Shown: positions 1 to 64,000 of the stretch, piece after piece
How the letters are laid out: each line of letters opens with the position of its first letter
Position numbering within the stretch: position 1 is the first letter of the stretch
Assembly: GCF_000143415.4 (NCBI RefSeq)
Contig: NW_003314266.1
Coordinates: 766,463-830,462, forward strand
Origin: Selaginella moellendorffii
Lineage: Eukaryota > Plantae > Lycopodiophyta
Length of the DNA stretch: 64,000 bases
Reading direction: 5' to 3'
Notes under the pieces: generated by a model
Seen by the model: only the letters and a program-made list of their open reading frames with translations
What the model was told of the DNA's origin: nothing
Database searches by the model: none
Program-made: the position numbers and the translations under genes

Positions 1-958
1 GTTCTCGAGCTGTAGCAGCCTCTTTCCTGGACTACACCAGCTCTTGGAGTAGTTTGTCATGGTGGGACTGCTACTGAAGAATGATCTCCTTTAGCTGCCG
101 CATCTCGTTGGCAAAGTTCTCAAGAGCCGGAGGTGTATGCTGAATAGCGACGGGCTTTGGTGTGGATGGGTAAACAGCTACACGAGGTGACTCTGACGGG
201 GTGATGGCTTGGTCGAAATCAACTCTAGCAATCCCCAAGTCAACCAGAAGCTCTCTTTCCAGCTTTGTGGCAAACAAAAATGCCTCGCGGCAAGAGTTGA
301 ATGTCTTCTTAAGAAGTTTCCATTGCAAGTTCCCACGCAGACCCGCTGTGAATGCTGTGATCCCCTGTTGCTCATCTTGGACTACTTGGCGATCCCAACA
401 CTGCTTCCAGTAAGCTCGAAACCATGTGATGTAGTCAGGAACAGACTCGTGAGCACCCTGCCGAAACGAAAAGAGGTCGATAAGTAGCCAATTTGTGGGT
501 TTTTCTTCAACGAAGCGTTCTCTGAAAGAAGCAAGTAGTGTATGGAAGTCTGTCTGGTCCTCTGGGAGGAGAGAATCTGCCCAAGTTGCTGCTTTGCCTT
601 CAAGAGACTACAGGAAGTCGCGGCACATACGATTATCGTCGACGATCATGTTTGTGGTGCAGTAGTAATCAAAGCGACTAATATGCAATGTTGGAGAGAC
701 TGTTCCAACACTTGAGAAGACCGGCAAATCACTCCCCTTCTACAGAACATGGAGCTGAGGTCGAGCTAAAGGTGGCTGCGCCATAACTCGTAGATCTAAG
801 TCACTGGAATCTGTCGAGGAGGAAGAGGACTCGGCCCAAGAAAGTGCAGTGTTGTACCTAAGCTGCCTTTGGATGTTGGAAAGTTTACTCCGTACCTTAG
901 GGCCTTGAGGTATGGTGAAAGGGTGCCAATTTGTCGTACGTCTAGTTTGTACCGGCAT
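1..958 (-). pseudogene. gag: Ty3/gypsy gag (Retrotrans_gag-like), disrupted; runs off the window start
   Basis: One reading frame (track ORFs 740..961 and 71..328 are in the same frame): MPVQTRR...KGSDLPVFS...RDFL*SLEGKAATWADSL...FRERF...FRQGAHESVPDYITWFR...AFTAGLRGNLQWKL. This fits the gag pattern L.G.A..W / Q...ESV.DY..F. Three in-frame TAG stops. Confidence 0.8.
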
Positions 959-2072
959 CAAATACCCTGAACACTACAAATGCCTGGTCAAGGCAACTAG
1001 GTTGACAGGAGCAAGAAGACTGTAGGCTAGTGCTCAAGTTGCTCAAAATGCCTTTGACCCGTAGGGTAACTACCGGAGTAGCCATTGGGGTAGTCACTGG
1101 AGCAGCCGCTAGCCGGTAACCGGAGTAGCCGCTGGAGCAGCCACTGGAGTAGCCGCTGGAGTAGCCGGTAGCCAGTAACCGAGGACCTGTGACCTGTAAC
1201 CGGTAACCCCTACTTTCGCTCCTACTCCTGCACTTGCTCCAACACCAACTCCTATCCCTGTGCCTATTCCTACTGTCCCTGTTCCTACGCCAACTCTTGT
1301 TCCTGCTCCTCCTGTTCCTGTTCCTACGGTTACCTGTTCCTTGAAGATTGCTTCGTTCCCAAGGAACCCCCAACAAAGTTTAACCCAAAAGAGAAAAATG
1401 AGTCCTCTAGTCTCGATCCTTCTCCATTTTGACTGTCGATGGGCTCGTTGGAAAGGGCTCAGCCCCGTCTACCCTCTATTGTAGGAATGTGGGAAGAAGC
1501 CGCCTCAATATCCCTTGAAATCCATGAAGAGGTAGCCCAGAATGCCAACATTGTGGAAAAACATGTGCATGTCCATGATGTAGATCGATACTGAGGCGCC
1601 GTTGGTATTTTTGGAAAGCCTAGGACCAGGAGCACCTCTAGAAACAAATGGCAGCAAAAACAAAGCCTGGAGGAACGCGAATTCTTGCTACAAATATGAC
1701 CCAACTTGGCCAAAGAAGAAAATCCTTTTGCATGCCGTCAATTCACCCAAATCTAGTGCCAAGAACCACCACTACTCATAGATTTAGGCCAGATCTACAA
1801 GCCTAAATGCACTACCTTGAGAAATTCGGCCGAGGATCCAGGCGAGAAAGTGAAAACCCCAAAATGCTCATCCAATCAAGCCAAGAAACGTTGTATCTCT
1901 TCAAATACTACACAACTTGATGAGCGCCATACCTTGTTGGAAAGAAGAGCTCCAAACCTATCCAACACACCCAAGATCAAAGAAAACCACCACAAGATGA
2001 ACAAGGAATTCCTTCCCAAACTCTACGGCCAAAAAAAAAAGAGAGAAACGATACTTCAGAAAGTGTTGCGCG

Positions 2073-2089
2073 TCACGCCGGGTTCACCA
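2073..2089 (-). promoter_or_regulatory. Primer-binding site complementary to tRNA-Trp
   Basis: Plus strand TCACGCCGGGTTCACCA matches the plant tRNA-Trp 3' end TCACGTCGGGTTCACCA (recalled) with 1 mismatch. It lies 2 nt from the LTR terminus. Confidence 0.8.
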
Positions 2090-3218
2090 TTTGTTGGGGG
2101 AAGGAGGGGCGCTTCCCCAACGCTCGCTCAAACATGAGAAATGATTCACTGCTCTCCACCAAAATGCCCCCCCTTGCCCTTGTGAGGCAAGGGTTTTATA
2201 CAAGGAAGATGGGGAATATTCTGAGGACCAGAATATTCCTGTAAGCGACTAAATTTTCCATTATACTTTAGTCACTTAACCACACCTCCGACCACTTCGA
2301 GGAGTCTCACTCACCACCTCCATAAGTCCTATTTTGGACTTGGGCTTGCTAGCCCCGAGAATGGCATCTCCGCCACTCAACCTTTGCACTTGGTCCAAGT
2401 GCTCCACGTTTCCGATCCCATGACTGACACCCCAAGGTACCACCGACACATCAGCCCGTTATGCTAAGGCCATGCCCATTCACCTTGGTCACACCGGTGG
2501 TCTAACACCACCTACACCACAGCCCTATCTCTCAAAGACTGGGCCATCCGTCCATGAGGGATCATCCCCGATCCACTCCTTAGCATCCTTAGGATGCCCA
2601 CAAACATGGGGAATAGCCTTCCCCAATATCCCCTTTCCGGTCCCTACCAAGTCCCTTTCTGGCCATGGCCGTGTTTGCCAACACTGCCACTGGATCAAGG
2701 CCCACAGGCCCGACCACTAAGTCCCACGGTCCTCTGGGACTTCCTCACCACACGACTGTATCCTGAGTCACTACACCAGAGGACTACTCCTCTGCCTTTC
2801 CACAGTCTGGGCCTTCGAGACAACCTTTCGGAACACCGTGGCCTTACGCAAGCCTCGGGGATACTCTCCCCACCTTCTGCCTTTGGGTGCTCTAGCCATG
2901 GGCTTAGAGCGAGGTTCCGTTGAGCCATGCCTGGTATCCAAGTAGGTAGTGCCACCCACACTTGGACTGGGAGCATCGGCCAGTCGATCTCCCGGGGGAA
3001 CTAGAGCCGGCTCTTGAACACTTCACCAAGCTACCCCGCTTGTCGGTCCATATTCACTTTAGTCTTGGACTTCCCAGTGGATCACCCAACATTGGGTAGG
3101 GCCTTCCTGGGCCAAACTGGCCTTCCTGGGGCCAAACTGGCCCTTCCTGGCCAAACTGGCTCCACTGGGCTCCAACCCCCACACTCTCCCTACTATACTT
3201 TTGGAACCCCCCGCAGCC

Positions 3219-4706
3219 AAAACGAGCGAAAACCAAACGAGCATAACACATTTGGACTAAAAGCTCCGCCTTGAAAGGTTGAGAGCGGGAGTGGAACCCC
3301 TAACAAAGTGCTTGAGGAATGAGCACGAAGCGAGCCATAAGCGAGGCTCCAAAAAGGGACCCAAAAAGAACTAACACATGACACGTGGAAGTGTTCGACA
3401 TGGACCCGAGATAGAGTCCGAGATGGACCCGAGATGGAGTCCGAGATGGACCCGAGATGGACCCGAGATGGACCCGAGATGGAGTCCGAGATGGACCCGA
3501 GATGGAGTCCGAGATGGACCCGAGATGGAGTCCGAAGTCGAGACCGAGACCGGGACCAAGACCGGGACCGACACCGAGACCGAGATCGGGACCGAGACCA
3601 AGACCGAGGCTGAGGCCGAGACTGAGCCCGAGCCCGAGTCCGAGTCCGAGTCCGAGTCTGAGTCCGCGTCCGAGTCCGAGACCGAGTTCGAGTCCGAGTT
3701 CGAGTCTGAGAGGGTGAAAGCCCAAAGCGTTCGTCTCCCAGACCCTAGGGGGTTTGGTGAGCTCCAAAAGTATAGTAAGGGGGAGGACTGCAGTGGAGCC
3801 AGTTTGGTCAGGAGAGGCTAGTTTGGCCCAGGAAGGCTGGACCCAGTGTTGGGTGATGAGCTACCCACTGGGAAGTCCAAAACTAGAGTGAACACGGACC
3901 GACAAGCAGGGTAGCTTGGTGAAGTGTTCAAGAGCCGGCTCTAGTTCCCCTGGGAGATTGACTGGCCGATGCTCCTAGTCCAAGTGTGGGTGGCACTACC
4001 TACTTGGATACCTATCGTGGCTCAACGGAACCTCGCTCTAAGCCTATGGCTAGAGCACCTAAAGGTGAAAGGCAGGGAGAGTACCCATGAGGCTTGCGTA
4101 AGGCCACGGTGTTCCGAAATGTTGTCCCAAAGTCCCAAACGGTGAAAGGGAAGAGGAGTAGGCCTCTAATGCAATGACCAAGGATACAGTCACACGGTGA
4201 GGAAGTCCCAAAGGATAGTGGGACTTAATGGTCGAGCCTGCGGGCCTTGATCCAGTGGCAGTGTTGGCGAACACGGCCATGGACGAGAAGGGACTTGGTG
4301 GGGACTGGAAAAAAGATGTTGGGGAAGGCTATTCCCCATATCTGCAGGCATCCTAGGGATGCTAAGGAGTGGATCTGGGATGATCACTCACGAATGGATG
4401 GCCCAGTTTTTGAGAGACGGGACTATGATGCCGGTGGCGTTAGACCAAAGGTGTGACCAAGGTGAATGGGCATGGCCTTAGCGTAACGGGCTAATATGTC
4501 GGGGGTACCTTGGGGTATCGGTCATGGGATCGGACACGTGGAGCACTTGGACTAAATGCAAAGGTTGAGTGGCATGGATGCCATTCTCAGGGCTAGCATG
4601 CCCCAAGTCCTAACTGGGACTTATGGAGGTTGTGAATGAGACTCCTCCAAGTGGTCGGAGGTGTGGTTAAGTGACTAAAGTAAAATGGAAAAATTAGTCG
4701 CTTACA
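3219..4706 (+). repeat. Inverted, more diverged family B LTR copy nested inside the 3' LTR
   Basis: Reverse complement of the LTR, ending in the intact terminus GTCGCTTACA at 4706 and truncated at the other end. It replaces ~45 bp of the host LTR (compare 10420-10462). Confidence 0.88.
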
Positions 4707-7700
4707 CTTGTATTAGTATTCGGACTCAGACTCGGGCTCGAACTCGGACTCGGACCCGGTCTTGGTCCCGGTTTCGGACTCGGACTCGATCTCGGTCTCG
4801 GTTCCATCTCGAACTCCATCTCGGACTCCATCTCGGGTCCATCTCGGACTCCATCTCGGGTCCATCTCAGACTCCATCTCGGATCCATCTCGGACTCCAT
4901 CTCGGACTCCATCTCGGGTCCATCTCGGACTCCATCTCAAACTCCATCTCGGGTCCATCTCGGACTCCATCTCGGGTCCATCTCGGACTCCATCTCGGGT
5001 CCATCTCGGACTCCATCTCGGGTCCATCTCGGACTCCATCTCGGACTCCATCTCGGGTCCATCTCGAACTCCGTCTCAGACTCTGTCTCAGACTCCATCT
5101 CAGACTCCATCTCGGGTCCATCTCAGACTCCATCTCGGGTCCATCTCGGACTCCTCCACGTGTCATGTGTTGGTCCTTTTTGGGTCCCTTTTTGGAGCCT
5201 CGCTTATTGCTCGCTTCATGCTCATTCCTCGAGCACTTCGTTAGGAGTTCCACTCCCACTCTCGACCTTTTCAAGTCGGAGCTTTTTAGTCCAAATGTGT
5301 TACGCTCGTTTGGTTTTCGCTTTGGCCACCACCACATGGCACCATTCCGGCTCCACTTTGGGGCCTAGGGATTTTGTGTCTCACAACTCCACCACCCATA
5401 GACGAAGTTCGATGTCCTCATTGAACGGTAAACCCTCTTATAAAGTAACACCCGCATGTATTACCAGTTCCATCCTTGGCACTCAGCCAATATTTGTCTA
5501 TGGTTTGACACCAAAGGCTCACCATGCCTTGTCTATCCTCTAAGGAGCATAGTCTCTCCAACACAGAGACTCATTCGGCCACCTGGGGTAGTTTGCTCCC
5601 TTTTATTGGTTCAGTTCTCACTAAACCTGTTAAAGACATCGTCTCTAACTCAAGTCCACTACTCGTTCTCGAGTAATCTCAGATTCTATCGACATAACCT
5701 TTGCACTTTGGAACGTTTACTTTTGACTTCTTGAAGTCAATTTCCTAGGTGTCTCCGACACCTTGCATTGCACATATTGTGCAAGTCCACTTCCCTATCC
5801 TAGGAAGTTCTCTACTTGAGGGCACCATCATCCTCTTTTCTATTTTGTGCCACTCTTGGCACTACGTTCCAATTATCATTATTTGTGCTAGGGCTGTCCA
5901 CAGCCCTATCCTTTGGCTACTTTGCCGCTCCTCACTTGGAGCTTTTACTTTGCTAAATTGGAGCACTTGGGAATCTATTCTTGGAAGTCCACTTTCTTTC
6001 CCGCAATTCGTTAGCATCAAACACATTAGTGTTCTTTGGCTAACTTTGCCATTTGGATTCCCCCCATTAAATTCCATGGCCCAAACTTGGCCACTAGTCT
6101 TTTGCTCCTATCCATTGATTGTTATATCAAGCAACACAGGATCACTACCTCCCTCCTTGAGGTATTCTTTTGGTTCCATGGCAAAGCTCCACTTTGCCAA
6201 GTCTAGAGGGTGCTCACCCCTAGTAGGTCTTTTTAGCATTTTCTGCTATGGGCCCCTTCCACAGCCCAACATTGTGACCTTCCCATGGGTCTCTCCTAGA
6301 GACTACTTTGAACTCACAATACCATTGTATTGTCGTAGTTCATTTCCTTAGGTGTCCTTCCCATTTGGTCCCCTTGACCAAGCCACACCATTATCAATAG
6401 TTCAAATCAACTCTTTGAACTAGGAACCTTGTTCCTTAACCTCACAAGGACCTCGTCCTTGTTTTGGCCATAAGATCACCTAGTGATTTAACCTTGGCAC
6501 CTTAACAGGTTTGCCAATAGGTGCTAAGTCTCCTAGACCTTTAAGTTGTTGACCATGACCCCGGGGGCATCCCCCACACTTGGTGGTGCACCCAAGCTAG
6601 CCCTTCCAGTTAAGGGTCCATAGCAACTGAGACTGGGTGTCCCCATCTCATTCACCACGTCCTTGGTGCCACTTGCACCAATGTGTTCAAGTTAGATATG
6701 CCGAGCCACACTAAGCAATCTAACTGTGCAACACGACTCTGGGGCATCCCCCGCTTGGCGGTGTGCCCAAGCCAATCTCCTCATTGAGAGTCCATGACCA
6801 CCGAAATATGAATGTCCTCATATTCCAAACCATCACCACGCCCTAGTGATTTGGGACTCGAACCCAAGCACTAGAGGGTCGGGACTCGAACCCAACCTCC
6901 GTATATACATCTACGGAAGGCATCATCCAAGATGCCTAGCGTGACTCCCCACGCCGGTGCACCAACTTATACTTGAAACACGCTATAGATCACAGCTTAG
7001 GAACCTAATTCCTCCGCACTACCAAGTCCTCTCACTTGACAAGTCTGTGATCATGCATGGACTCCTCCATGCTTAGCCCCATGGCCCACCCTTTTTGAAG
7101 TTATCACCTTCAACTAGGGTTTTTGTTCCCCCGACTTGCCAATCTCGCTTGGCAAGTCCTCCGACCACTGTAACATGGTTCCTGTATAAGCGTGAAAGTC
7201 CTTGACCATTGACTTTCGTTCAAAACCCTCTCTTTGAACACTCGGGAACTACTTCCCTAACCTTGATAGCCTTGCCTCATGGCAAGCTTCAAGACCACGC
7301 TTCTGCTGCGCCACCTTGATTTCGCGTGTTCTATGAACCATTTACACTTGGCCTTTCTAGGTACTAAGCTACCTAGAATCGTCTTTGGGAACCTTGAAGG
7401 AATTTTGTCCCTTAGCTTGCTAAGGCCTCCCTTTTCGCAAGCTTTATAGTTGCTATATAGTCTAACATGTACAATTCCATATTTTAGACTCCCCATGGCA
7501 TCACGGTTGCTAGCAACAACATCCTCGAGCACCCTCTTGATTCTCCACTCCCAACTTACATAACCACTATTAAATATACCCTTCGATTTCTATAATTCAG
7601 TTCCATCCCAATACTACTTGCCTTTTGGCCCCATATGTTTCCTTTGGTTATTCTCCTCTAGACTAGGAGGATAGCTTTGCATATTTTACTATGCCTTGGC

Positions 7701-9440
7701 AAATATTCTTAGGGATGAACCTATCCGATAGCCTAGGGAATGGTTCCTCAATTTTGGGCACACTCACTTTATAATCCCACACATTGGAATTAACGTTGTT
7801 GCCTATGGGCCTTTACATGCCCATCACTAGCCTTGCCAAAATTTCATTTTTGGCTTTGTCCAATTCGGGTAGACAGTCTTCTCCTGTCTCCACAACCTTG
7901 GACATTTGGATAGCACCTACTATCCATCATTCGCTAGGGACTTAGTCCCTTGGGCCTTATCTATTGCCCTTGCGACACAAAACACCACCTCCTGGTGTTC
8001 TAGAGTGTTTGGGTGTCCCAATGATGGCCTCCTGACAATAAGCATTCCCGTTTACGACATTGATTTACTATATCGCAACATAAGCAATTTATCCCCCGTA
8101 AAGGTATATCTAACTTCCTTATGCCATTAAGAAGTCTTGGGTAGCTACCTTCTACCCATTTAACCAATTATCTTGCCCCTTTTGCTTAGTTGCCCCATAG
8201 TTGTCAAGTCCTACAACTCATTGCTTGGTGCTTCCACACCTCCATCATTATTTGGGTCACCACACTCCAACCGCATGCCTTCCAGCTTAGGCCATGCCAT
8301 TCCCACTTCCGTTGGGATTCCCTTGGCAAAGGGTTCTTATGAACCCACCAATATAACCTCAAGGTATCACACCTTAGCACATTTAGTGTCTCCACACCAT
8401 CAGCCCCACGAGCCTACCCTTATGACACTACTTATTAGTGTCTAGGTCTTTGCCAAGACCAATATAGTTGTTCCTCATGCTAACTATCCGTTAGCACCGC
8501 ACCATAGTGTTTACACCCAACTTTGGGCCAAAGTTGCTTTCTTCTGGGAACATCTTTCCCACAACTTTAGTATGGCACATTCTGCCATCAATGAGATACC
8601 TACTGTTCTCATACTTGGATCTTATGATCCTCCCCATACCTCATGGGGCACCATACACCTCGGTCCAAATGCTCCAACCAATCCCTTAGGACCATTCCCT
8701 GACTCCGCTTGAGTCATCCAACATTTTGGACTTTGCTAATCCAACAACCTGCAAGGTCTCAGTCTTAGAGGTGCCAACTCACTGAAATACAACTTCTTGT
8801 ATTCATGTCCTACTCACAAGGACAATCTTTGCAAGTGTTACTCTGACACTTGATAATTTTCTTGGGGCTAAACTTTGCCCCTTATGACTACTTGTCCATG
8901 TGATGAGAATAGCAACTCATCTTTAAGTACACCCCCAACTCCTTGGGTTGTTCCAGCATTTATTAGAGGTAGCCTCGGCTACCATTTCAAGGACTGGTGT
9001 CCTCTTCTGTATTTGACCTCCCACGGTCAACAATTCCGGTCTCAAATTTATGAGTACCAGCTTCAACCATATAAGGGTAATCTTGTGACTCCTTTATTGT
9101 TTTGGAGTCTGCATCTTTCCCGTGATCCCAACTATAGTTGTTTACCACAACTACATTAGCTCGTTTGCTGTGTCAAATGCTCATCTGGATCACATCCTCA
9201 GCTCTCTGAGGAAACCCTTATACTGTTCCCAAAATCCCAAAGTCGTTCCCTTACTGGCCCTTTTTCCATCCACCATATCGTACACAAGTTCATGCATGAA
9301 CTTGAGTGGAGAGCCATGTCCTTTCGACATGCTACTCCTCGAGGATAGGTCCATATCTAGGACCTTCCGATTCCAATACAAGCGGTGATATACTTGGCCA
9401 CCAATAAGAGTTGGACTAAGGAACAGCTCCGATACCAAGT

Positions 9441-11158
9441 TGTAAGCGACTAAATTTTCCATTATACTTTAGTCATTTAACCACACCTCTGACCACTTCG
9501 AGGAGTCTCACTCACCACCTCCATAAGTCCTATTTTGGACTTGGGCTTGCTAGCCCCGAGAATGGCATCTCCACCACTCAACCTTTGCACTTGGTCCAAG
9601 TGCTCCACGTGTCCGATCCCATGACTGACACCCCAAGGTACCACCGAAACATCAGCCCGTTACGCTAAGGCCATGCCCATTCACCTTGGTCATACCGGTG
9701 GTCTAACACCACCTACACCACAGCCCTATCTCTCAAAGACTGGGCCATCCGTCCATGAAGGATCATCCCCGATCCACTCCTTAGCATCCTTAGGATGCCC
9801 ACAGACATGGGGAATAACCTTCCCCAATATCCCCTTTCCGGTCCCTACCAAGTCCCTTTCTGGCCATGGCCGTGTTTGCCAACACTGCCACTGGATCAAG
9901 GCCCATAGGCCCAACCACTAAGTCCCACGGTCCTCTGGGACTTCCTCACCACACGACTGTATCCTGAGTCACTACACTAGAGGACTACTCCTCTGCCTTT
10001 CCACAGTCTGGGCCTTCGGGACAACCTTTTGGAACATTGTGGCCTTACGCAAGCCTCGGGGGTACTCTCCCCACCTTCCGCCTTTGGGTGCTCTAGCCAT
10101 GGGCTTAGAGCGAGGTTCCGTTGAGCCATGCCTGGTATCCAAGTAGGTAGTGCCACCCACACTTGGACTGGGAGCATCGGCCAGTCGATCTCCCGGGGGA
10201 ACTAGAGCCGGCTCTTGAACACTTCACCAAGCTACCCCGCTTGTCGGTCCGTATTCACTTTAGTCTTGGACTTCCCAGTGGATCACCCAACACTGGGTAT
10301 GGCCTTCCTGGGCCAAACTGGCCTTCCCGGGGCCAAACTGGCCCTTCCTGGCCAAACTGGCTCCACTGGGCTCCAACCCCCACACTCTCCCTACTATACT
10401 TTTGGAACCCCCCGCAGCCCCCCCCCCTGGAGGACGATCGCTTTGGGCTTTCACCCAACTGCCTGTATTAGTATTCGGACTCGGTCTCGGTCCCGATTTC
10501 GGACTCGGACTCGATCTCGGTCTCGGTTCCATCTCGGACTCCATCTCGGACTCCATCTCGGGTCCATCTCGGACTCCATCTCGGACTCCATCTCGGACTC
10601 CATCTCGGACTCCATCTCGGGTCCATCTCGGACTCCATCTCGGGTCCATCTCGAACTCCATCTCGGATCCATCTCGGACTCCATCTCGGACTCCATCTCG
10701 GGTCCATCTCGGACTCCATCTCGGGTCCATCTCGGACTCCATCTCGGACTCCATCTCAGGTCCATCTTGGACTCCGTCTCGGACTCCATCTCGGACTCCA
10801 TCTCAGGTCCATCTCGGGTCCATCTCGGACTCCATCTCGGGTCCATCTCGGACTCCATCTCGGGTCCATCTCGGACTCCATCTCGGGTCCATCTCGGGAC
10901 TCCATCTCGGACTCTATCTCAGACTCCTCCACATGTCATGTGTTAGTCCTTTTTGGGTCCCTTTTTGGAGCCTCGCTTATTGCTCACTTCGTGCTCGTTC
11001 CTCGAGCACTTCGTTAGGAGTTCCACTCCCACTCTCGACCTTTTCAAGTCGGAGCTTTTTAGTCCAAACGTGTTACGCTCGTTTGGTTTTCGCTTCGGCC
11101 ACCACCACATGGCACCATTCCGGCTCCACTTTGGGGCCTAGGGATTTTGTGTCTCACA
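9441..11158 (-). repeat. 5' LTR of the family B element (~1.7 kb)
   Basis: Near-identical to 2240-3218 plus 4707-5385; TG..CA ends; PBS adjacent. Confidence 0.92.
10476..10928. repeat. Minisatellite within family B LTRs (CCATCTCGGACT / CCATCTCGGGT 11-12-mers plus CTCGGA-type 6-mers); other copies at ~3400-3710, ~4715-5155 and decayed at ~40826-41070
   Basis: Tandem units are directly visible. They generate the many SISD/PSRT/RWSP ORFs in the track. Confidence 0.95.
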
Positions 11159-11202
11159 ATTCCCTCTCTCTCTCTCACTCTCTCGGTGACCACGCCCTAA
11201 CA

Positions 11203-13882
11203 GCACCGGTTCTCTTTGTTATGAAAAAGGATGGAACCATGAGGATGTGTATTGACTATCGAGCACTCAACAAGATCACGGTTAAGAACAGTTATCCTTT
11301 GCCTCGCATTGATGACTTGTTTGACCAACTCTTAAAGGCTAAGTATTTTACGCGACTTGATTTGCAGTCCAAATATCATCAGATACGGGTGGCGGATCAG
11401 GATGTGGAGAAGATAGCCTTTAAGACTCGATACGGATCTTATAAGTTCCTTGTCATGCCGTTCGGGTTATGCAATGCTCCAGCAACGTTTAGCACTATAA
11501 TGGATAGAATATTCGGAGATTATCTAGACACATTTGTTGTCCTATATATCGATGATGTTCTAGTCTTCAGCAAAACGTTGGAGGATCATTTAAAACACTT
11601 GGAGCTGGTGTTTCAGAAGTTGCACGAACACAAACTGTATGCTAAGGAAAGTAAATGCGCTTTTGGACAATTGCGCGTAAACTTTCTCAAACATATAGTT
11701 GGTGGTGGCGTGATTGAGGTTGATCCAAAGAAGGTGGAAGCGGTGAAGTCTTGGGAAGTCCTGACCACTGTATCATATGTTCGTTCCTTTCTCAGTTTGG
11801 CGGGATACTATTGCAAGTTTGTCCTTAATTTTGCAAGAATTGCTCTTCCGTTGACTGAGTTGACGAAGAGTAGTATTCTATTTCATTGGACACCAGCTTG
11901 CCAGCGTGCTTTTGTATGGTTGAAGGAGATCTTGACTACGGTTCTTGTTCTTAGGATCCCAGATCTTGATAAACCCTTCGAAGTGCATTGTGATGCATCT
12001 GGATATGCTATTAGTACCGTGTTGCAGCAAGATTGTGACAAAGCGGTTGGTGTTACGCTAAGGCGACATGGTTGTCCCATTGCGTTCTATTCCAAGAAAT
12101 TGGATGAAACCCAACAAAGATGGCCAACGCATGAGAAAGAGATGTTTGCTATAGTGTCGGCCCTGGAACACTGGAGACACTACTTGGGTGGACATACCAA
12201 GGTTTATACGGATAGTAACACACTGAGCTACTTTGCTATGCAGCCTAAGCTTACGCCAAAGCAGGCTCATTGGCAAGAGAAGCTTGCTAGATATGATATT
12301 GAAATCATATATAAACCTGGTAAAGACAATATTGTTCCGGATGTGTTGAGTCGTCAAGTTCAATTCCGGGCAATATCGGCAATTAGTTCAAACTGGTTGG
12401 AGGATGTTCAGGCTTCATATGGAAGTGATCTATTGGCGAAGGCAATCTTATGCCATGCAGGGTTGTTGAAGCAAAGCCCTGGTAGTGAAGCAGCAAAAGT
12501 TGCTAGTCACACTAATGCAAAGCTTCACTTCTCAGTTCGAGATGGGCTTATATTCTATAAGCAAGAAAAATTGTATCTTCCCTCTAAGGATCTGCAATAG
12601 TTGTTTCTGCAGGAACATCATAATGTTCTGGCAGCAGGACATAGTGGGAAGCAAAAGACTCTGGCTTCATTGAAAAAGGGATTTTTCTGGTCTAGTATGG
12701 AAGGTGATGTAACAGATTATATCCGTTCCTGCCCTATATGCCAGCAATGTAAGTGCAGAACTGAGAAGCAAGCTGGAAAGTTGCAATGCATTTGAGCACC
12801 GGCATGGCCATTTCAAAGTGTGACACTTGATTTCGTCACTTGCTTGCCGAAGTCTAAGGGTTATAATACTTTGATGGTGGTTGTGGATCGGTTATCGAAG
12901 ATTGCACACTTCATTCCAACTGTGGGTATAGTGAATGCGAAACAAGCAGAAAAGCTCTTTTTCCATGAAGTAGTGTGAGTTCGTGGTCTTCCCGAAGAGA
13001 TGATCTTGGATAGGGATTCGAGGTTTACGGGAAAGTTTGGGGGCACTCTGTTCCAGTTGTTTGGTACCAAGTTAAAGTTTAGTATGGCTTATCATCCTCA
13101 AATTGATGGGCAGACCGAACGCGTGAATGCTCAAGTTGAGGATTATCTGCGGTACTATGTCGCGGCGGACCAACGCGACTGGGTTGAGCATTTAGACAGC
13201 AGAAATCTGTTATAACAACACATTTCACAGTGTTATAGGCTGTTCTCCATGGGAGATGCTGCAAGGGAATGCTCGTGGGGTTCCTCAACAGATCGTTGTA
13301 CTGAAACTAATGACCGAAGTGTTGGTCCCAGCCATTGAAACTTATGCGGAGCAGCTATGCCAAGGTTGGTCTAAAGCTATTGAGGCGATGGGCAAAGCTC
13401 AGAATAGGTATCGACGTGATAAGGATCAGCATCATCAGGATGTATCCTATCAAGTGGGAGATCATGTGTGGCTATCTTCCTGGAACTTGAACATTAAGGG
13501 TTCTTTATCTCGGAAGCTCTTACTGAGATATGTTGGACCCTATCGGGTGTTGAAATGAATTGGTGATATATCCTATCGGTTGGATCTTCCTGTGGAGATG
13601 TCCCATATTCATAATGTATTTCATGCCAATCTCTTGGCTCCTTACACTATGGATGTTGCTCAACATGGGATGGTTCGTCCGCCACCAGATGTTGTGGACG
13701 GTGAACCAGAATATGAAGTTGAAGCTCTCTTGGATGCTCGATCTTGAAAACAGGCTCGTGCGAAAGAATATTTAGTTAAGTGGAAAGGTTACCCATCTTG
13801 TGAATCAACTTGGGAGCCTCTTAGGAATCTTACACATGCTCGTGAGCTTGTCACGGGGTATGAGAATCGTAATAAACATTAG
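11203..13882 (+). pseudogene. pol: Ty3/gypsy chromovirus pol (RT, RNase H, integrase, chromodomain), 5' part missing from this window, with stops and frameshifts
   Basis: RT: APVLFVMKKDG..CIDYRALNK..MPFGLCNAPATF..YIDD. RNase H: CDASGY..DVLSR. Zn finger: HH..CPICQQC. Integrase core: DFVT..VVVDRLSK, DRDSRF, YHPQIDGQTERVN. GPY motif: YVGPYRV. Chromodomain: [26 protein letters not shown]. Stop at 13880-13882. Confidence 0.95.
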
Positions 13883-13972
13883 CTTTTGTAAACCTTGTAA
13901 TAAATCTTGCAAACTAATAAAGTAATATATTTCTATAAATCAAAGTGTTGTTTCTTTTGTTCATTCGTACTT

Positions 13973-14470
13973 GGGTCAGTTTTGGCAGGTTGACTTTGGC
14001 ACTTCGGTGCATGGGTTCAATCCATAACCATGGGGATAACTATTATGGACTGATCACAAGTCCTCGCCTCTCTCTCGATGCGTAACTTTTGAAAAGGGGC
14101 GTGGTCGTGTAAACAACTTAATCTGCCAGTTTATAATAGTTGTCTAAATCTTTCCGATGGGGTTGATTTCTTGCTCAGGGGAAGCTGGGCCTCTGGCCTT
14201 TTCCCTATGTCCCTACAGGCAGGGATGTATCATTCCTTTGTAAGCCTAGTGGTACTCGAAGCAGCAAGGGTGGCTAACTCCGTTAGTCATTTCTTTGTCG
14301 GTGACGGTCGGAGGGTGTCTGAGTCTTAACGTCTTTAGACGTAGAAGAGAGGTCGTTCCATATATCATTTAAGTCGGTGTGTTTCCCACATAGTGTGCTT
14401 TTCGTTAACTTTCGGAGTTGTTTCCTTGACGGTTTGCTAGACTCGGGTATACATTGACGAGGACGTCAAT
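13973..14470 (+). ncRNA. Candidate structured RNA in the retrotransposon 3' UTR (copy 1)
   Basis: Run of hairpins, homologous to 27429-27933 with compensatory substitutions (see findings). Confidence 0.6.
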
Positions 14471-14490
14471 CTTCCCCAAGGTGGGGAGAG

Positions 14491-15215
14491 TATCGCAAAT
14501 GTGACTTCAAGTATCGAAAGATACTTGTCAACCAGTCCTTACGGACACTCTTTCCTTATTGTTATGATGGCAGGAGATTGGTATAGTTGGATCCCTTTAG
14601 TAGCCCCTCTTGTGTTAGTGGAGTTAACTGGGCATTTCGAGTGTACTTAAACCGGACAAGCATAAGGACGGAATTCTTATATGCTATTAGCTAAGCATAC
14701 TTAGCCCGGTAAAGAGTTCCTGTCTCGTTATGCCTTGCACTTGCTAGTGACAAGAACCCTCGCATATTGAGACTAGTCCCTCAATATCACTGGATGATAG
14801 CTTACCATATCTGCCAAACACCCTCGCTATCACGCCCTTTGTGTTGGTCTCATTTCAGTCCCAAATGCTATTTAAGACATATAGACATATGGGGGGTTCT
14901 AAATGTATAGTATGGATAGTGGTTGGAATGCATGTCCGACCGCCTGAGACATTAGTTTGGCTCCCGCTAGGCTGTGTCGCTCTTTGTTCTGCGTCTGGCT
15001 TAAGTCTAAGCCCAAGCTCCACGCTGCTCTAGTTGGTGGGGTACCCTCCTCCTCGCGTTAGGCCACCGGTATACCAAAATTGTGCCAGACTCTGTCTAAC
15101 ACCATTTTGCGTGCAGGTGCTGGATACGGGGAGCTGGTGCTCATGGGATTGTACCGGACCCTCGTTTCGTAGCGCAACGGGCTTGGAGTTCAGCTCCAAA
15201 TTCAGGTGCGCTACA
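14491..15215 (+). repeat. 3' LTR of the chromovirus (family C-related, shorter variant)
   Basis: Follows PPT AAGGTGGGGAGAG (14478-14490). Starts TATCGCAAATGTGACTTC (compare TGTCGCAAATGTGACTTC at 27953) and ends GCGCTACA. Confidence 0.8.
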
Positions 15216-16029
15216 AAAAGGGGCAATTGCTTAATGAGAGAGCCCTTAATGGTTATTTTATCCCTATTTATCCCCCAAGGTTCCAAGGATCCATGGTGAT
15301 AATATATCTAAATCTCATTCCATGATCACATATGCTATACTCACCCCCCCTTTGACTATTGACTAACAACCTCTACTAAGCCAAGGGGAACCAACACCTT
15401 CATTTTCGCATTGAATCAACCAATCTTTTAATTGTGTAGACTAGCTATTCCATGTAAAGCAACTAGTTATCCACTCATATCGCAGTCCTACGGTGGATAC
15501 CTTCATCCGTGGATACTCCACACAAGAAGAAGGACATACGCATGGATGCCCAATATATATAATTTCAAATTTAGGGGTAGGAATATGCCTTGCTTAAAGG
15601 TATATTATGTTTTTAAATAGCCACTAGTCAATGGGAATTGAACCCGTGCCATTTGCTCCGATACCACATGTAACACACCCTATCTCTCTCCCTTTAAGCC
15701 AACTGAAAAATGGGCAATTGCTTAATGAGAGAGTCTTTAGTGGCTATTTATCCTTATTTATCCCCCAAAGTTCTTGTAAGCAACCAAAGGGAACGACTCG
15801 AGAGACGATCCATGGGGTTCAAATATAGAGGGAAAAGGGCTCATGAATAAGAGTGCACCCCCTTTTCCAATTGGTTAAAGGTCTTGGGATATTTGAGGTT
15901 AAGCGTCTTTGGGTTTGAATAGTACTGGGCTGGGTGACCTCCCGGGAAATCCAAATTCAAGAGCTTACATTTCCAAGGATCCATGATGATAGTATATCCA
16001 AATCTCATCCCATGATCACATACACTACA
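15216..16029 (-). mobile_element. TRIM (family D): 5' LTR 15669-16029, Met PBS, ~330-bp internal region, PPT, truncated 3' LTR 15216-15339
   Basis: Direct repeat GGGCAATTGCTTAATGAGAGAG...CCATGATCACATA in both LTRs. Reverse-complement PBS GCTCCGATACCA at 15655-15666. PPT complement CTCACCCCCCCTTT at 15340-15353. Confidence 0.8.
15775..15969 (+). mobile_element. Cassandra-like solo LTR with a 5S rRNA-derived segment
   Basis: TGTAAGC..GCTTACA. Contains GTTAAGCGTCTTTGGGTTTGAATAGTACTGGGCTGGGTGACCTCCCGGGAAATCC. Flanks GTTCT/TTTCC are a decayed TSD of the empty site GTTCC seen in the sister LTR. Confidence 0.88.
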
Positions 16030-16899
16030 CTATAGTCAAGCTCCTTGTCATCATATGAGATTTCCTCCACATGCTCGTCTTATTTAGACATTTTTTATGT
16101 CTGTGGAGATTTGTAAGTAAAACACTCGGCATTAGGCGACTAGGAGATGTAGTGTGGTGGCATCAAAAACGCCCAAGTGAGATCTTGCATAGACGATGCT
16201 TCAAAATTGAAGTTGACAGCTTGTAGTGGTGGCATGAGGACAAAATCACTCCACCTAAACAAAGGTGCACTCGACCTAGTAGGCGGCGGTGATGGCATTT
16301 GCTCTTGCACGGCCCTAGGTGGTGTTTGAGCTTTAGTACATTGCTTTAGAGTTAAGCTTGGAGTGCCGGTGCATCTTGGCAAAGGCATAGGCATAGAGTA
16401 AATGAAAGGGAAAGAGCAAGAGAGAAAAAAAAGCTCCTTAACTACCTCCAAATTACCTAAATTGCCTTGTCTTAATGCATTAGCTCTAAGCTTTGTCTTC
16501 TTGCCTTTGTTTGCTTTTGTATGCAAAAAAATCTTTATTTGTATGCTTTGTTTGTTTTTGTATGCAAATGTATTATGGATTTTCTTTTCCTTGTTAGCTT
16601 AGTAATCTCTACTTATTAATCATTGTGGTTTGCTGGTAGAGTTTATAGAAAGGGGTAAAAAAAATATAAATGTTACTCTTAGAGTATTTACCCCTTTTTT
16701 TCTTTTCCTTTAACTCTTCCATTGCCTAGAGAAAATTTTGAGGGAAAATTTGCTTCAGAGAAAGAAATATTTTTCCAATGCATCCTTTGATTTCTTTCTT
16801 TGGAACTTCTCTATTAAAGAAAGCATTCATATACATAAATGTTTATTTAGTATAAAGATGAATCTTTCCTAGGGACATATATTTTCCCTTTATTTTAGG

Positions 16900-17925
16900 T
16901 GAACATATCAAGATATTTTAGTGTTTAGGCATGGATATATTTTTTGTAGTAATGTGGGAGTTTTGTGTTGATACACATGGTACCTCATTAGTGGATGAGT
17001 TTGACATGGCTGCAGCTCAAGTCCATGTTCTTCAACAAGGTATTGATCTACCAAAGTTCTACACTATATGTGGCATTTCCCATAAACTCACATCACAATG
17101 TTAAAATGTATTGCTCCTCTACCACAAACTTTTGAGCTTTCTTACTATGCGGAGGCACTTTTATAGGAATAGAAGCTAAACTTTGGCCTCCTTTAACCTA
17201 TGTGCTCTGAGACCGTGAAGATCGTTGGCTTGTGAAAGGAGCAAATAAGTCTATTTACAAGTATATCACACAGTTTCTTGCTTACTAGGAGTGCTTGGCA
17301 CACCAGGTGGTTATAGAGAAACACTATGGAGTGATAGCCTTTGTTTTAGGACTCAAAGACAACTTGTAGGCCAAAATATAAAAGCAATGGTTTAGCACTT
17401 ACTTCTGTCATTCATTATACTTGTGGCATTAACTGAGTTCCTCGAACTTGCATTCTAGAGGAGAAACAAATGAATACTATGGATGTCACATTGGCAGAAA
17501 TGTAGTGGTATCACATTCTTCTATAAAAACACATCAATAGCAGCAAGGTAAGATTTTAAAGGAGTTGGAACACCTTAGAACACAAGTAGTTGATTGTAGA
17601 AGTTGCCATATGGGGCACTGATGTTATTTGAGAAAAAGAAAAATGGCTTTATATGTATGTGCATAAATTATTGATTGCTCAACAAGCATACAAAGAAGAA
17701 CAAGTATCTTTTACCAAGGATTGAGGACCTGTTCAATAGGTTGGGAAAGGGGAAATACTTCTTGAGAATTGATGTAAGGTTAGGATACTACTAAATCAAA
17801 ATAGCAAAGGAAGATGTCGAGAAAACAACTTGTCAAATGAGGTATAGAAACTTTGAGTTTCTAATGATGCCTTTTGGGCTGTGCAATATGCTGGCAACAG
17901 TCTTAGCGCTAATGAACCACATTTT
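16900..17925 (+). pseudogene. Decayed Ty3/gypsy gag-RT remnant
   Basis: ~17690-17900 reads [54 protein letters not shown]. The left boundary is approximate. Confidence 0.75.
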
Positions 17926-18052
17926 TATACCTTATCTACTATTACATCTATTGCAACCATTATAGATCCACTCATGATAGGTCATGTTGTTGGCAATTAC
18001 ATTCAAAGTTGCATCCACAACTTTAGGAAGTGTTGCAATGACCTTTAACTGA

Positions 18053-19165
18053 TGTAGCGTATGTGGTTTTTACCCTTTATCCTAATAGGATAACCACAAA
18101 GCGGAACCTAAACCCTCTATGTGCCATGTGTCATATACCACATGTCCAAAGGACAGTGGTGTGGAACCCAAATTTCAAGGCCTTAGGCCACTAAATAAAG
18201 AAACGGTGCCAAACTCCCAAGTATGGAGCCAAGAAGCAATGGCACTAGAGCACAAAATAACTCCCGAACATATAACCCAAGGAGCAAAGGGACAGGAGTA
18301 TGGAGCAACTTGGATCAATCCTAAAACAACTAGCATTTCAATGCTAGGACTAACATGCAAAACGAAGCCAAACGGAGTTTGGCACTATTTCAATATATCG
18401 ATGGCCTAACATGAGGATATGGGTACTTCACCAGCTAACATAGTGTGGAACTTGGGTTTAGACCCAAGCCAAACATAGAACAAGGACAAACACGCAAGTG
18501 GGAGCTAGACTATGCCTCAAGTTGGTCGGCTATGCCCAACTTACCCACTTTCCCTACTATACATTTGGAACCTCCTATAGCCCCCCCCTTGAGGAACACA
18601 CACTTTGGGCTTTCACCCCAAACCTCCCTTAATATCAAAAGTTAGTCTCTAGGATAAGCTCGAAACTTACTAAATATGGAATGTCCCTAAATTGTGAATT
18701 TAGACATGGGACAAACACCATTGTGTTCAAAACAATCTCTACATTGCATAAATATGCCAAATTAGCAAATCTATATAGTTTCCATAAATAACATTTGGGA
18801 CCGGAATGAGACTAACACAAAGGGCATAATAGCGAGGGTGTTTGGTAGACATGGTAAGCTATCATTTAGCGAATATTGAGGGACCAAGCTTAATATCGCA
18901 AAGGTTCCCAACACTAGCAAGTGCAAGTCAACGAATGAGTTTCTCTAACCAAGTCAAGTATGCTTGACTAATAGTACTTAGGAATTCCGTCTTTATGCTC
19001 ATCTGGCCAAGTGCACACGTGAAAACTAGTTTCTCAACTAGCTTAGGCAGAGACTGATAACAAGTCCAGCAATACCGACCTCCTGCTGTCATAGTAGTAA
19101 AGAAAGAATATCCGAAAGGACTAGCCGACAAGTAACTTTTGATACCCGAAGTCACATTCATGACA
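18053..19165 (-). mobile_element. Solo LTR, family C, with TSD ACTGA
   Basis: Diverged reverse complement of LTR 21808-22940. TG..CA ends. ACTGA at 18048-18052 and 19166-19170. Confidence 0.9.
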
Positions 19166-19220
19166 ACTGACAATTATTCCTTTATAGTAAAGTCTAGTTA
19201 TTAAGTGCCAACTTTGACAA

Positions 19221-21711
19221 TGTAGGTCAAGGGGAATATATTAAGGCATGTTAGGGTAAACTTACCCTAGGGTTCACAATGGAGCAGTAGCATGGGGGTG
19301 GTTGGGAGCATAGTCTAGGAAGACTAGACATTTTATATTTTAATGCTAGGTCTTAACATTGGTATTAGAGAAGTTGGTTGTAATGGCCGACCAAGATGAA
19401 TGTTGGAATCTTATTGTTGATAGTGGTGCTAATGATGGTGTTAATGGAGGGTTTGGACTATTCAAAATGTTGTTCATAAGCTAAAAGCCTTTAATTAAAA
19501 TCAGCAAGAGATCCAAAACAAAATCTATGGCATAATAAATACCATGCGTAAGCGTGTTGAAGCACTTAAGGCTAGACATGATGGCACTCCATATAAGACT
19601 TCCTTGGTGAATTGACTCAAGATTTCAACTTTTTCTGATGGTGATAGTGTGGATAACTTATGTTGTAAATAAGAAACCACTAATGTTTACCATAAATGAG
19701 TTTAAGGTTACTTTTTGTTTATATTTTGCCCCTTACTATAACATAAAGAATTCTTGCATAAAACTTCAATATTTTTGGTAAGGGAAAATAACACTTGAAG
19801 ATTATATTGAGAAGCTTACTTACTTGATTAACCGTATTTTAACAAAGAATCCAAATCAAAATAAATCCCACTTTATTGATGGCCTTTATAGTGATAGCAT
19901 GTGGCAACACTTGTGTCATTCTCAACCTAAAAAGAGTTTGGAAGAGCTCTTTGATGTAGTTTATCGACTTAACAATAACAAACACAAGTCTTGCAAGCAT
20001 TCGAAAAGTCCTTCTGTTGAGAATCATAGTGATGATCCCTATGAACACAAGGATGGGAACAAATATCATAAGATGAAGTCTGTACTTTAGATGTAAAGAA
20101 GCAGAAGTTCTTTGTGAAGAATTATAACTAAGATTGTCATCATTGCGATGAATTTGGATACTATAAGGTTGATTATCCACAATTGAAGCACAAACAATAT
20201 AGCAAAAGGAATGGCCAATCTTTTAATGATGGTACGTCAGATATTAAAAAGTTATAAAATTTATAACATGGGGAGGATGAGGAAGACCATTCTAGTCGAA
20301 GGAAGTGGCTTTCAATCGTTGCTCATCAACTCAACTATATGTAGAACAAGATAAAGCTCAAGGACACTCATACATTAGCTTTAATGCTGGAGGGCATGTT
20401 CCATAGAGGACCAATATGGATTTTATTAGATATTAGGAGTGATGACAACTTTGTTTTGGCAAAGTTTGTTAAAGAACATGGCCTGGTGACATGAAGAGTT
20501 CTTCTATACACAATGGAAAGTATAATTACCCTACTTAGCATTTTGATGTTTATGTAGAGGGGTTGGAAGTGTTGGTTGGCAAATCCACACTTGTAAAGAC
20601 TTTTTATTTCATGAATATTTATCGTGTGGATCTCATTCTTGGGATGTCATGGTTAGCAAAAGTGGATTTAAAGATAAAATGGAATATTAAATATATTTCA
20701 CTAAAGTATAGTGATGCCAAAGATGTAATTTAGAGAGGGAATTTAGCCTCTAGTTGTTATACTCTTCACCACATCTTTCAAGTGGGTTTGTCATAATGGA
20801 TAAAAACTTTTAAGTTACTTGTTGTGTATTCATGACTTGGGGGATTAAACCATGTATGGGGAAGAGGTAGTAGTGCAGGATATACTCAAAGAGTTTTTCA
20901 ATACTATGTAGAGGAGCAAGAAGTTCAATGACAAATCAAAGAATTACTTGATTTGAATTCATTTAGCCAAATAATTCTCTATTTGGTGCCTTGGTCTTGC
21001 TTATAAGAAAGAAGGATAGTTCAATATGGATGTATATCATAAGGTATTACTATGCCTTAAACAAGAAGTTGATGCTGCATGAAGATTTAGACAAACTTGG
21101 TAAAGCATAAGTGTTTACCAAGATTGATTTGAGGAGTGGATATCATCATATTGCAATATTAAAGTTAAAATCATGGAGTTTAGAAAGTTTTCCATTGAGC
21201 ATTATCAATTCTAGAAGAATAAAGTAGGTGATTTCATCTTTGTGCAAATGATTTTTCTGTCATGTGAGCAGCAGAACACCTTAGTGCCTTTGTGGAATGG
21301 GAAGAGTGATAAACTTTTCATAAATATGCTCGTCCACTGGAGTGCATTAGTAAGGCAATTTATTGCTAGGGTGAAAATTCATCTAATATTTTATATCAAC
21401 CAATTGAAAGGTGTACTTTCTTAGAGTGAAAGGACCAATGCTTCCTTGATATATACAATTGTGGAAGATGGACCAAAAGCTTGAGTAAGTTTCCTCAAGA
21501 ATGATGATCACAACTTCTCTTTAGGACAAAAACTTTGTTGGGGGGGAGGGGGGAAGAATTAACTCAAGGGTAAAGAATTTAACTTACCCTAAGACTCACA
21601 ATAGAGTGGGGAGCTTTTGAGGTAGCTTGGGGGTGGTTAGGAACCTCAAAAAGAGGTGTAGTATAATTTAAGAAGATTAAACCTTTTGTTTTCTAGCATC
21701 GGGTCCTAACA
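19221..21711 (+). mobile_element. Old, internally deleted Ty3/gypsy element with short LTRs
   Basis: Diverged LTRs end GGTCTTAACA (19358) and GGTCCTAACA (21711). Decayed PBS TGGTATTAGAG. G-rich PPT near 21540. RT remnants LVLLIRKKD..YALNK..FTKIDLRSGYHHI. The start coordinate is approximate. Confidence 0.7.
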
Positions 21712-21807
21712 CTAGCTATAGGAACACTTTACAACAATGCACACTAGAAGCTCCACCACCTCTAGACAAAGGCAATTAGGGCATTGTAAGGGTGAATGTG
21801 GAGCAAT

Positions 21808-24800
21808 TGTCGCGAATGTGATTTCGGGTATCGAAAGTTACCTGTCGACCAGTCCTTACGGACACTCTTACCTTACTGCCACGATGGCAGGAGGTCGGTA
21901 TTGCTGGACCCTTTATCAGTCCCTCTTGTGCTAGTGGAGTTAACTGGGCATTTCGAGTGTACTTAGACCGGACGAGCATAAGGACGGAATTCCTACGTGT
22001 TATTAGCTAAGTATACTTAGCCCGGTAAGGAGTTCCCGTCTCATTATGTCTTGCACTAGCTAGTGACAAGAACCCTCGCGTATTGAGATTAGTCCCTCAA
22101 TATCGCTACATGATAGCTTACCGTGTCTGCCAAACACCCTCGCTATCATGCCCTTAGCGTTAATCTCAATTCGGTCCCAAATGTTATTTATGGAAAGTGT
22201 CCAAATTTGCTCATTTGGCATATCTACGGAATGTAGAGATTGGCCTGAACACAATGGTGTTTGTCCCGTGTCCAAATTCGCATTCTAGCGCCATTCCATA
22301 TTTAGTAAGTTTCGAGCTTGTCCCAAAGACTAACTCCTAATACTAAGGGAGGCTTGGGGTGAAAGCCCAAAGTGTGTGTTCCTCAAGGGGGGGGGGCTGT
22401 AGGGGGTTCCAAATGTATAGTAGGGATAGTGGGTAGGTCGGGCATGGCCGACCAACCTGAAGCATAGTCTAGCTTCTGCTTGCGTGCCTGTCCTTGTTCT
22501 GCATCCGGCTTGGGTCTAAGCCCAAGTTCCATTCCATGCTAGTTGGTGGAGTACCCATATCCTCACGTTAGGCCACCGGTATGCCGAAATAGCACCAGAC
22601 TCCGTTTGGCTCCGTTTTGTGTGCTGGTCCTAGCATTGGGATGCTGGTTACTCTAGGACTGTTCCAAGTCGCTCCGGGCTCCTGTCCCTTCGCTCCTTAG
22701 GCTTTATGCTCAGGAGTTGCTCTGTGGTTCTGTTCCATCACTCCTCGGCTCCACGCTTGGGAGTTTGGCACCGTTCCTTCGTTCAGTGGCCCAAGGCCCT
22801 GAACCTCGGGTTCCTATGGACACGTGGCATGTGACACGTGGCATCTGTCATGTGGCACAAAGAGGGTTTAGGTTCCGCTTTGTGGTGTTATCCTATGGTA
22901 GATCACCATAGGATAAAGGGTCAAAACCACGTGCACTACATTTGGTATCAGAGCATGAGTCTCGGCGAGTACTATCTAATGAGATTGGGCAACTAGTCTC
23001 GTTGCATACGCAGAGATGAAAATGATGATCCAAGTGGGTACACGTTTGGGTGCAAAGGCTTCTCAATCGTTCCTCGGGTTTGGATTTGGTTACCTTTTGT
23101 ACCGTAATAATGTGAGCATGCTCTTGGGCTCACAAGAGGGATTGAGTTGTTCCGTTCGCACGAGTTTGAGCTTGGACTCATGAGTGAGGCACGTTAGCAA
23201 CTCAAGGTTACACTTTAAGTTGGCAAGATTAATGTTAGCCTATCAGTGGTTCCATAAGTTGTTCCAGTGGTTCCATGAATTGTTCCATGTACCATGGGTG
23301 AAAGCAAACTTTCCCTGGGTTTGCTATGAGTGGCAAATAGGCTGGTCCGTAGCTGTTTAGCATGGCACTAGTAAATCCTTCTTAGGCATGATTACAAGTG
23401 GATCAAACAAGACTATAGGGATGAGTCTATTGATTCAAGTAATCATTGCTGTGCTCTCTCATAAACTTTTCTTGGATTGGACTGAAGGCAGTGCAAAAGC
23501 AAGCTTGAGGTTTAGTTAAAGATGAAACCGAAAAGAGAGTCATCAGGGACGAAGGATCAAATACGTAAATCATTTTCTCTTTTTAGGAGAGATGATTTGC
23601 AACGAGGTGTTAACTCATTGCTTGTGTTCACCTTATGCAATCAAGTGTCCCTCCCTTGATGCATATTGGAAATGATGGTCTTACAAGTGGTGAGTTATGG
23701 GATGGATAGCAGTGAAGCGCTATACCATTTTGTCTAGGCTTGTTATTGGAAGACTTGGGTTGCAATGCTCAATTCTTTTCCGGGGAACCTTGCTATTGCT
23801 CCTTGAGTAGCTTAGTGTTGGATTAGTTTTGAGTTTGGTCGGAAAGAGAGTGGCATGAGCTTGTCCGTATTGTGAACAAAAGTTAGTGGTGCTGAGTGTT
23901 GTAAATCTCTATCGGTGGAGTGTGGCATTTATGTTGCATTTTGTCAAATCAAGTTTGCACTTGATACTCACATAAACCTTTGAAGTAATGATATAGACAT
24001 TGCTCGTGGTGTTGCTCAATTGATGATCAAATCATTGTGATACTTATATCATATCCATGTGATAGTGAGCAATGTGTTTACAAAGTTGCTTGGGTAAACG
24101 ATGATCAACCCCAAAGTGGTTGATAGTGAAGCTAGTCTACTTGTATGAAGTAGCATTATAGTAGCTTTGACTAGATTCTTAATAGTGATCCATTATGCTA
24201 AGCTTAAGTTGGTTCTTTGCTCCTTGAGGGTTTGCCCATTAGGTGTTAGAAAGGGTTATAGCAATCATTTGCTTTAACTCGTCGATTGTTCCGTTAGCAC
24301 TTGGAGTAGATTATTGGATGGAGAAGGTGTGCAGTTGAGGCATTGACATCATTAGCACTTGTGTTAGTGGAGATGACATTGTTATGTTAAGTGATGAGGA
24401 ATTTTCCTTAGAGCTTGATTTTCCATGTCATTTTTCTTGTTAGTGTTTTAGCTTCACATTAGATCTTGAGAATGATTGAAGAAGAGTGTTAGTGCAATAT
24501 GGATATTTGAAGATATGGTCTTCATGATCAAGCCTTGGATGTTCACTTTGCATTTGCGGATGTCGGTGTTGGATGTCGGAAGTATGGGCAAAAAGATGTT
24601 CGAGGCTTAAGCATACTATGGGTCATGAGAATTGGTGTCAAGGTGAACCTATGTGAAGTTGTTGGTAGGAGGAAGTTGGTTGAGTCTTAAGAGTTTGCAT
24701 TCTTGGACTGAGAGTCATTCTTTCTCTGGGATGGAAAATTTTTCCACAAATTTTCTTAGACTTTTCCAATGGCTGATCTGTTGGTCACTTTGTCCGAAAA

Positions 24801-27800
24801 CCATTCCGTTTTCATGAGCCAATACAAACTAGTGAAAGGGTTAAAGTTGACTTCTGTTAGCTTAAACCTTAGTAGATAGTTTGTATAATGCGACCCGAAA
24901 GGGATGCTGACTTTTGGGGCTAAGGCAATTGAGTTGGATAGAGTCTGGAGTTGGTGTAGAAAAGTGGCCGTTGCGCTTTTCTAATAAAGGTGACCTTTGT
25001 GCCTTTCTTCTATAGCATTGTGCTTGGTGGCAGGTTGCACCTTGCATTTTGTTAGACTCTATGAGAGTAGTGAGCTCTCACTGACCTTGATTTGGTCTTA
25101 GTGGCCCTGCACCTTGGCTAAGGATGGTGATGTCCAACTTAGTTGTTTGAGTTTAAGATGTTGGTACCCATACTATAGCTTTGTCCAAGTGGAGGTTGTG
25201 TATCGATATGAATCCTTCTCATGGTCTTCACTTTAGTTTCAACTAAGTGTTGGCCATGTATAGCTAGCCTCTTCAAAGCATGCTCAGAGCTATTGACTAG
25301 ATGTGTTGGTGAGCTTATCACGGTTGAGCTGGATTCGAGTGGTCATTTAGTTTGTGCTTATCTATGAACTTTTATCTCATGCTTGGGGTATTATGTTCAT
25401 GTCAGACAAGTATATGACTCGATGACGTGAGCTTAGTGTTTGGGTCTTGTGAAAGGCAAGTTGGGAAGTGATTGTTGGTTGCTTTGCAACTAATGATTAC
25501 TTGTAGACTTTGTCAAGGACTTTTGACACTTGTTTCACTCGATGAACATTTTAGCAATGGTGGGCTTGCTCTACTGGATGGTGTTGTAGAGGATCGTGTC
25601 GTTAGACTTACATGGGTTTTCCATGTTGGCATGTCAACTTTACCTTTGTTGATATCATTTGGTTGCATTTAGTTCAAGGTATTGGATTTCATTGAGTCTT
25701 GGATGTGGTGATTCACTCCTTGAGGAAGTGTTATCTGTGACTGAGTATTGTTGAGAGATTGGTCTCGGATACTAAATAAAGTATCTCCGACTTTGGTTAG
25801 CTTGGTTTCTAGAAAGTTTTGAGTGGTGATTCACTCTTGCTTTCTACTAGCTTTGTTCTGATGTTGATGGCATTGAAGTGATGCCGAAATGAGATGTCTC
25901 TCTTTAGGATTGATATTGAGTTTCATTAGTCTTAATGAAAATAGTGTTGATGATTTGGCTTTAGCTTTATGTTGTTCGCATTCATACATTTGCTAGTTAG
26001 CAACTGCATACGTTCAAATGAACTGAGTGGCAAGTTTGAGTTAGTTGTGTTCTAGACAAGATTATTTAGTACAAGTTAAGCTTTGGCTTTTCCTTGAAAA
26101 GTGATTCAGTCGTGGACTATGCTAACTCTACAAGTGGAAGAGTTAGATCGATATTGGAATGTTTGAATCCTTATTGGATTTGAATGGGAATATATCAATC
26201 ATTGATGATTCTTCTTGTGCTTGTTATGAAGTGAGTTACGTCTTGCTATAGATGGATTCATAGAGGATCATTTAGTGATCATTTGTTGAACATAGTTTCA
26301 TTACGCTTGGTTTTTGGATTGATGCAGACATGTTCTTTATTAACTTTGGCATTATGAAGTTTAGCTTATAGATGTGTTAAGGAGAATATTGTGGGTTATA
26401 CCATGCTTTCTTCTTTGGTATTGAAGTTAGTTCATGCGAGACTCGTGATCATTATTAGGCAAGACTTAGTTATAGACTTCTTCAAGCTTGTGGTTCTTTG
26501 AGTTTTCATGCTCATTGTTCCATTTGTTAGGAGTTGTTGGGGGAAGGCATTTTGGCTCATTAGCTTCGATGTTGACGTTAGTATTTGCATCTGGCAATCA
26601 TTGGTGATGATTAATTATCATCTAAGATAGTTGATTATCCTTGTCAAGGGTTTTGCTTGGTTGTTGTTGATATAGAATGATTCGCTACTCTTTGAGATAG
26701 TGGATTCTTTCTTAGACGATGATTATGCATCTCTCTATTGATAGGATGATTGGCGATCTTTTATGGTGGTTAGTTGTTCTCTTTGATGGCTTGTGGCTTT
26801 TTGCAATAGCTGTGATTTTTTGCTCCCAGCTTTGGCTTTCGCAATACCACATGTTCTTTGTGATTTACTCTGGATTGGTCTTTTGGGTTTGAGACATCAG
26901 TAGGATGTTGCTGACACTTGCTTAGGCAACTTAAGTTCCTTGGTGTTGTTGGCTGGGATCTATTTGGATTAGCTAGTGTGATAGTTGGCATAAACGAGTG
27001 TTTGTTAGTCTTGCCACATTCATTCTATTCTGTTGATTGTTGCTCGAGTTAGTTCTGATAGATTGGAATGTTATTTCCTTCGGATGATACATTCGTAAGC
27101 AATGTGCTTGTCAGTTGATGATACTTTGTGTTCTTTGAGTTATCTTTAGTAAGTTGTTTGGCATACTATCTGCCATCTTCAGTAGTTACGTTTCATCATT
27201 AAGTTTCCTTAATGATATACTTGCTATTGAATTTTGTTGGATGGTGATTCCTATGTTTACCAATTATGATGATCTTGGTCATTCCTATACTATACTCCTA
27301 GTTTATCGGATGATAACTTATTTAGAATACTTTTGTGTTCTAATCTAAGGTGTATTCACTGATAATTAAGTCTCTAAGATATCATTGTCTATAACTTTGA
27401 TATTGTCCATTTATTGATCTTTGAGTTTGGGCCAGTATAGGCAGACTGGCTTCGGCACTTCGTGTGCATGGTGAAATCTCTAATCATGGGGTAACTACTG
27501 TCGACTGGTCACATCACCCGCCTCTTTGTCGATGTTCCTTATTCCGTTGAAAAGGCGTGACCGTGTAAACAACTCTAACTGCCTGTTTACAGTAGTCTAT
27601 CTAAACCTTACTGACGGGTTTGGTTTCTTTGCTCATGAGGGTTGGGGCCTCTGGCTTCTCTCTCTATGTCCTTGCGGGCAGGGGCGTATCACACTTTTGT
27701 AAGCTGGGTGACTCCCAGAGCAGCAAGGGTGGCTGACTCCGTTGGTCATTTCCTTGTCGGCGACGGCCAGAAGATGTATGAGCTGGTAGCACATCCGCGT

Positions 27801-29025
27801 TAGACAAAGAGGTTGCCCCCTAACTCATTTAAGTTGGTGCATTTCTCACATAGTGTGAGTACCGTGAACTTTTTCTGGAGTTTTTTCCTTGGCAGTATCC
27901 TAGACTCGAGTATGCATCGACGAGGACATCGATCTTCCCTAGGGGGGGAGAGTGTCGCAAATGTGACTTCAGGTATCGAAAGTTACCTGTCGACCAGTCC
28001 TTACAGACACTCTTACCTTACTGCCACGATGGCAGGAGGTTAGTATTGCTGGACCCTTATCAGTCCCTCTTGTGCTAGTGGAGTTAACTGGGCATTTCGA
28101 GTGTACTTAGACCGGACGAGCATAAGGACGGAATTCCTACGTGTTATTAGCTAAGCATACTTAGCCCGGTAAGGAGTTCCCGTCTCGTTATGTCTTGCAC
28201 TGGCTAGTGACAAGAACCCTCGCGTATTGAGATTAGTCCCTCAATATCGCTACATGATAGCTTACCGTGTCTGCCAAACACCCTCGCTATCATGCCCTTA
28301 GCGTTAGTCTCAATTCGGTCCCAAATGCTATTTATGGAAAGTGTCCAAATTTGCTCATTTGGCATATCTACAGAATGTAGAGATTGGCCTGAACACAATG
28401 GTGTTTGTCCCGTGTCCAAATTCGCATTCTAGCACCATTCCATATTTAGTAAGTTTCAAGCTTATCCCAGAGACTAACTAAGGGAGGCTTGGGGTGAAAG
28501 CCCAAAGCGTGTGTTCCTCAAGGGGGGGGGGGGGGCTGTAGGGGGTTCCAAATGTATAGTAGGGATAGTGGGTAGGTCGGGCATGGCTGACCAACCTGAG
28601 GCATAGTCTAGCTCCTGCTTGCGTGCCTGTCCTTGTTCTGCATCCGGCTTGGGTCTAAGCCCAAGTTCCATTCCATGCTAGTTGGTGGAGTACCCATATC
28701 CTCACGTTAGGCCACCGGTATGCCGAAATAGCACCAGACTCCGTTTGGCTCCGTTTTGTGTGCTGGTCCTAGCATTGGGATGCTGGTTACTCTAGGACTG
28801 TTCCAAGTCGCTCCGGGCTCCTGTCCCTTCGCTCCTTAGGCTTTATGCTCAGGAGTTGCTCCGTGGTTCGGTTCCATCACTCCTCGGCTCCACGCTTGGG
28901 AGTTTGGCACCGTTCCTTCGTTCAGTGGCCCAAGGCCCTGAACCTCGGGTTCCTATGGACACGTGGCATGTGACACGTGGCATCTGTCACGTGGCACAAA
29001 GAGGGTTTAGGTAGTGTTATCCTAT
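21808..29025 (+). mobile_element. Non-autonomous LTR element (LARD-like, family C); 3' LTR runs into the assembly gap
   Basis: 5' LTR 21808-22940. Perfect Met PBS TGGTATCAGAGC at 22943-22954. PPT AGGGGGGGAGAG at 27941-27952. Near-identical 3' LTR from 27953. The ~5-kb T/G-rich internal region has no recognisable coding domains. Confidence 0.9.
27429..27933 (+). ncRNA. Candidate structured RNA upstream of the PPT (copy 2)
   Basis: Homologous to 13973-14470 with stem-preserving changes. Confidence 0.6.
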
Positions 29026-29125
29026 NNNNNNNNNNNNNNNNNNNNNNNNNNNNNNNNNNNNNNNNNNNNNNNNNNNNNNNNNNNNNNNNNNNNNNNNNNN
29101 NNNNNNNNNNNNNNNNNNNNNNNNN
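29026..29125. other. Assembly gap (100 N)
   Basis: Run of N. Confidence 1.
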
Positions 29126-31465
29126 CATGACAGCATCCATAATTCTAGATGGCTTTCCTAATCAAGGTCCAACACCTCCACTATCTTCACCAACAAAGAT
29201 CCAAATACTGTTTCCATAACCATTTTACCTCCCTATCCAAGAGGTTGCTACAGAGAAAGGTGGTGAATGAAAGGTGGAAACTTTGGTGGATTTCTTGATG
29301 GTGAATTATGAGTCAGCCACGGATATACCACTCATTCTTGGATGAAGTTAGTAGGCTGCTATTCATGTTCAGACAGATTCACACAAAGGATTGTTCTTCA
29401 TATTCACTTTGCTACCTTTTCCAACAAGCAAAGCGCCCTCTCGCCATCCCCAGCCATCTCTTCAGTTGCAGCAGCTTAGAGCATCCCTAAAGTTGATGCT
29501 TTCCAATCATCTTTCTAGAGCTGATTGACAATGACTCTTTGCCGGGGATCCATGTCCTAAATTGCGCTTTTATCATGAAATATCCTTCTGTGGAGCTCAA
29601 CCATTTACTCTACAGCATGTAAACTCTCTGGGATGCAAGCACTCCTTTCCAACTAACACCACTCAGTTATGAAGACCTCTCGATAAATGCCTCACATTTG
29701 GCTGGGGAAGCCTTTCTTGGCTGTTTTGGAGGTACTAATAGTGGATCCAGACTTACTCCCACAAGAAGTAGAGCAGCTTGATGAGCAAGATTTCCACTCC
29801 CCAACACAGAAAGGCTAGATTCTAGAGGTCATGGAGAACAACAAAATGGAGCCTCTGGCTGAATCTACCTTTCCCACTAGAACTTGTCTGGAGACTCGAG
29901 CCTCTTTATTTGAGGTTGGACCCAATGCTGTCTAGGATCCTCACTTTTCATGCATTGGACATTCTGAGCATAACTACAACTTGGTGGCATTTGGAGCTAT
30001 GGCTGAGAATTCTTTTGTGGCAACTTTTCACTTATATTTTAGGTGAAATATCCACCCCACTATCTGTTCTTTCCTACTAACTCATTTGTAGGATTTCTCC
30101 ATGTGATGCCCAACATGGGCAACTTCTTCTCCCATGTTATTGGCACTAGAGCTTCATGGTGATCTCCAGGAGACTTCTACAGAGATTTTCCATCTACTAG
30201 CAGAGCCTTTTGACGTATTGCATGTAAGGTTTCTGTCTGCAAAGGCAAATACTTTGCAAAAAGCAAAAAAAGCTGGCATTTGCGTGGCATCAGTCATTTC
30301 TTCTTGCTTCAACATGGAACAATATGTCCCTTCAGCCATCTCTAGGCCCTGCTCTATCATATTCGCAGCAGCAAATGGAGCCATGTTTTAGCAATTCATC
30401 ATGACTACAGCAGCTTTCTAGGCACAACCTTACCACGTCCCCACACAGCAGGCTTACAGCCGCAGTGTGATCTCTTCAATTGTGAGTATGCCACATATTT
30501 TTTGTTGATATCACCACTTTATGCAACCACCAGATTTTGGTGAGCGACTCTTCTACTTTTCCACAATATCTTTTTCAACATCCAGAAGTCTTATACCACA
30601 ACCACATAGCAATGGCACACTTTCCTTTTGCAGGCATCTGCATCGCCTTGGTTCATCTAGCTAGTTTCAGAGCTTCTACACCCACATGAAGAAGTCTTCT
30701 TCACAGCTCTAGCAAGCATGGACTTGCTTTACCCTGTTCTCTTCCAGTAATGACTTCTTTCTCATTTGCTTTCTTCTTTTTTTTTTCTTTTCATTTTCTT
30801 TGGTTTTTTTCCTTTGTTCTTTGAAGAGGTAGTTCCTTGCTTGGATTCTAGACTTGGAACTACATTACTACGACAAGCTTTGTAATTTTTTGTTATGCTC
30901 AAAATTTCCCATCCTACATTCCTCCACTTTTACACCTTTCACAATTACCACCTTTCACTTTCTACCATATTCCACATTTAGCTTGAAATTTCTTCTCAAC
31001 AACCAGGTAAAGATTCATTATAGTATCCTATATGTCACCTCCACAATCCAGGTCAAGTTTTTTACCAGTTTTCAGATTTAGCAACAACTCTTTACGGCAC
31101 AGCAGTTACCTCTTCTACTCACAATGTAGCTGAGTCCTATTTCAACTATAGGAGCTCTTGATCACGGCATCCAGGTCTTTCTTTGGAGCAGCCTCTTACC
31201 CTACATCCACTTCTCTTAACCAGCCGTAGTGTTTTTGCAAAGGCACCAGTTTTCCTATGTACTGTTGCAATCATGCTAGCATTTCTATAAGTAAGCTAGG
31301 AGGCATCCTCTCTACAGGCATGGCTGATATGCACTTTTTCCACCTCTAATCCACCTTCACACTTTCATTTGGGCAACACTTGCCCTTTCTTCTTTTCATC
31401 TTCACTCCAAACTTTGAGCAGATTCAAGGTCTAGAGGTACTTGTGGCGTAACTTGTGGTGCAACA

Positions 31466-32035
31466 TTATATGTATGTATCAAACGCAATTATATTATACA
31501 ATACTTCTTTAATCGAATGCTCCACTGCAATGGCGGCATTGTATAATAAAATGTATACAATGCCATTGCAGTGGAGCATTCGATTAAAGAAGTATTTCCT
31601 CCATGGGATCCGGCCAACGATCTTGTAAAGCAGCAGCAGCGCCGTGCCGTCGCGGATCGCCGCTACCGCCAGGAGATTCATAAGCGCCATGGCGGTGGCC
31701 AGCTCCGCGCGATTGACGCGAAGGTCGTCCACATCGATCGAGAAGAGGGCCGCGACGATGACAAGATTGACGGGGAATATCACGAGCCACCACACGTTGT
31801 AGAGAGTGAATCCAAACCTTCTTCCCCATCCAGCTCCCAGACGAGCGTGCTGCTTCTTCTCCACGATCGCATTGAGCCGCTTCTCGATCTGGGGCGTCGT
31901 GGATTCCTCATGGAGTTCTTGGGCGGCAAACTCCATGATTCTCTCGATGGCAGTGGCAGAGCAGCAAAGCACCATATAATGCTGGAGACGCCATACCCGC
32001 TCTCCGATTCTCCCTCTCTCAATTCCATCTTGCAT
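31466..32035 (-). pseudogene. 3'-truncated membrane protein gene resembling the N-terminus of TmpA / adenylate-forming-reductase-like transmembrane oxidoreductases
   Basis: GC-rich ORF with two hydrophobic helices and the pattern FTLY...VNL...MNLLAVAAIR...LLY...HCNG, recalled as similar to FxxY..N..NLLxAxxIR..YHFGGxH. The C-terminal ~30 aa are read-through of the foldback and its flank. Confidence 0.5.
31500..31596. repeat. Near-perfect foldback: 35-bp perfect arms (31500-31534 / 31562-31596), 3-nt bulge, 8 further bp, 8-nt loop
   Basis: AATACTTCTTTAATCGAATGCTCCACTGCAATGGC and its exact reverse complement. Confidence 0.95.
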
Positions 32036-32215
32036 TTGTCATTGGAACTTTTCGTTGGACTCTAATTTTTTATATCTTTCCGAGACTTTAGATAAAGACA
32101 CAGAAGAAGTTGGAATACAACACTCCCAAGATTTTTTTAATCGCGCACAGCACTCTCTCCCACACATTAGGGCTCTTCCGCGACAATATTTAGGGTTCTT
32201 CGCAGTTTCCTCCAA

Positions 32216-33247
32216 ATGAGCTCCTTTTCTCTGGCGCAGCACCGGCGGCTGCTCCTGCTGCTACTGCGGCCGCGATCAGCGCGGGGTGTGAGCAGCTCCT
32301 GCGCTCGATTGGCCGATGACGATGAAAAGAAGGTCTCGTCGAGGCTGTTCCAGCGGCAGCAAGTGATGAATGCGAGGGAAGAGGACGCGTTGGAAGAGGC
32401 TACGGGGCCACCTCCAAAGGTTACAATGGGTGAGCGTGTTTCTCTTTTTTTTTTAAAGCATTTTTCCTTGTGTATGGTTTCTTACTCTCGCTTTGCTTCC
32501 TCTCTTCTTTTTTTTTTCTTTTCCTTTTGCGCTTGAAAGATCATGTTACGATGAGCTTCGCCAGGAGCAGCGGTGCTGGAGGCCAAAACGTGAACAAAGG
32601 TACGTGGTTTGCCAGTTTCATTGATCCTTCCCTCGTACCAAATTTTCCTGTGGCAGTGAACACCAAGGTGGACATGCGTTTCAAGGTCATGGCTGCTCAG
32701 TGGCTGCCCCTCAGAGCCAGGCTCAAGCTGCTTCAAACGGTCGGTCATGTTTAGAAAGAAGTGAGAGAGCTGTGCTCGTTTCGGCGAAACGCTTGCGAAC
32801 TCATCGTTTTTGTAGGAAAGGAACAGGATCAACAATGAGGGGGAGCTTGTTGTGACATCGACAAAGAACAGGACGCAAAAGTACGTAGTGCTTGCGTTTT
32901 TCTGACAGAGTTTCACGACGGATAATTGGCAGGGGAAACATAGAAGACGCGCTTGAAAAAATACAGGTAAGTAATTGATAAAGAAAAGGTTGTGAAGCTT
33001 AGCCATTTTTTCCAACTCTCGCAGGAGATAATTGATGAAGCATGCTATGTGCCGCCGCCTCCTTCGGAAGAGACGAAAAATCGCGTCATCAAGTTGTATG
33101 TAGTGCTGGCGATTCCTTCGTAATCCATTGTAAAGGACTGACCGCTGGTCTCTTGTGGATTCCAGAGCTGCTGCTGAAGATCAGAAAAGGCTTCAGATAA
33201 AAAAACAAATTGCCAACAAGAAATCGTCACGGAGGGAACGTTTCTAG
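32216..33247 (+). CDS. ICT1: ICT1/ArfB-like organellar peptidyl-tRNA hydrolase (RF-1 family, GGQ); 7 exons: 32216-32429, 32540-32599, 32657-32739, 32816-32880, 32933-32966, 33025-33095, 33166-33247
   Basis: Spliced product contains HVTMSFARSSGAGGQNVNKVNTKVDMRF..NRINNEGELVVTSTKNRTQKGNIEDALEKIQEII..basic tail KRLQIKKQIANKKSSRR. Arg/Leu/Ser-rich transit-like N-terminus. All introns GT-AG. Confidence 0.93.
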
Positions 33248-33594
33248 ATCGAGGTACAAACCAGTAGAGAGACAGATAGAGAGCGTGTGTAATTACGGTA
33301 TGTAGAACAAAAGTCTTTTTTCTACAGAACGTGCAAGCTTCACTAAAAATCTATGGTACTCTCAGCAATCAGTCCCTTCCGTGGATACATTCAACAACGG
33401 GGTAAAAGCTCTTAGCTCCACTCGCAGCTATCAATGTCTTGCTTATTCCAAGGGAAAGTTTCGAGTTCGATGTGCTAATATGGACTCCGGACAGTGCCGC
33501 CAGATCCCACATCTGGGTGTCTCTCCGGATGGAGCTCTTCATGAAGGTGGGCATTGTGATTTCTCATTGTCTGTATACCCCACTAAACTGTTTC

Positions 33595-33790
33595 ACTTGA
33601 AGATAGAAATGCAGGTAAATAATCGATGAGAGGTTTTGAAGCTAGCCAACTTTGTTCACTTTGCAGGAGATAATTGAAGAAGCATTTCTATGTTTCATAA
33701 AGGCCATTGCCGTGGTGCTGTTTGGCACTGCAGAAGGTCTGGAATTGTTAACAGTCAAATTGAGGTATGCGATACAAGAGTGATTACTGC
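33595..33790 (+). pseudogene. Relic duplicate of ICT1 exon5-intron5-exon6 plus flank; related copies at ~60722-60890 and ~63905-63980
   Basis: CAGGTAAATAATCGATG..TGAAGCTAGCCA..GCAGGAGATAATTGAAGAAGCAT aligns with 32964-33043 (CAGGTAAGTAATTGATA..TGAAGCTTAGCCA..GCAGGAGATAATTGATGAAGCAT). Confidence 0.7.
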
Positions 33791-34007
33791 TGTCTCTGGA
33801 GTGTTGCATTGGGGAATAATTGTTCGTGCATTTTGTTTCCTTATACATTCCATACTTTTAGTGGTTGTTCATATTTCGATTTCGTTACACCTTGTGTGCA
33901 CAGACTTGAAATACACAGGAACGCAAACTGGCGCAGTAATCCATGCCCTCTCTCCATTTGGCGGTCTTGTCAAAGAACAAAGTGGCCTCTAACTGGCTGT
34001 GGCAAGG

Positions 34008-36922
34008 ATGAGTTTTAGTGCTATACAAATTTCTAGCGGCTTCTTCACGCAAGACAACAAGATCAAGTATTTTCACTCCGATAGACGCTCCAAGGCTCTG
34101 AATGTGGGCTCTTTCACCCAATTCTCAGCAGGTAGCTCTATTTTCTTGTGTGGCTTTTGTCGTCACAAGCTTGTTATTGTTTCAGGCCTTGTGCTGAGAG
34201 CTGGACGAGAAGTTCATGGTACTCTCAGCATTCAGTCCCATCTGTCAAGCAAAGAGGTGCCCAGGCTTTTCTTCCTCTGATCTGCTAGAGGTTTTTCCTT
34301 GATTGCAGAGCACTATCAAGAAGCTGTTTGCTGGCGTGAACGATGCTTCCGGCTTCTCAGCTTACGACATGGGATGGATTGCTCGAATACCTCATGCTCA
34401 TAACCCAGAACTTGGGCCCCAGTTTCCTCGGAGCTTGGAATGGATCGTTCACAACCAGTGCGAGGATGGGTCCTGGGATCAAGGAGAAGAAGATGTTCAA
34501 CGGGTTTGCAGCACACTATCGTGTGTCACTGCTCTGAAAACATGGAACCGAGGGGAGTGTAGCGTCCAAAGAGGTAAGCTCTTTCCTTTCTGGCATCCGT
34601 GAGAAAGAGAAACAGCGTTCTTCGTGCAGGTGTAAGCTTTTTAATGTCTCGGCTGCCACTAGTTCACAATAAACTTACAAAAGACATGAAAGCCATCTTG
34701 CATAGATTATTACAAGAGGGCAAGGCACTGGATTTGGAGCTGAATTATGACGAATCTTTTGTTCAATATATTCGAGAACAGGGTCAGGAATTTCTTCAGA
34801 GGTACTCTTGAGGTTCTTAAACAACAGTAACTTTTGTCATGATAATCAGGGTATCAAATGACGCGTTGGACCAGTATCCGACCTCTTTCGTGCATATGCT
34901 TGAAGCGTTTCATGACCGTCCAAAGTGGCAACATCTTCTCAGATATCAAAGTAGCAGTGGATCTTTATTCTCTGTCACACTGACGGCGTGCGCGTACATG
35001 CACACCGGAGACAGAAAGTGCCTTCGTTTCCTAAACGGTCTTCTTGAGGGCCCATTGACCAAACCAAACAAGAACTTGAGTCAGCTGCTGCGACTTGTAG
35101 ACTGGCTTGAGCATCTGGGAATCGAAAGGTTCTTTGAGAAAGACATCGAGCAAACATTGATTCAAGCTTTCAGGTAAACTTCTTGTCACTCGGAATGTTT
35201 AGCAACTTGTGAACAGATTTTGGAGGGGAAATGCCGCAGGTAGCGGAAGTCAACAACATCTAAAAAGCTTTGAAGATTCTGCTCTTTTGTTCCGGATTCT
35301 TCGTCGTCATGGCTACGAAGTCTCCCCAGGTAGAGTGAAGTGAAGATTTTTATATCATAGTCTCAGTAAAACAAGGATTTTCATGTGGCAGACGTGCTAC
35401 ATCAACGAACATTCTGCGAGACACGCGATTTAAAGGAGCTGTCTTTGGCATCACATTTTCTCTTTCCTAGTGAAAGCAGAAAGATGCTAGACTCGACTCC
35501 AATCATTGATGTCGCGAACCAAGAGGTTTGCCTTCACTACAGTCCGATGTGTTCTTTCGCAAATGTTTTCTTCACAGACGACGTTTCCATGGTATAGTAT
35601 ACCGCATCGGGTCCAGCACATTGAGTACATGACTAAATTTATGACAAGTATGGATTCCATAAGCATGAGGTATGCGACAGCTTCCCGTAAATTAGAAGAG
35701 GTTCCTAAAATTTCTATTCGAAATTTTCCAGTGAACGTGCTTCGTTACTGGCCTTCACAAAGTTCGACTTCAATGCTTGCCAGAAGATCTATCGGTCGGA
35801 TTTGCAGCGCGTTATGAGGTAGCTGTGTTCGATGTTTTTGCTTCTTTGCTATATAGCTTTTGAAACGCAGGTGGAACGAAGAGTGCGACTTCGGACGTCT
35901 GGGTTTTGCCCGACAGAAAGAAGTGTTATGTTTTTTTACCGCCGCTGCAACCATGTTCCAGCCGGAACTCTCGATGGCTCGCATTGTCTGGGCACAGATG
36001 AGTGTTCTTGCGACAGTCATTGACGACTTTATGGACACGCACGATTCTCTCGACAATTTGAGGAACTTTTGCACTGCCGTGAAAAGGTACTACACATCTA
36101 AAGACTTTTCAGTATGTATAGTTTTTGTATCTTGTGCTATCACACAGATGGGATCCGTCCGCCTTGGAGCTGAACGAAGCCGCTAGGATTATTTTTCAGG
36201 GATTGTTTAAGACGGTTACATGGACAGCCGAGTGTGCTTCCGCCGTACAAGGCAGAGATATGACGGCTAACTTACGAGCTCAAGTAGGTATCTCTTGGCA
36301 CCTCTAGAACACAGCCTTTCTAATTGGTTTTATCAGTGGGAAAGACTTTGCGATGCGTTTTTTCGCGAGGCAGAATGGAGGTTGACGAATCACTGTCCCA
36401 GCCTCGAGGAGTACATGGAAAACGGAATCACGTCCTTCGCGCTGGAACCCATCATCTTATCTGCAATCCTTTTCCTGGACGAGAAAGTTGAGTCGTCGGT
36501 TCTCGACCATCCGGACTGCATCAACATGTACGTGAGGGTCTCAACGATTGGGAGGCTGCTCAACGACATCCAAGGCTTTCACGTAAGCTTTCATCTTCTT
36601 ATTTTTGGATGTTTACCCGAGATCTTTCCCATTCCAGCGCGAGAGCAGCGGGGGGGAATTCTCGTGGATTGCGATCTACATGAAGGAACACCCGGGAACG
36701 AGTGTGGAGGACGCTGTGGTGGAGATAAGAAAGATTCTGAATGCGACGATGGAGGAGCTGGTTGAGGACGTGCTCCGGCCCAGAGCAGTGCCCAAGAGAT
36801 GCAAGCGCGTGTTTGAGAACATGATGAGAATTCTCAACTTTGTCTACCACAAGGGCGATGGATTCAGCACGGACGAGCTACGGGGCCACGTCAAGCAAGT
36901 TCTTCACGTGAAACTGGAATAA
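34008..36922 (+). CDS. Class I diterpene synthase, kaurene synthase-like (gamma-beta-alpha, TPS-e/f-like), 13 exons, ~750 aa (copy 1)
   Basis: SAYDMGWIARIP, QFPRSLEWIVHNQCEDGSW, LEHLGIERFFEKDI, FRILRRHGYEVSP, RQKE, VIDDFMD (DDxxD), RLLNDIQGFH/RE (NSE/DTE). No DxDD. Putative N-terminal transit peptide. GT-AG introns of ~45-65 nt. Confidence 0.93.
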
Positions 36923-36963
36923 TCTTTAACTGGCTGGACTAAGTAGAAACAATCATTTAAAGA

Positions 36964-37968
36964 TGTTAGAAATAATGTTTAAACTGTGCAATTATTTGGC
37001 AAATCCATGTTGAATCTGTGAGGTTGGGAGGAAGGCAAGGTTGCCCATCCATGGTGATTCCACCACGTATGGTGACGTATGGTGATGGGACGTAGGGAGT
37101 AGCGTCTTGACATCTGTGGCTCCCGGCGGGGGGGGGGAGAGTCGCATCCCCCAGCCTTCACACTGAAGTACCATATTGTGAGATGCTCTCCTGAACACTA
37201 GCTAACGACGGGACGGAACAAAGGTAAGTCTAACAGCTGAAGTGCCGTCTCGTACTTGTGAGACGAGCCTTTGGCAAAATGCTCAGTATGTTCAGCTTGG
37301 CTTGCGATAACTTGGCCCTGGGCACACTCCCCACTCTGGTATCTCCCTGTGGAGGGGGACCAGTTTGTCAAGCTCCTTAGACTGACCACATGTCACTCAA
37401 TGACACATGGATGCGACATGGCTACTTTAACTTCCCAATGGTTCGGCTACTTCCTTACGTGGTGGAGCACTGAGTTGGGACCATTATCCACTTCCTAGCC
37501 AGACTAGAGATTAGCCTTGATTTGACATACTAAGTGTTGAGCACCCAGCTCCATAAAGTGGCGCCTTGGCAGCTGTGGCCAAGGCTCACCCTCACACTTG
37601 CACTCGCCTGTGAATCCACTTAAGTGGTTGCCCATTTAGCCTTCTTTCACGTTGGGTCAGGATGACACCCAACCTACCTCACACTGTGAAGACTAAGTGG
37701 CCAGCCCAAGGCTGGGCAAACGCATCACATTGATTAGCCCAAGAGTCCTATGCAGGCAAAGACATTATTACACACTTAATGGGACTAACTGGTTGCCAAC
37801 ACCTAAGTGTAGAGGCTCCCTCTTGGGAAGGTGGACTTACCATGCCAACAAGCCTCAAACTTTCTTGTCTTGCCTTGGCATTTGGCATTCAACCTAGAGC
37901 TCCATCCCTAGCTTGGAAGAATCACGATGCTCCAAATCTAGGCAAGATTTGGACACGTGTATGTAACA
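36964..37968. mobile_element. Possible solo LTR inserted just after the TPS copy 1 stop codon
   Basis: ~1-kb GC-richer block bounded by TGTTA..TAACA, with a poly-G tract as in other LTRs here. No TSD and no second copy found. Confidence 0.35.
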
Positions 37969-39260
37969 ATATGTACAATCTCATTTTGCTTATCATTCAA
38001 TTCTATATATAATATAATAATTTGGTAGTCAAATCTTGAACCTGAATCATAATCAGTCCAGACAAAAACATGTGAAACCTGTTTAAGTGGTTTATCATGT
38101 TAAAATTATATGTTTAAATAAAGCTATATTTTCTTTTGTGTAAACCATTTAGACAAAATAAACACAAATTCTCATCAATTCGATCATAAAAAATCATATA
38201 GTAGAACTATAAAATCTATAATATTACAAAAGGATATTTTATAATAATAGAAATGATTTTTTTTCATAGATTATCTTAATGCAAATTGAGGTAGAATGTT
38301 AGACCTAATGAATATGCAAGGATGTAAGTTCTATTGGGAAAATAGATATAATACTTTATAAGATCTATAAATATATATACATATATACATGTATTACCAT
38401 TTTGGGTAATATGCTAAGTATAGTAGTATAGTATATGGACATTCTCCAAGGGTCAATTAACATATTTATTCCCATATCCTTCCAATGTCATGCTATCATC
38501 AATTAAGTATCATCTAACATTATTTATATAGTTTTATCCTCTTTAAATTGACTTTCCCCCCTCTTTTCTCCTCTTTCCTTTCCTTTCATTTCCTCTCCTC
38601 TCCTCCTTCCTCTGAGATATGATTACATGACTTTTTCTATTCTTAGTGTTTTACCATATTTTGTTGATATAGAGTATGATCATAATATCATTTGGAGAAT
38701 TATAAATGATCTAGTCTAGTTCTTGGAGGGTGTTCAAAAAATTGGGAAGACAATATTTACAAACTTGAATGAATTTTTACTAACAAGGAATTTGATTGTT
38801 TTAGAGATAGGTATGAAAAGAAATTCTCAACCTTTTCTTATTTTTCAGCCTTTGATATCTTCTGAAATTTTTAGTGTTTTTTCCTCATTTACAACATTTC
38901 CTTTTCTTGGCACATTGATTATTTGTGATTTTTATAATTTTTATTCTTAATCCAATATTGAGTTGAGTGTTTTCCATCTTCCTTGTATTAATTTAGATGT
39001 TGAGTACGTGTGTGAAGCATTCTTCCTCAATTTTTCTTACTTTTTCCTCTTTATCTTAACACTTCAAACTTTTTTTTTTCTTTAGAGGGGGTATAGGGGA
39101 CAGATAAGAGTCTTGCCTCGATGATGGAGTAAGGAAGTGGAGTGAGGACAAATGAATGATTTATGGGATGAGCATATTGAGTTTGAATGCAACATCTAAC
39201 CTCGACATAGTGAAGCCAACAAATATGATAGTGAAGTAAAGTTAAATATACAAAATGAGA

Positions 39261-41319
39261 CATAAAATGATTAAATTTTCTATTCTACTTTAGTCATTTA
39301 ATCACACCTTTGACTATTTGGAGGAGTTTAACTCATAACCTCCATAAGTCCTATTTTCAACTTAGGGACATATTAGCCCTCTAAATGACATTCACACCAT
39401 TTAGTCTTTGCATTTAGTCCAAGTGCTCCATATGTCCAATCCTATAATAAACATCCCAAAGGTACTATTGACATCTCAGCCTGTTATACTAAAGCCATAT
39501 CCATTTACCCTTGTCTCATTGGTAGTCCAAAACCACCTATACTATAGTCCTATCTTTAAAAAACTAAACCATCTATCCATGAGTGGTCATCCTATGACCA
39601 CATTTTAGCATCTTTAGGATGCTTGGAGATATAGGGAACATCTTTCCCCAATGTCTCTTCTTTAATCCCCACCAAGTCCCTCTTTATCTATGGTTATGCT
39701 TGTTAACACTGATATTGGGTTATAGCCTGAAGGCCCAACTGCTAAATCTTACTAACATCTGAGACTTTCTCACCATGTGACTGTATCCTTAATTAAACTA
39801 CATAAAAAGACTATTCCTCTTTCTTTCCATAATCCAAGACTTTAAGACAACATTTTGAAACATTGTAGCATTATATGAGCTTTGTGGGTACTCTCCCCAC
39901 CTTATGTCCTTAAGTGCTCTAGCCATGTTGTTAGAGCGAAGTTCCAATAAGCCAAACCAAGTATCCAAGTAGGTAATGCCACACATATTTGGATTGGGAT
40001 CATTGACTATTTGATTTCCTAGGGGAGCTATAGCCGGCTCTTGAGCACTTCACCAAACTATCCTATTGGGCTGTTTATGTTCACTTTAGCCTTGGATTTC
40101 TTGATGGTTATTGTAAGCAATTAAAAAGAACGACTCGAGAGACAATCCATAAGGGTTCACATATATAGAGAAAGGGCCCATGAACAAAAGTGCACCCCTT
40201 TTTCCAATCGGTTAAAGGTCTTGGGATAGTTGGGGTTAAGCGTCCTTGGGTTTGAATAGTACTAGGTTGGGTGACCTCCTGGGAAGTCCAAACTTAGAAA
40301 CTTACATTTGGTATCAGAGAGGTCAAATTGACATCTGGCAGGGAAGCTTACATTTGGTATCAGAGAGGTCAAATTGACATCTGGCAGGTTCAGTTTGCTC
40401 AGTTGGGGTAGGGTGTTAAGAGAGTGAGGCTCTCAGGAGAGCTACGGCTCTTAGTTTCCATTCACGAGGGCGTGAACTTGCAGGGAAGCGTGATGGATTG
40501 TAAACAATCAAAGGGAACGACTCGAGAGACAATCCATAAGGGTTCACATATAGAGGGAAAGGGCCCATGAACAAGAGTGCACTCCCTTTTCCAATCGGTT
40601 AAGGGTTTTGGGATAATCGGTTTTGGGTTTTGGGTTCTGGGTGACCTCCCGGGAAGTCCAAATTTAGGAGCTTACAATTATATCATTACTTATCATGTGG
40701 GTATAACTTTCCTGGCTTTTTTTGGCCAAATTGGTTCTATTGGAGTCTTGCCCTTACTATCTTTTTAAAGCTCACCAAACCTCTAGGGTTTAGAAGATGA
40801 TCATTTTGGGCTTTCATCCTTAGACTTGAACTTGGACTTAGACCCAGACTCGAACTCAATCTCAGACTCGGACTTGGTCTTAGACTTGGTTTTGGTTCTG
40901 ATCTCGGTCCTGGTCTCAATCCCTATCTTGGACTCCATCTTAAACTCTTTTTTAAACTCCATCTTGGACTCTTTCTTGGACTTCATCTCAGACTCCTTCT
41001 TGGATTCCATTTCAGACTTTTTCTTGGACTCTTTTTTGGACTCCTTCTCAAATTCTATCTCAGACTTGATTCTAACACTTCCATGTGTCATGACACTTAT
41101 CATGTGTCAATCCTTCTTGTGTCCCTTTCTAAAGATTCATTTGCCAATCATTTTTTCCTCATTCCTTAATCACATCATTTGGAGTTTCACTCTTGCTCTC
41201 ACCCTTTTGGGTTGGAACTTTTAGTCCCAATGTGTTATATTTGTTAGACTTTCATTTCAACCACTACCATATAGTACACTTTCGGCTCCATTTTTGGGCT
41301 TAAGGATTTGTATTTTATA
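39261..41319 (-). mobile_element. Old decayed solo LTR of family B (interrupted by Cassandra)
   Basis: Colinear with 9441-11158 with heavy C>T/G>A erosion, including the decayed minisatellite at 40826-41070. Ends approximate. Confidence 0.85.
40112..40676 (+). mobile_element. Complete Cassandra-like TRIM: LTRs 40112-40306 and 40499-40676, Met PBS, short internal region
   Basis: TG..CA LTR pair. PBS TGGTATCAGAG. TSD GTTAT/ATTAT. 40235-40289 matches the plant 5S rRNA internal control region (49/55 by eye versus the recalled angiosperm sequence). Confidence 0.92.
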
Positions 41320-42874
41320 TAAGGATGAATATAACAAGTCTACATAGAACCTTTTTATATATGTTTATTTGGAACATACTATTAGGTTTTTGGGAGCAAA
41401 TGGAAGTATGTAGGATGCTTCTTGATAATATAAAAAGATTTTGTTATATTATAATCGATACATTTTTATATATAACACACTATATGTAAATGTTGCAAAA
41501 ATTGGTATGTATGCTTGTCATATAAAGTCCATGCAAAACTATTGTCACGTAAAATCCACTCTATATACCACCTCCCATTCAACACTTGCCAAAGAGAGGC
41601 GACTATACCTCAGCTTATACGTAAATTGTTCCAGGTCATAGTAATGGTCCTCAACCTTTATGTTGGAGGAGTAAGTCATTGCTTTAGGAAGGCATGGCTC
41701 TGCATGCATCTACCAGTTGTGGTACTTGCCCATACTTGCAATGAAAGACCTGGATACAAACCCACTACTTGGTGCCAAGGAACTCCATGCCCATTGTGAA
41801 ATGATGAAGCCTGTGCAACTCTAGGGTAGTATCACCATCACTACAGCCTTGAAGAATGCCCTCACATGCCATGACCTCTGAAATGCAAACACATAACCAC
41901 TCCTCACTAGTAAAACACTCATCTCCACACTGAAAATCTGAGAGAGATTTATAAGAGGTCCAGCGAGTTTAAAACATATGTTAAAGTGTGAAGTCAAATA
42001 TCTCTTCTATAGTGTTGTGTGCAGTGTGTAGTGTAGTGGACATTGCATAGTGTAGAAAGCCTGCACACAAACCATTGGTGACCACCTTTGTGTCAATAAA
42101 GAGAATGCAATGCACAATGGCGAGCTCAAGGGTCTCTTGGTACTATACACCAACCTTCACCATTACAAACATCAATATCTATCCTTCTAGAGCTTCATTT
42201 CACATCACCAATCAAGGTGTGCTAGCCATTTGGATCACCTTCTGCTATAGTCCACATGGCATTCAGTGGCTCCCACACATGTGGGGCATAGAGGCAAAAA
42301 TCCTTCTCAAATGCCACCTACTACTGCGTATTGAAGTGGTGCATCCTTTCACTCGTTGCACACTATATGGAGCAATACAACTATCCATAGGCAGTAAAGT
42401 TGCATCTTCATTGTGAGGATCTAGAACATTAGTATTCCAACTATATAAACCTAAGCTAACATCACACCCCTTTCTGAAAAAAGTCTGTTGGTCTTTAGCA
42501 GTCACTAGAATAGGGTGCATAGCTGGTGGAACTGCTCCTGATCAACCTAGAGCCTCAAGTGGTATCTGGTGACCTTACACTCCTTCAGCCAGATGTAGTG
42601 GTAGCAGTGGACTTCATCACTCTTCGTATGCTTCCAGATTTTTTTGAAGGGATTTGTCGTTTGACACCTGGCAAAGTAGAAGCTCATGATGGTCCTACAT
42701 GAAGCTTCAGCTCTAAGACATGGAAAACATCATGTAGCTGTGAAGAGCTGGGAAATTGCAATTGGTAAGCAACTTCATTGACTTGAGCCAACATGTCAAA
42801 GGGTCCAAAGAACTTTGGATGCAACTTTTAATGAGCTGAAGCCTGATGTCCCAAAGTATGTTGCTCTGGACGGA

Positions 42875-44438
42875 ATGGAAGCCATCTTGCATAGACTACT
42901 ACAAGAGGGTAAATCACTGAACGTGGAGCTGAAATTATGATGAATCTTTTGTTCAGTCAAGAATTTCTTCTGAGGTAACTTCAAAGCTCTGGAGGTTCTT
43001 AAACACACGCGAATCCTCGCCAGCGAACGATAACCAGCGTAGCAAATGACGCGTTGGAGCAGTATCCGACTTCTTTTGTCCATGTACTTGAAGCGTTTCA
43101 TGACTGTCCAAAGTGGCAACATCTTCTCAGATATGAAATTAGCAGCGGATCTTTATTCCCTGTCACGCTGACAGCATGCGGTTAAGTCAGCTGCTGCTGT
43201 AGACTGGCTTTAGCATCTGGGATTCGAAAAACTTCTTTGTCACTCGGATAGTTCAGATAATGGAGAGAAAATGCAGTCAGAAACATCTAGAAATCTTTGA
43301 CTGCTCTTTTTGTTCCGGATTCTTCGTCATCATGGTTACAAAGTCTCTCCAGGTCGCCTAGAGTGAAGTTTTTTATACCATAGTATTAATAGGAAGACAT
43401 GTGGTAAACGTACTGCATCAGGAGTTATCTTTCGCATCACATTTTCTCTTTTCTACTGAAAGCAGAAAATGCTGGACTCGACTCCTTATTCTCGCAAACG
43501 AAGAGGTTTGCCTTTCCTATTCCGATGTTGTTTTGCTAACATTTTATTTACAGACGACGTTTCCATGGTATGAGGTACATATGCTATAACTTCCAGTGAA
43601 ACTTCCTATTAAAAATGTTCCAGTGAACGTACTGGCCATCACAAAGTCCGACTTCAATGCTTGCCAGAAGATATATCAGAAGGATTTGCAGCGCGTTATG
43701 AGGTAGCTGATATTTTGCCTCTCGCTTATCCAGCGTGTGAAACGCAGGTGGAACGAAGAGTGCGACTTTGAAAGACGTGTTTTGCTTTTGTACTGCTGCT
43801 GCAACCATGTTCCAGCCGGAACTATGGCTCGCACTGTCTGGGCACAGACGAGTGTTCTTACGACAGTCATTGACGACTTTATGGACACGCACCATACTCT
43901 CAACAATAATTTTAGCAGGCCATAGAATATTTTCGTCGTTCACAGTGCAAAAGTTTCCCAATGTGCCTGGTTTAGAAACACCGAAGATCATGGAATGACC
44001 CCGATGCGTTTTTTTGCGAGGTAGAATGGCCAGCCTCGAAGAGTACATGGAAAACGAAATCATGTCTTTCACGCTGGATCTTATCTGCTTTCTTTTTCCT
44101 GGTTGAGAAAGTTGAGTCGTTGGTTCTAGAAGATCCAGAATGTACCAGAGGACCTCCACGACTGGGAGGCTGCACAACGACATCCAAGGCTTTCATGTAA
44201 GGTTTTATCTTCTCGTTTTGGATGTTTAACCGAGCGAGATCTTTCACCAAGGAACAACAGGGAAGGACGCGGTGGTGGAGATGAGAAAGATTTTAATGGT
44301 CCAGAGTAGACTAGTGCCCAAGAGATGCCAGAGAACTTCATGAAAATTCTCAACTGTGTGTAAAGTAAAGGCGATGGATACAGCACGGACAAGCTACGAG
44401 GCCACGTCAAGAAAGTTCTTCATGCCAAATTAGAATAA
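42875..44438 (+). pseudogene. Diterpene synthase pseudogene (exons 1-3 missing, many deletions and frameshifts)
   Basis: Colinear with copies 1 and 2 from MEAILHRLLQEG through VLTTVIDDFMD to the terminal HVKKVLHAKLE*. Confidence 0.92.
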
Positions 44439-45397
44439 TTTATAATATTCTGTCACAAGCTTTAGAATTGCCAGTTCTGGGAGGAGACCACGGCCAGCTT
44501 GTCGCTAAAGAAGGGAACAACTTTGTGGTTTCTCATTACCTTTTCTATATACCAACTATCTCATGTTATATGATATTCCATTTTAAGAAATACAAGTAAA
44601 TAATCAATGAGATATTGTGAAGTTAACTTGTTGTTCTTTGATTATGATGCTAGATTGTCTACATTGATGTGTGTTTTATTATTCTTGCAAAGGTATCTAT
44701 TACAAAGAACAACCCATCTATTGTCAATGGTACAACCATTTTTATGAAAGTGCATTTGTTATTAAGTTGGTAGTAATAAGGATAACCATCAATACAATAA
44801 ATTATTTCAATATTAAATTCTTTTGGATAATTCTTAGAGCATTCATTTGTTACTTTTCATGCAAGGGCTTCTAAGATTTAAATTACCACATAGATTATAT
44901 AATATATGATTTATAATTATGTTATGCAATTTTGGTTCTAGCACTGGGTATAGCAATTGTGCAGTAACAAATTTGTTAACTAAGTCATAATTTTTTATTT
45001 TATCTTCACTTTATAACATTGTTAAGAAATGATAATGAGGCAAACCTCATTTTTGGAATTCAATAACATAAACATATGCAATGCACTCCCAAAACTTTCT
45101 TTGATACTTATATTATATAAGAATTCTTTAAGTTTTAAATTGAAAACTCTTGAAATAAGATCAAGTCAATCCTTAAGTGATTCATTTAGCTGTAAGTTTT
45201 GCCAATTTTAGACCATTTTGGATTGCATGTAAATGTAATGAATAAATTAGCTTTCCAAAATATGTGATAATAACAATATCATCTTGATAATGTTGCTATA
45301 TTCCTTATAGGCTATCATGAAATGTGAAAAGTAAATTCATAATTTTTCCAAGTTCAATATTATTAATAAGAACTCTATTGCTAACATAGTCCATAAA

Positions 45398-46714
45398 ACT
45401 TGTGTAGTAATCCATTTTTAAGTGTTTTTTTTATGTGAAAAAAAATTAAAAAATTGTTAAATTTAACCCTTTACATAAGCATCAACCATAAATTGTTGAG
45501 TGAGCTTATCAGGATGTAATAATTAAACATAAAGAAGAATTGCTAATGCTATCTTGTTGAGATAATCGATATATATAGTACTGAAGTAGTGTTATATGTG
45601 CATTTTTTCATGCTAACCTTTATCACCAAATGGTAAAAGTAAAGGATATAATTTTCATTAAAAATAGAAATTTTTTTCAGCTATATATGCATATTTCTCT
45701 GTTAAAAGATGTCTCTATATATATAAAGCAATAAGGGGGAGGCTCATTAGCCATTAGATTGCAGGCTTAGCGGGGGCTCAATTTGCATGGTCACGCTAAA
45801 AATTTTCCTTATGTTAGCCTTGGGCCAATGGGAGATCACTATAGCTTCAGGTGCTCATTGGCTTGAGTAAGGCAACATAGGCATTTGATATGTGTCATCA
45901 ATGTGTCTTGCCCCTAAAGCAATTCTGCCTGTTCTTTAGCTTGCCCTAGATGATCAAGCTAAAGCTTGCTTGTTGGATTAGTGACAATTGTGGCAATTAT
46001 GCTTCTTGTGGAGATCTGTGTCAATGTTTAGCCGGCAACTGCTAATTTAGCTGTCAACCATAACAATTTGGTTTTTTGTGTGTTGTGGACATTTGAGACT
46101 TGTTCATTTGGGTTTGTAGATGCCATCGAGTGGCAAAGCTAGAGCCAGCTTTCAACACAGCCAAAACCATCAAAAAGTTTGTAGTCCCTATTCTTCTACA
46201 AGAGAGAACAAGCTGAAGGTGAGTTCTCGAAGCCATAGCTTGCAAACCCCATCCACCTCTCACAGCTCAAACATCATTGTATTCTCTAAAACTTTAATGA
46301 GCTTCCCATTAAGCTCTTTGCCTTCTTCTTGCTTGAGCAAGTATTGAAACTAGCAATATAGCTTCTATCATCCACTACACAGTTGCCTCTTTCATCCTTT
46401 AACATGTTCAGAAAGTTGAGAGTCAGATCTTTCTGCCTATTCTCTACATTCAGAGTGTTCTAGGAGACAATCACAATTAGCTTAGGTTCTTGATCAGCAA
46501 ACCCAGCTCATTTGCACTTCTGTAGTGGTGGTGGTGGTCAAGATGCAATGAAAAGTATAGGAGACTTTTTGAGTGCTCACCACGGCCTAGAAAAGGTGTG
46601 TTAATTCTTTGTCTAAGTTTTGTTGTTTGCTAGATTAGCATTGGTGCAACTTCTTTTTTTTTACAGTTCAAGGTGTGCATAGTTTGTGCTCCTACCATGC
46701 AAAGATAGTTTTCA

Positions 46715-46747
<33 letters not shown>

Positions 46748-47144
46748 TTTTGTGAATTCTAGAATTGGCTTTTACTTAGATCTAAGCTTGGGAGCTAATG
46801 GCTAATGAGCCTCCCAGCCATCTCTTAACTGAGAAATATATATACATAGCTCAAAAATATTTTTATTTTTAATGAAACTTATGATCCTATAGTCTATCCT
46901 TTACTTTTACCATTTGGTGATAAAGGTTAGCATGAAAAAATGCACATTTAACACTACTTCAATACTATGTATATCAATTATCTCCACAAGATAGCATTAA
47001 CAATTCTTTTCTTTATGATCAATTGTTATGTCCTGATAAGCTCACTCAACAATTTATGGTTGATACTTATGTAAAGAGTGAATTTAACAATCTTTTTTTT
47101 TTTACACTCATCAAAAACACTTAAAAATGGATTACTACATAAGT
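45398..47144. mobile_element. Long-TIR (foldback / Pack-MULE-like) element: ~350-bp inverted repeats 45398-45757 and 46795-47144
   Basis: For example TGCATTTTTTCATGCTAACCTTTATCACCAAATGGTAAAAGTAAAGGATA and its reverse complement. The right arm abuts a family C LTR fragment (~47145-47295). No TSD identified. Confidence 0.75.
46720..46746. repeat. (TA)n microsatellite; others at ~47369-47388 and ~54083-54103
   Basis: Visible dinucleotide runs. Confidence 0.9.
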
Positions 47145-48629
47145 CTATCCTTGCATTAGGCCATCGGTATGCCAAAATAGCACCAAACTTTGTTTAGTTT
47201 TATTTTGTGTATTAGTCTTGATGTTGGGATGTTGAATACTCTAGAACTATTCCTATATCACTTAGTGCTCTTGCTCTTTCACTCCTTGAGCTATATTTAT
47301 TTTACAAAAGAGAAATGCTCTAAAAATGAAACAATGTTAACAAAATGGTTTAAACTTAATATACATGAGATATATATATATATATATATCTAGCAGAGAT
47401 GCCAGCTCTGCTAGAAGATATAGCATACCCATTCTTTTCTAATTTTACAATATTAAAATTTTTGATTGTATAAAAAGTTAAATTTATCTAAATTTTTTAA
47501 CTATTCATCTCCAAATAAATGCACAATAATGCAATTAGATAATAATGCAAGTGTTGGGGAAGATAAGATTATTTATTTTATCATCAATAAATCTGAATTT
47601 GATGTTTTAATTGCCTTTATAAAAAAAGGTGAACAACCCTATATACATCCACAGTTTTCACAAAACTAAAGAATTATAGGCTACCAAAAAATAATAGGTT
47701 AGTTTAGAGAAATTATAATTTTAATTGTGCACTGAATTAAATTCTTTTTATCTGAACTGTAATAATGCCTCTAACATTCATAGTTTACTAAAGAATAATA
47801 GAATTTCTATTATATGTCTAGTTTTACATTTAAAATTATACATAAGCAAGGTTATCTAGTTTACTACCACATTTGTATTAAACCTCATAAGCCAGTAGTG
47901 GAGAATGGTTTTAGACATATTGAGAAAGTAATGCATCTTGAAGTTAAAATATCAATAGTTTAATAAATGTTTGTCCATATATATTTGTAATTATGAAAAA
48001 AGTAAGCTTATCTAAAGATATTTATGAACATAATAAGGATTTATACCCACTTGCTATAAAACGTTTACACTTTATTTAGTGAATTTTTCTTATTATTTTT
48101 AATCTTTAATTCAGATACTATTCATAAGATTAAATGAAATCTCCATACCATTACTACACTTTTCTCAAACGTTTTTTAAATGTCATCCCAGACCTATACA
48201 AACTCCAAGAAGTAGCTTTCTTACCTCCAACTTTGCACCAATTATATAATCTTCATTAACCTCTAGTATGTATTATATAAAAGTTTATAGTGCACAAAAG
48301 AGAGTGTCATACATTTTTCCCAAGGTTCATATTGTTTAATGTCAATGCTATGGATAAAGAGAGGATAACACTATTATTGGTTCAGTGCTTGCAGAAATAT
48401 GCTCTGATCCTTGACTAAAAAAGGAAAAAAAGTAAAAGTTTGAAATGTTGTGGCCATTACCATGGCAATTTGTCAACAAAACAGTGTTTGTGATATATGC
48501 AATGACACCAGTTTTAGAGCCCTCAGCAATTAATCTCAAGTGCAAGGATATCTTGGATGGACAATAATTATCTTGGAACCCATAAATTATATGAGACACA
48601 AAATATATGATGTATGGACATCCTATCAG

Positions 48630-49210
48630 CTTAGTCCTCTCCTAACTTGCCTATAGTCTCCAAAAGTTCTTGGACAACCTTCTTGCTGCATCAACACAAA
48701 GAGTTCCAAAGCTACCATTGGTTTCCTGACCTGGCCATCTCCTAGGATGATTGCCGTAGACACCACATTGTTACGTGGAATCCTGTAGCATTCAACACTT
48801 GACATACATATCTACCAAGCTACTCGACACGAAGATATCTTCTTCGAATCCATTCTTCACATCCAGGCAATGGATTTCTGCCCCCTTCTCTAAACAGCTC
48901 TTTCTCAAGCTCTTGCAATCCTGGCCCTTGGCAGCCAGATTCCAGCAGGCAGTAAGCGCCGCGAGGATAGTCGATCAATCCAGCAAACTGGTGCAGTGCT
49001 GGGGCTGCTGGAACAGTCCTAACACGAGCTCAAATTCCCCGTTCTGCGCGTATCCCAGCATGAGAGTGCTCCAGGAGATGAGATTCTGGCTGGGCATGGT
49101 GTCGAAGACTTGGCCATGCTGCCACATTGGATTGGGTCGCATTGCCATGGATGATCCTTCCTCGCTCCACCTGCTGACATATTCCTTGAGTGCCAGAGGT
49201 GAGAAGACAC
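48630..49210 (-). pseudogene. PLS-class pentatricopeptide-repeat gene fragment
   Basis: QVFDTMPSQNLISWSTLMLGYAQNGEFELVLGLF; TILAALTAC..LEKGAEIH..KNGFEEDIFVSSSLVDMYVKC*; ALELFVLMQQEG. In-frame stops present. Confidence 0.85.
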
Positions 49211-50288
49211 TGATAAAAACTAAAGCGAGGGACAATGTAATCAAATTCCAAGGTTTCGCTTCTTGATCCAGGGAGCACCCAGCAATGTGGGCGACATCTT
49301 GTCCGACTGCACGGCTTGCGCTTGCCAGGCTTGTGAGGGATTAGCGAGGAGCATCTCTCGCCGATCGGCAAGAATCACGTATTGCAGCCTCTTCGTGCTC
49401 TCCTTGCTGCTCGCATGGATGCTGCGTGACCTCACGTGAGAAAATCCCGTGTAAGTTCTTGTGATGTGCAACAACACCTTATCTTTTTTTGGCTTGTGGC
49501 AGGGATCACCTGGCAAGGATTGGTTTGGCACACAATCTGTTCTATGCGTGAGCTTTGGGAGTTTGGCGCTGCTTATGTTTGGAGTTAAGTACCAAAGCAA
49601 TCACAGGGACTCTTGGTATCGTGGCAACTGAATGATCAAGCTTATCATCTGGTCTGGTCTCACTGTGCTTTGACATTGTGGATGCTGACGGTATATCTAG
49701 GGCTTTTTTCTTGGATTTACAACCATAGTTTCTTTGTTCTTCTGGCAGGAAGACTGTCGACATACAACTCTGATTCGGCAGAAAATCAAGTCAGCGGGCA
49801 TGCACTTGATCTTTGGCTTCTTATACTGCCTTTCTTAGGATCTGACAGGGACGGATGCCTCTGGCAGTACATCCTCTTCTACAAAATAGATCAGAAGAAT
49901 GCAAAAGGCTATAAATTTGAAAATGGTGCAGAGACAATGAGAATGCCAAATGCTGCAAATCTGTGTAACATAACGTGCTATAAGTCAGATTGGTGGCCTT
50001 GTCGAGCACGCAAATTCCTAGCCAAATAACGTTATGTAATTTTATTTTGATCTGAGTTTCAAGGGTGGTATTTTCAATAACCTATTTTGTGACACTCAAC
50101 ACATGCTTCAGATTCAATGAAACCATTCCAAAAGACAAATGGGTCTCGTAGTAGCTCACAGTTCATTTCACACTGCCTGGTGTTCATTGTTTTATAATGT
50201 GCTACAATCTTGACTCTGAAAGAAGTTTATTTGATCTTTTTTTTCCTTATGCCCTTGCAATTGGAAGACCTTTAATTCAAGGGCCATT

Positions 50289-50860
50289 ACCTTATTTTGC
50301 AGCTGCTGTAGCTCTGAGTCTTTTGCCACTGAGGGTTTCTGCATGGAACCAATCCAATCAAAGCTGAGTAAGGAAGAAACTTTTACCTGCAAGTTAATGC
50401 CTGCCACATCTATGTATCCTACACCGCATGAAACGCCTTCACGCCACTCCATATCTGGGGAAAAAAAAAAAAAACCATCAGTATTATGCTAATGCCACCA
50501 CCCTGGCCCATCAGTGCATAGTTTAGAGATGTCTTTCCAGCACCCTGTCGTGCCACTTGATTAGTAACATAAGTGAACAGAATAAAAAACTACGTGATTT
50601 AGCTATGCAACGGTAAACACCAGACATATAGCTCAGAATTGCAGACCAGTCTTGCTGCACTACCTACACTGTCACCAAAACTTTCCACAGCCAAGTCAAA
50701 GTGCGAGTCTCCAAGGTCAGAGCAAGACTGCAAAACACAACATATCAAGACTAATCAATCCTCAGTTATATTACCTGGTAGAGTTTCCTCCAAGGATCCC
50801 CTTGCAACTGAAGAGGTCCCTGGGATCCACAACGCCCTTCATTGCGTTCATGCTGGGCTG
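50289..50860 (-). other. Short exon-like segments of an unidentified gene fragment fused downstream of the laccase remnant
   Basis: Successive AG/GT-bounded open segments (..QGDPWRKLYQ | SCSDLGDSHFDLAVESFGDSV | DMEWREGVSCGVGYIDVAGINLQ | KPSVAKDSELQQLQNK). Product not recognised. Confidence 0.4.
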
Positions 50861-50864
50861 TCAA

Positions 50865-51365
50865 TGTCTCCATAGACAGTAGCTCGAAGCCACATGATGT
50901 GTGTGCATTCCAGAAGAGAGTTCACATGTGTGAATCCACAGTGAAGTTGTAGAGGAACTATTAGCCTCGCTTGAGAGGACACTGCGTGACATAGCCAGGC
51001 CATTGAACCAGGGATTCCTAAATTGCCATGTGAAAGAGCATTAGATCACAGAATGTTTTGGAAAGTTTGAGACCCACCAATGGATCAACATCTTGCCAGT
51101 GTTCGTTACTGTGATGAGAAGCTGGTGAGGTGGCTGGGAAGAACAAAGAACATTATCACTGTCAATGGCAAGCTCCCAGGACCAACGATCTATGCCAACG
51201 TCGGTCGAGCTTACAACCTGGGTGGTGGCAATTCGATGAGCTTTCGATACATATTTAAGCAAACTGACCTGGAAGTCATAGACTTTGGTTGTTTCATTTT
51301 GAGCAGCCACCAGATCATAGCTCCAAAGAGGACCACAACTGCGAGGCAAGCACTCGAGATCACGC
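50865..51365 (-). pseudogene. Laccase (multicopper oxidase) pseudogene, first three exons only, exon 2 internally inverted
   Basis: Signal peptide plus AAQNETTKVYDFQ|gt. TKNIITVNGKLPGPTIYANVG on the opposite strand. LLITVTNTGKMLIHW. QFRNPWFNG/PGYVTQCPL..FLYNFTV..TLFWNAHTS/WLRATVYG. Confidence 0.88.
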
Positions 51366-54300
51366 ATGTCACTCCTTGTCCATGCTTTGTGGGATGTTGA
51401 TCTTGTCTGCAAAGATGCCAGGCTCCGCAAGCTCCCGGAGAATCTAGTTGTGTAGCTTGTGTGATTGAAGAAGGGTTGCATCAGAGTATCGGGTGTTGCA
51501 AATGCGGAGGATTTCATGTTGCAGGCAAGCACAGGGGGCAGTGGTGGTGGTGATGTAGGGGATGCACGGACATGTATGGCACTGCGGACATGAAGTAGCA
51601 CGCGCATGGCTGGTCCATGGTGATGACGATGGTTGTGGTCTGCTCGGGAGTGAGGAGAATCAACAAAAATTCAGTTAACCGCTTATAATCTCTTGCACTT
51701 CATGTTTTTTTCCTTGTTTCAACCTACAATTTTATGAGCTCTTCAAAGAGCTGTTGTTTAGGTGGATCACAATCATTCTTGCTGGGGTGCAGGACTTGTT
51801 TGAAAAAAGAATGCTTCATAGCAAGCATGGACACAACTTCCTGTCTAATATTTCCATCAAAATAGCGCACAAATGGGGTGAGTTATCAAAAAAAAAAACG
51901 CTTAAAGCAGGCAGGCAAGAATGTAACAATGACCTTGTAAGACAATTGAGACTTAGAAACAAAACCAAACTTTGTCATACCAAACTATAAACTCTGAAGT
52001 AATAGCTTCAAGCTTGTGCCCCAGTGGACATGGTGTGCTTGAATGTCCAATCTACACCGAATAAGTGTGAGAGGCTGATATATATGGAGAGCGATCTGCG
52101 AGCACAAGTTTGTGAGCACGGCAGGATGTGACTTTTTCTTTGGAGTAGACATCCACACCTGTCAAGCATTTAAAATTGTTGCCAACTTTAAAAAATGGCT
52201 CATGTTTGGACTTCGAGAACACTAACATCGAAATTTCGTCATTAATTCTTATTAACTTTGATAATCAGACACTTGATCGGGAATGTTGTTCAATACAAAA
52301 AATTGTGCGTTCACTCTTGCTACAAAATTTATGAACAGAATTGAAGTTTGTCACTATGAAGTTCCATGTTGTGCTAAATGTGTTGCTAAATTATGCTGCT
52401 GGATCTTTGGAATGAAAATTTTATTGAACCACTGCCTCTCATGCCTTAGGGCTGCTAAAGAGATGATTCATCACCAACAGGGTAAGCTAAAAATTACATT
52501 TGGCACAAATATTTATGGAGGGAGTCAGGGACAATCTTGTTCCACCAAGAACGTAGTAGGTCCTAGTAATTATTGACAGCCTCAACATAACAGCAGAGGA
52601 ATGTTATTGAGTGGCATTCCAAGGTGTTATTTCTTGTTTTTCTGGACAATTACATGACAAATCAAATTTATTTGATTTGAACATTATACTAATGATAACA
52701 TGATTTTAGAGAAGATTTGCTTTGTGGAAGTCGTTCTAAGGGCTCTATTCTATTTTTGAGATTTACTTTTGAGACTGTTTTACAATTTTGCAAAAGTTAA
52801 ATTTGCAGGATTCATGGTAGGCAATGAGAATCCTGGGTAGTGGTCCTCAGGAGATGCAAGAGGAAAGCTTCTTGCCTGAGCCAATAGTGGTGATGCTTTT
52901 TGCTTACTTGAGGCATTGCTGCTTGTCCAAAGCAAAACTTGTCTCCTCCCATGCAGAGACTCTGTCAGCTCGTCAAGGTATAGTTTACCATTGACGGAGA
53001 GTTTTACTGTTGGCTCTGATCTCACACGACCCATACTTCACAGACTACTCTGTGACTTTGAAGAACTTCAATCACTTTGCCCAAGTTGCCATCCTGGGTA
53101 GTGGTTTGATCACGTCCTCAGGAGATACAACATGAAAGCTTCTTGCCTGAGCTGCATGTATAGTGGTGATGCTTTTTTCTTTCATAGAAACGTGTCTTTA
53201 TTTTCAACATAGCTTCTTGCCTGAGCCGCGTGTATAGTGGTGATGTTCATCGAAACGGGGAAAGCAAAAGAATAAAAAAGGTTGTCTTTATTTTCAAATT
53301 TTTGCCATATTCGGTAACTCCTGCCAGTTCAAACATTCAGATGTGACAGAAAAGATAATGTAAGTGAATAAATGGACATCAGAATCAGGAAAATGAATAG
53401 CCTGAAATGAAATTCGTTTTGTGTGAAGTCATCATATCTTTCGCCATCAAAGGTTGTGTTTGTCTCCTCATACAATTTTTTTTACATCAGTCTTCTAAAA
53501 TCTTCCAATGCTATCTGGAAATGGATTCTTGTTCAGGATTTGTGTGAGGTTTTCGAAGCTTGGCAAATAAATTATTTGTCAATTCAGGCACATACCTTTC
53601 CTCTTCTTGCCTATCTAGCCAGTGCTGTGCCATCTGCCACTGCGAGAGTTTTAGAAACCATGCAGTGATGATGATAAGAGAATATGCAAATCAAAAGCAC
53701 CTAATTCTTTGATGTGAAATTACCAAGTCGTTTGGTCATGTGTATACTCTCTCATGAAGAGAGTATCTTTTTTTTGTACAGCGAGCAGCATCATTCAGAA
53801 AATTGCAGCAATCCTTTGGGTGAAGAACTAATTCCAAGCTTTGAGCCCTTTTTCAGTGTGTCATCATGTCATAAAGGATGAAATAAAGAGTGATGTCAAG
53901 CTACCACGGGTGGCACCAATTTGCGTGGTCTTGTAGAACAGCTTTTCACACTCGTCCTTTTTGGAGGTTAAAATAGGTTCATATTGCAAGGGAACACAGA
54001 AGAGTAAGTGCAAAACAATAGAAAAACTTTGAGCATACCTGGCTTGGAGTTAAGCATGCCCCTGTGACACACATACACACAGATATATATATATATATAT
54101 ATAAAGAAGCCATTATCATAGGTGGGAACAGATTGATTGATATAAAGTATATAGCTTGCAAGTATTTGTTTATATTGTAAAAGGGCTGCTTGTTAATATT
54201 GTAGGATGGGTAAAAAAATAAAATCACATTCAAGTGTAGAAGCATTTCCATTTTCATTAGAAGTATTTTCAAGTATAAAAGTATTTTCATTTCCATTTGT

Positions 54301-54959
54301 TCAAGTGTCAGAGCACATGTTCAAATGTAATTTGATTTTCATTAGAAGTTTGCAAATGCCTATAAGGCATATTCTATTGCCCTATGTTTTGAAGGATGTG
54401 TAGGAGGCAAGCTATATTACTTTTTATAAAGTTTATAAGGGTACGAAAAAAGAAAAGATTAGGTACAATAAGAGAAAGGGGAAATTTGCCAAATGAAGAC
54501 AGCCACACTAAATAAATGCCCTAAAAGGAAATAACTAGCAAGAGTTAAATGCATATTCCTTGCAAGTGCCATTTGTGACACCTCAAGTCAGCTGAGTGCA
54601 CTAAGCCGAGCAATAGGCATGCTATGTGATAACAATAATTTCTTGAAGTGAAAACCATCTTGACTCAAAACATAACTCACTAGATGGCAAAGATAAAAGC
54701 TTAAAGAGTTTACAAGGGATGGCAAGTACTTTCAAAATCCACATTAGACCAAGATATCAAAGGTTCCACCATAAATGTGTGTACGTGTGTGTGTAGTGAT
54801 TTTCCTTTTATGATTAGTTTTAACACTTCTATCCAACATTGTAATTAACAAAACATTTAGCAACTTTGCAAAACAAAGTCTAATATGCCTTCATTTGCTC
54901 ATGAAGTTGAAGTTCTTTTAGACAATTCAGTTTAATAGAGTTTAATAGCCAAGAATCAC

Positions 54960-55450
54960 TATAATATATATAATTTTCACACTTTACCCTATATGATTTA
55001 CCATAAAATAATGACAGAGCATAACCAAACCCTTAGACATGTGGGCCAAGGGCATCTAAGTTTCAAAGCCTTAAGCCACTAAACAAAAGAATAAAACCAA
55101 ATATACAACCAAATAGGAATTGAAGCACTCAATAACTCATAAGCGTATAACCTAAGGAGTGAAAAAACATGAGTATTAAGTGATATAAGAATAGTCCTAG
55201 CATATTTAACATCTCAACACCAAGACCAACACTCAAAACAAAGCCAAAAATCATTATAGTGCATATAATTTTCACACTTTACTTTATGGTAATTTACCAC
55301 CATGGGATAACTACAGAGTGGAATCAACCCTTGGACATATTGGCCAAGGGCAATGGAGTGGAATTTAAATTTCAGAGCCTTGGGCTATTGAACAAAGAAA
55401 CAAAGCTAAACATACAACCAAGGAGCAAGGGAATTGAAGCACAGAATAAT
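54960..55450 (-). repeat. Two adjacent decayed fragments of family C-like LTR ends
   Basis: ATAATTTTCACACTTTAC..TTTACCA..CCCTT..GGCCAAGGGCA repeats at ~54970 and ~55266 and resembles 18060-18360. Confidence 0.55.
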
Positions 55451-56059
55451 ATATGAGTACATTTTAAAATTTAGTAGGTGAACAAGTAGACATATCATAG
55501 CTTACAAACAACCATGCAATTTGAATTTAAACAACTACCAAATAGATTTAGGGGCTGAAACATATCAAGTATTCAAAATAATTTATTATTCATCCCAAGG
55601 TATCAGTATATTTAGACATTTAGGATTGTATATGAAAGTAAAAAAAATATCCTAATTTTGAATAATGAATAACTATTGTCATGGCATCTTGATAATTTTG
55701 TTACATGGCATTAAAACTGGAGGAAAATATAACTAATTTTCCAGGATGTGCATTTTGATCAAAAGCCAGATTAGCAATATAATCCATCAAGCCTACAAAA
55801 TTTGACTCTAAGTTGTTTTTTATGTGTTGACAATATTCTAATTTATTCCCTTCAACTTTAACAAACGCATCAATAATGTATTGTTAAGTGAGCTTGCTAG
55901 CATATAAATTTGATCATAACCAATGTGTCAAGAATCTATTTTAGAGAGAAAATATGCATAATATTGAAGTAAAGTGATATAGTGTTGTGAACTTATCATT
56001 GAAAGTGCCATGCATGGTCACCATAAAGAAATATTAAAGGGTATACCATTGGATTTAAA

Positions 56060-57080
56060 TAGGTATTGAAAGTATTTTATTGCATAATGGCCAAGCCTCA
56101 CATGCTGCTTTTAAACTTCTTATTCCAATTAATGAAGTATCAACATCATCTATAACACTTAATAGTGGAGTTGGAAGAAAACTTAAAGAAACTAACTTAA
56201 TTATTTTGGATGAAATAAGTATTGTTGATATACATGTTTTTACTAATGTTGAATGTTGTTTAAAAGAAATCAAATAAAACAATACTTTTGGTGGAATTAT
56301 TGTTATTACAAGTGGTGACTTTTGACAAATTTTACCTATTGTCCCTTGAGCACTAATAGTTTCTCATTCTATCAAAATGCAGATTGTGGCCATTATTCAC
56401 AAAACCATCAATTAAAAAGAATATGAAACTTACATCATATGACTCTTCATGGGGTGAGTGGTTATTACAAGGTGGAGATGGAAATAATTATTTTTCACAC
56501 CCACCACTTCCTGTTGATTCAATTAAATTATCTTTAGTTAAAGCTTCTCTTATAGATTTTATCTTTCAAAATCCTAATGACATTTCAAGCGCAAAGTTAT
56601 TCTTACCCCACTCAATGATGATTCAGCAATTTTATCATCTCTTTATTAAAAGGTTATACATACACTTTCAGACATATTGACTATGTTGACATAGAAATAG
56701 AAAATCTATAAGATTTTCCAGAATTTTTAAATTCTATTACACCCTCTGGACTCGCTCCACACAAATTAATTCTTAAGGAAGGTGCTAGATTCATCCTTTT
56801 GCTTTGCAATGGTACATGCCTCTTGCTTAAAAGAGCATCCACTGTAATTTTAGACAGTGAGATAATCACTGGACAATTCAAAGGGTCAAGAGCTTATCCC
56901 TCAAATACATTGTCATCCTCTGATGCTGCCATTCAGAATGTTAAGAAGACAATTTCCCATCCCTTTAGGTTATTGCCTTACCAGGATAAACATTTGACTA
57001 TGTCAGACTATACTTGCCACATTCAGCTTTTACACATGGTCAGTTATATGTGGCTCTATCTAGAACCACATCTCCATCTA
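56060..57080 (+). pseudogene. Helitron PIF1-like helicase remnant
   Basis: HAAFKLLIP..LIILDEIS..FGGIIVITSGDF*QILPIVP..PEFLNSITPSGLAPHKLILKEGA..LCNGT..FTHGQLYVALSR, with stops and frameshifts. Confidence 0.9.
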
Positions 57081-57424
57081 GCCTTATCAAAGCATAAAAC
57101 ACAAGGTAGAAGCTGGCCTTGGTGACGTTATTTTCACAATAAACACTGTACAGAGAAATATTACATGTAAGCATTTTTCTTTTCTATCACATCCACTAAC
57201 ACTTCTCCCACTCCAAGTTGATTAGTGCTACCTTTGTGTTCTTCCTTTGCACCTTGACTGCCATAAAAAACGAGGCATTGTTATCGAGTGACTATGTTTT
57301 TTAGCTTTTTTGACCCAGGTCAATTTTTAACAAATCAGTTCCAATTGCTGTCATACACTAGCTTTTTGTACGAGAGCCTGGGGATCTGATTGAGTATATT
57401 TTCTAGCAATAGTGACCTTGCCAA

Positions 57425-57453
57425 CCGGCCAGCTCCTGCTAGGCAATTTCTAG
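57425..57453 (+). mobile_element. Probable Helitron 3' terminus
   Basis: GC-rich hairpin GCCAGCTCCTGCTAGGC followed by AATTT-CTAG|T, ~370 bp downstream of the helicase remnant. Confidence 0.6.
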
Positions 57454-57528
57454 TCTATGTATAATACCCTCTCTCCAAGGAACAAAGTGGCATATAACTT
57501 GAAGAGTGCTAATTGGATATCGGCAAAG

Positions 57529-60441
57529 ATGAGTTTTGCTACACAAATTTCTAGCGGCCTTTTCGCTCCAAACAACATTCCCTCCAGTAAATTCTTCAAG
57601 CCTCTCAATATGGGTTCTTTCACCCAGTTCTCAGCAGGTAGCGCTCTTGTAGAGGCTTTTATCGCCTTCATTTAACTTGTTTTTGTTTCAGGTCTTGTGC
57701 TGAGAGCTGGAGTAAAAGTTCCTGGCACTCTCAGCGTTCAGTCCCATCCGTCAACCAAAGAGGTGCCAAGCTCTGGTTTTTCTCATCTGCAAGAGTTTCT
57801 TCTTTGATTGCAGAGTAGCATCAGCACTATCAAGAAGCTGTTTGCCGGCGTGGACGATGCTTGCGGCTTCTCAGCTTACGACATGGGATGGATCGCACGA
57901 ATACCTCATGCTCATAACCCAGAACTTGGACCCCAGTTTCCTCAGAGCTTGGAATGGATCGTTCACAACCAGTGCGATGATGGGTCCTGGGATCAAGGAG
58001 AAGAAGATGCTCAGCGGGTTTGCAGCACACTGTCGTGTGTCATTGCTCTGAAAACATGGAACCGAAGGGAGTGTAGCATCCAAAGAGGTAAGCTCTTTCC
58101 TCTCTAGCATCTATAAACAGCGTATTCGTGCAGGTCTAAGCTTTTTGAAATCCCAGCGGCCATTGGTCCACGATAAACTTACAAGAGACATGGAAGCCAT
58201 CTTGCATAGACTATTACAAGAGGGCAAATCACTGGATTTGGAGCTGAATTATGACGAATCTTTTGTTCAACGTATTTGTGAACAGGGTCAGGAATTCCTT
58301 CAGAGGTAACTCCAAAGCCCTTGAGGTTCTTAAACAGTAACTGTAGCTTTTGTCCTGATAATCAGCGTATCAAATGACGCGTTGGATCAGTATCCGACTT
58401 CTTTCGTCCATATACTTGAAGCGTTTCATGAACGTGCGAATTGGCAACATCTTCTCAGATATCAAAGTAGCGGCGGATCTTTGTTCTCTGTCACGCTGAC
58501 GGCATGCGCGTACATGCACACCGGAGACAAAAAGTGCCTTCGTTTTCTAAACGGGGTCCTTGAAGGCCCATTGACCAAGCCAAACAAGAACCGACACTTT
58601 CGCGGCTTAAGTCAGCTTTTGCGGCTTGCAGAGTGGCTTGAGCATCTGGGAATCGAAAGGTTCTTTGAGAAAGAAATCGAGCAAACGTTGATTCAAGCTT
58701 TCAGGTAAACTTCTTACTACTCGGAAGGTTTAGTAACTTGTCACAGATGTTGGAGAGGAAATGCCGCAGGTAGCGGAAGTCAAAAACATCTAGAAAGCTT
58801 TAAAGACTCTGCTCTTTTGTTCCGGATTCTTCGTCGTCATGGCTATGAAGTCTCCCCAGGTACAACATTTTTTATCCTAGTGACAGGCTATCCAAGGCTA
58901 TTCATGTTATAGACGTGGTACATCAGCGAACATTTTGCGAGACACTCGATGTAAAGGAGCTGTCTTTGGCATCACATTTTCTCTTTCCTACTGAAAGCAG
59001 AAAAATGCTGGACTCGACTCCAATCATTGATGTCGCGAATGAAGAAGTTTGCCTTCACTTAACAGTCCGATCTTTTGCTAATGTTTCCTCTACAGACGAC
59101 GTTTCCATGGTATAATATAATGCATCGGATCCAACACATTGAATACATGACTAAATTTACGGCAAGTATGGATTTCATAAGCACAAGGTATGCAATAGCT
59201 TGCAGTAAATCTTTATTAGTTCTTCTTCGAGATTTGTCAGTGAACGATCTTCGATACTGGCCTTCGCAAAGTCCGACTTCAATGCTTGCCAGAAGATCTA
59301 CCAGAAGGATTTGCAGCATGTTATGAGGTAGCCGTGTTCGGTGTTTTGCCTCTTGCTTATTGCACAGCCCTTGAACCGCAGGTGGAACGAAGAGTGCGGC
59401 TTTGGACGTCTGGGTTATGCCCGGCAGAAAGACGTGTTCTGCGTTTTTACTGCTGCTGCAACCATGTTCCAGCCGGAACTCTCTATGGCTCGCATTGTCT
59501 GGGCACAGATGAGTGTTCTTACAACAGTCATTGACGACTTCATGGACACGCACGATTCTCTCGACAATTTGAGAAACTTTTGCACTGCCATCAGAAGGTA
59601 CTAGTAGACTTCAGTAATTTATGCATTGTTTTTGTGTCTTGTGTTTATCTCACAGATGGGATCCGTCTGCCTCGGAGCTGAACGACGACGCTAGCATTCT
59701 TTTTCGAGGATTGTTTAAGACGGTTACATGGACAGCCCAGTGTGCTTCCGCGGTACAAGGCAGAGATATGACGGCGAGCTTCCGAGCTCAAGTAAGAACC
59801 TCTTGGAACCTCTATGTACAAGAGAGCTTTCTAATTGGTTTTATCAGTGGGAAAGACTTTGCGATGCGTTTTTTCGAGAGGCAGAATGGAGGCTCACGAA
59901 TCACTGTCCCAGCCTTGAAGAGTACGTAGAAAACGGAATCACGTCGTTTGCGCTGGAACCGATCGTCTTATCTACACTCCTTTTTCTGGACGAGAAAATT
60001 GAGTCGGTGGTTCTCGACCATCCGGACTGTATCAACATGTGCCGGAGGGTCTTCACAATTGGGAGATTGCTCAACGACATCCAAGGCTTTGACGTAAGCT
60101 TTATCTTTCTCAGTTTTGGATGTTTACCCGAGCAAGATCTTTCACCATTCCAGCGTGAGAGCAGCGCGGGGGAGTTCTCATGGATCACGATCTACATGAA
60201 GGAGCACCCGGGAACGAGCGTGGAGGACGCGGTGGTGGAGATAAGAAAGATTCTAAATGCAACGATAGAGGAGCTGGTCGAGGACGTGCTCCGGCCCAGA
60301 GCAGTGCCTAAGAGATGCAAGCGCGTGTTTGAGAACATGATGAGAATTCTCAACTTTGTCTACCGTAAGGGCGATGGATACAGCACGGACGCTGAACTAC
60401 GAGACCACATCAAGCAAGTTCTTCACGCGAAACTGGAATAA
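57529..60441 (+). CDS. Class I diterpene synthase, kaurene synthase-like, 13 exons (copy 2)
   Basis: Same exon structure and motifs as copy 1 (SAYDMGW, NQCDDGSW, VIDDFMD, RLLNDIQGFD/RE). No obvious disablement seen by eye. Confidence 0.92.
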
Positions 60442-63400
60442 TCTATATAATATTCCGGCCCAGTTTCAAAAGAATCTTCACATTATCGACGAGATAAAAA
60501 TCCCGATTTGGGCAAATGCTATGGCTGCTTTTCCCAACCTTTCCAGCTTATCCAGCGCTCGCTTAGGCACCAAGAATGGCGTGCCATTCAGTGAGATTGA
60601 AGGAGATTTTGGCGAACGGCGGCCGAGAATGAGGCAGAGAAGGGCGATGGAGATAGGGCCAACAACAGTGTAATCACTGAGATGTGGTCTATACCAGCTA
60701 TCTCATACGTATGTACGAGTTTTCACTTGAAGTAATACAGGTAGATATCTACTTTTTTCACTTTGCAGAAGATATCTGAAGACATACTATGTTTCATGAA
60801 AAGCCTCATCACTGGTGCTGTTTGGCAATTCATCGAGATAAATCACCAGCAGTCAAATTGAGGAATGCTATACAAAAGTGATCACTCTATGTTTCCCTAG
60901 CCAAGACAACTTTTAGGCAATGAACCTGTACATTCAGGATTTCTTGCCTGGCAGAGGAGTGTACTGAGATATGCACACCTCTGCCGGAAGACCTCTCTCC
61001 CCTGGCAGGAGCGGGATCAAGTAACACTCCTGAGGGGGAGCCAGGGTCTGCAACGAGTGCCCTACTACCTTCGTGAAATGGAGCAGGTTGCGATCAAAAT
61101 GATGACCAAGAAGAATCATTGAAAGCCCTTGAGTGTGTGAACCTGGACTCACCAGCAGCAGGTTCACAGGTCGTGGAGCATGCCCAGGCTTTGGTGGAGG
61201 ACACAAACCCCAGGTAAATCTACCACCTTTTACAGCAAAGAAGTTTTCAGCCTTCAAGGCGATGAGGAGTTGCTAGTAGGAGGCCCATAGGTTGTGGAGC
61301 ATGCTCAACCCCTATTTGAGCACAAATGCTCGAGGATGTCATTTTTCCAGGCCCAGGCAAATCTGGTAACGTTTTCAGCGACGAGATTTCCAGTCTTGAG
61401 GGCGAGGACGAGAAAACAGTGGCAGCTACAGGTTGTGAGGAGCCTTTGGTAGCCATGCCACAGGAATCAGAGCAGCTGGGTGGTTATAAGACACAAGTTT
61501 CCCTTCAATTGGCAATTGCCCGCACAGCAGATATCAGTTTGAAGATTGTTGAGGATGATTGCTGAGGATGGCAATGAAGAAGACGTGGTTTAGGTAGTGG
61601 ACTTTTAGCAGGCTCAAGTTCTTTCAGAAGTACGAGATAATTGCAAAACAGGTGAATTTGCCAGTTTTTGCAGTTGTCAATCCTTTGGATTGCACTGTAG
61701 CAATGAGATTTTGGAGTTTTCAGATTGTGTGATGCTTTTCAAGGAGTCAGAGGTATGCCTTTATAGACGAAGTAGCAGTTGATTCCCATTCAAGAGACAC
61801 TACCACCTGCACATCCCACACCAAGCTCAACACATTTCGACTTCCAGCATGAAGTTCTTTGTGATTCCTCCAGCTCCAAGGTGTTGCCATTTAGACACTC
61901 TTGATATTTCACCACCACCTCGAATTCCAAAACCTTTTTCTGCAGTGAAGGACATGACACACCCATGGTTTTTCTGGTCTCCTCCTCAATGCTGGTCATC
62001 CTCCTAAGAGTGTAAGTTCTTGACACTATTTCTACTACTTCTTGCATATCTTTTCTGAGTTTAGGACTATAGGGAAAATGAAGTAGACACTCAAAGCAGT
62101 AGAGAAGGAAAAGAGAAGAAAACAAATACTATAAGTGTAAGTAATTAAAAAAATGTCTTAAGGTTTTAAGTGTTAAAATATAGAGAGAAAATGGCTATAA
62201 CTTTTTTTAAATGGTTGGAGTTAAAACATTTTAGGTTTGAATAATACGACTTTACGAAAAAATTAAATTCAAAAGCTTATTTTTGCATGATATGTTGCAG
62301 TACTAGAAGAGCAAGGTGTCTAAGTCCCAAAATATTCCCCTCCCCTCTATATAAATGATCAACCAAGTAGTGTTCCACCCCATTCTTGTTTGTATAAATG
62401 ACTAGCAACAAATATATACCCATTCTCATTTGCACTTGAGCTTATAGTTAAAAGTGTAAGAAAGTGCATGTTGCCCTGTTGCTCCCAATTTGTAATTCTC
62501 CAGGTTTGCAGTGGCTCTCCATCTTCCTTTTGGATGTGATGAGAGAGGTGCGACCAGGAGCTCATCTTGCTCTAATATGTAGAATAGGGCAATATATATA
62601 TTTTAAAGAACATATACTCCCACTTAAAAATTATCACATAGAATTTGATTTGCTCCTTACAGTCTGATTGCTGAGCCATTGCCTATTAAGTTGATTGATC
62701 ATCGCCCCCCCCCCCCCCCGGGCCCAATATCATGGTAAGATGCCCAAGCTGAATCCAGTCTGAATTTAGGTTTAAAATTCTCTTCTCTTGGCAGCCAAAC
62801 TACACCAAGAGGAATTGTGTTATGAACAGAAAATTTCTCTCCACCTGGGCAGATCATGGCGTGTCATCATATCATTACAATCTGGAGGTAGGTCCTTTTT
62901 TCCAAGAATCAAACTGTGGTATGGTTGTGACCCATCAAATTATTTTCTGCGTTGTTTGAGTGAAGAGACCATGGGCAAGAAGAATAAGGGATTTATGCAA
63001 TCCTGATTCTTGGCTGAATCCAAGGGTACGTTGAGAATTTAGGGTTAGGGCTTTTGGATCCAACACCATTTCTCTTCTAATTAAAGCTTATAAGCTACAA
63101 CACATGTTGTTTAATGCATTCTTAAATATGGTCTATCTCTTATTTCTGGGATTCATGTCTTATATATGAGATGTTCTTGCGAAATAAAATAATGTGCTCT
63201 AGCAACTTTCTTTCGTCTTTATACTTTCGGACCTTTCCAATTTAGACAAGATTTGTATTAGTGATAAGTATAATTAAACCAAGCTCCTTCCAAGGTGCTT
63301 TTGTGGAGGGGTAGGCACACACATCCAGAAGCTACAGAGGCAGCTGGCACTAGTACGGGCCGAGAATGCAACGCTCAATGAGAGGGTGGCCTAATTGGAG

Positions 63401-64000
63401 TACAAATGTGCTTGTGCTGTTGAGGCACATGAGGCACTTGGCTTCCAGGTCAAGTCACTTGTGACTTGGATCCTGGTGAACATCCACAATTAGCGTGATC
63501 TTCAAGCAGGCAATAGGATCTTGATGAGCACTATCAACCAGCATGCATAACAAGAAACCAACATGCTGCTTGTCTCCAACATGAGATTATGCACATTATG
63601 CCATCAGCTTGAAATACACCACTTTCTTTCTGAGTGACCTGGCTAGGAAGCATGCCCATTCTTGATTGGCCATCCAAATATCAACATGATGTTTCCCCAA
63701 CCATAGATACCAAGCCTCCCCAAGCTTGCGATTGGACGACTGAAGACCTCTTCTCGTTATTGCTTTATATATATAAATGTTTGAATCAACATTCATATGT
63801 TTGAAATGTATAAATATTAAGGTTATATTGAGTTGAGACGGCATTGACAGATAGTGGCAAATAGGTGGCACATGACAAGTTCTGTAATCTTTTGAACATG
63901 ATTACCATAGATATCTGAATAATCATGCTATGTTGAAAAGCCTCATCGTCAAATTCATTTTTGGTGTTATTTGGCAATATCATGCAATGGTGTATAAGTA

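Follow-up and report, generated by a model that had tools for sequence, protein, structure and literature searches.

A probable conserved RNA fold upstream of the polypurine tract, shared by a Selaginella chromovirus and a non-coding LTR element

Among described systems, the closest to the RNA element considered here is the MusD MTE, which is reported to span ~400 nt, to adjoin the 3' LTR and to require a contact between a hairpin loop and an internal loop (L3/IL8) for export; in the published accounts, export is lost when this contact is broken and restored when it is re-paired (PMC4588558, PMC3362945). Plants are reported to use TREX, not the NXF1 route of the MTE, and intronless RNA to be exportable via the cap-binding complex; the same source, a 2025 review, states that the export of plant LTR-retrotransposon RNA has not been directly studied and that the presence of export motifs is unclear (PMC12786077). 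LARDs, for their part, have been reported to specify conserved RNA structures (PMC7215508, PMC4558846).

The 64,000-nt stretch of Selaginella moellendorffii DNA analysed here (64 kb, hereafter the window) is made up of nested LTR retroelements and contains a single gap of 100 N. Within it, a block of about 500 nt is found in both a decayed chromovirus (element A) and a non-coding LTR element (LARD B). We examine whether its fold is under selection, which parts of it recur elsewhere and what it might do.

Two elements with one block in common

The two elements comprise the following features:

11206..13882, plus strand: pol of element A (Ty3/gypsy; RT, RNase H, integrase, SH3 and chromodomain), from Pfam and translation
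13883..13972, plus strand: AT-rich spacer of element A, 69 of 90 nt A/T, with two AATAAA, from the sequence
13973..14476, plus strand: probably structured block, copy A, from 73% identity to copy B and fold-conservation tests
14478..14490, plus strand: polypurine tract (PPT) of element A, directly 5' of the LTR, from the sequence
14491..15215, plus strand: 3' LTR of element A, 80-87% alike to the LARD B LTR over its first 380 nt; end inferred from terminal TACA
21808..22940, plus strand: 5' LTR of LARD B, with a poly-G run, 1033 of 1056 positions identical to its own 3' LTR
22943..22954, plus strand: primer binding site (PBS) of LARD B, TGGTATCAGAGC, from the sequence
22955..27428, plus strand: non-coding interior of LARD B
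27429..27940, plus strand: probably structured block, copy B, from alignment to copy A; very high depth in two DNA runs
27941..27952, plus strand: PPT of LARD B, from the sequence
27953..29026, plus strand: 3' LTR of LARD B, running into the assembly gap (at 29027), from the sequence

Element A is a chromovirus, with the order RT-RNase H-integrase and a C-terminal chromodomain (Pfam matches RVT_1, RT_RNaseH, Integrase_H2C2, SH3_Tf2-1 and Chromo). It is a fragment whose 5' half, that is everything before the RT start at 11206, is absent, and the remaining pol is 5'-truncated and decayed, with several stops, one frameshift near 13210 and a terminal stop at 13880-13882. Its best named protein relatives are from S. 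moellendorffii (57% and 51% local identity). Element B, ~7.3 kb long with a 4.5-kb interior, is a LARD by structure: it has two LTRs, a PBS that we take to be of the initiator tRNA-Met type, a PPT, a length of more than 4 kb and no coding capacity. Its interior holds no ORF of 150 aa and gave no tblastn match to 294 retroelement proteins. Nor does blastn match it to the pol of copy A (19 nt at best, E 0.13), in a comparison that covers pol onward because the leader and gag region of element A are absent. The LTRs of the two elements are about 80-94% alike.

Block A starts 90 nt after the pol stop and ends before the PPT. It is identical to block B at 369 of 507 aligned positions (73%), and 89 of the 138 differences are transitions; the block is less conserved than the adjoining LTR. 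Upstream of ~13970 identity falls to 38-54% per 50 columns, an abrupt homology border that coincides with the first base pairs of hairpin H1 described below, and the spacer at 13883-13972 has no homology to LARD B. A preliminary description of this DNA had three AATAAA motifs separating the block from pol; they are found at 13871, 13899 and 13916, the first lying within the last pol codons, and copy B has none upstream of its block.

Both types are repetitive. In one DNA run, the summed contig depth is about one million for B-like sequence and one to four hundred thousand for A-like sequence, and because this depth is so high we conclude that each represents many copies. About 12% of each of three RNA runs was also compared and gave no matching read, a sample that has no bearing on expression. 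The LARD B family also left a solo LTR at ~18053-19165 with a 5-bp target duplication; neither this LTR copy nor the one at 21808 has a block upstream. Taken together, the shared LTR, PPT and block, the solo LTR with its duplication and the high depth would be compatible with mobilisation of LARD B in trans.

Other elements are nested in the window. Short RT fragments of another gypsy element (17600-17935 and 20958-21164) are split by the solo LTR, and another ~3-kb repeat occurs in three copies without a GAGGAC hairpin (33989-36928, 42875-44450 and 57509-60447), the two longest of which (33989-36928 and 57509-60447) are 85% alike. A second non-coding LTR element at 2240-11163 on the minus strand has a GGAAT target duplication, a PBS of tRNA-Met type and 4 kb of interior in which perfect hairpins abound, with many 120-nt windows below z -2; the 3' 511 nt of this interior are strongly folded (z -5.2), differ from the block and end in a GAGGAC hairpin. 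Tandem repeats of 11-12 nt occur in its LTRs, one of which contains a piece of LTR in inverted orientation (3225-4710). The two non-coding elements are unrelated, yet ~105 nt of their LTRs are 81% alike (22350-22420, and 10383-10487 on the minus strand); this stretch surrounds a poly-G run and a TATA-like motif and may be a promoter core that they have in common.

Conservation of the fold and a helix model

The two-copy alignment was folded in thirds and compared with 200 nulls each, in which substitutions were moved among columns of the same base and one real sequence was kept. Each third beat these nulls (z between -2.7 and -4.4, p ≤ 0.005). As a control, three stretches taken from the LTRs of both elements gave z -0.1 to -1.3; one of these three comes to z -2.6 when columns are simply shuffled. 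At methylated CG and CHG sites, two separate decay events can convert a G-C pair into A-T, and for this reason the nulls were repeated with both base and methylation context preserved (150 nulls). Under these, z was -2.3/-2.6 for the 5' third, -3.05/-4.65 for the central third and -3.7/-4.4 for the 3' third, with 0.0 and -0.35 for the LTR control. The plus strand, which is sense to the element RNA, folds at -30.2/-62.8/-25.5 kcal/mol, compared to -19.6/-33.3/-16.6 kcal/mol for the minus strand.

Double changes exceed the null only in the central third, where there are 10 against 5.6-5.8 in nulls (p 0.015-0.03); the 5' third shows no excess (4 against 2.8-3.6 in nulls). In helix H4 the double changes are all in CHG context, and 6 of 11 C's of copy B in that context differ in the 5' third. 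When the fold of one copy alone was used, p for double changes was about 0.02-0.07. Against shuffles, copy A alone gave z -3.05, and copy B alone folded no better (z -0.27). These tests rest on two aligned copies, A and B, and with them we consider it very probable that a selected fold exists in the block. This agrees with the earlier proposal of a large folded cis-element under selection; we place it on the sense strand, where it would have been kept through ~27% divergence of the chromovirus family and its non-coding partner.

To describe the fold, a model of 22 helices was drawn by hand with both copies in view, and is not a test by itself. Its main parts are:

13973..13996, plus strand: H1, 8 bp with one double change; the loop 13982-13988 is half of the predicted pseudoknot PK1
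13999..14031, plus strand: modelled H2 (UUCG loop in A) and H3 (7-nt T-loop-like U-N-N-A-A-U-C)
14032..14065, plus strand: candidate second pseudoknot, 14032-35 with 14062-65, 4 bp and weak, its register off by one in B
14039..14140, plus strand: modelled long arm H4-H6 with a large internal loop and an invariant GUGUAAACAAC strand
14146..14324, plus strand: modelled central multibranch domain H7-H14, closed by 14173-77/14320-24, the best-supported third
14373..14458, plus strand: modelled 3' domain, whose closing helix H16 has 10 bp in A as in B

The 119 pairs of the model comprise 91 unchanged, 15 with a one-sided change, 11 with a double change and 2 unpaired; the second pseudoknot candidate, H15 and the hairpin before the PPT stand outside this count. 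Six of the 11 double changes are G-C in B, three are G-C in A and two are transversions, and those of the central domain run in both directions. Because rival helices have similar support (13974-80/14049-55, 14066-73/14346-53 and 14108-14/14129-35), the model is not unique.

Several helices had been picked out in the preliminary description, and their motifs are where it placed them: for stem 1, GGGTCAGT at 13973 with GTTGACTT at 13989 in copy A and GGGCCAGT at 27429 with ACTGGCTT at 27445 in copy B; for stem 2, ACTATTAT at 14039 with ATAATAGT at 14133 and ACTACTGT at 27494 with ACAGTAGT at 27589, respectively. Stem 2 is H4 of the model (14039-46/14133-40, two double changes), followed inward by H5 (14052-57/14101-06). 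A 21-nt hairpin at 14270 and 27729 that had been read as compensated shows one-sided changes with wobble only, and we no longer count it as such. Likewise, the reported ATTGA/TCAAT compensation rests on position 14455, a CpG at which 87% of the depth from similar copies carries copy B's letter, and is probably decay of copy A. The GCAC-TTCG-GTGC hairpin is present in A (GCACTTCGGTGC at 13999), and copy B has a 5-nt loop instead. Of the claimed swap between two T-loop-like sequences, GTTCAATC at 14015 and GTGAAATC at 27471 are present and both copies have the U-N-N-A-A-U-C heptamer, with a weak closing stem; the tRNA-like UUCAAUC of A includes a private letter at 14017, which 84% of the depth from similar copies reads otherwise.

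The predicted pseudoknot PK1 joins the H1 loop (13982-13988) to an internal-loop strand (14123-14129) by 7 bp in both copies. Its core letters are where they had been noted, TGGCAG at 13983 with CTGCCA at 14123 in A and AGGCAG at 27439 with CTGCCT at 27579 in B, and it has one covarying pair, a U-A/A-U transversion swap. A contact of this kind arose in 6 of 4000 column shuffles (0.0015) for that loop, and about ten loops could be tried; the core base 14125 differs in 12-43% of depth. A loop-loop pseudoknot in the 5' domain is probable in this model. At the other end of the block, H16 (14373-14382/14449-14458) takes the 5' arm of the PPT hairpin, and the competition of the two predicted structures for one arm makes a two-state switch possible.

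To separate family differences from decay of one copy, contigs at least 88% alike to copy A were compared, and a site was counted if at least 25% of depth differed, which gave 28 sites in copy A. The letters that matter for stems 1 and 2 and for PK1 (13976, 13993, 14043, 14045, 14134, 14136, 13983 and 14128) are not among them, so that they look like family differences. These letters appear common to most A-like copies, as judged with a likeness filter that favours copy A's letters and with two of the eight sites near the edge of the compared stretch. For copy B, among the best 40 of 179 differences, the majority letter pairs better than B's own at four paired sites.

The GAGGAC hairpin and the search for relatives

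The last helix of the block recurs far more widely than the rest:

14453..14470, plus strand: PPT-proximal hairpin, stem-GAGGAC-stem, found across distant chromoviruses

In the window it occurs at 14453-14470, 27916-27933 and 5408-5425 (minus strand), which includes both non-coding elements, and outside the window in ten related loci (L010, L012, L017, L018, L019, L028, L034, L041, L084 and L087). In 84 loci with a chromodomain match, 16 of 19 PPT-linked GAGGAC sites have five of five flanking Watson-Crick pairs, compared to 3 among the 112 remaining GAGGAC sites; one family contributes several copies to the 19. To reduce this redundancy, 13 rows were selected, three of them from the window. 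In these rows 67 of 78 stem cells are paired, compared to 33.8 after shuffling, and some positions show four pair types. The predicted GAGGAC hairpin is thus widespread in chromoviruses, fungal-like and plant-like, with a fixed loop and a freely changing stem. In four loci (L010, L018, L041 and L084) it comes directly after the chromodomain, without the long block, and many loci that lack GAGGAC have, by eye, a hairpin in this position with a different sequence. No description of a GAGGAC-PPT hairpin was found in the open literature.

For the block as a whole, a profile HMM and two covariance models run against 87 sources (the window and 86 loci; 391,792 bases) recovered only the two training copies, the next best matches having E 0.2-0.6. 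The 86 related loci are distant, mostly 30-50% in RT, and say little about close families. Protein-based scans brought in 80 out of 560 relatives from metagenomes, together with 8 viral loci. A scan of metagenomes with the block pattern gave 0 matches, and in viral contigs 7 matches of a 17-mer, none with flanking likeness, were set aside as chance. Neither the block's sequence family nor its mapping to the pol-to-PPT region of a plant chromovirus was found in the open literature, a search that leaves subscription papers uncovered.

Known RNA classes were searched as well. Across the whole 64 kb no Rfam family reached its gathering score, in keeping with the earlier remark that the element was not recognised as a known family; a toga_FSE match on the 14270 hairpin (20 bits against a cut-off of 40) was rejected, and other weak matches stood at half their cut-off or less. 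ARAGORN called 0 tRNA genes, and the block, internal to its RNA, has no 3' CCA acceptor mimic or cloverleaf. Core motifs of hammerhead, twister and introns were absent from the block. A coding relic was also rejected, the longest stop-free stretch being 78 codons, with 8-14 stops per frame and 1-2-nt indels between copies.

Another chromovirus family, in 11 metagenome loci (L012, L015, L016, L019, L021, L023, L024, L025, L068, L074 and L086), has two PPT-plus-hairpin sites ~750 nt apart downstream of the chromodomain. In its 9 alignable loci, one stretch has a conserved fold (z -3.05), a second a weak one (z -1.9) and two have none; the stretch has no sequence likeness to the block, and a different LTR starts after it in different loci. 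Many fungal-like chromoviruses, L017 and L028 among them, have ~1 kb between chromodomain and PPT, which often opens with a TATAAAA-like motif and an ATG and suggests an extra 3' gene.

Possible functions and comparison with known systems

Going by position and analogy, the block may function in export, packaging or dimerisation. An element kept both by a coding family and by a gene-less parasite must act in cis on the full-length RNA, and this speaks against a function in translation. We tentatively favour a cis-acting transport signal that would let unspliced full-length RNA exit the nucleus and reach particles, and we put export first because the size, the place and the predicted hairpin-loop/internal-loop contact match the MusD MTE. 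Because plants have TREX and not NXF1, and export of plant LTR elements is unstudied, we propose analogy to the MTE and not membership. We hypothesize that PK1, as L3/IL8 in MusD, would compact the 5' domain so that it offers a surface to a host export adaptor or to Gag, and that LARD B would keep the block since its RNA must take the same route as its helper's. The final GAGGAC hairpin may be an older, separate part serving plus-strand priming at the PPT.

A packaging or dimerisation signal is a somewhat doubtful alternative to export. Gag would recognise the fold, and the pairing of the H1 loop with the internal loop may link two RNA molecules. The fold evidence is identical to that for export, a non-coding partner above all needs its helper's Gag, such signals are said to be conserved in structure and not sequence (PMC4558846), and Ty3 packaging reportedly depends on UTR or POL sequences; in the same source, however, mapped Ty1 packaging signals lie within the first 580 nt (PMC4974528). 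As to dimerisation, copies A and B share no palindromic hexamer for a self-complementary dimer loop, and no 10-nt complement to block B occurs in the LTR or leader of LARD B. Because the 5' half of element A is absent, a 5' signal common to both elements may also have existed.

The block could also be a stability element, guarding a transcript whose 3' UTR is long against nonsense-mediated or exonucleolytic decay, which we regard as quite unlikely. The Rous sarcoma virus RSE is a stability element of this type. A start 90 nt past the pol stop and a compact 5' end with a predicted pseudoknot would suit such a role, but LARD B has no long ORF whose stop the block could follow, and yet keeps the whole fold.

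It is likewise quite unlikely that the block was inherited passively, LARD B having taken block, PPT and LTR as one piece, with the apparent compensation produced by C>T/G>A decay and post-hoc choice of stems. The majority of transitions and the lower conservation relative to the LTR would fit this reading, and random decay probably accounts for the ATTGA/TCAAT change and the T-loop letter, both private to one copy. The rest speaks against it: the context-aware nulls are still beaten (z -2.3 to -4.65) with no such signal in the LTR control, double changes, transversions among them, are seen either way, and the homology border falls at the first H1 base pairs.

An aid to reverse transcription, in which the fold positions or exposes the PPT and H16 and the GAGGAC hairpin switch as alternative pairings, seems more improbable still. 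It draws on the hairpin before the PPT in fungal-like and plant-like chromoviruses and on the competition of H16 for the hairpin's 5' arm in both copies, but accounts only for the last 100 nt, and four loci have the hairpin without the long block. Finally, a ribozyme, tRNA mimic or captured host RNA gene is very improbable: besides the pseudoknot, the UUCG hairpin and one T-loop-like sequence, a possible GNRA loop would suit it, but with no Rfam family, ARAGORN call or core motif found the catalytic or tRNA-like identity once suggested is not supported, and cleavage at the block would part pol from the PPT.

Returning to the export signal, a bolder version of it, which we consider unlikely, would make the block one of an undescribed class of large pseudoknotted 3' elements in plant chromoviruses that serve NXF1-free transport and are stolen by parasites, with H16 hiding the 5' arm of the GAGGAC hairpin and so switching the RNA between export and reverse-transcription forms. 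Even without this extension, a delimited candidate of 500 nt, for which a tertiary contact is predicted and a compensatory pair occurs naturally, makes the question of plant export testable by a plain reporter. The block also points to what a non-coding parasite must retain to exploit its helper, and the GAGGAC-PPT hairpin offers a simple, widely conserved motif.

Both cis-elements with a fold beside the 3' LTR and LARDs with conserved RNA structure are known in kind; the block's sequence family is not. Like the MusD MTE and the mouse IAP RTE as reported, the block measures ~400-500 nt, is non-coding, lies by the 3' LTR and forms many stem-loops, and a hairpin loop paired to an internal loop and a further pseudoknot, described for those elements, are predicted here. 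These export elements differ from it in belonging to another superfamily and another kingdom, with an NXF1 route reported absent in plants; the block has no sequence likeness to any of them and matches no Rfam family. The Ty1 pseudoknot is likewise a long-range one in LTR retrotransposon RNA, reportedly needed for transposition, but lies at the 5' end and in coding sequence, whereas the block is 3', non-coding and common to a parasite (PMC4974528). Upstream of the PPT, a U-box/T-box has been reported, and a pyrimidine run likewise lies between the GAGGAC hairpin and the PPT here; the former is a T-rich sequence, the latter site is preceded by a hairpin with a fixed hexaloop (PMC10085805).

The elements themselves resemble SM1/SM2-Galahad, the Galadriel-clade elements reported from Selaginella, in the Group I chromodomain, the tRNA-Met PBS and an LTR of more than 1 kb; the poly-G run of the Galahad LTR is here seen in the partner LARD B, and the available part of that report describes no structured 3' region (PMC3350952). 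Tcn1 is reported to be mostly without a tRNA PBS (PMC6317226), and the PBS type and LTR poly-G, together with the best named matches, would suit Galahad elements better than Tcn1. Finally, LARD B is like the described LARDs (Sukkula, Dasheng/RIRE2) in being large and non-coding, with PBS and PPT and with LTR sequence shared with a coding family. The parts of PMC7215508 and PMC4558846 available to us give no mapping of the kind made here, in which the structured part of LARD B is traced to the pol-to-PPT region of its helper and resolved into predicted helices and a pseudoknot.
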